From the NCBI RefSeq assembly GCF_000018105.1, contig NC_009925.1, positions 1,860,001-1,892,000 on the forward strand: a stretch of 32,000 nucleotides of DNA. Direction: 5' to 3'. The position numbers and the translations under genes are program-made. The stretch is from Acaryochloris marina MBIC11017. GTDB taxonomy: Bacteria; Cyanobacteriota; Cyanobacteriia; Thermosynechococcales; Thermosynechococcaceae. Shown here piece by piece: positions 1-32,000 of the stretch (the first letter of the stretch is position 1; every line of letters begins with the position of its first letter). A model generated the notes under the pieces. It did not search any database and had not been told where the DNA came from. It was given only the letters and a program-made list of their open reading frames with translations.

Positions 1-506
1 ATTAGCAAAACCGCTAGCCCATGGATAGAGGCCCAAATCAGTCGAACCGCCTGCTCTACGTCATCTCCTTTTAAGGTCTGACGTGCTTGAGCAATCTGGA
101 CAATTTGATATAGAGGACCTGCCGCTTGCTTGGAAATAGCGTGGAGATCGGGATCAGTCACCCGTTCTTTCAAGCTAAACATCATCCGGGCAAGCTCCGT
201 ATACTCTAGCGAGAATTCTAGATAGGCCTTTGCCAATCCTCTGATGCTAGTTAGGGTCTCCTCTTGTTCAGGCTGAGTGGTGGCTTGTAATCGCTGAACC
301 AGCCTTTCAAATCCCCAATGGACCAAGCTAAAACTTAAGGCTTGTTTACCCGCAAAGTGGCGATAAACGGCAGGTTGGCTAACGCCACATTGGCGAGCTA
401 GCTTGCTCAAATTTAAGGCTGATGCGCCCTCGGATTGAATTTGTGCAAGGGCGGCCTCAATCAATGCTTCTCTTAAATGGCCGTGATGATACGGTTCATT
501 GCTCAC
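1..506 (-). CDS. TetR/AcrR-family transcriptional regulator, partial (C-terminus lies left of the window)
   Basis: Absent from the ORF track because it has no stop inside the window. Reverse translation from GTG at 506 (in-frame TAA just upstream at 510-512) reads VSNEPYHHGHLREALIEAALAQIQSEGASALNLSKLARQCGVSQPAVYRHFAGKQAL...WASIHGLAVLL, with no stop down to nt 1. LSKLARQCGVSQPAVYRHF is the classic TetR helix-turn-helix. Confidence 0.8.
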   Translation of the reverse strand, partial: MSNEPYHHGHLREALIEAALAQIQSEGASALNLSKLARQCGVSQPAVYRHFAGKQALSFSLVHWGFERLVQRLQATTQPEQEETLTSIRGLAKAYLEFSLEYTELARMMFSLKERVTDPDLHAISKQAAGPLYQIVQIAQARQTLKGDDVEQAVRLIWASIHGLAVLL

Positions 507-552
507 TAGTTACGGTCGTTGGTTTCTAGCACCAGTGCACTGCGTTATACTT

Positions 553-580
553 TATAACATTGTTATAGATTATAACATTG
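553..580. promoter_or_regulatory. Candidate TetR operator: perfect 7-1-7 palindrome TATAACAtTGTTATA (553-567) plus a second copy of TATAACATTG (571-580)
   Basis: Read directly from the sequence. It lies in the 116-bp divergent spacer between the TetR start (506) and the membrane-protein start (623). Confidence 0.45.
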
Positions 581-622
581 AGATTGAGTCCACTCTAATC
601 ACTGCACTATTCGGAGGCTTGG

Positions 623-1012
623 ATGAAACGCGGATTACAAATCATTTTAGGGATATTAAGCTTAATTCCCTTTATGGTGGCGATACTTGGCCTGACGTCT
701 GGTTTAGGGAGATGGCTACCAGCAGAAGCGATTACGCCAGAGTTTGATAGCCACTATCGCTATATCACCGGTTTTTATATTTCTCTAGGGGTAATCGCTT
801 GGTGGATTATTCCCAATATCGAAAAACATAAGACGGCATTGCGGATTGTGGCGGGTGCAATTTTCGCGGGTGGCGTGGGGCGTGTCATTTCCTTCTGGCA
901 AGTCGGAGCACCGGGTCCACTAACGTTGGTCTTTACAGGTATCGAGTTATGTTTTCCTTTGCTGCTGATCTGGCAGGCTAAACTTCCTCGCCGCCAGTCT
1001 AAGACAGGATAA
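623..1012 (+). CDS. Small integral membrane protein (possibly DUF4345-like; family name from memory)
   Basis: ATG 623 is preceded by GGAGG (613-617). The 129-aa product has four hydrophobic stretches (ILGILSLIPFMVAILGL, FYISLGVIAWWII, IVAGAIFAGGVG, LTLVFTGIELCFPLLLIW). Divergent from the TetR gene. Confidence 0.7.
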   Translation: MKRGLQIILGILSLIPFMVAILGLTSGLGRWLPAEAITPEFDSHYRYITGFYISLGVIAWWIIPNIEKHKTALRIVAGAIFAGGVGRVISFWQVGAPGPLTLVFTGIELCFPLLLIWQAKLPRRQSKTG

Positions 1013-1020
1013 CTAAGAAC

Positions 1021-1587
1021 TTAAGCCGCCTTGAGTAACGTTCTGGCCTGGGTTTCTGTTTGAATAGCGGCGAGGGTACGCTTCAAGGTCTCGCGAAACA
1101 AGAGATGGAAGCTGCCCTCCAGAAAACCTAGATCTGCATCCGCAGAAACGACCTGTTTGACCAATACCTGGGATGTAGCGAGCGGTAAAACTTGCCAATA
1201 GCCCTGTAAATAATTGAGATCGCCTTTCAGCAGGTGAAAGCTCAATTTGCCAGGGGCCATCACCCTATTTTCTGTGCGTACCTTAGATTGCACCTGAGCA
1301 AATAAGATCTGGGAAACATTGGTTTGCTCCACCACGGTTCGTTGAGCGGATGCCTCCAATATCTGGGTTGCGACAACATTGGGAAGAAACTGGGCTAAAT
1401 GCTCAAAATCTGTCAATACTTGCCAAGCGGTTTCAGGCTCACTCTCCATTACAACTTGGGCTACATACTGACCTGCATGACCGGAGACAATGGCTTCTCC
1501 ACACCGTAATGCTTGCTGTTGTAGATCGGACAGCCCTGTTGTCAAAGCATCTAAGGGCTGGCGTGAAGGAAAAGAGGTCTGCATCAT
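1021..1587 (-). CDS. SRPBCC-superfamily protein (polyketide cyclase/dehydrase-like lipid-binding fold)
   Basis: 188-aa ORF starting ATG-ATG. The segment VVMESEPETAWQVLTDFEHLAQFLPNVV...LSFHLLKGDLNYLQGYWQVLPL matches the usual cyclase/dehydrase pattern (W..L.D.....F.P.......G.W.). Confidence 0.7.
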   Translation of the reverse strand: MMQTSFPSRQPLDALTTGLSDLQQQALRCGEAIVSGHAGQYVAQVVMESEPETAWQVLTDFEHLAQFLPNVVATQILEASAQRTVVEQTNVSQILFAQVQSKVRTENRVMAPGKLSFHLLKGDLNYLQGYWQVLPLATSQVLVKQVVSADADLGFLEGSFHLLFRETLKRTLAAIQTETQARTLLKAA

Positions 1588-1770
1588 TCAGGGAGTGAAA
1601 CTATCTGTGAGGCTTAGGCAAAGCATTCTTTACAAAGCATAAAGAAAGTTTGTCTTTGTTGCATAGATTTAGCTCACCGTCAGTATGCCCATCTGCTATC
1701 CGTATTAGCAGCAATCGCCTGCTGATATGCAAACCCGGCTCAAGAAAATTGAAGTATTAAAGCCACATGA

Positions 1771-2370
1771 TCAAGTAAGCACGGCTTCCGGGTGTTCAAT
1801 CTGAGTGCCTAAAACCTGTAAAAACGCAGATAGCCATTTGGGATGAGCAGGCCAAGCCGGTGCGGTGACCAAATTGCCATCAATTAAGGCATCATCCACA
1901 GCCAGATCTACATATTCCCCACCCGCAGCAGCAACTTCTGGGCCACAGGCTGGGTAGGCTGAACAGCGCTTTCCCGCCAAAACACCTGCAGCAGATAGCA
2001 ATTGGGCTCCATGACAAATTGCTGCCAAGGGCTTATTGGTTTGAGCAAAGTGCTGCACGATTTGGATAACTTCGGGGTTAAGGCGCAAATACTCTGGGGC
2101 TCTACCACCTGGAATGACTAGTGCATCGTAATCGGCAGCAGAAACCTCTGCAAAGGTGGCATTCAGCACAAAGTTATGGCCCGGTTTTTCACTGTAGGTT
2201 TGATCGCCTTCAAAGTCATGAATCGCTGTTCTTACGGACTCACCAGATTTCTTATTAGGACAAACCGCATGTACGGTATGACCGACCATTAACAATGCTT
2301 GGAAAGGAACCATGACTTCATAGTCTTCGACAAAGTCACCCACCAGCATCAAGATTTTTTTGCTAGCCAT
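1771..2370 (-). CDS. DJ-1/PfpI-family protein (class-I glutamine-amidotransferase-like protease/glyoxalase)
   Basis: 199 aa. Motifs: [37 protein letters not shown], and the nucleophile-elbow motif [12 protein letters not shown] with the conserved Cys-His. Confidence 0.9.
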
Positions 2371-2750
2371 CGCGATTGGCCCCCATGTTGAAGATATTAT
2401 TCTAAGCTTTGGACTTCTCCTTTGAGAATATCAGCCAAGTTCCCAGAATAGTCATCACAATTGTCTCTGTGAACCACCCCATCTCATAGGATGTTGTATC
2501 TCCCCCACTCAGCAGTTACGCCATCTCAATCACCCGAGGGAGATTGAACGCAACGATAGCTGCACTAATGATTTTCTTGAGTATCTTCATTGAAATTCAC
2601 AATCAATCAAAAAAGCTTCAGGATCTCGGTTAGTTAAACCAATCCCTTCGTCAAGCAACGGTCTAAAAGGCAATCTCTACCTTTTAGAAATATTGCGTTA
2701 TTTCCAAAGAGGACCCAGGTAATTGGGAGCGCAGGACAGCCGATAGCGAC

Positions 2751-3497
2751 CTAGAGCACCATTTCATTTTCTACAGCTGGCGGTGCTATGGGGATATCTG
2801 CACCGGGTTGAGACGATGGTGCATGGGAAGCACCCAAAAAGCGTTCATTGACTAGTTGTTGGAACGTAGCAACCGTTGATTGCCAAAGCTGAATCCGTTC
2901 GATGACATTCTGGACTCGTTTAATCCCCATATCTCCACGCACGGGATAATTAAAATTCCCGGAAAAGACGACTGCAGAAACCGATTGTCCATCTTGCCCT
3001 TTCAATTTGGCTTCGTTAATAGACAGGTTGAGCTGCCCTTGTTCCAGTACATAACTCAGCTGAATTGCCGCTTGAGCAGGCGCTTGGCCAAAGTCTTGCC
3101 AAGCCCCCTGAGCAAACAACTGGTGAAATAGAAACTCATGGGCTCCCCGATGATTGTCGAAGAAAGGGACGAGTCCTCGAGGGTTAACCCCCACCGCCAC
3201 ATAATCGGCATTCGGGAGTTTCTCCGCAAATCTAGCCGCCATCGAATTGATCAAAAATTGAGGCTGATCTTTAGAAGGAGCCACCTGAGCAAACGCCACC
3301 CGATTGGGCTGAGACGTAATGCGAACACCATTATCGTAAGAGATACGTGCACCACTATTCGAAATGACAGGCTGCTGATCGTACTGCCAATCCGAAGGCA
3401 CAATATCGCTGTACTTCAGAAAATCAGGATTGAGGATGGATGGGCTGAGATCTTTAGCGGCAATGATAATACTAATTTCTTGAATCGAAATACTCAT
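2751..3497 (-). CDS. Hypothetical protein, 248 aa (no family confidently recognised)
   Basis: Clean ATG-started ORF with ordinary, non-repetitive amino-acid composition. It lies 210 nt downstream of giant gene 1 on the same strand. The overlapping plus-strand ORFs (2880-3131, 3138-3572) look like antisense artefacts. Confidence 0.65.
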   Translation of the reverse strand: MSISIQEISIIIAAKDLSPSILNPDFLKYSDIVPSDWQYDQQPVISNSGARISYDNGVRITSQPNRVAFAQVAPSKDQPQFLINSMAARFAEKLPNADYVAVGVNPRGLVPFFDNHRGAHEFLFHQLFAQGAWQDFGQAPAQAAIQLSYVLEQGQLNLSINEAKLKGQDGQSVSAVVFSGNFNYPVRGDMGIKRVQNVIERIQLWQSTVATFQQLVNERFLGASHAPSSQPGADIPIAPPAVENEMVL

Positions 3498-3707
3498 GCG
3501 GTCGTCCCCTCACAAACAGAAGTAATGTCAATGGCCTGTCATCGGAGTGATTTACAGGAGTTAAACAAATGACTCTCTAAGCAATAAGATCATCAAGATT
3601 TAACGATATTTCTTTCATAACTACTGCAAAGCCGTTCCTGACAACACCAGAATCATACACCTAACGTATGCTAGGTCATTCAAGGAACAGCTTAATTAAA
3701 CTAGAGC

Positions 3708-6700
3708 CTAGACGGCTGAATAGTCTTGGATAGCTAGATCTGTCAGAGTCACCGTGACCCCTTTCAAAATTAACAGGGTCTGCTCTGAGCCATTCAAGGA
3801 GATGCGAGTATCGCCATCATCGGTTGAGGCGCTAAGTTGACCTAGGGTTAATCCGTCAGCAAGGCCTAAGATATCCTGGTCAACTTCAAAATCGAGGACG
3901 GTATCTTGGCCTTGACCGATTTCAAGGACAAACCAGTCTGCACCAGATCCACCCGACAGATGATCTCGCCCTCGGCCCCCGACTAAGGTATCATCCCCAG
4001 CCCCGCCAAAGAGCTTATCGGCTCCAGGACCACCCGTTAGCAAGTCGTTATCAGCCCCTCCGTAGAGGGTATCTCTACCTCGGCCACCTATCAGGGTGTC
4101 ATCGCCAGCCTCCCCTAGGAGACGATCTCGGCCTCGATTTCCTGCGATCTGATCATTGCCATCACGGCCAAAGAGGGTATCTCGGCCTCTCAAGCCTTTG
4201 ATATCATCTGCTTCAGCTGTTCCTCGCAGGACATCTCGACGGTTGGTGCCCGTAATTTCATTAAAGACAGGCACAACCGCATCAATGACGGTATCGTCCC
4301 TGAAATCGAGATTCTGAATCCGGGTATCTTCGGCAGGAGCGGTTTCTGAGGCAGCAAACGCAGGCGTGGCTGGATCTGCATCTGCAGGGAAGTTCGCAGC
4401 CAGGTACTCCGCTAAGGCATCTTGCTCGGTCCCTGGATCGGCAAAGGTAGCAGCGCCAGGATCCGTGAGCACGTCGGGTAAGTCAATCCGATTGGCCTCG
4501 GGTCCGGTGGGGAAGGGGTAACCATCACCGCCATCGGCTAGGAAATTAAGGGTGACAATGCGGAAGGTGCGGCTGGCATCGCCGACAATGTCTCCATTTT
4601 GGACCACAACATCAAGGTCATTGCCATTCTCATCCGTAATGGCTAAGGATTGCACCCGATCGCCAGCAGGTAAATCTGGATCAAAGCTGAACTGAATCCC
4701 CGCAATTTGGGGGAATTGGCCGGGAGTGGACCCATCAGCCGTTGCTGCCACACTATGCTCAATTACCGCTAACAACTGATCGGCAGTTAAAGTCAGCAGA
4801 GTCAGGCTGTTGTTAAAGCGGAGGGAGTTGTCAATATCGAGCTGAGAGATTTCACCTTCGGCTTTTCCAGAGATGGGGTTGGCCTGGGGCGGTAACTCAT
4901 TGCCGTTGGCATCAATTTCGCCAATGGGGGCTCGAATACCACCCCCGTTTTTCAGGGAAATCACGACGGTATCGTCAAAGGTTTTGGCGGCGGCCAAGTT
5001 GGCATCTGCGGTCAGGTTTCCTAGATTGGTCTCTTCCGTCCGCACACTTTCGCGGCGACCATCGATAAAGACTTCTGAAAGCCCAAAGACATTGCCATCT
5101 TGATCCGCTACCACATCAGAGACGGCATCGGTGAGCTGTTGAACGGCAGTCGCTTTGTCAGAGGATGCGATCGCATCTCCCACATCCGCCGTCCCATAGA
5201 CCGTATTGACGACCTCATCGGTGGTGGCATAGGCTCCACTCACCGCTGGATCCAGACTGTTGGTGAGGATATTGCCATCGGCATCGAAGTCTAATGCCAA
5301 GCGACCCAGATAGCTATATTCCCCATCGGTACTGACCACCAATACGGGATTGCCGCTGGCGTCTGTAGTTTCAAAGGGATAGTCTCCGGCGGCCACATCT
5401 CCGGGGCGGAGGACATCCATCGAGTCTGCCAGGAGGGTATCGGAGCCACCCGCAATAATCACATCAACGCCATCTAGGAGGCCCGCCAGTTCTTGCTCTA
5501 GGGCAAATTGCTGCAGGTGGGACACCAAAATAATTTTGTTAATGCCCAGATTGCGGAGGCGATCCACTTCTGGCTGGAGGATAGCCGCTAAGGCGGCCAT
5601 ATCATTAGTTTGTGGGCCAATTACCGTGGTGCCAGTGGGCGAGGAAATCGTTTCCAGTAACTGTGTCGTGGCCCCCAGTACACCAATCTGCTCACCGCCT
5701 TCTTCAATAATGGTGGATGGGGCAATTTTGGGGGTTGGTGTCCCGGCTAAAGATTGTTCGGGTCCGGTGCGGAAGGCGGTATTGACCAAGATGCCGTTGG
5801 TAAAGACATCACTTAAGTCGGCATCCCCGGAAAAATCGAGATTAGCGGACAGATAGGGGAACAAGGCTCCCACAGACCGATCGTCCCCTAGACCTGGATC
5901 GCGGAAGTCGGGTTCGATAATGCTTTCAAACGTATCTGACCCTAAATCAAATTCGTGGTTACCTACTGCCGAGGCATCAAAACCGATCAGGTTCATGATC
6001 GAGATATCGACACGACCGCCCCCTTCTCGCAAACCAGCATAGAAGTCGTCAATGGCATCGCCATCTAGATCGGCGGGTAAGCCGAACAGGTTGTTGTAGA
6101 GTTCATTGAACAAACCGCTATCGCGAAACGCGGTGCGATCGCCCGCCGCATTGAAGAAGGGACCAGCTAGATAGTTGTCGCCTGCCGACAGGATAACCGT
6201 GTTCTCGAACTCATCTTCAAAGAGGTCCGTTAGGGCCGCAAAGTTGGGGGCGCGACCGATGGCATCCACGCCGCCCTCTAAATCAGAAGCATGGAGAATT
6301 TGCAGGGTAAAGGTGCCGGAGCCGCTGCCGGGACCGCCTCCATTTCCGCCGCTGCCACCGCCATCCTCAAGGGTAAAACGACCCACAATCGGCTCATGGT
6401 CGCTGGCCACGATGGAGTCATCAAAGATGGCCTGACCATCATCTCGAACAAAGTCATTGTTGACATGAACAATATCAAATTCGGCCCCTGCTGCCAGGGC
6501 GTTGGTGGCAAACTGATGATCCAGTACTTGGGCATTGCCATCAAAGATAAAGGTGTAGGCATCATCGGTCTCGACGGCCTGGGGGACCAGACTGGTTAGG
6601 ACTTGTTCATCGCCGACTCCCGGCAAAATCTCTAGCAGATCGTTAGTCGTATCAAAGGTGTTCAGATCCCCCGCCACAATAATATTGGCGTCTGGATTGT

Positions 6701-9700
6701 CCGCTAATTGCGCATCTACAAAATCATTAACGGCTTGGGCCTGGGCTTCTCGGGCGTCTTCTCCAGCCTGGATAAAGGGTTGGGTGGCACCAAAAATCGG
6801 TGAAGACCCAAACCGGGATGAGAAGTGGTTGTTAATGACTTGCACTGTTTGACCGTTAAATTCGAAGTTGGCGGCCAAGGGCGTGCGGCTACCCTCAAAG
6901 GCATCAGGATTGCTGGCCCCTGCGGCGGCTAGCACTTCAGGCGTCAACAACTGCAGAGAGCTGTCATCAATAGAGACGCGGTCAGGGTTATAGAGGAAGG
7001 CATTGCGAATATTGCCACCGGGCTGCCCTCCAAAAGCGCCATCCTCCGGATCAATGGTGCGGAATTCATAGGTGGGGCCACCTGCGGCTGCAATCGCATC
7101 TACGAGCATTTGCAACGTTTGATCGGCAGCCGTCGTACCATCATCGACACTACCCGAGTTATCCTGAATCTCTTGCAAAGCAATGATGTCAGGTGCTTGA
7201 AGATTATTGACAATCTGGGCTGCTAAGCGATCAAACTGACCATTAGCGACATCCGTTGAACCATCCCCATCATTGGGGTCTAGGTTGAGAACGTTGTAGC
7301 TAGCCACCGTTAATTGGGTATCGGTGCCGACCAAGGTCGTGATTTCTGGCTCTAAGCCACTGGGAGTGGGGGTAAAGGCTTCAGTGACATTGACTTCAAA
7401 ATTGCCAAAGCTGTAGCCGACGACTCCGGTGACATCGCCGGGCTGATCGCCAACATTGAGACCAGGGGGTTCAAAGCCATCGGGGAGAAGATCCGGGTCA
7501 AACTGGATTTGAATCCGCTCAGGGTTTTGATCGCCCGTATTATTGGGTCCCGAGACCAGATTAAGGGTACCGCGATCGGTGAGGGCATCATCAGGAGAAA
7601 CATTTGCCCCCTGATTCGGGAGGGTAAAGGCTTCTGCCGAAAACCGGTTAAAGACCCGAGTCGGCGAGATCGCCACGGCATCTTCCACGGTGACCCGCAT
7701 GCCTTCAAGGCTTTCGAAGAAGTCAATGGCATCGTTCTCTGGATCGTACTCACCTGGATCCATTTGCAGATTCACGGGCAGCTCATCCGCGCTAATCACC
7801 GTATCGTTGGAGGGCAGACGGCCGTTCTCACCCAACACGGTGGCAGTGGGCAGCGCATTACCACTCGATAAGACTTCCACCGCATCCACACTCAGCTGTG
7901 TAATCGATAAGTTATTGGTGGAGGCCCCGCCAGGAATCAACTCTGACACCTGCCCCGTCAGTTCCAGTTCATCGCCAATATTGACGGTAGGGGCACTGCC
8001 CGTAAACACAAAAATGCCGTCGGAAGTGCGGTCATTACCGTCTCCAGCGGCATCTTGTAGGTAAAATCCATTGAAGTCAACGGCGGTAACGATGCCCGTG
8101 GTGGTAACCGTTTCTCCCTCGAATTCCGACAGATGGCCTTCACCCTGGATATCGAAGATCTTGACTTCAGGAATAAACTCGTAAACGGCGACGGTCTCGC
8201 TCTCTTCATTCGTGACCACCAGTAAGCTCTTGCCGTTAGGGCTGTCATCCGTACTAATAAAGGTCAATCCTTCTGGGGCAATATCGGCATCATCGCGGAT
8301 ATATTGCAGGAATTCTGGAGTAGTCGGATTGGTTACGTCATAGACCAGTACACCGCCCCCGGCTCGTTCTAGACCAATAAAAGCATAGGTACGGTTGCCC
8401 ACCTGACCGATGGTAACGGCTTCTGGCTCTGCCCCTTTGTTATCGGAGCGACTATCAAACTCAGCAGGGTCGCCATCATCGGCGTTGAATAGTTCTGGGG
8501 CTAGTTCCGCCGTAATTCTGGCGATTTGATCACCACTGTCGAATACTTGGTTGCCAACTTCATCCCAAATGCTAAAGGAGCGGCCCCCATAGGAAAACAG
8601 CTGGTCAAAGTCGCCATCGCCATCAATATCGCCGTCGATGGTGGAAACTTGCAGCCGCCCTAACTGATCTTCCTGTTGTAAGGTCGCTGCATCCGGGAAG
8701 GCAGTTGGATCGAGGGTTAGGTCGGCAATACGCGCATCTTCATCGCGGGCATCCCCTTCATTGGCAGTGATGTAGTAGGTTTTGCCGTCAATGGCGAAGG
8801 ATGCGATCGCATCCGGTTGATACAACCCAAACACTGGATGATTCTGCAGATTGATACCGCCATCGCGATCGCTCGGATCTAGCGTATTCCCCTCTCCAAA
8901 CTGAATAAAGCCCAGGGTGATGGGGGCTGGATCAGGATCTAGGAGAACACTGCCATCTAAGGGGATTTCACCGCCTGCTAAGGCAAAGTCATTATCATTC
9001 AGGACCACCAAGGTGCCATCGGGGAGTAAGGCTAAGCCTTCCGGTTTATCCCCCGCCAAATATCCGAGGGAGGGTAAATTGGTGGTTTTGATTTTGTTGA
9101 CGGGCTGAATACCAGCGGCAACTAAGGCATCTGCAGATTGCTGCTCTAGGGTGCCATTTTCAAAAATGCCAACTTCATCCTCATCGAGAGTGAGTAAATT
9201 GGTTGCAGCAGAGATATCGATCTCGAAGATAAACTTCTTGGCGGTATCACCCACGGCGAAATCCCGCTCAATCACATAGAATTTGCCATCCCCGGCAAAC
9301 ACGGCGTCCCCGATTTTGTCCACTCGCCCCCCGGAGCGCACTGCTGGGTCTTCCAAGAGATAAACGTATTCAGCGACGGGCTCACCCGTAGTTGTATCAA
9401 TCCCCAAGATGCGGATCACATCAGAATTATCAGAGGCGGCCCGATCAGGATTGGCCAGCGGGGTTTGGATAAAGGCATACAAGATACCGGTTTCATCATC
9501 TAGCGCGACGGCTTCAAACCCGCGATTTCGGCGGCGATTGATATATTCTGCGGGTAAGGTTTCCGTGCCAAAGGTGGCGGTCTCATTCTCCTGATCGTCC
9601 CCGCCGCCTGTCCCGGCCTGGGCTGCAGTCCCTTCGGGCACATACCGATTGAGCAGTACCCCTTCTGGTGAGAACTGGTAAATTGCCGGACGATACTCAT

Positions 9701-11489
9701 CCACCATCCAGAAATTACCGTTGGCATCCTTCAAAATGCCTTCAAAGTCGCCTCCAAAGGGATCAAAGGCCAGCGGATTACCAAATAAATCTACCGGCTG
9801 CTCATCAACGGCCTCATTATTGATATTGGAGCGCCCCGTAATCGGAGTACCGTCCCCTTGGGTGAGGAAAATCTGATCGGCAATGGTAACGCTGGTCAGA
9901 TCTGGGGTCACTTCTAATTTGACAATCCGAGCCTGATAATCCGGTAAGGCAAAGGGGCGCTCATTGATGCCATCCCCATCCACATCTAGGGTGTCAGGAT
10001 TAGGCCCCCGATCTGGAATCGTGTAAAAAATCAGATTGCCAGAGCTGGAATCGGTACCGCCATACCACAGTCCGGATAAGCCGCCCAACAGAATCTCTTG
10101 ACCGGCTGGCGTCGTCCCCAGGCTGGGTAAGTCGTCGAGGGTCAGCTGCGTCAGCTGGGCAGGCCCTCGACTAAAATCTTTGGTCCCCAAGGGCAGGATG
10201 TCCGTTACGGTTGCTGAGACGATATCCACCACGGCAAAGGCATTATTCTCCTGCAAGGTCACGAAGGCGGTGGTGCCGTCGGGGGAAATAGAGATAAATT
10301 CAGGTTCGACATCCTCAGAGGTGGTTTTATCAGGGAAGATCCGCACCCCTTTAGCTCGGAGTTCTGCTTCCCGGCCATCAAAGGCTGTGAAATCAGCCGT
10401 TTGTATGGATAGGTTGTCGAAACCTGCCGATAAATCAATAATGCTAATCGAGCCTGCTGGGTCAATATCGTCTTCAGGCTCGCCTTCATTCGCTACCAAC
10501 ACTTTGGTGCCATCAGGGGTAAAGGTGAGCATATCCGGTAGGGAACCCACTTCGATCTCACCCAGAAGTTCCCCATCGCTGTTGAGGAAAACCACGGTGC
10601 CGTTACTAGTGGCCGGATCGGCCTCAATTGCTACAGCAATAATGCCGTTCTGGATGGCAACGCTATTGGCCCCAGCCCCAAAGCTGGATAAGTCAATGGC
10701 GTCTAAGGCTTCAGGCTGGGTCGGATCCCTCAGATCCACGACCTGTAATTCCGTTTCCCCCGACACGACAAAGAGTTTTTGAGAGGCAGGGTCAAAGGCG
10801 TTAATTTCAGCCCCGTTGTCGAGGGTGACTCCCCCAATTTTGGTCAAGGGGCCATCCGAACCACCCGTTGGACCACCATTGCCGACCGTCAGAGAATCGG
10901 TGGGCAATGTCAGGGGGGAATTGCTTCCCGTCCAATTACTGGCATCACTAATCGCGGCCAAAAGTTCAGTGGGGGACCCCGTTACTGGACCGCTGTAGAC
11001 GGCGTTATCTACCTCTTGCGTGGGTCCAGCGCCTGCACCTACAGCAACTGCGGTAGTGCCGATTTCAAGGCCAGGGGGTAGCGCAGATGTGTTTGAAGAG
11101 GTTGCATCGGCCTGGAATTCCGTGCTGTTGGTCAGTAAGGCGAAGAGAAAGGTGGGGTCGGTGGAAAGGCCCTGGAAAGCAATAATTTGATCGCCACTGG
11201 TGGATAGGGAAAATCCACTGGTGCCTACTCCAGTATCATTATCGGCAGTGAAGTCGGCATTGTTTTTCACAAAATTGATGACCGTACCTGCGGTCAGAGC
11301 AGCTGGTGCAGTGTACTTCACGGCTCCTTCGTTGGCCCGAAAACTGCCATCACTGAGGACGCCACTATCGGTGAACCGAATTTCTGTACCTGCATCGATA
11401 TCGACGAGTAGGACAAAACTAAAGTCATCAGGATTATCAGCATTGATACCGATAATTGCGATGTCATCAGCAGAGAGGGAAGTAGCCAT
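3708..11489 (-). CDS. Giant secreted multidomain phosphoesterase: choice-of-anchor-I-like propeller + phytase-like esterase + ExeM/NucH-type EEP nuclease + 5'-nucleotidase-type metallophosphatase + RTX C-terminus
   Basis: Uninterrupted ORF, open up to TTG 11519. In-frame ATGs occur at 11495 and 11489; AGGA (11496-11499) sits 6 nt before ATG 11489, which is the start chosen here. That start gives MATSLSADD..., with no signal peptide. Domain motifs are listed in the sub-features. The C-terminus carries GGxGxD nonapeptides followed by a non-repeat tail. Confidence 0.95.
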   Translation of the reverse strand: MATSLSADDIAIIGINADNPDDFSFVLLVDIDAGTEIRFTDSGVLSDGSFRANEGAVKYTAPAALTAGTVINFVKNNADFTADNDTGVGTSGFSLSTSGDQIIAFQGLSTDPTFLFALLTNSTEFQADATSSNTSALPPGLEIGTTAVAVGAGAGPTQEVDNAVYSGPVTGSPTELLAAISDASNWTGSNSPLTLPTDSLTVGNGGPTGGSDGPLTKIGGVTLDNGAEINAFDPASQKLFVVSGETELQVVDLRDPTQPEALDAIDLSSFGAGANSVAIQNGIIAVAIEADPATSNGTVVFLNSDGELLGEIEVGSLPDMLTFTPDGTKVLVANEGEPEDDIDPAGSISIIDLSAGFDNLSIQTADFTAFDGREAELRAKGVRIFPDKTTSEDVEPEFISISPDGTTAFVTLQENNAFAVVDIVSATVTDILPLGTKDFSRGPAQLTQLTLDDLPSLGTTPAGQEILLGGLSGLWYGGTDSSSGNLIFYTIPDRGPNPDTLDVDGDGINERPFALPDYQARIVKLEVTPDLTSVTIADQIFLTQGDGTPITGRSNINNEAVDEQPVDLFGNPLAFDPFGGDFEGILKDANGNFWMVDEYRPAIYQFSPEGVLLNRYVPEGTAAQAGTGGGDDQENETATFGTETLPAEYINRRRNRGFEAVALDDETGILYAFIQTPLANPDRAASDNSDVIRILGIDTTTGEPVAEYVYLLEDPAVRSGGRVDKIGDAVFAGDGKFYVIERDFAVGDTAKKFIFEIDISAATNLLTLDEDEVGIFENGTLEQQSADALVAAGIQPVNKIKTTNLPSLGYLAGDKPEGLALLPDGTLVVLNDNDFALAGGEIPLDGSVLLDPDPAPITLGFIQFGEGNTLDPSDRDGGINLQNHPVFGLYQPDAIASFAIDGKTYYITANEGDARDEDARIADLTLDPTAFPDAATLQQEDQLGRLQVSTIDGDIDGDGDFDQLFSYGGRSFSIWDEVGNQVFDSGDQIARITAELAPELFNADDGDPAEFDSRSDNKGAEPEAVTIGQVGNRTYAFIGLERAGGGVLVYDVTNPTTPEFLQYIRDDADIAPEGLTFISTDDSPNGKSLLVVTNEESETVAVYEFIPEVKIFDIQGEGHLSEFEGETVTTTGIVTAVDFNGFYLQDAAGDGNDRTSDGIFVFTGSAPTVNIGDELELTGQVSELIPGGASTNNLSITQLSVDAVEVLSSGNALPTATVLGENGRLPSNDTVISADELPVNLQMDPGEYDPENDAIDFFESLEGMRVTVEDAVAISPTRVFNRFSAEAFTLPNQGANVSPDDALTDRGTLNLVSGPNNTGDQNPERIQIQFDPDLLPDGFEPPGLNVGDQPGDVTGVVGYSFGNFEVNVTEAFTPTPSGLEPEITTLVGTDTQLTVASYNVLNLDPNDGDGSTDVANGQFDRLAAQIVNNLQAPDIIALQEIQDNSGSVDDGTTAADQTLQMLVDAIAAAGGPTYEFRTIDPEDGAFGGQPGGNIRNAFLYNPDRVSIDDSSLQLLTPEVLAAAGASNPDAFEGSRTPLAANFEFNGQTVQVINNHFSSRFGSSPIFGATQPFIQAGEDAREAQAQAVNDFVDAQLADNPDANIIVAGDLNTFDTTNDLLEILPGVGDEQVLTSLVPQAVETDDAYTFIFDGNAQVLDHQFATNALAAGAEFDIVHVNNDFVRDDGQAIFDDSIVASDHEPIVGRFTLEDGGGSGGNGGGPGSGSGTFTLQILHASDLEGGVDAIGRAPNFAALTDLFEDEFENTVILSAGDNYLAGPFFNAAGDRTAFRDSGLFNELYNNLFGLPADLDGDAIDDFYAGLREGGGRVDISIMNLIGFDASAVGNHEFDLGSDTFESIIEPDFRDPGLGDDRSVGALFPYLSANLDFSGDADLSDVFTNGILVNTAFRTGPEQSLAGTPTPKIAPSTIIEEGGEQIGVLGATTQLLETISSPTGTTVIGPQTNDMAALAAILQPEVDRLRNLGINKIILVSHLQQFALEQELAGLLDGVDVIIAGGSDTLLADSMDVLRPGDVAAGDYPFETTDASGNPVLVVSTDGEYSYLGRLALDFDADGNILTNSLDPAVSGAYATTDEVVNTVYGTADVGDAIASSDKATAVQQLTDAVSDVVADQDGNVFGLSEVFIDGRRESVRTEETNLGNLTADANLAAAKTFDDTVVISLKNGGGIRAPIGEIDANGNELPPQANPISGKAEGEISQLDIDNSLRFNNSLTLLTLTADQLLAVIEHSVAATADGSTPGQFPQIAGIQFSFDPDLPAGDRVQSLAITDENGNDLDVVVQNGDIVGDASRTFRIVTLNFLADGGDGYPFPTGPEANRIDLPDVLTDPGAATFADPGTEQDALAEYLAANFPADADPATPAFAASETAPAEDTRIQNLDFRDDTVIDAVVPVFNEITGTNRRDVLRGTAEADDIKGLRGRDTLFGRDGNDQIAGNRGRDRLLGEAGDDTLIGGRGRDTLYGGADNDLLTGGPGADKLFGGAGDDTLVGGRGRDHLSGGSGADWFVLEIGQGQDTVLDFEVDQDILGLADGLTLGQLSASTDDGDTRISLNGSEQTLLILKGVTVTLTDLAIQDYSAV
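3934..4235 (-). repeat. Giant 1: about 10 RTX (GGxGxDxUx) calcium-binding nonapeptides, followed by a ~75-aa non-repeat C-terminus (3711-3933)
   Basis: LFGRDGNDQ IAGNRGRDR LLGEAGDDT LIGGRGRDT LYGGADNDL LTGGPGADK LFGGAGDDT LVGGRGRDH LSGGSGADW, then FVLE...DTVLDFEVDQDILGL. Confidence 0.85.
4440..6312 (-). other. Giant 1 domain: 5'-nucleotidase/UshA-type metallophosphatase plus C-terminal nucleotide-binding domain (approximate bounds)
   Basis: Follows a GGGSGGNGGGPGSGSG linker (about 6313-6370). Motifs: FTLQILHASDLEGG, ILSAGDNYLAGP, AVGNHEFDLG, IILVSHLQ, IIAGGSDT, TNLGNLTADA, ISLKNGGGIR, IVTLNFLADGGDGY. Confidence 0.7.
6375..8175 (-). other. Giant 1 domain: ExeM/NucH-type extracellular nuclease (OB-like N-part about 7320-8175; endonuclease/exonuclease/phosphatase fold about 6375-7315)
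   Basis: OB-like part: KIFDIQGEGHLSEFEGETVTTTGIVTAVDFNGFYLQD..SDGIFVF..IGDELELTGQVSE. EEP part: LTVASYNVLNL, DIIALQEIQD, GDLNTF, ASDHEPIVGRF. Confidence 0.7.
8190..8885 (-). other. Giant 1 domain: choice-of-anchor-I-like fold, second part (approximate bounds)
   Basis: LDPSDRDGGINL, GLYQPDAIASF, YYITANEGDARDED, GGRSFSIWD, DSRSDNKGAEPEAVT, YAFIGLERAGGGVLVYDV, APEGLTFI, LLVVTNEESETVAVYEF. Confidence 0.6.
8890..10100 (-). other. Giant 1 domain: phytase-like esterase segment (approximate bounds)
   Basis: LLGGLSGLWYGG, FEGILKDANGNFWMVDEYRPAIYQF, NRGFEAVALDD, VDKIGDAVFAGDGKFYVIERD, DKPEGLALLPDGTLVVLNDNDF. Confidence 0.6.
10170..10850 (-). other. Giant 1 domain: choice-of-anchor-I-like beta-propeller, first part (approximate bounds)
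   Basis: AEINAFDPASQKLFVVSG, NSVAIQNGIIAVAIEA, GSLPDMLTFTPDGTKVLVANEGEP, EPEFISISPDGTTAFVTLQENNAFAVVDI, ending LGTKDFS. Confidence 0.6.
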
Positions 11490-11617
11490 GAGCATTCCTA
11501 AGCAAACAGTAAAAAACAACCTGAAAACTTAATCGTCTTCAGAAGAGACCTAAATATGAGCAATTTTTCGGCTGCTTAATTTAGAGCCGAAGTAGTAATG
11601 AGTGAATTGAGAAAGTA

Positions 11618-11662
11618 GATTCTTCGTTAACCGTAAATATTGCCATCCCCCAACGAAGAATC
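11618..11662. repeat. Perfect 11-bp inverted repeat GATTCTTCGTT / AACGAAGAATC with a 23-nt spacer, in the leader/promoter region of giant 1
   Basis: Read directly: arms at 11618-11628 and 11652-11662, about 130-170 nt upstream of ATG 11489. Confidence 0.6.
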
Positions 11663-11696
11663 ATGCACGTGAGAAGCACTCCCAAAGTATTTGTCC

Positions 11697-11724
11697 AGCA
11701 GTATTAAAAACGTCTAATACTGCT
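11697..11724. repeat. Perfect 10-bp inverted repeat AGCAGTATTA / TAATACTGCT with an 8-nt loop, upstream of giant 1
   Basis: Read directly: arms at 11697-11706 and 11715-11724. Confidence 0.6.
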
Positions 11725-12423
11725 TTAGAAGTACCGTCAGTAAGCCTCGCAGAGGGATGTAAAGACGAGCTAAACTAAAGATTAAGAAGGCTTCTAGTTG
11801 CGGTTAAGTTTTGATTATGTTGAAAAAAACAAAAATAAACTAAGTTATTTCTTAATGCTTTGCAGAATATCGAAATAATCTACCCACACTTTGCCCAGGC
11901 TAAAAAGTAAATTTGAAATTCTAAATCTTTGGTAGCTATTCTGTCTTTCTCTTCGCTTTTATATTGGGTGTTTGCAGTAGACAGGAAGATAACTATTTAA
12001 GTAATAGTTGCTTTCTTTTTTTTAGAAAAGTAACCAATAAAATACAGCGGTTTTACCGCTAAAAGATCTCTATTTTGATGACTACTTTGTGGAGGACTGA
12101 TTCTTATTAAAAAAATGAGGATATATTTTTGTGTGAATCAAAAGCTATCAACGTCAAAATTGCAGTCCCCAAGCGTTCTACATCATTATTAAATGAATAA
12201 ATATTAAGTTCAACTGGGTTAGCATCTGTGCTCAAGGATATTTCTGTATATGAGTACAGATTCGCTACCTTATTTATTGCGTGAATTAATCTGTCTTTAT
12301 TGTCTTTTAATACTTTTGAATATCGAATTTATTCTCTATGACGAGTTTAGATTAATCTTTAATGAAGAAGCGTTAACCTATAGGATGTTTAGCGCCTTAT
12401 TCTGTATGAATTTATACATCTTT

Positions 12424-12448
12424 AAACTGCTGGAATAAGCAGTTTTTT
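12424..12448 (+). terminator. Intrinsic-terminator-like hairpin (8-bp stem AAACTGCT/AGCAGTTT, 6-nt loop, T6 run)
   Basis: Stem 12424-12431 / 12438-12445. The T-run 12443-12448 overlaps the descending arm. It lies 108 nt upstream of the permease ATG and overlaps the stop of the doubtful 62-aa ORF 12250-12438. Confidence 0.5.
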
Positions 12449-12555
12449 CACTCATTGACATCTGGTTGCCGTCCACGTTAAACAAGGGTTTGTCAGAGAA
12501 ATCATCTCTTGATAGTTTTTTGTGCGTGCTTTCTGTTGCATCCGGAGGAGTCCAT

Positions 12556-13524
12556 ATGGACGTCAGCCTCATCGTCTCAAATATTCTGAATCCACCCGTT
12601 CTATTTTTTTTCTTAGGTATGACGGCTGTCTTTGTTCAGTCTGACTTAGAAATACCTGCCCCGATTCCGAAACTCTTCTCGCTGTATCTGCTGTTTGCCA
12701 TTGGGTTTAAAGGTGGAGTTGAGCTGGTTAAAAGTGGGATTACCCAAGATGTGATGCTGACGTTGGCTGCTGCGGTGGTGATGGCATGCTTCGTGCCACT
12801 CTACACTTTCTTTATCCTCAAAATTAAGCTAGGGAATTATGATGCGGCTGCGATCGCAGCCACGTATGGTTCCATTAGTGCCGTTACCTTTATTACTGCC
12901 AGCGCCTTCCTAACCGAGTTAAGCATTGATTTTGATGGTTTTATGGTAGCTGCCCTAGCGTTGATGGAATCTCCCGCCATTATCGTTGGCTTAATTTTAG
13001 TTAACCTGTTTGCCGCCAATCGCGAACAAGACTTCGCATGGGGCGAAGTCCTCAAAGAAGCCTTTCTCAACAGCTCCGTTTTCCTGCTAGTGGGCAGTTT
13101 AATTATTGGTGTCTTAACCGGTGAGCATGGGTGGGAAGTTCTAGAACCCTTTACCCAAGGGTTATTTTATGGTGTGCTCACCTTTTTCTTACTCGATATG
13201 GGGTTAGTGGCTGCTCGCAGAATTAAAGACTTGCAAAAAACCGGTGTTTTCTTAGTTGGGTTTGCCATCCTGATACCCATCGTCAATGCCGGTATCGGGT
13301 TAGGCATCGCCAAACTCATTGGCATGTCCGTTGGCAATGCACTGTTATTCTCAGTGCTTTGTGCCAGTGCTTCCTACATTGCCGTTCCCGCCGCCATGCG
13401 AATGACTGTTCCTGAAGCCAATCCAAGTCTCTATGTTTCAACAGCCTTGGCTGTAACCTTTCCGTTCAACATTATTGTCGGCATCCCTCTGTACCTAGCT
13501 GGAATCGAGTTTTTATGGAACTAA
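12556..13524 (+). CDS. SbtA-family (DUF897-type) sodium-dependent bicarbonate-transporter-like permease, short form (322 aa)
   Basis: The track ORF starts at TTG 12466. I prefer ATG 12556, which is preceded by GGAGGAG (12544-12550). The product MDVSLIVSNILNPPVLFFFLGM... is about 10 hydrophobic segments. The C-terminal motifs ASASYIAVPAAMR..PEANPSLY resemble the SbtA ASSSDISGPP../..SANPSAY region. It lacks the long cytoplasmic loop of Synechocystis SbtA. Confidence 0.75.
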   Translation: MDVSLIVSNILNPPVLFFFLGMTAVFVQSDLEIPAPIPKLFSLYLLFAIGFKGGVELVKSGITQDVMLTLAAAVVMACFVPLYTFFILKIKLGNYDAAAIAATYGSISAVTFITASAFLTELSIDFDGFMVAALALMESPAIIVGLILVNLFAANREQDFAWGEVLKEAFLNSSVFLLVGSLIIGVLTGEHGWEVLEPFTQGLFYGVLTFFLLDMGLVAARRIKDLQKTGVFLVGFAILIPIVNAGIGLGIAKLIGMSVGNALLFSVLCASASYIAVPAAMRMTVPEANPSLYVSTALAVTFPFNIIVGIPLYLAGIEFLWN

Positions 13525-14155
13525 GCGCTTGTTCCTTTGAATACTGTGTAAAGTTTTAGATGCTTCAGCTCAGTCAGATGTTAATGATTATGCTGTCATC
13601 CGTAATGTTGCGGGAATAGGCTGGTGAGTTAGAACTGGAGCTTAGACCAAACGAGGCGGGATACTGTTTATGACCGTATTTTTTGCATCCCTAACCTCTT
13701 AAAAAGATATAAAAAATAATCGTCCTCTTTTGCACAATTTTTGGTAAAGCTGTTCCGTCACGGATACCCCAGAAATCCTATTAGCGCGCTATTGGAGCAA
13801 GATTTGTAGCCTCTACTTTGGGTTCGCCTAATAACAACTTTCTGCAACCATTTATCTACTAAATGGATTTATTAAAAAATTTTACTACTGGTTAAAAATC
13901 AGTGTTTGCACGGTGAAAGAAGCAGAAAAGACAAGCGAACATAAACAAAAGCAAGTGTTCGTGGTTTAAAAAATGATGCCTAAACGATTCTTCAATCACT
14001 GCATGCATGTTGGCTTATGGTTGTGCGTCGCCTCAGTCGCATTGCCTCTAATTGGCAGACTGTAAGTTAGGGAATGATGTTGTCAATTTAGCGAAACCGA
14101 CTCAGTGGAACAGTAACGTTCTAAGCTGGTTGAGAGTGTTCATCGCTAAGACAAC

Positions 14156-15385
14156 ATGGCAACGATTAACGACAATTATTTAAAGCTCAAAGCAGGTTAC
14201 TTATTTCCTGAGATTGGTCGCCGAGTCAGCGCATTTGCTGAGGCCAATCCCGACGCACCGATTATCAAGCTTGGTATTGGGGATGTGACCGAACCCCTAC
14301 CTGAAGCCTGTCGAAGTGCCATGGTCACCGCCGTTGAAGACATGGGGAATCGCGATTCCTTCAAAGGCTATGGTCCTGAGCAGGGCTATGGCTGGTTACG
14401 GGAAAAAATTGCCGCCCATGATTTTCAGGCCCGAGGTTGTGACGTGGATGCTGGGGAGATTTTTATCTCTGACGGTTCCAAGTGTGACTGCGGCAATATC
14501 CTCGATATTTTTGGCGATAACAACACCATTGCCGTCACCGATCCGGTGTATCCCGTCTATGTCGATACCAACGTCATGGCCGGACATACGGGTCCTTGCA
14601 ATGATCAGGGCGAATATGAAGGACTCACCTATTTACCGATTAATGCGGGCAATAATTTCACGGCTCAGATTCCCAGCCAAAAGGTGGATTTGATCTATCT
14701 CTGTTTCCCCAATAACCCCACTGGAGCGGTGGCGAGCAAGAGCCATCTGCAAGATTGGGTGAACTATGCCAAATCCCACGGCTCCATCATTCTGTTTGAT
14801 GCCGCCTATGAAGCCTTTATTACCGATCCCGAGATTCCCCACTCCATTTATGAAATTGAGGGGGCCAGAGACTGTGCGATTGAGTTTCGTTCCTTCTCTA
14901 AAAATGCCGGATTTACCGGAACTCGCTGTGCCCTAACGGTTGTCCCCAAAACCTTAATGGCCAAAGCAGCGGATGAATCCGATGTCGAACTCTGGAAGCT
15001 GTGGAACCGTCGCCAATCCACCAAATTTAACGGCGTCTCCTACATCGTCCAGCGCGGGGCAGAAGCCGTCTATTCTGAAGCGGGTCAGGCCCAAACTAAA
15101 GCCCTAATCAGCTTTTACTTGGAAAATGCCAAAATCATTCGTGAGAAATTAACGGCTGCTGGACTACAAGTGTTTGGTGGCGTTAATGCGCCCTATGTGT
15201 GGGTGCAGACGCCCAATGGTATTTCTAGCTGGGACTTTTTCGATCAGTTGTTGCATAAAACCAATGTGGTTGGCACCCCTGGATCCGGCTTTGGGGCAGC
15301 GGGTGAGGGCTATTTTCGGATTTCAGCCTTTAATAGCCGGGCCAATGTGGAAGAAGCCATGCGGCGGATTACAGCAAACCTCTAA
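14156..15385 (+). CDS. dapL: LL-diaminopimelate aminotransferase
   Basis: 409 aa. The N-terminus [24 protein letters not shown] and [13 protein letters not shown] are hallmark DapL sequences. Aminotransferase class I motifs are also present ([14 protein letters not shown] with the PLP lysine, YFRISAF). Confidence 0.95.
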
Positions 15386-15403
15386 GGAATTGGGGCTGGA
15401 CCA

Positions 15404-16246
15404 ATGGCACATGTCGGTAATGTGGTCTCATCGCAATGGCTGCATGAGCATCATGAAGATGCACAAGTAGTGATTGTGGACTGTCGGTTTGCCCTAAGCG
15501 CCCCTCAGCAAGGGCGAGAGCAATACCAAGCAGGTCATATCCCCGGTGCCTATTATCTAGATTTGAATAAGGATTTATCGTCTCCTGTGCAAACTCATGG
15601 GGGACGACATCCTTTGCCCAATCTGTCTCAATTTGCAGCGAAGCTCTCCCAGATGGGCATCACCTCAGAGACCTGGGTTGTGGCCTATGACGATAGTCGG
15701 CAAGCCTTCGCTTCACGATTATGGTGGTTACTGCGCTATCTCGGCCATGAAAAAGTAGCCGTTTTGGATGGAGGATTAGCAGCCTATCAAGCCCACTATC
15801 CCATCACGACTGATATCCCTGAGGTTCGATCAGGAGAGTTCCAAGCCAGTCCTAATCCTGGTCAAGTCGTGGATATTCAGACGGTCAAAGCCCAGAAAAA
15901 TCAACCCAATGTAACGGTGGTGGACTCTCGTGCCCATGAGCGTTATCTTGGCAATCACGAACCTATCGATCCAGTCGCAGGCCATATCCCAGGGGCAGTT
16001 AACTATCCTTGGCAAGCCGTAACAAATGAAGACGGTTTTTTACGCCCTTCTGTTGAATTGCAAGCTCACTATGCTGACTTAGAAAATGTTGATGAAGTGA
16101 TTGTCTATTGCGGTTCAGGAGTAACTGCTTGTGTGAACCTGCTAGCCCTCGACATCGCAGGTATAAAAAACGGCAAGCTCTATGCCGGGAGTTGGAGTGA
16201 TTGGTGCTCCTATCCTCTAGATGAGAATATGGAAGCTCAAGTTTAG
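15404..16246 (+). CDS. Tandem-rhodanese sulfurtransferase, 3-mercaptopyruvate sulfurtransferase type
   Basis: 280 aa, two rhodanese halves. The active-site loop YCGSGVTAC has the CG[ST]GVTA form typical of MST/SseA rather than the CRKGVTA of thiosulfate sulfurtransferases. It starts 18 nt after the dapL stop. Confidence 0.85.
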   Translation: MAHVGNVVSSQWLHEHHEDAQVVIVDCRFALSAPQQGREQYQAGHIPGAYYLDLNKDLSSPVQTHGGRHPLPNLSQFAAKLSQMGITSETWVVAYDDSRQAFASRLWWLLRYLGHEKVAVLDGGLAAYQAHYPITTDIPEVRSGEFQASPNPGQVVDIQTVKAQKNQPNVTVVDSRAHERYLGNHEPIDPVAGHIPGAVNYPWQAVTNEDGFLRPSVELQAHYADLENVDEVIVYCGSGVTACVNLLALDIAGIKNGKLYAGSWSDWCSYPLDENMEAQV

Positions 16247-16294
16247 AAATGGCAGTTTCCTAGCAATGCTGATAAGCATACTCAAACTTGCGTC

Positions 16295-16310
16295 AAGTCA
16301 TCGATGACTT
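16295..16310. terminator. 16-nt perfect palindrome AAGTCATCGATGACTT between convergent genes; candidate terminator of the dapL-sulfurtransferase unit
   Basis: 6-bp stem with a 4-nt loop, followed by ATTTT on the plus strand. It overlaps the stop codon (16309-16311) of the minus-strand small gene. Confidence 0.4.
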
Positions 16311-16512
16311 ATTTTAGTTGTTGGACTTTCTGTTGAATTAAATGCTCGACTTCTTCAATCTCGGATTTTGACTGTGGTGCTTTAAAAGTGGTTGAAGATG
16401 CATCGGCTGTAAAGCGATCAACGAAGGCACGAAATGCGTCTTTATCGTCAGGATGAGCAATGACATAGGCGCGCAGTTCAGCTTTTGATGTTTCATTGAA
16501 GTCAGGCTTCAT
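16309..16512 (-). CDS. Small cyanobacterial protein, 67 aa (resembles the family annotated DUF6887; from memory)
   Basis: MKPDFNETSKAELRAYVIAHPDDKDAFRAFVDRF... The ATG overlaps the stop of the upstream small ORF (ATGA). Confidence 0.7.
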   Translation of the reverse strand: MKPDFNETSKAELRAYVIAHPDDKDAFRAFVDRFTADASSTTFKAPQSKSEIEEVEHLIQQKVQQLK

Positions 16513-16685
16513 GATAAAAACCTCCAGCGGCCATTAGGGTATATCTCTATCTCTATATTATCGCCCGCTAAAATAAAGACGTTGCCAGTTCGCTCATCAA
16601 GCCGCACCACAAAAATAGGCATGAAAGAATTAGTGAGTGATTGGCATAGCGTGACACACATAATGCCTTGATTAGCAGTTGGCAA
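16509..16685 (-). CDS. Unlisted small ORF, 58 aa from TTG 16685 (50 aa if ATG 16661); resembles the family annotated DUF6888 (from memory)
   Basis: The frame is open from the TAA at 16689-16691. Translation: (M)PTANQGIMCVTLCQSLTNSFMPIFVVRLDERTGNVFILAGDNIEIEIYPNGRWRFLS. The TGA stop (16509-16511) overlaps the ATG (16510-16512) of the next gene. It is below the 60-aa cut-off of the supplied track. Confidence 0.55.
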   Translation of the reverse strand: MPTANQGIMCVTLCQSLTNSFMPIFVVRLDERTGNVFILAGDNIEIEIYPNGRWRFLS

Positions 16686-16831
16686 AATTTATACTCTTAC
16701 ACACAGATAACGTTGTTCAGATTAGCAGACATAGAGAATGAACAACTGAGTCGTCCTAGCCAAATCCCGATATACTGCTTGCAGCAATTGGAATTGCCTA
16801 GCCGACCTTCGTTAATTGTAGTTGGGTGCTT

Positions 16832-17803
16832 ATGGCTGAAACGACCTGGAATCGTCACCATGTTTTGTCTCTAGCAGACTTTAGCGCCGATGAATTGAAT
16901 ATCGTCTTGCAAACGGCCAATAGTTTCAAAGATGTGCTGTATCGCAAGACCAAAAAAGTCCCCACCTTGCAGGCCCGATTAGTCACCAACCTTTTCTTTG
17001 AACCGTCCACCCGTACCCGCAGTAGTTTTGAGCTGGCTGCCAAACGCCTCTCTGCTGATGTCCTCAACTTCTCTCCAGGCACCTCTTCTTTGAGCAAAGG
17101 GGAGACCATTCTGGATACGGCCAAAACCTTCTTGGCGATGGGGGCAGACATGATGGTGATTCGCCATCAGCATTCGGGGGTTCCCCAGATGATTGCCCAA
17201 GCCATGGACGATCTGGGAGAGCAGGTCGGTGTTCTCAACGCGGGTGATGGGTTTCATGAACATCCTTCCCAGGGATTGCTGGATCTGTTTACCCTATGCA
17301 CAACCCTAGATCCGGATCAGCCAACTACCCATCTACTGACGGGTAAAAAAATTGCCATTGTCGGCGATATTTTGCATTCACGGGTGGCTCGTTCGAATCT
17401 CTCTAGCCTAGTCACCTGCGGAGCAGATGTGCATTTGGCAGGGCCACCGACCCTATTGCCCAAGGAGTTTGCAGACTATGGTGCGCAAGTCCATTGGTCC
17501 CTAGAACCGGCCCTGGAACAGGCGGATTTTGTGATGACGCTGCGATTGCAGCATGAACGGATGAGCCAGCATTTGATTCCCAGTATTCGGGAGTATCACC
17601 AGCAGTTTGGGATTACCCGCGATCGCATCCAGCGATGCCAACCCCAGGTCAAAGTGCTGCACCCCGGCCCCGTCAATCGAGGCGTCGAAATCAGCTCCGA
17701 TCTGATGGATGACGAAAGCCTGAGTCTGATTCCCCATCAGGTGACCAGTGGTATTGCTGTGCGAATGGCTCTGCTTTACCTGATCAGCAATCGCAGCAGG
17801 TAG
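16832..17803 (+). CDS. pyrB: Aspartate carbamoyltransferase catalytic subunit
   Basis: Motifs: [43 protein letters not shown]. The track starts at GTG 16826; ATG 16832 ([17 protein letters not shown]) fits the usual N-terminus better. Confidence 0.95.
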
Positions 17804-18212
17804 GGCAATAATTCTATCCATCCAAACTATGTCACAAAATCGCATGTAAACTTTATTAACAATAATTACAAACTTTCGATTTTTGTGGTAATGAGGCTAC
17901 GCTAAAAGCGTACACATTTTACTTGCCAAATGAAAGGTTCCCCAATGTTTTCCTTGATCACCATCAACTTCTATCCACGAGAATCAGCAGAAACTGTTCA
18001 AAGCCAACAGAAAAATTGGTTCTGGAGGTTGCTTCGACGAAAATTTCGGAAGGAATCATAGTTGTTTTCTGTTTTTCCAACCTCAGGTTCCGCCAGTCAA
18101 GGCGGGAATTTGCAATACTGGAACAGGACAATCGCAGGTCTTATACCTATAATTAGGACTTCAGACCTGTTTATTCCTGTGAATGCACCTCATACGGCAC
18201 CTTTAACCATAT

Positions 18213-18479
18213 ATGTACACCATTGACATTTCCCTTCGCGGCACGCCTTTAGGACTCTCCGTTCAACGCAAAGAATCCGCAGATGCTGAAGCACTGTATC
18301 AACAGGTCTTAGCCGCCATCAAATCAGGGAATCCGACCATTTTAGAAATGACGTGCGATCGCGAACCTGATAAAAAAGCCGCCGTTCTCGTCAACGAAAT
18401 TACCGCTGTTCAACTATCGGATAAGTCTGGAGGAGCTGGTGCAGGCCGCGCTGCGGGCTTCTTTGAGCTAGGGGCATGA
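18213..18479 (+). CDS. Conserved-looking hypothetical protein, 88 aa
   Basis: ATG start, non-repetitive composition (MYTIDISLRGTPLGLSVQRKESADAEALYQQVLAAIKSGN...). Its stop overlaps the start of the ABC ATPase gene (ATGA at 18476-18479). Confidence 0.6.
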   Translation: MYTIDISLRGTPLGLSVQRKESADAEALYQQVLAAIKSGNPTILEMTCDREPDKKAAVLVNEITAVQLSDKSGGAGAGRAAGFFELGA

Positions 18480-19156
18480 CCACCCCTGCCATCCAACTGC
18501 AGAATTTATCCTTTGGATGGTCTAAAGATCAGCCCGTATTGAAAAACTGTTCACTGCAGGTGCCCAAAGGCCAGTTCTGGATGCTGCTGGGCACCAATGG
18601 CAGTGGCAAATCGACGTTGCTGCGGCTGCTGGTGGGGTTACTCAAAGCCCAATCAGGACAAATCGATGTGGCCCAGCCCGTGGGGTTTGTGTTTCAAAAC
18701 CCTGACCATCAGCTGGTCATGCCCACCGTCGGGGCAGATGTGGCCTTTGGCCTAGTGGAAGAAAATCTGTCCATGGTTGAAATTCACCATCGAGTCAATG
18801 AAGCCCTAGACGCCGTCAATTTGATCGATCTGAAACGGCGTCCCATCTACGCCCTGAGCGGTGGTCAAAAGCAACGGATTGCGATCGCAGGTGCAATATC
18901 CCGTCATTGCGAAGTCCTGTTATTGGATGAACCGACGGCCCTTCTGGATCCTGAAAGCCAAGGAGACCTGGTCGCCCAGGTCCAAAGACTGGTCAAAAAA
19001 CGAGGCATTACCGCCCTTTGGGTCACCCACCGCCTAGAAGAACTCGACTATTGCGATGGCGCGTTTCTCCTGGAGCATGGCCAGGTGATTGACCAGGGCC
19101 AACCCGAATCCATGCGCGAGAAATTGATTCAACGATGGCAATCCGCCTCTCGCTAA
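18476..19156 (+). CDS. ABC transporter ATP-binding protein (CbiO/EcfA-like, stand-alone ATPase)
   Basis: Walker A GTNGSGKST, Q-loop FQNPDHQ, signature LSGGQKQR, Walker B LLLDEPT, H-loop VTHR. 226 aa with no transmembrane domain. Confidence 0.9.
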   Translation: MTTPAIQLQNLSFGWSKDQPVLKNCSLQVPKGQFWMLLGTNGSGKSTLLRLLVGLLKAQSGQIDVAQPVGFVFQNPDHQLVMPTVGADVAFGLVEENLSMVEIHHRVNEALDAVNLIDLKRRPIYALSGGQKQRIAIAGAISRHCEVLLLDEPTALLDPESQGDLVAQVQRLVKKRGITALWVTHRLEELDYCDGAFLLEHGQVIDQGQPESMREKLIQRWQSASR

Positions 19157-19180
19157 GGGTTTAGCAAGTCAGGCTTACCG

Positions 19181-22100
19181 CTAGACAATCTGGATCTGGC
19201 CTGCACCCAAATTCGCTTTGTTGAGCAAGGTGCCCACCAGAATCTGCTGAGCTGCACCACTCCCATCCGCATCGTAAAACAGCTCACCGTTAGCTTGATC
19301 GTAGATAAATCGCTGCTCTGCAGTGGTCGCTGCGGCCCCCAGAGCAAACTGCTGAGCGGAGATTAGACCTAGAGGGAGGGTATTGAGCTGGGCAGAACGG
19401 AATGCGATCGCATCTTCACCCACCACAAAATCAGCAATCGTGCCCTTATTGTTAGCGGTGGCCTCTAAAACAAAGAGATCGCTGCCGCCGCCACCCACGA
19501 GATAATCTTGTCCAGCACCACCGGTCAGGGAATCATCTCCATCGCCACCATTTAAGTTATCGTTGCCATAGGATCCCCAGAGGATATCATTGCCCTCATG
19601 GCCGCTGAGGGAGTCCTCGCCATAGGCACCGTTGAGGTGGTCATCCCCTAGGCTTCCCCCTAAATAATCATCTCCATCGCCCCCATCGAGGGTATCCTTG
19701 CCTTCGCCTCCCCAGAGGGTGTCATGGCCTTGATGGCCTCGGAGAAAATCATTTCCACGGTAGCCATCTAGGGTATCGTCTCCCCAGCTTCCCCCCAGAT
19801 AGTCATCGCCATCGCCCCCTTGGAGGCTATCATCGCCATTGGCCCCCCACAGGTGGTCATCTCCTTCGTGACCATTGAGAGTGTCATTCCCATTGCCACC
19901 ATCCAGGCGATCATCCCCTAAACTCCCGCCTAAATAGTCATTACCATCTAGACCCTGGAGGGTATCATTGCCCGCAGCTCCCCAGAGGGTGTCATTCCCA
20001 TCATGACCATTCAGGGAGTCATGACCGTCTCCCCCATCTAAATTATCGTCACCATAGGACCCCCAAAGGGTGTCATCTCCTTCATGACCATTGAGGGTGT
20101 CATTACCCCGATGGCCATTGAGGTGGTCATTGCCTAAACTCCCGCCAAGGTAGTCTTCCCCCTCTCCACCATCGAGGGTGTCCTCACCTTCTCCACCCCA
20201 GAGGGTGTCATTCCCTTGATGCCCCCGGAGAAAATCGTTACCACGGTATCCATCGAGGGTATCGCTGCCCCAACTACCGCCTAGGTAGTCGTTGCCGTCA
20301 CCGCCTTGGAGGCTATCATCCCCATTGGCCCCCCACAGGTGGTCGTCTCCTTCGTGACCATTCAGGGTGTCATTTCCATTGCCGCCATCCAGGCGATCCT
20401 TACCTAAACTCCCCCCTAAGGAATCATTACCTTCTCCCCCATGCAGGGTGTCCTCACCTTCGCCACCCCATAGGGTGTCATCGCCTTGATGGCCGTTTAG
20501 GGAATCATTGCCGCGATAGCCATCCAGGGTATCACTACCCCAGCTACCGCCTAGGTAGTCATCTCCATCTCCACCGATCAGGTTGTCGTCTCCCTCGGCG
20601 CCCCACAGATGGTCATTGCCCTCATGGCCATGGAGGAAGTCATTCCCCTTGCCACCATTGAGGTGGTCATCCCCTAAACTGCCCCCTAAATTGTCATCCC
20701 CCTCTCCCCCATCGAGGGTATCCTTACCTTCGCCACCCCAAAGGGTGTCATTGCCTTGGTGGCCCCGGAGAAAATCATTACCGCGATAGCCATCCAGGGT
20801 ATCACTGCCCCAGCTGCCGCCTAGGTAGTCGTTGCCGTCACCGCCTTGGAGGCTATCATCGCCATTGGCACCCCACAAATGGTCATCTCCTGCATAGCCA
20901 TGGAGAAAGTCATCTCCATCCCCTCCATCCAGCCGATCGTCTCCTGCATGACCTGCTAAATAGTCATCTCCGTCCAGCCCTTTGAGGGTATCATTACCAT
21001 CCCCCCCGTAGAGTTTGTCATCCACGGCTCCACCGGAGCCATTGTCATCAAAGGCCGTCCCTCGAAAAATCAGAGGCAGGGTGTCAATACGAGTCGTACT
21101 AACAGGCACAGGATTGACGGAACCATCCCCTGTGAGCAAAATATTATCGACCGCAACCCAGTCATCTCCATCATTGGTCCCCACTGTATTGATTTGGAAG
21201 ACTAAAAATTGGTAGCCCTCACCAAAATCGATATCCCAAGAGAGGGTTGTCCAATCAAAGTCATCGCCGCCAAAGGTCTGTTGAACTAGGACCTGACGCT
21301 CCATGGGTAATGCACCCGCCTGGTAAGGCCCCTGGTTGGTATTGGCGTTGTTAAAAAACTCGCCATTCACCCCCCACAGACTAATCGTAATTTCGTTATT
21401 TTCTCCAGTGCCGCCTTCCAGATTGCGCAAGTCCAGGCTGAGGGTTTGCATCCCTCGTCGCACCGCACTGTCGTAGATAATTTGTCCAAGATTGGAACGA
21501 CTCGCCGCTTCCTGGGAGAGGACCACGCCCCCGCCTTGACCAATACCAGCATCCCAGGAGACGCCATCAGCTGCGTACCATCCTAAGTTGGCACTCGTAC
21601 TATGGTTGATACCGTCCGTTTTAAAGACTGGATTGACGGAAAAATCGCCATTACCAAACGCATTGACATATTGAGTTGGCGTCACCTCAATGGTTTGCGA
21701 GAGGGAGCGAGTCGCCCCATATTCATCCCAAATCTGTAGGGTAATGTTATGGGAGCCGGCTTTGTCAAAAACATAGCTCGTTTGGCGACCAAAGCGATCC
21801 GCCACATTGTCCCCATCAAAATCCCAGGCATAACTTACAATTCCCCGACTTGGGTTATCGATAAATGTCGAATCTGGATCAAAAGAGGAGCTGGCATCAA
21901 AGCCCATCGCCAGTCCCCCAATGGCTTGACTGGTAAATAGAACCGAGGGGGCTAAGTTGCCAGGGACATCTGAAAACGTATTATTGCCCTGAATCTGAAA
22001 GAAAGAGGGGAAGTCTGGATCCTTAATCGTGATATGGGGCGGTGTCAGGCCAAAATGCTGGTCATTATTGACTAGAGTGCTATCTTTTAGCGAAGACCCC

Positions 22101-24076
22101 ACAAAATCCCTATCAGCATCGTAGGGGACCGCTATACCGGTCTTAAAGCCTTCAATATGCAGATTGATGTATCGCTGCTCTAACGAAGTGTCATTGACAT
22201 GAACCCCTGTGCCAATGGGTTGACCAGAATGAATTAACCCATTGATGAGGTCAACATTACCGCTATACCGTAAGAGCACCCCATTGTGGCGAATATTCCA
22301 CAGGGCAAAATTATCAATTACGGACCGATAATCATGGGCCGTAAAGGTGGGCACACTGATGTTTAACTGGCCATCTTGATTGGTCTTGCGAGCCCAAAGG
22401 CTAATACCCGATTTTGAGTTATAGCTCTGAAAACCACTGAGTTTCCGTAATGGCACCGCCGCTACATCAATCGTACTCTCGTCTGCAGTACCTTTAGCGA
22501 TATCCTGCAAATCCGGTGGCAGAATGTTGACATCGATGGTTTGTGCATCGCGAACGGATTCTGTGCCGGCGTCAAGCCCCAACAGTTCGATGGCAGATCC
22601 AGCGGCACTCACGGCAATATTATCAATGATGGCAACCTGAGCCGCCCCTTGCACCCAATAGCCATCGCCATTAAAGCCAAAATCAAAGAGATTGGTGCGA
22701 GGAGATAAAGGATTAATATCATGGCTGGGGCTGGCATCCCCGGTGGTTTTGATGGTCAGATTGTTGCGCCAAGTGCCAATTTCGTTCCCCGACTCGGCAA
22801 CAATGCCTGCCCCCACCACATCAAAGACGACATTATCTTCTAGGACTGCATGACTATCGTGGTGGACAATCCCCCAACCCGGACTGCCAACGACGGCATT
22901 GCCTTGGGCCACAGCGGGAATGCCATTAATATCCTCAGCACCGGTCCGATGGAAATGGAGGGCATACCGACCTCTGGGATTGGTCCCTGTACCGACGGAA
23001 CCATCCACGTTCTGGCCAGGATCATCGACGATTAAATTCTTATCAGAACGGCCTAAATTATAAAAACCAGCATTGAGCACCTTAACATCAGCATTGTGCA
23101 TAAACATGACGTGTCCACGCTGCTGATTCGGAATTTGATCTGCATTCTCCGTCTCAAACACAACATTGCGGCTGGTATTCGCAATATACAAATTCACCTG
23201 ATCTTGTAATCCGTCAGGCCTTTTATGATCAAATCGGAGAACCGAGTTATCTCCAGTCAAAATATTGTTGTTCGTAAACCGAATTCGATTGCCGTTGATT
23301 TCTGTAATCGTCAGCACTTCATCCTGAAAACGGGTGTTATCGGCATTGGAGCCTCTCCAGTTGTAGGCCGTACCGCCCAAAACAAGCTGATCGCCGACTT
23401 TCCAGCCCAAGGGGCCACTCGCTCCGTCCAGCTTGAGCACCAGCTCGTTATCCCCAGCCATGGGATCCTGCTCTAGAGCCACAAAATCTAATTTTTCGGC
23501 ACCGTAGATTCTGGCTTTACCATGGCTGATCAAACCTCGGCTGAGCTGCCTTGGGTCCCACTGGGTATCGATGGGACTATCACTGGTAAAGGTGATTCGG
23601 GTGGTGACATCGGCTTGGACCGGATTATCTTCCGTACCAATCAGCAATATCCCTGACGGCGAAACAGCAAAGGTATCTAGCAATAGCTGCGTATCTTGAT
23701 CCGAAGAAAATTGGAGGGTGCCATCTACTCGTAGCGTATCAATGCGGGCAGCACTCTCTTGGTCATAGGTAACCTTGACCCCGTGGGCAATCACAACTTT
23801 GGCGTCATCACCAGGGATCTGCCCACCTTCCCAGGTATTGGGGTCAAACCATGATCCATCCCGTATCGCTTTGTGGGTGGCTTGGGAATGGGGGACGAGA
23901 TCCAAAAAAGCTGCGTGCTCATGTTGTTTGCCTGGATTATCTGCATGGGGTTGCCCCATCCCCCCATGAGACATGGGGTGGGCCGTATTTGGTGTATGAG
24001 ACATACCAGAGGTATGTGAAGCACCAGAAGTATGTGCAGTACCCGGTGTGTGTGATGTGTGTTGATGAGTTTGCAT
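19181..24076 (-). CDS. Giant secreted RTX protein: His-rich N-terminus, G8 domain, right-handed beta-helix, PKD domain, jelly-roll-like domain, about 57 RTX nonapeptides
   Basis: The ORF is open to TTG 24124. The first ATG is 24076 (MQTHQHTSH...), and the 48-nt extension would encode the HIP1 palindrome. Domain evidence is in the sub-features. Confidence 0.95.
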   Translation of the reverse strand: MQTHQHTSHTPGTAHTSGASHTSGMSHTPNTAHPMSHGGMGQPHADNPGKQHEHAAFLDLVPHSQATHKAIRDGSWFDPNTWEGGQIPGDDAKVVIAHGVKVTYDQESAARIDTLRVDGTLQFSSDQDTQLLLDTFAVSPSGILLIGTEDNPVQADVTTRITFTSDSPIDTQWDPRQLSRGLISHGKARIYGAEKLDFVALEQDPMAGDNELVLKLDGASGPLGWKVGDQLVLGGTAYNWRGSNADNTRFQDEVLTITEINGNRIRFTNNNILTGDNSVLRFDHKRPDGLQDQVNLYIANTSRNVVFETENADQIPNQQRGHVMFMHNADVKVLNAGFYNLGRSDKNLIVDDPGQNVDGSVGTGTNPRGRYALHFHRTGAEDINGIPAVAQGNAVVGSPGWGIVHHDSHAVLEDNVVFDVVGAGIVAESGNEIGTWRNNLTIKTTGDASPSHDINPLSPRTNLFDFGFNGDGYWVQGAAQVAIIDNIAVSAAGSAIELLGLDAGTESVRDAQTIDVNILPPDLQDIAKGTADESTIDVAAVPLRKLSGFQSYNSKSGISLWARKTNQDGQLNISVPTFTAHDYRSVIDNFALWNIRHNGVLLRYSGNVDLINGLIHSGQPIGTGVHVNDTSLEQRYINLHIEGFKTGIAVPYDADRDFVGSSLKDSTLVNNDQHFGLTPPHITIKDPDFPSFFQIQGNNTFSDVPGNLAPSVLFTSQAIGGLAMGFDASSSFDPDSTFIDNPSRGIVSYAWDFDGDNVADRFGRQTSYVFDKAGSHNITLQIWDEYGATRSLSQTIEVTPTQYVNAFGNGDFSVNPVFKTDGINHSTSANLGWYAADGVSWDAGIGQGGGVVLSQEAASRSNLGQIIYDSAVRRGMQTLSLDLRNLEGGTGENNEITISLWGVNGEFFNNANTNQGPYQAGALPMERQVLVQQTFGGDDFDWTTLSWDIDFGEGYQFLVFQINTVGTNDGDDWVAVDNILLTGDGSVNPVPVSTTRIDTLPLIFRGTAFDDNGSGGAVDDKLYGGDGNDTLKGLDGDDYLAGHAGDDRLDGGDGDDFLHGYAGDDHLWGANGDDSLQGGDGNDYLGGSWGSDTLDGYRGNDFLRGHQGNDTLWGGEGKDTLDGGEGDDNLGGSLGDDHLNGGKGNDFLHGHEGNDHLWGAEGDDNLIGGDGDDYLGGSWGSDTLDGYRGNDSLNGHQGDDTLWGGEGEDTLHGGEGNDSLGGSLGKDRLDGGNGNDTLNGHEGDDHLWGANGDDSLQGGDGNDYLGGSWGSDTLDGYRGNDFLRGHQGNDTLWGGEGEDTLDGGEGEDYLGGSLGNDHLNGHRGNDTLNGHEGDDTLWGSYGDDNLDGGDGHDSLNGHDGNDTLWGAAGNDTLQGLDGNDYLGGSLGDDRLDGGNGNDTLNGHEGDDHLWGANGDDSLQGGDGDDYLGGSWGDDTLDGYRGNDFLRGHQGHDTLWGGEGKDTLDGGDGDDYLGGSLGDDHLNGAYGEDSLSGHEGNDILWGSYGNDNLNGGDGDDSLTGGAGQDYLVGGGGSDLFVLEATANNKGTIADFVVGEDAIAFRSAQLNTLPLGLISAQQFALGAAATTAEQRFIYDQANGELFYDADGSGAAQQILVGTLLNKANLGAGQIQIV
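19476..21016 (-). repeat. Giant 2: about 57 uninterrupted RTX nonapeptides (27-nt period) with a 10-unit (270-nt) higher-order repeat
   Basis: Manual parse from LYGGDGNDT to LVGGGGSDL. At DNA level, 20281-20320 and 20821-20860 are identical 40-mers. Near-identical blocks recur at offsets of 270, 486 and 540 nt (e.g. 19741.. vs 20227.. vs 20767..; 20511.. vs 20781..). Confidence 0.9.
21680..21860 (-). other. Giant 2 domain: PKD domain
   Basis: IVSYAWDFDGDNVADRFGRQTSYVFDKAGSHNITLQIWDEYGATRSLSQTIEVTP (the WDFGDG-type core motif). Confidence 0.75.
21950..23490 (-). other. Giant 2 domain: right-handed parallel beta-helix region (approximate bounds)
   Basis: Successive short beta-helix-like turns, e.g. 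GNAVVGSPGWGIVHHDSHAVLEDNVVFDVVGAGIVAESGNEIGTWRNNLTIKT and IIDNIAVSAAGSAIEL. Confidence 0.55.
23492..23866 (-). other. Giant 2 domain: G8 domain (approximate bounds)
   Basis: DGSWFDPNTWEGGQIPGDDAKVVIAHGVKVTYDQES..IDTLRVDGTLQF..LLLDTFAVSPSGILLIGTEDNP fits the G8 pattern (W..W.gg.vP..gd.V.I..g..v.lD....l..l.v.G.L.f). Confidence 0.65.
23906..24076 (-). repeat. Giant 2: His-rich N-terminal low-complexity segment with five consecutive hexads [S/A]-H-T-[P/S]-[G/N]-x
   Basis: MQTHQHTSHTPGTAHTSGASHTSGMSHTPNTAHPMSHGGMGQPHADNPGKQHEHAAF: 11 His in 57 residues, with His at positions 9, 15, 21, 27 and 33. Confidence 0.8.
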
Positions 24077-24085
24077 AGAAAACTG

Positions 24086-24105
24086 GATCTTGCGATCGCA
24101 AGATC
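24086..24105. repeat. 20-bp perfect palindrome GATCTTGCGATCGCAAGATC built around a HIP1 core, 10 nt upstream of ATG 24076
   Basis: Read directly; the HIP1 octamer is at 24092-24099. Confidence 0.8.
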
Positions 24106-24175
24106 TCCCCCAAAAAAAGATCAAAGTCTGGTCCTACGACGTCAGCGATAGCAACCAGTGAACAAATTTTTTACT

Positions 24176-24220
24176 GCAACAAACCTAGATAAGCCACGAT
24201 TACTTATCTAGGTTTGTTGC
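24176..24220. repeat. Perfect 18-bp inverted repeat GCAACAAACCTAGATAAG / CTTATCTAGGTTTGTTGC with a 9-nt loop
   Basis: Arms at 24176-24193 and 24203-24220, about 100-145 nt upstream of the giant 2 start. Followed on the plus strand by TATATTCTGAATTTCT. Confidence 0.75.
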
Positions 24221-25153
24221 TATATTCTGAATTTCTAAAAAATACTGGGTGAGTTCGGCTCAGAGCAGGAAAATAAAAGCATGGCAACCTGGTAAATACA
24301 AATCCTTAGGAAATCCAAAAATCAAGAAATAGCCAGATAAACTCTTTATATAAATATTAATCTCAAAAATGATGCACCCTGCATTTTGGATCAATTTTTT
24401 CTAAATATTTAGAGAGTTTATTGGTTCTGGCTATGCCTAAATCAGATAAATTTTGAGCCTAAAGAATAGCCCTATACTAGTTATAGTACCCATTTCATGG
24501 CGACAGCTCTACATAAACAACTCGGTCCAACGTATATTTTCTCTATATACATAAAATATACAAATACTCAAACCGAACCACAAAAAGCCAAAATCAAAAA
24601 ATATTTAATTTCTAAATTAACAACAAATACCCTAAAAATATAGACATCCAATAATCACAGCGGAGAAAAAATATTTTTCAGTATAAATATATTTCAGTTA
24701 TTTTTATCCTTAAAAAATGATTCAAATTATACTTATTTTCGATATTTTTTTAAACTAAATACGACCATTCCTTCTCGATGGCAAGGCGCTTTAAAGCAGA
24801 GATCAGGGTTGGCGACTAGATGATTGCCCCAGCCCCCTGCAACGTCATGGCTTATCAGATCCAAATGGCTTAAAAGATCTAAGCTATGAAGAGATTTCTG
24901 GTCTAGAACAGAGATAGGTCACTGGCTAGACATGTTTTAATACCAATTACCCAGCTAGTTGACCTGTATAGCTCGCCGAAAGCATTGAAAATAAGCCAAT
25001 CATTGAAGTCAAACAGTTCATCTCCACATGAAATTGGTATGAGACCATCGGATAGAAACTTCTTTAGGGATAACCAGTCTCATTCAAACAGCAGGTCATC
25101 ACCGCCTTGTTATCAGCTCATATTATGCGTTCAACCTCTAGGAGCTTTGGTGT

Positions 25154-27607
25154 ATGTCTCGTCGTCAGCCATGGCTAGACAGGCAGCTAGCTAAATACCC
25201 ATTTTTGATCCAACGCCGATGGTGGAGACGAGGGTGCATTAGTTTTTGCCTAGGCCTTTTCCTCTGGGTGTCCTGCTCGATGGGGAGTATATCGGCACAG
25301 TTCAATCCCAAACAGCTGGAAGTACCCGATGGCTTTGGGGTGGCCATTCATTTCACCGACCCCAAACCGGGCGAGATGGATCTGCTAGAGGCTTCAGGGG
25401 TTCGTTGGATACGAGCCGATCTGGTGTGGTTACGGACAGAAGTCAAAAAAGGTCAGTACGACTTTTCAGCCTACGATCGACTGCTGGATCAATTAGAGCG
25501 CCATAATCTCCGGGCCATTTTTATCCTCGACTATGGCAACCCCTTATATGATGGCGGTTTTTCCCCACACACCGATGCTGGGCGTCAGGCGTTTGCTCGC
25601 TGGGCTGTGGCTGCCGTCAAGCATTTCCAAGGACGCGGAGTCGTCTGGGAAATGTACAACGAGCCCAACATTTTGCCCTTTTGGAGTCCTCGCCCCAATG
25701 TCCAGGACTATATCAAGCTGGCCAAAACTGTTGGTAAAGCAATTCACCGGGTCTATCCTCAAGAAGTGATTATTGGCCCCGCTCTTGCGGGTAGTGTGAA
25801 TAAGCCCGGTCGCCAGGAATTTTTGGAAGCCTGTTTTCAGGCTGGCTTATTGGAAGACTGGTCTGCTGTTTCCATTCACCCCTACCGAATCACACGACCT
25901 GAAACCGTAACTCGCGACTATCGCCAATTGCGGCTGTTGATCGCCAAATATGCACCGCCTGGCAAGAAAATTCCCATTATTGCCGGGGAATGGGGCTATC
26001 CATCATCGACGGCTTGGCGGCAGGGCAAAGTCATTGATCCGACGACCCAGGCTAAATATTTAGGGCGGCAATGGTTAAACAATCTGGCCAATGAGATTCC
26101 CTTATCCATTTGGTATGACTGGCAAAATAACGGTCCGAAGGCAGAGGATCCAGAGCATAATTATGGCCTGATTGGCTATGCTGACCCCAAGCAGAATCGA
26201 CCGACCTACGAGGTTAAACCCGCCTATCGGGCTGCCCAAGCCCTCAATCAATCCCTAAAAGGCTTTCAGTTCAATAAACGACTCGATGTTGGGCGTGCGG
26301 ATGATTATGTTTTGCTCTTTAACCAGGGCAATCAGGTCAAAATTGCGGCCTGGACAACCGCACAATCACCCCACACAACCGTTATCCCCACCAGTCCTGG
26401 ATCGTTTCGTGCCCTGGATTATCTCGGCCAAAATCCCAAAACCCTGAAAGCGACGACTCAAGGACTGTCTTTATCTCTCACAGATGCTCCTCAATATCTA
26501 ACCCCTACCCAGCCCAACGCCCTCCTGCAACTGGCCGCCGCCTGGGAAACGCTGCCGCTGGAGCAGGTCGTACCGGGCTCTCAAACCATTGACGTGCCTC
26601 TACGCCTCAGAAATCCCCTCTCAACTCCCATTCAAGTGAATACGGGTACCCAAATCGCGACCATTCCCCCTAGACAAACCCAATCCCTGGTAACCACGGT
26701 AACCCCTTCGCGTCAGGGCAAAGCACAGCCTCTGCGCTTAGAGTGGCAGGTTCGAGGCCTTGGTGTCTTGACGCAACGGACGGATCTGCTGCTCACCAAT
26801 CCTTTGACCGCGACCATTTTGCCCATGGGGGCTAACCAGTTAACCGTCGTTCTTCAGAACCCTGCCGGAACGGCTCTGAAAGGGAGAGCAACCCTGACGA
26901 ATCTCCAAGGGTTAGGGGTCACAACCCGAAGCCAACCCATTCAGTTTGCCTCCGGGGAAACCCAGAAATATCTCAAGTTCAAAGCCCGACGCACGCAAAG
27001 TACCTATCAGGCCGGGTTAGAGGTGACAGAAGGGGGGACCCTGCATACCTTTCCACCTCAGCAGTTCAAGACTGTGATTAATTTTGCCGATCTAAACGCA
27101 AAGACGGTGGGTCAGGCGCTGCAAACTATTCCTGGGGGGGATGCGAAGGTGCGATCGCAACAGTCCCTAACCGTGATACCGTCCGCCTCTCGCTATGCAA
27201 CCACTGTGGGCCGCAACGTGCTCAAAATCACCTATCAATTCCAAGCCGGGTGGAAATATCTACACCTACTCCCCACCCGGCAGTACCAATCTCGATTAAG
27301 CATTCAAGGCCGCCCCCAATCTCTGGGACTTTGGATTCACGGAGATGGGAGTGGGAATCAAATTTCTTTACGGTACCAAGATAAAACTGGGCAAATCTTC
27401 CAGCCCAAGAGTCAGGTCATCACCTGGAAAGGATGGCGGTACATTACCTTTGCCTTAGATGGCCAGGATGCCACGGTATGGGGAGGGGCAGCCGATGGGA
27501 TTGTTCACTATCCCATGCAGCTCAATTCCCTGCTCGCCATCGATAATGCCAAGAAACAGGTTACCTCAGGGGAAATTTATGTCGGCCAGCCCACTTTGGT
27601 ATGGTGA
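25154..27607 (+). CDS. Secreted/membrane-anchored clan GH-A (GH5-like) glycoside hydrolase with a ~400-aa unassigned C-terminal region
   Basis: AGGAG lies 9 nt before ATG 25154. N-terminal basic + hydrophobic segment RRWWRRGCISFCLGLFLWVSC. TIM-barrel motifs VVWEMYNEPN (acid/base Glu, about 25645-25670) and IIAGEWGY (nucleophile Glu, about 25982-25999). Confidence 0.8.
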   Translation: MSRRQPWLDRQLAKYPFLIQRRWWRRGCISFCLGLFLWVSCSMGSISAQFNPKQLEVPDGFGVAIHFTDPKPGEMDLLEASGVRWIRADLVWLRTEVKKGQYDFSAYDRLLDQLERHNLRAIFILDYGNPLYDGGFSPHTDAGRQAFARWAVAAVKHFQGRGVVWEMYNEPNILPFWSPRPNVQDYIKLAKTVGKAIHRVYPQEVIIGPALAGSVNKPGRQEFLEACFQAGLLEDWSAVSIHPYRITRPETVTRDYRQLRLLIAKYAPPGKKIPIIAGEWGYPSSTAWRQGKVIDPTTQAKYLGRQWLNNLANEIPLSIWYDWQNNGPKAEDPEHNYGLIGYADPKQNRPTYEVKPAYRAAQALNQSLKGFQFNKRLDVGRADDYVLLFNQGNQVKIAAWTTAQSPHTTVIPTSPGSFRALDYLGQNPKTLKATTQGLSLSLTDAPQYLTPTQPNALLQLAAAWETLPLEQVVPGSQTIDVPLRLRNPLSTPIQVNTGTQIATIPPRQTQSLVTTVTPSRQGKAQPLRLEWQVRGLGVLTQRTDLLLTNPLTATILPMGANQLTVVLQNPAGTALKGRATLTNLQGLGVTTRSQPIQFASGETQKYLKFKARRTQSTYQAGLEVTEGGTLHTFPPQQFKTVINFADLNAKTVGQALQTIPGGDAKVRSQQSLTVIPSASRYATTVGRNVLKITYQFQAGWKYLHLLPTRQYQSRLSIQGRPQSLGLWIHGDGSGNQISLRYQDKTGQIFQPKSQVITWKGWRYITFALDGQDATVWGGAADGIVHYPMQLNSLLAIDNAKKQVTSGEIYVGQPTLVW

Positions 27608-27645
27608 ACCATCGACATACATAAGCACGAAGGTCTTGGATAGGT

Positions 27646-28656
27646 ATGCCCCAAGCAGCCGGACATCCCCCGCAACAACGGATCGAATGGATTGATTATG
27701 CCAAAGGCATCGGCATTTTTCTGGTCGTTCTCGGCCATGTCCTGCGAGGGCTAGGGGCTTCCGTTGGTCAGGGCTATCAGCCCGAACTACGGGCAATGGA
27801 TCAGTGGATCTATGCCTTTCATATGCCTTTATTTTTTTTGCTCTCAGGGTTATTTGCAGACCGTGCCGTCTCTAAACCGCCTCGCAGGTTTCTGATCGAT
27901 CGATTTCAAAAGATTCTCTACCCTTACTTTCTCTGGTCTGCCCTTGTGGGCGCACTCCGCATTCTCTCAGGCCAAAACAAAGGAACGACCCTGCTCCAAT
28001 TTCTCACGGGATTTTGGACGACGATTTATTACCCCATTGATATCTTCTGGTTCTTATTTGCCTTATTTTTAATCTCGACCCTGTTCTATGGCTTAAGAAA
28101 GCTCAAAGTATCCTTGGTGCTACTTCTCTTAGTCTCAAGTGCGCTGTACGGGGTATCGGTGATTTTTCCCCTCTGGATCAGTTGGGATCCTGGGCAACGC
28201 GTTCAAACCTATGGCCTCTATTTTGTGCTGGGGGCCATGGCTCGTGCCTTCCTCATGGCGAAACGTCCTCCTCAAGCCATGGGGGTAGATATCATGGGTA
28301 GCTTCTTAATCCTGACCCTTTGCGTCTATTACCAAGTTCTAGTGACCCCTGTCCCTAACCCAGTCCTAGCCTTGATCGGGGTGTATGGTTGCATATTACT
28401 CGCTCAGTTGCTCGCCCAACAGCAATGGCTACCCATCGTCCAACAGTGGGGCATGGCCTCCCTCCCCATCTATGTCTCCCATACCATCGCCACCGCCACC
28501 ACCCGCATCATCTTGGAAAAAGGGCTTCAGGTCAGCCATCTTTATGTCCATGTTGTTTTGGGGGTGATAGCGGGGTTGTTGCTGCCCATGCTGTTGGTTA
28601 AGGGTCTCGAACGCATCGGTTTCCCCTATTTGTTTACCTTGGCTCATAAAGCCTAG
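27646..28656 (+). CDS. Acyltransferase family 3 (OafA/WecH-like integral-membrane O-acyltransferase)
   Basis: RIEWIDYAKGIGIFLVVLGHV N-terminal signature. About 10 hydrophobic helices. Starts 38 nt after the GH gene. Confidence 0.85.
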   Translation: MPQAAGHPPQQRIEWIDYAKGIGIFLVVLGHVLRGLGASVGQGYQPELRAMDQWIYAFHMPLFFLLSGLFADRAVSKPPRRFLIDRFQKILYPYFLWSALVGALRILSGQNKGTTLLQFLTGFWTTIYYPIDIFWFLFALFLISTLFYGLRKLKVSLVLLLLVSSALYGVSVIFPLWISWDPGQRVQTYGLYFVLGAMARAFLMAKRPPQAMGVDIMGSFLILTLCVYYQVLVTPVPNPVLALIGVYGCILLAQLLAQQQWLPIVQQWGMASLPIYVSHTIATATTRIILEKGLQVSHLYVHVVLGVIAGLLLPMLLVKGLERIGFPYLFTLAHKA

Positions 28657-28662
28657 GCTCGA

Positions 28663-28699
28663 CGGTTCCTCTCCCCTCCGTGCCCGATAGGGAGAACCG
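28663..28699. terminator. Imperfect GC-rich hairpin between convergent genes (CGGTTCCTCTCCC...GGGAGAACCG)
   Basis: Read directly. The stem has bulges and there is no clear T-run. Confidence 0.3.
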
Positions 28700-28700
28700 G

Positions 28701-29939
28701 CTATGACTCTTGGGGATTGGCTGAATTCAAATGTTTGAGCCCCAACCGCAAGGGCCGGATCAGAAAATAGAGAAAATACAGGGGCTTCGGCAAAATGAGA
28801 AAGTCACGATCGTTGACATTGGGTAAACACTTGAGCCAAAAGCCATGAATCGGGCGACGAATATCGAGGATACAGGCAATGCGATCGCGTCTCGTTTCCG
28901 TCATTTGCCAGTGACGAATAAACTTCTGGGGCGTAAAACTTCTGCCTAACGTATTCTCTTGATCAAATAGCCGTTGCGCAAAATCTTGCGCCAGCCGCGA
29001 GCAGCCCGGATGAGCATCAATTTTCCCTTGCACCACCTCTGGCAACTCGGTTCCCAGCACTTGCTGGGTCAGACATAATCCCAGCAGCACCATACGTTCG
29101 CAGCCCATCTGGGCCGCCTGCTGTAAAAATCGCGGCCAATCGCGCCCTGGCGTTTGTTGAATACACTCAGAGACATCACAGATCCATTTGAGTTTTCGCC
29201 AACAATCTTTCGAGCCATGAATGCAGAGATACATCAACAAATCATCTGCCCCAAAACTATAGAAGGTGTGGCCTGAAACCAAAACCGGCTCACGATTATC
29301 CCAAAGATAATCAAACGTAAATTGAGAAGACAAAAATCGTTCTACCGTGAGCGTCTGGTGCAAATCAATCGATACCGAATTTTTGATCAACTGATATTCA
29401 CTTTTAGAATTCCGGAGCGTTAACTCTAAATCCTGATCCAGTAAGTTCCACTCATAAGCCAGTTGGTACCCCTCCACAACCAGCACCTCTATGGTTTTGG
29501 CAAAGTCTAGAGGACTCACCAAAATATCTAAATCACAAAAATGTCGTAGGCTGATGCTGCCGTATACAGAAGCCGCTAATACTGGCCCTTTAAACGGTAA
29601 AGCTCGAATACCGTGAGTTTGTAAGAAATCCAGAATCTTGAGCAGATCTCTAGTCAAGACGGTATTGAAGATGGCAATTTGCTGGACATAAGCCGTTAGA
29701 TCCTTCAGGACGATAGCAGGAATTTGCTCCTTCCCAATCGACTTAACGGATTGATACAGCAGCGTTTGAACACCATGGACATTTGCGAGTCGAACCAAGG
29801 TATGCCAATCCATTGAAGGTTGAAGAAGATGTCGAATTCGCGCTTGCTGATCCCCATCTATCTTCGTACGGCAACACATCCGTAAGAGTTCAACTTCAGG
29901 GCAGTCATTAGCCTTCTGCTCAAGTCCCCCCAATGCCAT
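28701..29939 (-). CDS. Uncharacterised nucleotidyltransferase-family protein (NTP_transf_5-like, Pol-beta-type fold)
   Basis: PFKGPVLAASVYGSISLRHFCDLDILV matches the G[SG]...D.D nucleotidyltransferase signature. The track starts at TTG 29951; ATG 29939 has AAGGA just upstream. Confidence 0.7.
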   Translation of the reverse strand: MALGGLEQKANDCPEVELLRMCCRTKIDGDQQARIRHLLQPSMDWHTLVRLANVHGVQTLLYQSVKSIGKEQIPAIVLKDLTAYVQQIAIFNTVLTRDLLKILDFLQTHGIRALPFKGPVLAASVYGSISLRHFCDLDILVSPLDFAKTIEVLVVEGYQLAYEWNLLDQDLELTLRNSKSEYQLIKNSVSIDLHQTLTVERFLSSQFTFDYLWDNREPVLVSGHTFYSFGADDLLMYLCIHGSKDCWRKLKWICDVSECIQQTPGRDWPRFLQQAAQMGCERMVLLGLCLTQQVLGTELPEVVQGKIDAHPGCSRLAQDFAQRLFDQENTLGRSFTPQKFIRHWQMTETRRDRIACILDIRRPIHGFWLKCLPNVNDRDFLILPKPLYFLYFLIRPLRLGLKHLNSANPQES

Positions 29940-29966
29940 TAAGTCCTTCAATCTCTCACCCTAGGA

Positions 29967-30941
29967 TTAAATATTCCCTTTATAGAGTTTAATAAGCTCT
30001 CTATCCGATAGGATTTTCGTATCTTTTTTTCCTATAAAGTAATAGCCAGATGCAGCATCAAAAACCCCTGATTGTTGGACTAAATATCGATCAAAATATT
30101 GCAAATAAAAGGATGTCAGCCTAGTAAAAATTTTAATCAGCTTACGCAATGCTTTCTGTTTCGTAAAACTGAGCAAAAAGTACTGATAAGACCAGGCTAA
30201 CGCCATACCGGGGCCACCAACTGGACCACTCTCCACCTCCTGGAAGTGACGAAATAGGCGTCGATGTCCTAAGTGGGTAAATCGCGTAAAGTCATAGCGC
30301 CCCATATGCACTTGTTGCATAAAAGGAGTTTCAGCATAAACGAGGCCATTCGATTTGAGTACACGATGCATTTCTGCCACACATCGATAGGGATCCACCA
30401 CATGTTCTAAGACTGCTTGAATAATCACACCATCTATTGACTGATCCGTAAATGGAAGATCGTGAGCATCACAGATTAACTGGGTTCGTTCACTGAAATA
30501 GATATCACTTTCAATCAGTTCAATATTCGATTGACGAACCAGCTCTTCCATCCCTTGCCCCAAATTGCCACAGCCAATCACTAACACCTTGGGATGCTCA
30601 GAATATTGCAATAGCTGCTGCGTAAACTGTTGATAGTTCTGCTTGGCCACAGGATTCACATCAATATTAGGCAGTGCAGCGCTGATGCGAGCTTTGACTC
30701 CACTACCGGTTGACGGGGGCACATGCCCTTCCTCCTGCTCAAACTCGGCAATGGAAAAGATACTGGCGTCTTCATTCAATAGGATGGGAGCACAATTGAC
30801 GACAGGAAAGACCGAAGAACAGTCAGCATTCTGACAAGACAAATGGTGGTCCTGCAGCTCCAGCTGGCCTTTGCAAACCGGGCAGCATAGCAAAGATTGA
30901 GCAACATCAGAAAAACGGAATTGAGAACCCATACTTGTCAT
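29967..30941 (-). CDS. Class I SAM-dependent methyltransferase with an N-terminal Trm112-like zinc-ribbon
   Basis: CPVCKGQLELQDHHLSCQNADC (Cys4 ribbon); motif I KVLVIGCGNLGQG; IDGVIIQAVLEHV. Ends 15 nt upstream of the nucleotidyltransferase gene. Confidence 0.85.
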   Translation of the reverse strand: MTSMGSQFRFSDVAQSLLCCPVCKGQLELQDHHLSCQNADCSSVFPVVNCAPILLNEDASIFSIAEFEQEEGHVPPSTGSGVKARISAALPNIDVNPVAKQNYQQFTQQLLQYSEHPKVLVIGCGNLGQGMEELVRQSNIELIESDIYFSERTQLICDAHDLPFTDQSIDGVIIQAVLEHVVDPYRCVAEMHRVLKSNGLVYAETPFMQQVHMGRYDFTRFTHLGHRRLFRHFQEVESGPVGGPGMALAWSYQYFLLSFTKQKALRKLIKIFTRLTSFYLQYFDRYLVQQSGVFDAASGYYFIGKKDTKILSDRELIKLYKGNI

Positions 30942-31049
30942 TTACATCTGTTGAGATCAGGAGCAGAGTTTATATTACGCGCAGTATCTTCACCATACTC
31001 AACGCTCTGAAATTATTTTATTCTAAAAAATTATTTTATCAACCTCCCT

Positions 31050-32000
31050 TTAAACTAGAGTTGCTAAGGCCTGGTCAACGGCACCAAGGCACACCTCAGG
31101 GGCAAACTTAGTGGCAGCAGACTGCATACCCTGTTCAGCTAAGGTCGAGGCAAGCTGTTGATCATTCAACAACTCATGAATCGCGGCGGCTAAAGCATTC
31201 GCATCCCCTGGGGGGACTAACCGCCCCGACTGCCGATCGGCAATCACTTCCAACATGCCCCCTGCCGCCGTCGCAATCACCGGCTTTTGGGCTAGCTGAC
31301 CTTCAATCGCAATTCTGGCACAAGGTTCAGGTTCAGTAGAGGCATGAATGACAATATCGCAAGCTTTCATCAAAGCCGGGACGTCTTGGCGAAATCCCAA
31401 CCAATGAATTCGATCGGCTAAATCTTCGCCAGCCGCCATTTCTTTGATCATGGCGACATAGTCTTGTTCTCCAAACAAAGCATCGCCCACCAATAACCCA
31501 TGGACATCCGGTAAAGACCGCAACGCTTCAATTAAGACATGTTGGCCTTTCCATGGAGAGAGGCGGCTAAACAGTCCCACCAAGGGTACATTCTCTAGCT
31601 TGAGTTCTTGGCGCACAGCTGTTGCAGCTTCCAGGGTGACCTGATCAAACCGATCCGACTCAATCCCGTCATACATCACTTTCACCAAATTAGGACGACC
31701 ACCCACAGCGATAAAGGCATCAGCCGTTGCCTGTGATGCAACCCAAACTTGAGCGGCCCGGTTATTCGCCAGAGTAATGGCGACACGACGATTCACACCA
31801 CTAAAATGCTTAGCAGTCAGGATATCTCGTAAATGCCAAACTAGCGGCGGCGTCCCGATCAGTGTCGCCAAGCTAGCCGCAATAAACGCTTTTTGAGAAT
31901 TGGCACAAATAAAATCAAATCCTTGAGAGGCTTTAGCAATCTGCTGCGCCATTTGCCACAGCGCTGGAATCGCTTTAAGGGAAGCCAAGCCACTGGATGT
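31050..32000 (-). CDS. GT4-family (group 1) glycosyltransferase, partial (N-terminus lies right of the window)
   Basis: The reading frame is open to nt 32000 (the track M at 31988 is only a TTG). C-terminal Rossmann-domain motifs: HGLLVGD, ASTEPEPCARIAIEGQLAQKPVIATAAGGMLEVI (EX7E-type). Confidence 0.85.
   Translation of the reverse strand, partial: TSSGLASLKAIPALWQMAQQIAKASQGFDFICANSQKAFIAASLATLIGTPPLVWHLRDILTAKHFSGVNRRVAITLANNRAAQVWVASQATADAFIAVGGRPNLVKVMYDGIESDRFDQVTLEAATAVRQELKLENVPLVGLFSRLSPWKGQHVLIEALRSLPDVHGLLVGDALFGEQDYVAMIKEMAAGEDLADRIHWLGFRQDVPALMKACDIVIHASTEPEPCARIAIEGQLAQKPVIATAAGGMLEVIADRQSGRLVPPGDANALAAAIHELLNDQQLASTLAEQGMQSAATKFAPEVCLGAVDQALATLV

Follow-up and report, generated by a model that had tools for sequence, protein, structure and literature searches.

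The locus raises the question of what one very large protein, carrying four modules of phosphoesterase type and an RTX tail, does for the Acaryochloris-like cyanobacterium that encodes it. Within the window (the whole 32-kb stretch of DNA that was analysed) the initial annotation described an uninterrupted minus-strand ORF of about 2600 codons, and the frame 3708..11519 is indeed open throughout, with 2603 codons counted from a TTG. Translation is likely to start further in, at ATG 11489, since MATSLSA opens every ortholog and a GGA is conserved 7 nt ahead of this codon. The product then has 2,593 aa and a mass of 271 kDa. Judged from its sequence, it is probably a secreted protein that unites several enzymes for obtaining phosphate from both extracellular DNA (eDNA) and organic phosphate. 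The gene and its parts, from the N to the C terminus, are:

3708..11489, minus strand: whole gene, encoding 2,593 aa (likely start ATG 11489; stop codon 3708-3710)
10875..11474, minus strand: N-terminal all-beta domain of about 200 aa, residues 6-205, from a widespread extracellular family without a name
10092..10853, minus strand: choice-of-anchor I propeller, part 1, residues 213-466 (PF22494 and NF038117)
8985..10088, minus strand: phytase-like esterase propeller, residues 468-835 (PF13449), nested within choice-of-anchor I
8178..8918, minus strand: choice-of-anchor I propeller, part 2, residues 858-1104 (Pfam and NCBIfam)
6384..8102, minus strand: OB-fold and EEP (DNase I-like) nuclease, residues 1130-1702 (NF033681, PF03372, SpnA)
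6315..6362, minus strand: Gly/Ser linker GGGSGGNGGGPGSGSG, residues 1710-1725 (translation)
4476..6308, minus strand: 5'-nucleotidase-family module, residues 1728-2338 (PF02872 and PRK09419 models)
3927..4196, minus strand: ten RTX calcium-binding nonapeptide repeats, residues 2432-2521 (PF00353 and regex)
3711..3926, minus strand: C-terminal tail without repeats, 72 aa, where a type I secretion signal would be expected

Profile searches of Pfam and NCBIfam (matches lie above curated cut-offs unless marked) recover all four of the phosphoesterase-type modules proposed earlier, not fewer than three families, together with the RTX tail. Choice-of-anchor I, Phytase-like, Exo_endo_phos, 5_nucleotid_C and HemolysinCabind match as foreseen, but the expected Metallophos domain (PF00149) is absent from the nucleotidase module at E<=0.01 in the Pfam search. 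Choice-of-anchor I, EEP and 5'-nucleotidase modules share one chain in 87 of the 120 best homologs and do so in every possible order, which argues for selection on their co-occurrence and not on one particular fold. The initial annotation knew of no characterised protein with this full combination, and none was found in the literature; it overstated the rarity, since cyanobacterial genomes commonly encode this architecture, which is already annotated. The gene product appears to be, in effect, a fusion of the phoA-nucH Pho-regulon enzymes of cyanobacteria with a phytase-like esterase.

The N-terminal domain, previously left unassigned at about 220 aa, has no Pfam match even at E=10 and no sequence match in the PDB. 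Its family comprises 2,951 cluster representatives matching at E<=1e-3, and in other proteins the domain stands by itself or is combined with EEP nucleases, Big_5, fn3, or PEP-CTERM or T9SS tails. It also recurs ahead of NucH-type nucleases. The AlphaFold2 model reaches a pLDDT of 95.2, and Foldseek returns no neighbours for it (best E 0.16 in the PDB and 0.07 in BFVD). The domain is missing from orthologs P0005, P0007 and P0008, which retain the MATSLSA start, and where present has a dN/dS of 0.05-0.06. Our guess is that it probably serves in attachment to DNA or to a surface.

The choice-of-anchor I propeller is interrupted by the phytase-like esterase, as had been proposed: PF22494 (407 bits) and NF038117 (560 bits against a cut-off of 300) each match in two stretches, on either side of PF13449 (155 bits, profile positions 3-284 of 284). 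The second stretch covers positions 236-488 of 489 in PF22494 and 214-458 of 458 in NF038117, and in homologs without the insert the two parts are contiguous. In most homologs the phytase-like domain lies between the parts (A1-PHY-A2) or is absent; in 2 of 120 it follows the second part. The region of part 1 is confidently modelled as beta-propeller blades in the predicted structure, and the phytase-like domain has a dN/dS of 0.05. The 'atypical alkaline phosphatase' (PhoA-aty) family seems to have the choice-of-anchor I propeller as its domain, an indirect link made through the literature, where PhoA-aty matches marine-animal proteins and the marine-animal protein MSP130 carries choice-of-anchor I (PMC4548154, PMC11878542, PMC9846622).

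The nuclease was read at the outset as an OB-like plus EEP enzyme of the ExeM/NucH type, and the motifs NVLNL, LQE, GDLN and SDHEP are all present. Exo_endo_phos (PF03372) scores 42.7 bits, and ExeM_NucH (NF033681) covers positions 1-541 of 546 with 188 bits, under its curated cut-off of 300. The S. pyogenes SpnA structures 9SF8 and 9SF9 align over OB3-OB4-NUCL with E=1.2e-78. All seven catalytic or substrate residues reported for SpnA (E592, R696, H716, D767, N769, D810 and D842; PMC13601614) align to identical residues here, and the catalytic residues of the module are E1440, R1535, H1555, D1608, N1610, D1657 and D1697-H1698. The predicted Gly/Ser linker that joins nuclease and nucleotidase is the least constrained segment, with a dN/dS of 0.45 against orthologous locus L001.

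For the nucleotidase, assignment to the 5'-nucleotidase family stands (PF02872, 89 bits), whereas the UshA type does not: the module is nearer to CD73 and the Thermus enzymes, and among solved structures human CD73 matches it best (E=7e-35). Its N-terminal half is visible only through the NCBIfam PRK09419 models and PDB alignments. The dimetal site is a variant one, made up of D1736-x-E1738, D1771, N1844-H1845, H1991 and G-G-S-D2017. In the alignment with CD73, H38 is replaced by E, H243 by G and N245 by D, while D36, D85, N117, H118, D121, H220, R354, R395, F417, F500 and D506 are kept. The module thereby retains the catalytic Asn-His-x-x-Asp motif and three of five metal ligands, and in the substrate domain both stacking Phe and both Arg. 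Activity and metal are not assured, since the Metallophos match is lacking and two canonical His ligands are replaced, and the module might be inactive or of different specificity.

The same two features would fit a protein in which only some modules are enzymes, with the 5'-nucleotidase-like module, and perhaps the propellers, acting as dead binders of nucleotide, DNA or calcium that serve the nuclease. The choice-of-anchor I proteins of Metazoa (MSP130) are treated in the literature as calcium-binding biomineralisation proteins and not as enzymes (PMC11878542), and a literature search found no demonstrated substrate for any PF13449 member. Such a division of labour is unlikely. The replacements follow a pattern conserved in the clade (74 modules have D-x-E-G and 84 have GGS[DN]T) and do not resemble random decay; the catalytic His-Asp pair, the remaining ligands and all substrate-binding residues are retained; and the nucleotidase dN/dS of 0.03-0.05 is as low as that of the nuclease. 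The PhoA-aty family, too, offers an active precedent: the one member tested in recombinant form has alkaline phosphatase activity, which Ca, Mg and Mn stimulate and Zn does not (PMC6723241).

Phosphate scavenging, the preferred reading, also draws on the region upstream of the gene, which contains:

11757..11830, minus strand: seven Pho-box-like 8-mers in 11-bp phase, 268-341 nt upstream of the start
11618..11662, minus strand: 11-bp inverted repeat GATTCTTCGTT ... AACGAAGAATC, within a conserved 5' leader of about 240 nt
11520..11543, minus strand: terminator-like hairpin followed by a T-run, between leader and start codon

The 8-mers, in order GTTTTTTT/CATAATCA/CTTAACCG/CTAGAAGC/CTTAATCT/GTTTAGCT/CTTTACAT, are similar to YTTAAYYW, the SphR (Pho box) motif of cyanobacteria (PMC13226834, PMC1906773), and the array is like the boxes published for phoA and nucH genes of cyanobacteria (PMC1906773). 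Of the three best 3-box matches in the whole window, two sit in the array. Against dinucleotide shuffles the six-box phased array has a P of about 0.01; a single 3-box match in this AT-rich spacer is not significant (P=0.52). The array lies at an equal distance in orthologous loci L001 and L003-L006, and at -434 in L002. Conservation across orthologous loci is 0.87 in the box cores, 0.71 in the linkers and 0.53 in the upstream flank, with the TTAA cores kept in six loci, a pattern that is only modestly specific because in these orthologs conservation extends over all of the promoter and leader. The stem of the inverted repeat is invariant in six aligned orthologous leaders and so shows no covariation; the repeat may form an RNA hairpin or serve as a palindrome for protein binding, and the leader has no Rfam match. 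The arms of the terminator-like hairpin (CTGAA..TTCAG) are recognisable in L001 and L003-L005.

Features of the chain itself bear on secretion. HemolysinCabind (PF00353) matches with 109 bits in six stretches, and the ten GGxGxDxxx nonapeptides and the non-repeat tail agree with the earlier count of about ten; the tail is conserved in collinear orthologs (dN/dS 0.14-0.26). The protein has no Cys, 11 His, 429 D+E, a pI of about 4.05 and, as noted at first reading, no signal peptide from ATG 11489, a combination that would fit type I secretion. The 32-kb window holds no type I secretion genes. A homolog in PCC 7002 (N-terminal domain, EEP and 5'-nucleotidase) has C39-ABC and HlyD genes at a distance of 1.4 kb, which lends further support to the route first suggested.

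Under phosphate starvation, SphR (PhoB) would bind the phased array about 270-340 nt upstream and turn transcription on, as motif and conservation suggest. The acidic, Cys-free 271-kDa chain would leave the cell unfolded, through a type I secretion system recognising the C-terminal tail, and would fold outside as Ca2+ binds the ten RTX repeats, a course suggested by composition, architecture and the relative's gene neighbourhood. Given its strong homology to SpnA, the OB-fold/EEP nuclease would bind and cut eDNA, possibly also RNA, into 5'-phosphorylated products. The CD73-like module, with intact nucleotide-binding residues and an altered metal site, would convert 5'-mononucleotides into nucleoside and Pi, and the choice-of-anchor I and nested phytase-like propellers may, by family resemblance, strip phosphate from other mono- and diesters. 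Placing these activities on a single secreted chain would fix their ratio and keep intermediates local in open water. In Synechocystis the enzyme types are encoded by adjacent but separate genes, phoA-nucH, forming a SphR-activated Pho-regulon operon (PMC1906773, PMC3600050), and on Thermus HB8 pVV8 a PF13449 gene lies 11 bp upstream of an ExeM/NucH gene, again as separate genes. For V. cholerae and P. aeruginosa it is established that nuclease together with nucleotidase or phosphatase releases Pi from eDNA (PMC4714964, PMC4899797). The eDNA and organophosphate scavenger first proposed for this gene thus finds support in the HMM modules, the Pho-box-like array, the intact nuclease residues, the conserved nucleotide-binding residues of the nucleotidase C-domain, the Cys-free, acidic chain without signal peptide and the type I secretion genes beside the PCC 7002 relative.

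Acaryochloris-like cyanobacteria are mat and biofilm dwellers, a habit that would also suit a protein whose main role is to remodel or clear eDNA, its phosphatase modules merely tidying the products. Possible roles include dispersal of the biofilm or mat matrix, escape from DNA traps and limitation of natural transformation. SpnA, the closest solved relative of the nuclease module, is a surface virulence DNase (PMC13601614), and matrix eDNA in biofilms is reclaimed by secreted nucleases (PMC11458576). We consider this main role quite unlikely, as matrix remodelling has no need of a Pho-box-like promoter array or of systematic fusion with three kinds of phosphate-releasing module, and homologous enzymes of other cyanobacteria belong to the phosphate-starvation regulon (PMC1906773, PMC9846622).

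The strong acidity and RTX repeats, together with a second large RTX protein encoded nearby in the window, could instead point to a chiefly structural, surface-layer or adhesion protein whose enzyme-like domains are calcium-binding scaffolds, for example in calcification. RTX proteins of this kind are numerous in cyanobacteria. The choice-of-anchor I link to MSP130 (PMC11878542) leans the same way. Such a function is very improbable for a chain with an intact nuclease active site, a nearly intact nucleotidase active site and just ten RTX repeats in its 2,593 aa, whose module set is exactly that of known phosphate-starvation enzymes.

An assembly chimera, or neighbouring genes artificially fused into one long ORF, was considered only for the size and modularity of the gene, with no evidence found in favour, and this, like a chance ORF, is hardly conceivable given the full-length collinear orthologs in more than 12 independent assemblies at 94% down to 46% identity (P0001-P0013, P0021, P0022 and P0081), the same flanking genes at five loci and the strong purifying selection (dN/dS 0.03-0.10 per module) that spans every module junction.

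The giant gene occupies a single minus-strand reading frame from 11519 to 3708 with no internal stop in its translation, as the initial annotation had described. It offers three candidate starts, TTG 11519, ATG 11495 and ATG 11489. Called products in five orthologous loci begin with MATSLSA, the equivalent of ATG 11489, the start context TTTAGGAATGCTCATGGCTACT is invariant across these five loci, and the sequence 5′ of this context diverges or contains stops; ATG 11489 is therefore taken as the start, giving a chain of 2,593 residues and 271 kDa. The TTG at 11519, which would lead into a short hydrophobic N-terminus, was rejected since the orthologs carry stops or divergent sequence there and the GGA-N7-ATG arrangement is kept at 11489.

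Full-length collinear homologs found in a search of 5.8 billion proteins come from many independent assemblies, with identities ranging from 94% to about 46%; two Acaryochloris MAGs and the A. thomasi RCC1774 genome are among those with a name. The flanks are common to five orthologous loci, with sbtA-sbtB-dapL divergently oriented upstream and a 246-aa ORF downstream. SbtA is a bicarbonate transporter, and its presence along with these relatives points to an Acaryochloris-like cyanobacterium as the origin of the window. A codon-level comparison with the closest ortholog (dS about 0.4–0.6) gives dN/dS values of 0.03–0.10 for every module, and relaxed constraint is confined to the Gly/Ser linker (0.45). 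None of the modules shows decay, and collinearity across independent assemblies and purifying selection in all modules show that the ORF is no chimera. Horizontal acquisition is not signalled by composition, since the GC3 of the gene (0.535) lies inside the range of its neighbours (0.41–0.58). The ORF that follows the giant gene matches neither Pfam nor NCBIfam models, and the stretch separating the two genes showed no terminator-like site.

2751..3497, minus strand: 248-aa ORF, separated from the 3′ end of the giant gene by 210 bp and kept in synteny in five orthologous loci (246 aa there)

Domain content was established by scanning Pfam and NCBIfam and judging matches against the curated cut-offs. 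The choice-of-anchor I domain is recognized by PF22494 (407 bits against a cut-off of 32) and NF038117 (560 bits against 300), each matching in two stretches, which for PF22494 jointly span the profile, and this places the protein in the choice-of-anchor I family. Between these stretches lies the phytase-like domain (PF13449, 154.8 bits against 27.6, covering positions 3–284 of 284). The endonuclease/exonuclease/phosphatase (EEP) profile PF03372 scores 42.7 bits against 24.5 within a match to the whole ExeM/NucH model NF033681, which reaches 188 bits, below its curated cut-off of 300, yet spans model positions 1–541 of 546. The nuclease module is thus of the ExeM/NucH type (OB plus EEP) but is not a member by the NCBI threshold. 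A Gly/Ser linker of 16 residues separates it from the nucleotidase, where the C-terminal domain PF02872 is found at 89.1 bits against 23.6. NCBIfam models of the YfkN-type multifunctional nucleotidase also span the whole of this module and give its best full-length matches, at 134 bits against an equivalog cut-off of 2554, and one ortholog is annotated as YfkN; B. subtilis YfkN is itself a fusion of two 5′-nucleotidase-family modules. The UshA equivalog NF007109 scores 53.5 bits, under its 600-bit cut-off, and PF00149 (Metallophos) has no match at E ≤ 0.01 in the protein. The chain ends in ten RTX nonapeptides (HemolysinCabind PF00353, 109 bits) followed by a 72-residue non-repeat tail, in keeping with the earlier count of about ten. 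The domains first read by eye are all present in the order proposed; only the expected Metallophos match failed to appear.

The nuclease module (residues 1130–1702) matches the cryo-EM structures of Streptococcus pyogenes nuclease A (SpnA, an enzyme of the ExeM/NucH/Xds type; 9SF8/9SF9) with E = 1.2e-78 over the OB3, OB4 and nuclease domains. In SpnA, residues E592, R696, H716, D767, N769, D810 and D842 are essential or bind substrate; catalysis by the enzyme requires Mg2+, and its stability requires Ca2+ (PMC13601614). Mapped through the offset between chain and protein numbering, these residues are identical in the giant protein, as E1440, R1535, H1555, D1608, N1610, D1657 and D1697. The match and the identity of the essential and substrate-binding residues make a Mg/Ca-dependent DNase a credible prediction. 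The two proteins are collinear over OB3-OB4-EEP; SpnA differs in that a Gram-positive pathogen uses it as a virulence factor with an LPXTG anchor, and in carrying no fused phosphatases.

The nucleotidase module (residues 1728–2338) had been assigned to the UshA type, an assignment that has to be revised. Its closest solved structures are human CD73 (E = 7e-35) and the Thermus enzyme 2Z1A, together at E of about 1e-32 to 1e-35, and UshA ranks far behind them (about 2e-7), in line with the low score of the UshA equivalog. The CD73 sequence used in the alignment is corroborated in part, by the CD73 segments of the PDB search alignment. Kept relative to CD73 are D36, D85, the catalytic motif N117-H118-x-x-D121 and H220, as well as the substrate clamp formed by R354, R395, F417, F500 and D506, which marks the 5′-nucleotidase family. 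Altered are H38 (Glu), H243 (Gly) and the adjacent N245 (Asp). Of the calcineurin-like motifs that define PF00149, the module retains GD, GNHE and the single His, but DxH has become DxE and GHxH has become GGSD, so that the module falls outside that family. It shares with the ecto-5′-nucleotidases (CD73, 2Z1A, UshA and YfkN) the two-domain fold, the GNHEFD motif and the Arg/Phe clamp of the C-domain; it differs from them in having D-x-E for D-x-H and GGSD for GGHSN, in lacking the Metallophos match and in an insertion of about 45 aa between the GD and GNHE motifs.

The metal-site changes are not noise, since the same motifs recur across the homolog set (the first as [SAT]D[LQ]EG in 74 modules, the last as GGS[DN]T in 84) and the module evolves at the slow rate of the nuclease. 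We infer an active enzyme in which a nitrogen ligand of each metal site would have been swapped for oxygen ligands. The module may alternatively be inactive, which would account for the lost histidines and sits less easily with the retained catalytic motif, the retained clamp and the slow evolution. The conserved His-to-carboxylate changes, together with the near absence of His and Cys from the whole protein, suggest an adaptation to trace-metal scarcity, a live question for marine alkaline phosphatases.

Residues 215–1110 are modelled by AlphaFold2 as beta-propeller blades, mostly with high confidence. Foldseek with the model of residues 1–1110 returned only generic double beta-propellers (WD40, DDB1, YVTN; TM about 0.13–0.14), and no PhoX or phytase match for the propeller region could be extracted from that search. 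The search thus confirms two predicted propellers and nothing more specific. In homologs the phytase-like domain nearly always lies between the choice-of-anchor I halves or is missing with the halves contiguous, and it follows the second half in two of 120; this pattern marks it as a dispensable domain inserted into one loop of the outer propeller.

The ‘atypical’ alkaline phosphatases (PhoA-aty) appear to share the choice-of-anchor I propeller as their common domain, an indirect link made through literature statements (PMC4548154, PMC11878542, PMC9846622). For the dinoflagellate representatives, similarity is confined to part of the large cyanobacterial PhoA-aty proteins and to proteins of marine animals (PMC4548154). 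In the animal proteins of this type, MSP130, choice-of-anchor I has been described as a barrel of seven blades for which Ca sites are predicted (PMC11878542), and a P-induced ‘atypical alkaline phosphatase’ of Nodularia bears the annotation of a phytase-like-esterase family protein (PMC9846622). As a recombinant protein, the dinoflagellate PhoA-aty ACAAP has an alkaline phosphatase activity that Ca, Mg and Mn stimulate and Zn does not (PMC6723241). PhoA-aty proteins are defined by four conserved D/E-rich motifs (Lin et al. 2015) and phosphomonoesterase activity. The set compared here (PCC 7942 PhoA, dinoflagellate ACAAP, E. huxleyi EHAP1 and the metazoan MSP130 relatives) differs from the giant protein in having no nuclease module, and its eukaryotic members are single-domain and GPI-anchored. 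Psip1, a propeller alkaline phosphatase sometimes accompanied by phytase-like domains, was set aside as the identity of the propeller, its authors reporting no conserved domain.

The chain opens with a domain of about 200 aa that draws no match from Pfam at a threshold as loose as E = 10, nor from the sequences of the PDB, and so keeps the unassigned status it was first given.

10875..11474, minus strand: N-terminal domain, residues 6–205 of the giant protein

It belongs to a large family, with 2,951 cluster representatives (50% identity clusters) matching at E ≤ 1e-3. These are mostly ‘hypothetical’ extracellular proteins, secreted or surface-located, in which the domain occurs alone or in tandem, and its partners include PEP-CTERM or T9SS tails, Big_5, fn3 and, repeatedly, EEP nucleases; the NucH homolog of PCC 7002 is one case in which it precedes the nuclease. 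From its own deep alignment of 65 sequences the domain is modelled as a mostly-beta structure (pLDDT 95.2, pTM 0.90); the run on residues 1–1110 placed it below a pLDDT of 50. The good model has no significant Foldseek neighbour in PDB or BFVD. Within the giant protein's own lineage the domain is limited to the closest orthologs, and three collinear homologs (P0005, P0007 and P0008) pass from MATSLSA directly into the propeller. The company it keeps invites the guess that it binds DNA or a surface.

The protein contains no Cys, 11 His, 30 Lys and 429 acidic residues in its 2,593 aa, with a pI of about 4.05. At least seven of the 11 His serve the nuclease and nucleotidase as catalytic or metal-binding residues or lie next to motifs of that kind. 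Homologs of 1,800–3,300 aa are alike in this respect, with zero to one Cys and 10–18 His (P0001–P0112). Translation from ATG 11489 yields no signal peptide, as had been noted, MATSLSADD leading directly into the first domain. The 145-kDa PhoA of Synechococcus PCC 7942, with similarity to UshA, was reportedly described by Ray et al. in 1991 as having no cleavable signal peptide either, a feature in which the two proteins would be alike. RTX substrates of type I secretion fold on extracellular Ca2+, and they are recognized by C-terminal GGxGxDxUx repeats with a non-repeat tail, by starting without a signal peptide and by being acidic and poor in Cys, all of which is found here. Composition, the absent signal peptide and the RTX block with its tail are hallmarks of a predicted type I substrate. 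Serralysin proteases, lipases and polyurethanases share the C-terminal GGxGxD repeats and tail, the acidity, the few or absent Cys and the lack of an N-terminal signal. Such RTX enzymes usually have one catalytic domain and lie beside their own ABC and membrane-fusion protein genes, whereas the giant protein has four modules of catalytic type and no ABC or membrane-fusion export gene is found in the 32-kb window.

A relative on plasmid pAQ7 of Picosynechococcus PCC 7002 is better placed.

L007 (PCC 7002 plasmid pAQ7), 12372–16875: N domain, EEP nuclease and 5′-nucleotidase, annotated as ExeM/NucH

On its 3′ side stand a peptidyl-prolyl isomerase gene and then, 1.4 kb from the homolog, genes for a cNMP-binding C39-peptidase ABC transporter and an HlyD adaptor, a candidate dedicated type I secretion system. 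Two phosphate-limitation transcriptome studies make no mention of this homolog.

The SphR motif of Synechocystis is YTTAAYYW, repeated with 3-nt spacers (PMC13226834, PMC1906773). Both strands of the window were scanned for three phased copies; a gene of the SphR-activated Pho regulon is expected to carry three or more such boxes in tandem, 3 nt apart and upstream of the promoter. Of the three best three-box sites, two lie upstream of the giant gene, on its strand and in register with each other, within an array that resembles published cyanobacterial phoA/nucH boxes such as CATAATCT and CTTTACCG (PMC1906773). The region between gene and array holds further conserved elements.

11830..11757, minus strand: seven-box Pho-like array, from the scan for phased YTTAAYYW copies
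11618..11662, minus strand: invariant 11-bp inverted repeat GATTCTTCGTT/AACGAAGAATC, from the leader comparison across six loci
11520..11543, minus strand: terminator-like hairpin with a T-run, shortly 5′ of the start codon

The six-box array has a P of about 0.01; a lone three-box match in this AT-rich spacer has a P of 0.52 and is not significant. Conservation is the stronger argument: the array lies at an equal distance from the gene in five of the compared loci (L001, L003–L006) and at −434 in A. thomasi (L002), TTAA, CTTAA and TTTAC cores are invariant across loci and 22 bp apart, and conservation falls from 0.87 in the box cores to 0.71 in the linkers and 0.53 in the upstream flank. Pho control of the giant gene is predicted from its promoter sequence and judged likely. 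Downstream of the boxes, a 5′ leader of about 240 nt (11490..11730, minus strand) has a mean column identity of 75% across six loci, far above expectation for non-coding DNA. Neither the window nor this conserved leader has an Rfam match; the leader could act as an attenuator or riboswitch-like element or be bound by a second regulator.

The architecture is a common one. Choice-of-anchor I, nuclease and nucleotidase are combined in 87 of the 120 best homologs; 54 of the 87 have the phytase-like insert too, and 30 of those 54 carry RTX repeats as well. With choice-of-anchor I as A, EEP as E and 5′-nucleotidase as N, the homologs show the orders A-E-N, E-A-N, N-A-E and A-N-E. The frequency of the fusions in all orders argues that selection favours having the activities in one chain whatever their order. 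Identities are also mosaic. Relative to L004, identity is 76–80% in the phytase-like domain and in the first half of the propeller (dS 1.7–2.6) and 93–96% in the rest (dS 0.3–0.6); relative to A. thomasi the nucleotidase is 83–84% identical and the other modules 55–68%. This pattern suggests that whole modules may have been exchanged or recombined between lineages.

One of the closest known counterparts is the phoA-nucH operon of Synechocystis PCC 6803 (sll0654-sll0656), at the core of the cyanobacterial Pho regulon and compared here by its literature description: an atypical large alkaline phosphatase and the extracellular nuclease NucH, co-expressed and activated by SphR through tandem YTTAAYYW Pho boxes with 3-nt spacers, 150–310 nt upstream (PMC1906773, PMC3600050, PMC13226834). 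The enzyme types are the same and the phased array is comparable, but Synechocystis makes two polypeptides, whereas here a single chain also bears the phytase-like insert, the N-terminal domain and the RTX tail. On plasmid pVV8 of Thermus thermophilus HB8, a stand-alone PF13449 gene lies 11 bp upstream of an ExeM/NucH gene (L008 3785–8501) whose nuclease consists of PKD, EEP and LTD domains, and this pair is an operon-level counterpart of the fusion. Extracellular DNA is also taken to phosphate by Xds/Dns with UshA, CpdB and PhoX in V. cholerae (PMC4714964), and by the DNase EddB with EddA (PhoD) in P. aeruginosa (PMC4899797). These systems likewise place a secreted nuclease before a nucleotidase or phosphatase under phosphate-starvation induction, and differ in using separate proteins, Sec/Tat plus type II export and other phosphatase families (PhoX, PhoD). 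EddA was considered as a PF13449 protein in a DNase operon; the literature describes it as PhoD-type, and it is a functional analogue only. A literature search found no paper characterising a protein with the giant protein's chain, and the initial annotation, too, knew of no characterised protein with the full combination.

The finding is real, and its first interpretation, that a single secreted chain would take extracellular DNA to phosphate, is the best available, strengthened by the promoter array, active-site conservation, composition, Rosetta-stone statistics and the type I secretion neighbourhood of the pAQ7 relative. Rather than a system of a new kind, the giant protein is a fused version of enzymes known from the Pho regulon, and members of its family have already been annotated widely but blandly. 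The N-terminal domain family, lacking a name and a structural match, is new; so, as judged from sequence comparison, are the conserved replacement of His by carboxylate in the nucleotidase metal site, the way modules are freely permuted and exchanged as a mosaic, and the conserved 5′ leader. A bolder and rather unlikely reading makes the chain a Zn-independent, Ca/Mg/Mn-using machine for turning extracellular DNA into phosphate, with a new class of nucleotidase metal site, a new N-domain fold and shuffled modules. On that reading, one His ligand per metal position may have given way to a carboxylate arrangement (D-x-E; GGSD) within the calcineurin-like superfamily, a change that may find its parallel in the Ca dependence of the PhoA-aty propeller and in the almost complete loss of His and Cys from the protein; the N-terminal domain may be a new DNA- or surface-binding fold that recurrently partners NucH-type nucleases, and the modules may move between cyanobacteria as cassettes that recombine.

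In phosphate-poor waters and microbial mats, much of the P reservoir consists of extracellular DNA and dissolved organic phosphorus. The protein is a natural Rosetta-stone fusion in which a DNase, a nucleotidase and two propeller phosphoesterases are predicted to share one secreted chain, which argues that the choice-of-anchor I, PF13449, nuclease and nucleotidase families work on one pathway. Choice-of-anchor I and PF13449 are barely characterised, and the fusion offers a compact route to learning what both hydrolyse. Such genes, at present labelled ‘choice-of-anchor I family protein’ or ‘hypothetical’, deserve counting in metagenomic surveys of P acquisition.

Other large RTX proteins were noted alongside. 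In A. thomasi RCC1774 an RTX giant of 1,874 aa is encoded directly downstream of the ortholog (L002 18312–23936, PQWO01000013) and combines a classical alkaline phosphatase (PF00245) with two phytase-like domains and a GDPD glycerophosphodiesterase, another instance of such enzyme types in neighbouring genes. Besides the giant protein, the window itself encodes a large RTX protein 1,647 aa long (19181..24124, minus strand) with G8, a CEMIP-like beta-helix, PKD and 23 RTX Pfam stretches, and the AT-rich region upstream of its gene (24.1–25.1 kb, GC 0.35) contains weak Pho-box-like matches.

What the first reader, a model, noticed from the sequence alone, without database searches (positions are those of the whole stretch)
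19181..32000. G8/beta-helix RTX exoprotein next to a glycan hydrolase / O-acyltransferase / methyltransferase / GT4 locus: candidate secreted polysaccharide-remodelling enzyme
Seen: giant 2 has the order G8, parallel beta-helix, PKD, jelly-roll-like domain, RTX. Divergent from it lies a GH5-like hydrolase plus acyltransferase-3 operon. A convergent nucleotidyltransferase-like / Trm112-ribbon methyltransferase / GT4 operon follows. Established: right-handed beta-helices are the usual fold of polysaccharide lyases, hydrolases and epimerases. The Azotobacter AlgE mannuronan C-5 epimerases are beta-helix plus RTX proteins that act on the polymer outside the cell. G8 plus beta-helix also occurs in the animal hyaluronan-degrading proteins CEMIP and TMEM2. 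Inference: this is an extracellular, Ca-dependent enzyme that trims or edits the exopolysaccharide made or decorated by the neighbouring genes. The substrate and chemistry cannot be read from the sequence.
Basis: partly seen in the sequence, partly recalled or inferred. Interest (0 to 1): 0.62.

Follow-up and report, generated by a model that had tools for sequence, protein, structure and literature searches.

The report
Secreted CEMIP-like glycanase in EPS island
A cyanobacterium (Acaryochloris-like) encodes a large calcium-repeat exoprotein whose enzyme-like core resembles the human hyaluronan-degrading protein TMEM2 and phage capsule depolymerases, and its gene is inherited together with a variable sugar-polymer gene island, so it most likely cuts or trims the cell's own exopolysaccharide.

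Summary
ORF 19181-24076 (-) encodes, in order, G8, a right-handed beta-helix, PKD, a CBM-like beta-sandwich and 57 uninterrupted RTX nonapeptides. It has no Sec signal. Its neighbours are a PslG/GH39-like hydrolase (not typical GH5), an Acyl_transf_3, an NTP_transf_5, a methyltransferase and a GT4.

A confident AF2 model of the beta-helix (pLDDT 88, pTM 0.91) has the TMEM2 ectodomain as its best PDB match (E 8e-16). Phage capsule depolymerases, GH110, GH87, AlgE4/AlgG and GH28 follow. No adhesin appears in the top 50.

The G8 gene is part of the variable glycan island. A strain with a more distant backbone shares both the island and a 93% identical G8 allele. A strain with a 99% identical backbone carries a different island and a 76% allele.

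Rhodobacterales homologues (33-43% identity) lie inside EPS clusters in all five plasmids inspected. Acaryochloris paralogues and about 70% of the cyanobacterial loci lack GT4 or Wza neighbours.

Best reading: a type-I-secreted depolymerase or editing enzyme for the cell's own EPS, functionally like ExsH, PlyB or AlgE but built on a CEMIP-type scaffold. The chemistry is unknown. The family is large (about 3,700 clusters), and I found no study of its bacterial members. I rate it a new variant of a known kind, of moderate interest.

The parts
19181..24076 (-). CDS of the G8 / beta-helix / PKD / CBM-like / RTX exoprotein. It is 1631 aa from M17. The mechanical ORF runs on to a TTG at 24124.
   Evidence: The orthologue P0001 (93% identical) is 1630 aa.
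23900..24076 (-). His/Met-rich N-terminal tail (11 His and 4 Met in 59 residues) with no hydrophobic signal peptide.
   Evidence: the maximum 15-residue Kyte-Doolittle score in the first 105 aa is 0.36. The homologues read also lack Sec signals.
23489..23836 (-). G8 domain (residues 97-212). It forms the first coils of the beta-helix.
   Evidence: Pfam PF10162, 61.9 bits. It is collinear with the TMEM2 G8 segment.
21989..23875 (-). Right-handed parallel beta-helix (about residues 84-712).
   Evidence: AF2 models (pLDDT 88-90, pTM 0.88-0.91). Foldseek results.
22607..23119 (-). Most conserved coils of the beta-helix (residues 336-506), the candidate catalytic or binding groove. Key residues are H338, R386, Y387, H390, H392, H422, S424, E444, E448, N455 and N502.
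   Evidence: Conservation peaks at residues 340-459. The residues are conserved across five prokaryotic lineages. Those from R386 to E448 are also conserved in human TMEM2. Pfam CEMIP_beta-hel covers residues 382-463.
21680..21886 (-). PKD domain (residues 747-815).
   Evidence: Pfam PKD_4 and PKD. PDB collagenase PKD domains match at E 7e-8 to 7e-11.
21131..21580 (-). Beta-sandwich ('jelly-roll') domain resembling a carbohydrate-binding module (residues about 849-998).
   Evidence: Model. Foldseek hits to CBM61 (TMt 0.66), CBM22, PKD-CBM44 (2c26) and SGBP-B.
19460..21007 (-). RTX beta-roll region: 57 consecutive GGxGxDxUx nonapeptides (residues 1040-1555). The DNA has a higher-order repeat of 135/270 nt.
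   Evidence: Pfam HemolysinCabind, E 5e-103. Regex spacing. TRF.
19184..19459 (-). Non-repeat C-terminal tail of 92 aa. It is the presumed uncleaved type-I secretion signal.
   Evidence: Sequence. The region just upstream of this tail, ending about residue 1581, aligns with the C-terminal RTX region of serralysin-type T1SS substrates. The secretion role is inferred.
24077..25153 (.). 1-kb AT-rich divergent intergenic spacer (GC about 35%). It holds a perfect 18-nt inverted repeat (24176-24193 / 24203-24220) and a HIP1-centred hairpin (24086-24105).
   Evidence: There is no ORF of 70 aa or more wholly inside it and no Rfam hit.
25154..27607 (+). Membrane-anchored PslG/GH39-like clan GH-A glycosidase (817 aa) with an uncharacterised C-terminal half.
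   Evidence: PDB 5jvk at 3e-26 and PslG at 2.6e-17. Pfam Cellulase, 28 bits. TM anchor, NEP169 and GEWG278.
27646..28656 (+). Acyl_transf_3 membrane O-acyltransferase.
   Evidence: Pfam PF01757, 121.5 bits. Weak NolL-like match.
28701..29951 (-). NTP_transf_5 (PF14907) uncharacterised nucleotidyltransferase. Its homologue is the gene immediately upstream of G8 in L001-L003.
29967..30941 (-). Class I SAM methyltransferase with an N-terminal Cys4 ribbon.
   Evidence: Pfam Methyltransf_11, 52 bits. The Trm112p match is below threshold.
31050..32000 (-). GT4 glycosyltransferase whose N-terminus is cut by the end of the window. The island continues beyond the window with MT and GT4 genes (one more MT and one more GT4 in L076; L075 shows a further GT4).

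Best explanation
Giant 2 is a type-I-secreted polysaccharide-active enzyme, most likely an endo-depolymerase. It acts outside the cell on the exopolysaccharide or surface glycan built by the adjacent variable glycan island.

Proposed steps, each marked as shown or inferred:
1. The protein has no Sec signal (shown). It is exported C-terminus first through a T1SS encoded elsewhere (inferred from the 57 RTX repeats and the non-repeat C-terminal tail).
2. Extracellular calcium folds the RTX beta-roll (established for RTX proteins in general; inferred here).
3. The N-terminal 650 residues form one long beta-helix whose first coils are the G8 domain, as in TMEM2 (shown by the model and Foldseek).
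4. The central coils carry a constellation conserved across five prokaryotic lineages, most of it also in human TMEM2: H338, RYxxHxH (386-392), H422-x-S424, ExxxE (444-448), N455 and N502. This is the proposed substrate groove and catalytic centre (conservation shown, role inferred).
5. The PKD domain and the CBM-like sandwich hold or space the polymer (inferred).
6. Cleavage sets chain length or releases the polymer. The membrane-anchored PslG-like glycosidase would act in the periplasm and the G8 protein outside the cell, a two-glycanase arrangement like ExoK/ExsH of Sinorhizobium. Acyl and methyl decorations may tune susceptibility (inferred by analogy; PMC1403797).

Whether the chemistry is hydrolysis, beta-elimination, epimerisation or metal-dependent cannot be read from the sequence.
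For: Fold:
- The AF2 beta-helix model has pLDDT 88.4 and pTM 0.91.
- Foldseek against the PDB ranks the TMEM2 ectodomain first (E 8e-16, TMq 0.54). Klebsiella K1/K64 capsule depolymerases, the LKA1 and phi297 tailspikes, GH110, GH87, AlgE4, AlgG, GH28 and the P22 tailspike follow. No autotransporter or adhesin helix appears in the top 50.
- BFVD hits are depolymerases and tailspikes.

Homology:
- Pfam G8 and CEMIP_beta-hel both score above their gathering cut-offs.
- A profile of the beta-helix alone finds only TMEM2 in the PDB (E 1e-5), sharing GRYxxHFH...H...FD..G..ExGxE.

Site conservation:
- Conservation peaks at residues 340-459, with 40 invariant positions out of 120.
- Eleven polar residues are conserved from Cyanobacteria to Rhodobacterales, Haloferax, Croceibacterium and Planctomyces.

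Secretion:
- 57 RTX repeats and no signal peptide.
- Rhodobacterales homologues are annotated as T1SS targets and carry RTX repeats.

Link to the glycan island:
- Gene order is identical in L075/L076.
- Against L003, backbone genes are 93-99% identical but G8 is 76%, NTP_transf_5 and GT4 are 46%, and the PslG-like/Acyl_transf_3 pair is absent. Against L075, backbone genes are only 82-98% identical but G8 is 93% and the whole island is shared at 82-94%.
- In L001-L003 the G8 gene ends a co-directional Wzy-like/GT4/sulfotransferase/GT4/GT4/unknown/NTP_transf_5 array.
- GT4 genes lie within 7.5 kb in 21 of 75 loci, and none lie in the 7.5-10 kb bin.
- Wza, exosortase and GT4 genes lie next to G8 in L043-type loci.
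- Among 116 immediate neighbours, 21 are GT4, Wza, GT2 or NTP_transf_5.
- All five inspected Rhodobacterales plasmid homologues lie inside EPS clusters with GTs, sulfotransferases, GH16, Wza/Wzc, Wzy-like genes and acyltransferases.
Against: - There is no biochemical or genetic evidence for any prokaryotic member. Literature searches found none.
- The closest solved homologue, TMEM2, has no assigned active site, and its intrinsic hyaluronidase activity is disputed (PMC10206443 and PMC10276149 against PMC10474455).
- Co-inheritance with the island could be simple physical hitch-hiking inside a recombined segment.
- Acaryochloris paralogues (52% identity) lie among housekeeping genes: CobN, a histidine kinase and GuaA.
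- About 70% of the cyanobacterial loci show no GT4 or Wza gene within 10 kb.
- More distant G8 proteins lie in sugar-uptake or unrelated contexts.
- No T1SS genes are in the window.
- TM-scores to enzymes other than TMEM2 are low (0.2-0.35), as is usual for generic beta-helix matches.
Confidence: 0.6

Rival explanations
1. The protein is a non-catalytic surface protein. The beta-helix, PKD and CBM-like domains would act as a lectin-like module that binds the cell's own glycan. The long RTX beta-roll would build an S-layer-like or adhesive coat, as in cyanobacterial RTX surface proteins.
For: The RTX block is unusually long and regular, with 57 repeats. TMEM2, the nearest structural relative, lacked activity in two studies and has no assigned active site (PMC10206443, PMC10276149). 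Family members carry adhesin-type accessory modules such as PA14, cadherin-like, VCBS and LamG. An allele that tracks the glycan island is equally expected for a specific glycan binder.
Against: The strongest conservation is a compact set of His, Arg, Tyr, Glu and Asn residues in the central coils, kept from archaea to humans. That pattern is more typical of a catalytic centre than of a binding face that should change with the glycan. No adhesin beta-helix appears among the top 50 PDB matches. TMEM2 ectodomain activity was reported with purified protein (PMC10474455).
Confidence: 0.15
2. The protein is a secreted glycanase aimed at foreign polysaccharides, for nutrient scavenging or for attacking the sheaths and biofilms of competitors. 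Its position next to the EPS island would be incidental.
For: The family is large and has several paralogues per genome. The Acaryochloris paralogues lie among housekeeping genes. Distant members lie beside sugar ABC transporters, NagZ or TonB-dependent receptors. The same window carries another RTX exoenzyme that looks like a phosphate scavenger. About 70% of loci lack GT4 or Wza neighbours.
Against: This particular copy lies inside the variable region, and its allele changes together with the island. In L001-L003 it is the last gene of a co-directional glycan array. All five Rhodobacterales homologues are embedded in EPS biosynthesis clusters, not catabolic ones. Glycan-synthesis genes are enriched among immediate neighbours.
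Confidence: 0.15
3. The protein is a non-cleaving editing enzyme. It would work like the AlgE enzymes, as a secreted C-5 epimerase or another in-polymer modifier of a uronic-acid-containing EPS.
For: The architecture, a beta-helix followed by RTX modules, is the same as in AlgE1-7. AlgE4 and AlgG appear among the Foldseek matches at E 6e-5 to 1.5e-4.
Against: AlgE4 ranks only 35th, with TMq 0.24. The AlgE/AlgG catalytic motif YG(F/I)DPH(D/E) is absent, and there is no DPH anywhere in the protein. No uronic-acid pathway genes were seen in the island. The better-ranked matches are all depolymerases.
Confidence: 0.1

Closest known systems
TMEM2 (CEMIP2) / CEMIP (HYBID, KIAA1199), the animal G8-beta-helix proteins implicated in hyaluronan depolymerisation
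   Same: The G8 domain forms the start of one continuous right-handed beta-helix. Pfam G8 and CEMIP_beta-hel both score above threshold. TMEM2 is the best PDB structural match (8c6i, E 8e-16, TMq 0.54). The two share the motif GRYxxHFH...H...FD..G..ExGxE. Both are extracellular.
   Different: Sequence identity is only about 12%. The lectin-like (GG) domains inserted in and following the TMEM2 helix are absent: the alignment jumps over TMEM2 residues about 162-336, and there is no Pfam hit for them. This protein has PKD, a CBM-like domain and RTX instead, and uses type-I rather than Sec/ER export. Its substrate is presumably a bacterial EPS, not hyaluronan.
Azotobacter vinelandii AlgE1-7 mannuronan C-5 epimerases
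   Same: An N-terminal beta-helix catalytic module is followed by RTX modules. The proteins are secreted without a signal peptide and act on the producer's own exopolysaccharide outside the cell (established knowledge). The fold match is weak (2pyg, E 5.6e-5).
   Different: The beta-helix belongs to a different family. There is no YG(F/I)DPH(D/E) motif and no alginate genes nearby. AlgE proteins have no G8, PKD or CBM-like domain.
Rhizobial type-I-secreted EPS glycanases: ExsH (with ExoK) of Sinorhizobium meliloti and PlyA/PlyB of Rhizobium leguminosarum
   Same: These are extracellular depolymerases of the producer's own EPS. They are exported by a T1SS (PrsDE), encoded with or near EPS genes, and work alongside a second glycanase. 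Acyl decorations modulate cleavage (PMC1403797). The Rhodobacterales G8 loci even contain GH16 genes next to the G8 gene.
   Different: ExsH and ExoK have GH16 catalytic domains, not a G8 beta-helix. No sequence relationship was tested or found.
Phage capsule/EPS depolymerases and tailspikes (Klebsiella K1 lyase 7w1c, K64-1 S2-4 9k4a, LKA1 gp49, P22 TSP)
   Same: They share the beta-helix fold with a substrate groove. They are the next-best structural matches (E 1e-10 to 1e-8; BFVD).
   Different: No sequence homology was found: PHROGs gave 0 hits, and tblastn against phages gave only two weak partial hits. The window protein is monomer-type and modular, not a trimeric virion protein.
PslG (GH39) of Pseudomonas aeruginosa (applies to the neighbouring gene 25154-27607)
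   Same: The catalytic domain is sequence-similar (E 2.6e-17). It has an N-terminal membrane anchor and Glu-bearing NEP and GEWG motifs at nearly the same positions as the PslG catalytic glutamates (the PslG residue numbers are from memory). It is encoded within an EPS locus.
   Different: It is twice as long (817 aa) with an uncharacterised C-terminal half. Other Psl genes are absent.

Membership tests
G8 / CEMIP-type beta-helix superfamily (TMEM2, CEMIP, PKHD1-like) | G8 domain HMM match above the curated threshold | tested here: met
   PF10162 scores 61.9 bits against a cut-off of 22.9, residues 97-212.
G8 / CEMIP-type beta-helix superfamily (TMEM2, CEMIP, PKHD1-like) | CEMIP beta-helix HMM match above the curated threshold | tested here: met
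   PF24606 scores 34.7 bits against 27.3, residues 382-463. A beta-helix-only profile hits only TMEM2 in the PDB, E 1e-5.
G8 / CEMIP-type beta-helix superfamily (TMEM2, CEMIP, PKHD1-like) | 3D similarity: the G8 domain is continuous with a long right-handed beta-helix | tested here: met
   Foldseek top hit is 8c6i (TMEM2 ectodomain), E 8.1e-16, TMq 0.54. The model has pLDDT 88.4.
CEMIP/TMEM2 proper (animal hyaluronan depolymerisation proteins) | Lectin-like GG domains inserted in and following the helix; these carry the mutations that abolish HA degradation | tested here: not met
   No such Pfam domain is found. The alignment to TMEM2 skips chain residues about 162-336. PKD and a CBM-like domain are present instead.
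CEMIP/TMEM2 proper (animal hyaluronan depolymerisation proteins) | Hyaluronan depolymerising activity | not testable with these tools
   This needs biochemistry. It is also disputed for TMEM2 itself (PMC10206443, PMC10276149, PMC10474455).
AlgE-type mannuronan C-5 epimerases | Catalytic A-module motif YG(F/I)DPH(D/E) | tested here: not met
   A regex search finds no DPH anywhere in the protein.
AlgE-type mannuronan C-5 epimerases | Beta-helix A-module followed by RTX R-modules | tested here: met
   The architecture is met, but the fold match to AlgE4 is only rank 35, E 5.6e-5, TMq 0.24.
RTX type-I secretion substrates | Tandem GGxGxDxUx nonapeptides near the C-terminus | tested here: met
   There are 57 consecutive repeats with exact 9-residue spacing. 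HemolysinCabind scores E 5e-103.
RTX type-I secretion substrates | No N-terminal Sec/Tat signal peptide | tested here: met
   There is no hydrophobic segment in the first 105 aa. The same holds for the four homologues read.
RTX type-I secretion substrates | Cognate ABC/MFP/OMP exporter, and actual secretion | tested here: inconclusive
   No T1SS genes lie in the 32-kb window. The only ABC gene is a 226-aa soluble ATPase. The exporter could be encoded elsewhere. Secretion itself is not testable here.
EPS-locus glycan-processing enzymes (functional class: PslG, ExoK/ExsH, PlyB, AlgL) | Encoded within or next to, and inherited with, an EPS biosynthesis cluster | tested here: met
   This is not universal for the family.
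EPS-locus glycan-processing enzymes (functional class: PslG, ExoK/ExsH, PlyB, AlgL) | Cleaves or modifies the cognate polymer | not testable with these tools
   This needs enzyme assays and knockouts.
CAZy GH/PL families with a beta-helix fold (GH28, GH49, GH55, GH87, GH110, PL1/3/6/9) | Sequence-level family membership | tested here: not met
   No Pfam GH or PL family matches the beta-helix at E <= 0.01. The single-sequence PDB search returns only PKD hits. dbCAN was not available.
PslG/GH39-like clan GH-A hydrolases (neighbouring gene 25154-27607) | Homology to the PslG catalytic domain, with acid/base (NEP) and nucleophile Glu motifs | tested here: met
   PslG 4zn2 matches at E 2.6e-17 and 5jvk at 2.9e-26. 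NEP is at 169 and GEWG at 278, with an N-terminal TM anchor.

The most novel reading that the evidence does not exclude
The G8 beta-helix may be an ancient glycan-cleaving catalytic module, possibly metal-dependent. Its active site would be the surface His cluster plus Glu pair: H338, RYxxHxH, H422-x-S/T and ExxxE. These residues are conserved in bacterial and archaeal members, and the stretch from RYxxHxH to ExxxE is also conserved in human TMEM2; by extension the same would hold for CEMIP and PKHD1-like proteins. The prokaryotic members encoded in EPS islands, such as this one, would then be specificity-matched depolymerases of their producer's own sulfated, methylated or acylated EPS. They would define a new carbohydrate-active enzyme family. 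They would also offer a tractable bacterial system to settle where, and whether, TMEM2 and CEMIP catalyse.
Probability: 0.3. Interest if true: 0.75.

Novelty: new variant of a known kind. Interest (0 to 1): 0.5.

Why it matters
There are three reasons.

1. **It assigns a testable role to a large family.** The family has about 3,700 clusters at 50% identity. I found no study of its prokaryotic members, which databases label only 'G8 domain-containing protein'.

2. **It bears on a dispute in animal biology.** The family is the prokaryotic counterpart of TMEM2 and CEMIP, whose catalytic competence and active site are contested. The residue set conserved across kingdoms gives concrete mutagenesis targets. 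A bacterial enzyme with its natural substrate encoded next door is much easier to test.

3. **It informs cyanobacterial and roseobacter EPS biology.** It suggests that variable EPS islands carry their own matched, secreted glycanase. That is relevant to biofilm and sheath turnover, aggregate formation, marine carbon export and phage-receptor diversification.

Tried and rejected
- **PDB sequence searches.** The single-sequence search with the N-terminal 992 aa, and the full-length profile A1, returned essentially only PKD hits. TMEM2 reached only E 0.1. A beta-helix-only profile was needed.
- **Foldseek with the 941-aa multi-domain model.** TM-scores were uninterpretably low, and TMEM2 was not in the top 50. 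I repeated the search with the beta-helix alone.
- **Phage origin.** PHROGs gave 0 hits. tblastn against 50,697 phage records gave two weak partial hits. I rejected a phage origin.
- **AlgE membership.** The motif is absent, so I rejected it.
- **RNA and small genes.** Rfam found nothing in the whole window. No ORF of 70 aa or more lies wholly inside the 1-kb spacer.
- **Extending the island beyond the window.** Exact-protein look-up failed because the contigs end 3.4 kb further on.
- **The 596-aa island protein of L001-L003.** It has no Pfam or PDB match.
- **Literature.** Searches for bacterial or cyanobacterial G8 proteins found no characterisation.
- **Divergence pattern between the window and L003 alleles.** Divergence is higher in the C-terminal coils, PKD and CBM-like domain. 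This mirrors family-wide constraint, so I do not use it as evidence for specificity evolution.
- **3D clustering of conserved residues.** This could not be measured because model coordinates are not exposed to the sandbox.

Full report
**1. What is in the sequence**

The window comes from a cyanobacterium. It carries SbtA, and its closest named relatives are Acaryochloris.

The ORF at 19181-24124 (-) most likely starts at the ATG at 24076, because the 93% identical orthologue P0001 is 1630 aa. Pfam finds these domains:
- G8 at residues 97-212 (61.9 bits against a cut-off of 22.9).
- CEMIP_beta-hel at residues 382-463 (34.7 bits against 27.3).
- PKD at residues 747-815.
- HemolysinCabind at E 5e-103.

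The RTX block is 57 uninterrupted nonapeptides at exact 9-residue spacing (residues 1040-1555), followed by a 92-aa non-repeat tail. Its DNA has a 135/270-nt super-repeat. There is no hydrophobic N-terminal signal. The first about 60 residues are rich in His and Met instead. The same is true of the four homologues I read.

- The '+' pair is a membrane-anchored PslG/GH39-like clan GH-A glycosidase and an Acyl_transf_3. The glycosidase matches PDB 5jvk at 3e-26 and PslG at 2.6e-17, and has NEP at 169 and GEWG at 278.
- The '-' array is NTP_transf_5, a SAM methyltransferase and a GT4. The methyltransferase has a Cys4 ribbon, with a sub-threshold Trm112 match. The GT4 gene is cut by the end of the window.

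**2. Structure**

I built AF2 models from a 45-sequence alignment. Residues 60-1000 gave pLDDT 90.2 and pTM 0.88. The beta-helix alone gave pLDDT 88.4 and pTM 0.91. G8 is simply the first part of one long right-handed beta-helix. PKD and a beta-sandwich follow.

Foldseek with the multi-domain model gave depolymerase and tailspike hits for the helix and CBM hits for the sandwich (CBM61 TMt 0.66, CBM22, PKD-CBM44), but the global TM-scores were meaningless.

With the helix alone, the ranking was:
- The TMEM2 ectodomain 8c6i (E 8.1e-16, TMq 0.54) was clearly first.
- Klebsiella capsule depolymerases and lyases, the LKA1 and phi297 tailspikes, GH110, GH87, AlgE4 (rank 35), AlgG, GH28 and the P22 tailspike followed.
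- No adhesin-type helix was in the top 50.

BFVD gave the same picture.

**3. The family and its conserved site**

The 941-aa N-terminal module has at least 1008 relatives at about 50% identity over its full length. The named hits are all cyanobacterial. Their C-terminal modules are interchangeable: RTX, PA14, DUF4347, DUF4114, cadherin-like, LamG and CBM6.

An exhaustive phmmer search with the helix finds 3,747 clusters at 50% identity (1,575 with E <= 1e-30).

Conservation peaks at ORF residues 340-459, with 40 invariant columns out of 120. A helix-only profile hits just one PDB sequence, TMEM2 (E 1e-5). It gives three collinear segments and the shared motif GRYxxHFH...H...FD..G..ExGxE.

I aligned the window protein with Rhodobacterales, Haloferax, Croceibacterium and Planctomyces homologues. 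H338, R386, Y387, H390, H392, H422, S/T424, E444, E448, N455 and N502 are kept throughout. In the ALHFHR strand the hydrophobic residues alternate with the histidines. The histidines should therefore face outward.

This constellation is the best candidate for an active site. It hints at a Glu acid/base pair with a His cluster that could bind a metal or an anionic sugar. No active site has been assigned in TMEM2 (PMC10206443), and I found no mapping of catalytic residues in PMC10474455.

**4. Genomic context: the key result**

A related strain (L075/L076) has exactly the same gene order: GT4, MT, GT4, MT, NTP_transf_5 / Acyl_transf_3, PslG-like / G8 / ABC, OTCase and so on. L075 shows one further GT4 gene upstream.

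The next Acaryochloris relatives (L001-L003) share the backbone flank but carry a different island. It reads Wzy-like, GT4, sulfotransferase, GT4, GT4, a 596-aa unknown protein, NTP_transf_5 and then G8, all co-directional. It has no PslG-like or Acyl_transf_3 gene.

Amino-acid identities to the window are:

| Gene | L003 | L075 |
|---|---|---|
| SbtA | 99.4% | 91.6% |
| Aminotransferase | 99.3% | 97.1% |
| Rhodanese | 93.6% | 82.2% |
| OTCase | 99.4% | 95.7% |
| G8 module | 75.5% | 93.1% |
| NTP_transf_5 | 46% | 89% |
| GT4 | 46% | 94% |
| PslG-like / Acyl_transf_3 | absent | 89% / 82% |

At the DNA level the backbone is 91% identical to L003 and about 81% identical to L075, whereas the G8 gene is 71% identical to L003 and 85% to L075.

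The G8 allele therefore belongs to the variable glycan island and moves with it, not with the backbone. Genes inside capsule or O-antigen-like variable regions usually show this pattern. Hitch-hiking through physical linkage cannot be excluded.

**5. Context across the family**

In 74 genome loci plus the window, the only gene family that recurs broadly near G8 is GT4. It occurs in 21 loci, with 38 genes, all within 7.5 kb. None lies in the 7.5-10 kb bin, even though that bin holds 193 kb of sequence.

A Wza-type exporter abuts the G8 gene in 7-9 loci, followed by an exosortase and GT4 genes. Chroococcus and Phormidesmis loci have runs of GT4 genes.

Of 116 immediate neighbours, 8 are GT4, 7 are Wza, 3 are GT2 and 3 are NTP_transf_5. 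The other frequent class, 10 Ser/Thr kinases, appears largely confined to the Coleofasciculus lineage, where a kinase-like neighbour recurs in seven loci.

Independent support comes from another phylum. tblastn against plasmids finds Rhodobacterales homologues at 33-43% identity over 59-93% of the helix. All five that I inspected lie inside EPS clusters. These clusters hold glycosyltransferases, sulfotransferases, GH16, Wza/Wzc, O-antigen-ligase-like genes, acyltransferases and methyltransferases. The five are Leisingera, Ruegeria, Rhodobacteraceae S2214, Salipiger and Antarctobacter. Two of them also have the G8, beta-helix and RTX architecture.

There are counter-examples.
- Acaryochloris paralogues (52% identity) lie among CobN, histidine-kinase and GuaA genes.
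- About 70% of cyanobacterial loci show no GT4 or Wza gene within 10 kb.
- Distant G8 proteins (24-27% identity) lie by sugar ABC transporters and NagZ, by a TonB receptor, or in unrelated contexts.

The association is therefore recurrent and cross-phylum, but it is not obligatory for the whole family.

**6. Mechanism I commit to (confidence about 0.6)**

The protein is a Sec-independent, type-I-secreted exoenzyme folded by calcium. Its TMEM2-type beta-helix groove acts on the polymer made by the adjacent island, assisted by the PKD and CBM-like domains. Most likely it cleaves the polymer. It works outside the cell, while the membrane-anchored PslG-like glycosidase works in the periplasm.

The closest functional precedents are as follows.
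- ExoK and ExsH of S. meliloti, and PlyA/PlyB of R. leguminosarum. ExsH, PlyA and PlyB are type-I-secreted glycanases that act on the producer's own EPS; ExoK is the second glycanase that acts alongside ExsH. Acyl groups modulate their cleavage (PMC1403797).
- The AlgE epimerases, which are the closest architectural precedent.

Shown here are the domain order, the fold, the homology to TMEM2, the conservation pattern, the absence of a signal peptide, and the co-inheritance and recurrence of glycan context. Inferred are secretion, catalysis, the substrate and the biological role.

**7. Rivals**

- A non-catalytic glycan-binding or S-layer-like surface protein (0.15).
- A glycanase aimed at foreign polymers, with incidental linkage to the island (0.15).
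- An AlgE-like non-cleaving editor (0.1). The AlgE motif is absent and the fold rank is low.

**8. Novelty and verdict**

Databases already label these proteins 'G8 domain-containing', so the architecture is not unseen. I found no functional study of any prokaryotic member.

The kind of system is known: a secreted enzyme that processes the producer's own EPS and is encoded with the EPS genes. The scaffold, a CEMIP/TMEM2-type G8 beta-helix, is a new variant.

Interest is moderate (0.5). A specialist would not be surprised by 'a beta-helix with RTX next to GT genes means a glycanase'. Two things give it real value:
- the residue set conserved across kingdoms;
- a natural substrate encoded next door, which makes the disputed TMEM2/CEMIP catalytic question testable in bacteria.

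Noticed in passing
window 3708-11519 (-): The other giant gene (2603 aa) combines phytase-like, choice-of-anchor I, endonuclease/exonuclease/phosphatase and 5'-nucleotidase C domains with RTX repeats. It looks like a secreted multi-phosphoesterase, possibly for phosphate scavenging. It is conserved in L003 and L075.
   Followed up: no
window 23900-24076 (-); homologues P0013, P0026, P0030, P0062: The G8 family has His/Met-rich N-terminal tails (11 His and 4 Met in 59 residues here) before a conserved 'HxDxPxKxxEH..L.DLVP' helix. No homologue I read has a Sec signal, including those without RTX. Possible metal binding, and the export route of the non-RTX members, are unexplained.
   Followed up: partly
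window 24077-25153: The 1-kb divergent spacer is AT-rich (about 35% GC). It has a perfect 18-nt inverted repeat (24176-24193 / 24203-24220) about 100 nt upstream of the G8 start. A HIP1-centred hairpin (24086-24105) lies just before the ATG. It has no Rfam hit and no ORF of 70 aa or more wholly inside it. The spacer aligns with L075 up to 24925.
   Followed up: partly
L001 6307-8097 and L003 4732-6519: A conserved protein of about 596 aa lies between the GT4 genes and NTP_transf_5 in the alternative glycan island. It has no Pfam or PDB sequence match. It occupies the place where the window has the PslG-like/Acyl_transf_3 pair.
   Followed up: partly
window about 17800-24100 compared with L003 and L075: There is a recombination mosaic. 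Nucleotide identity to L003 drops from 91% (9997-17803) to 76% and then 71% from about 18094 onward, and is lost upstream of 23913. Identity to L075 stays at 80-85% throughout. One boundary of the variable island therefore lies near the OTCase/ABC junction.
   Followed up: yes
L079-L083 (Rhodobacterales plasmids): Roseobacter-group plasmids carry sulfated-EPS-type clusters with sulfotransferases, GH16, Wza/Wzc and a Wzy-like gene. A G8-beta-helix protein lies at the centre of each, with RTX, LamG or PA14 appendages.
   Followed up: partly
L043 14059-21680 (also L040, L044, L047, L068): In a Leptolyngbya/Phormidesmis-type clade the G8 gene is convergent with a Wza-like exporter. In L043 an exosortase (EpsH family) and two GT4 genes follow, which suggests a PEP-CTERM/exosortase-type EPS locus.
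   Followed up: partly
window 18476-19156 (+): A 226-aa soluble ABC ATPase lies directly downstream of the G8 gene. It is conserved next to it in L002, L003 and L075 (95-98% identity). It has no fused membrane domain, so it is not a type-I secretion ABC exporter. From the sequence it looks like an ECF/CbiO-type ATPase, which is my inference.
   Followed up: no
window 2751-3497 (-): A 248-aa ORF has no Pfam match.
   Followed up: no
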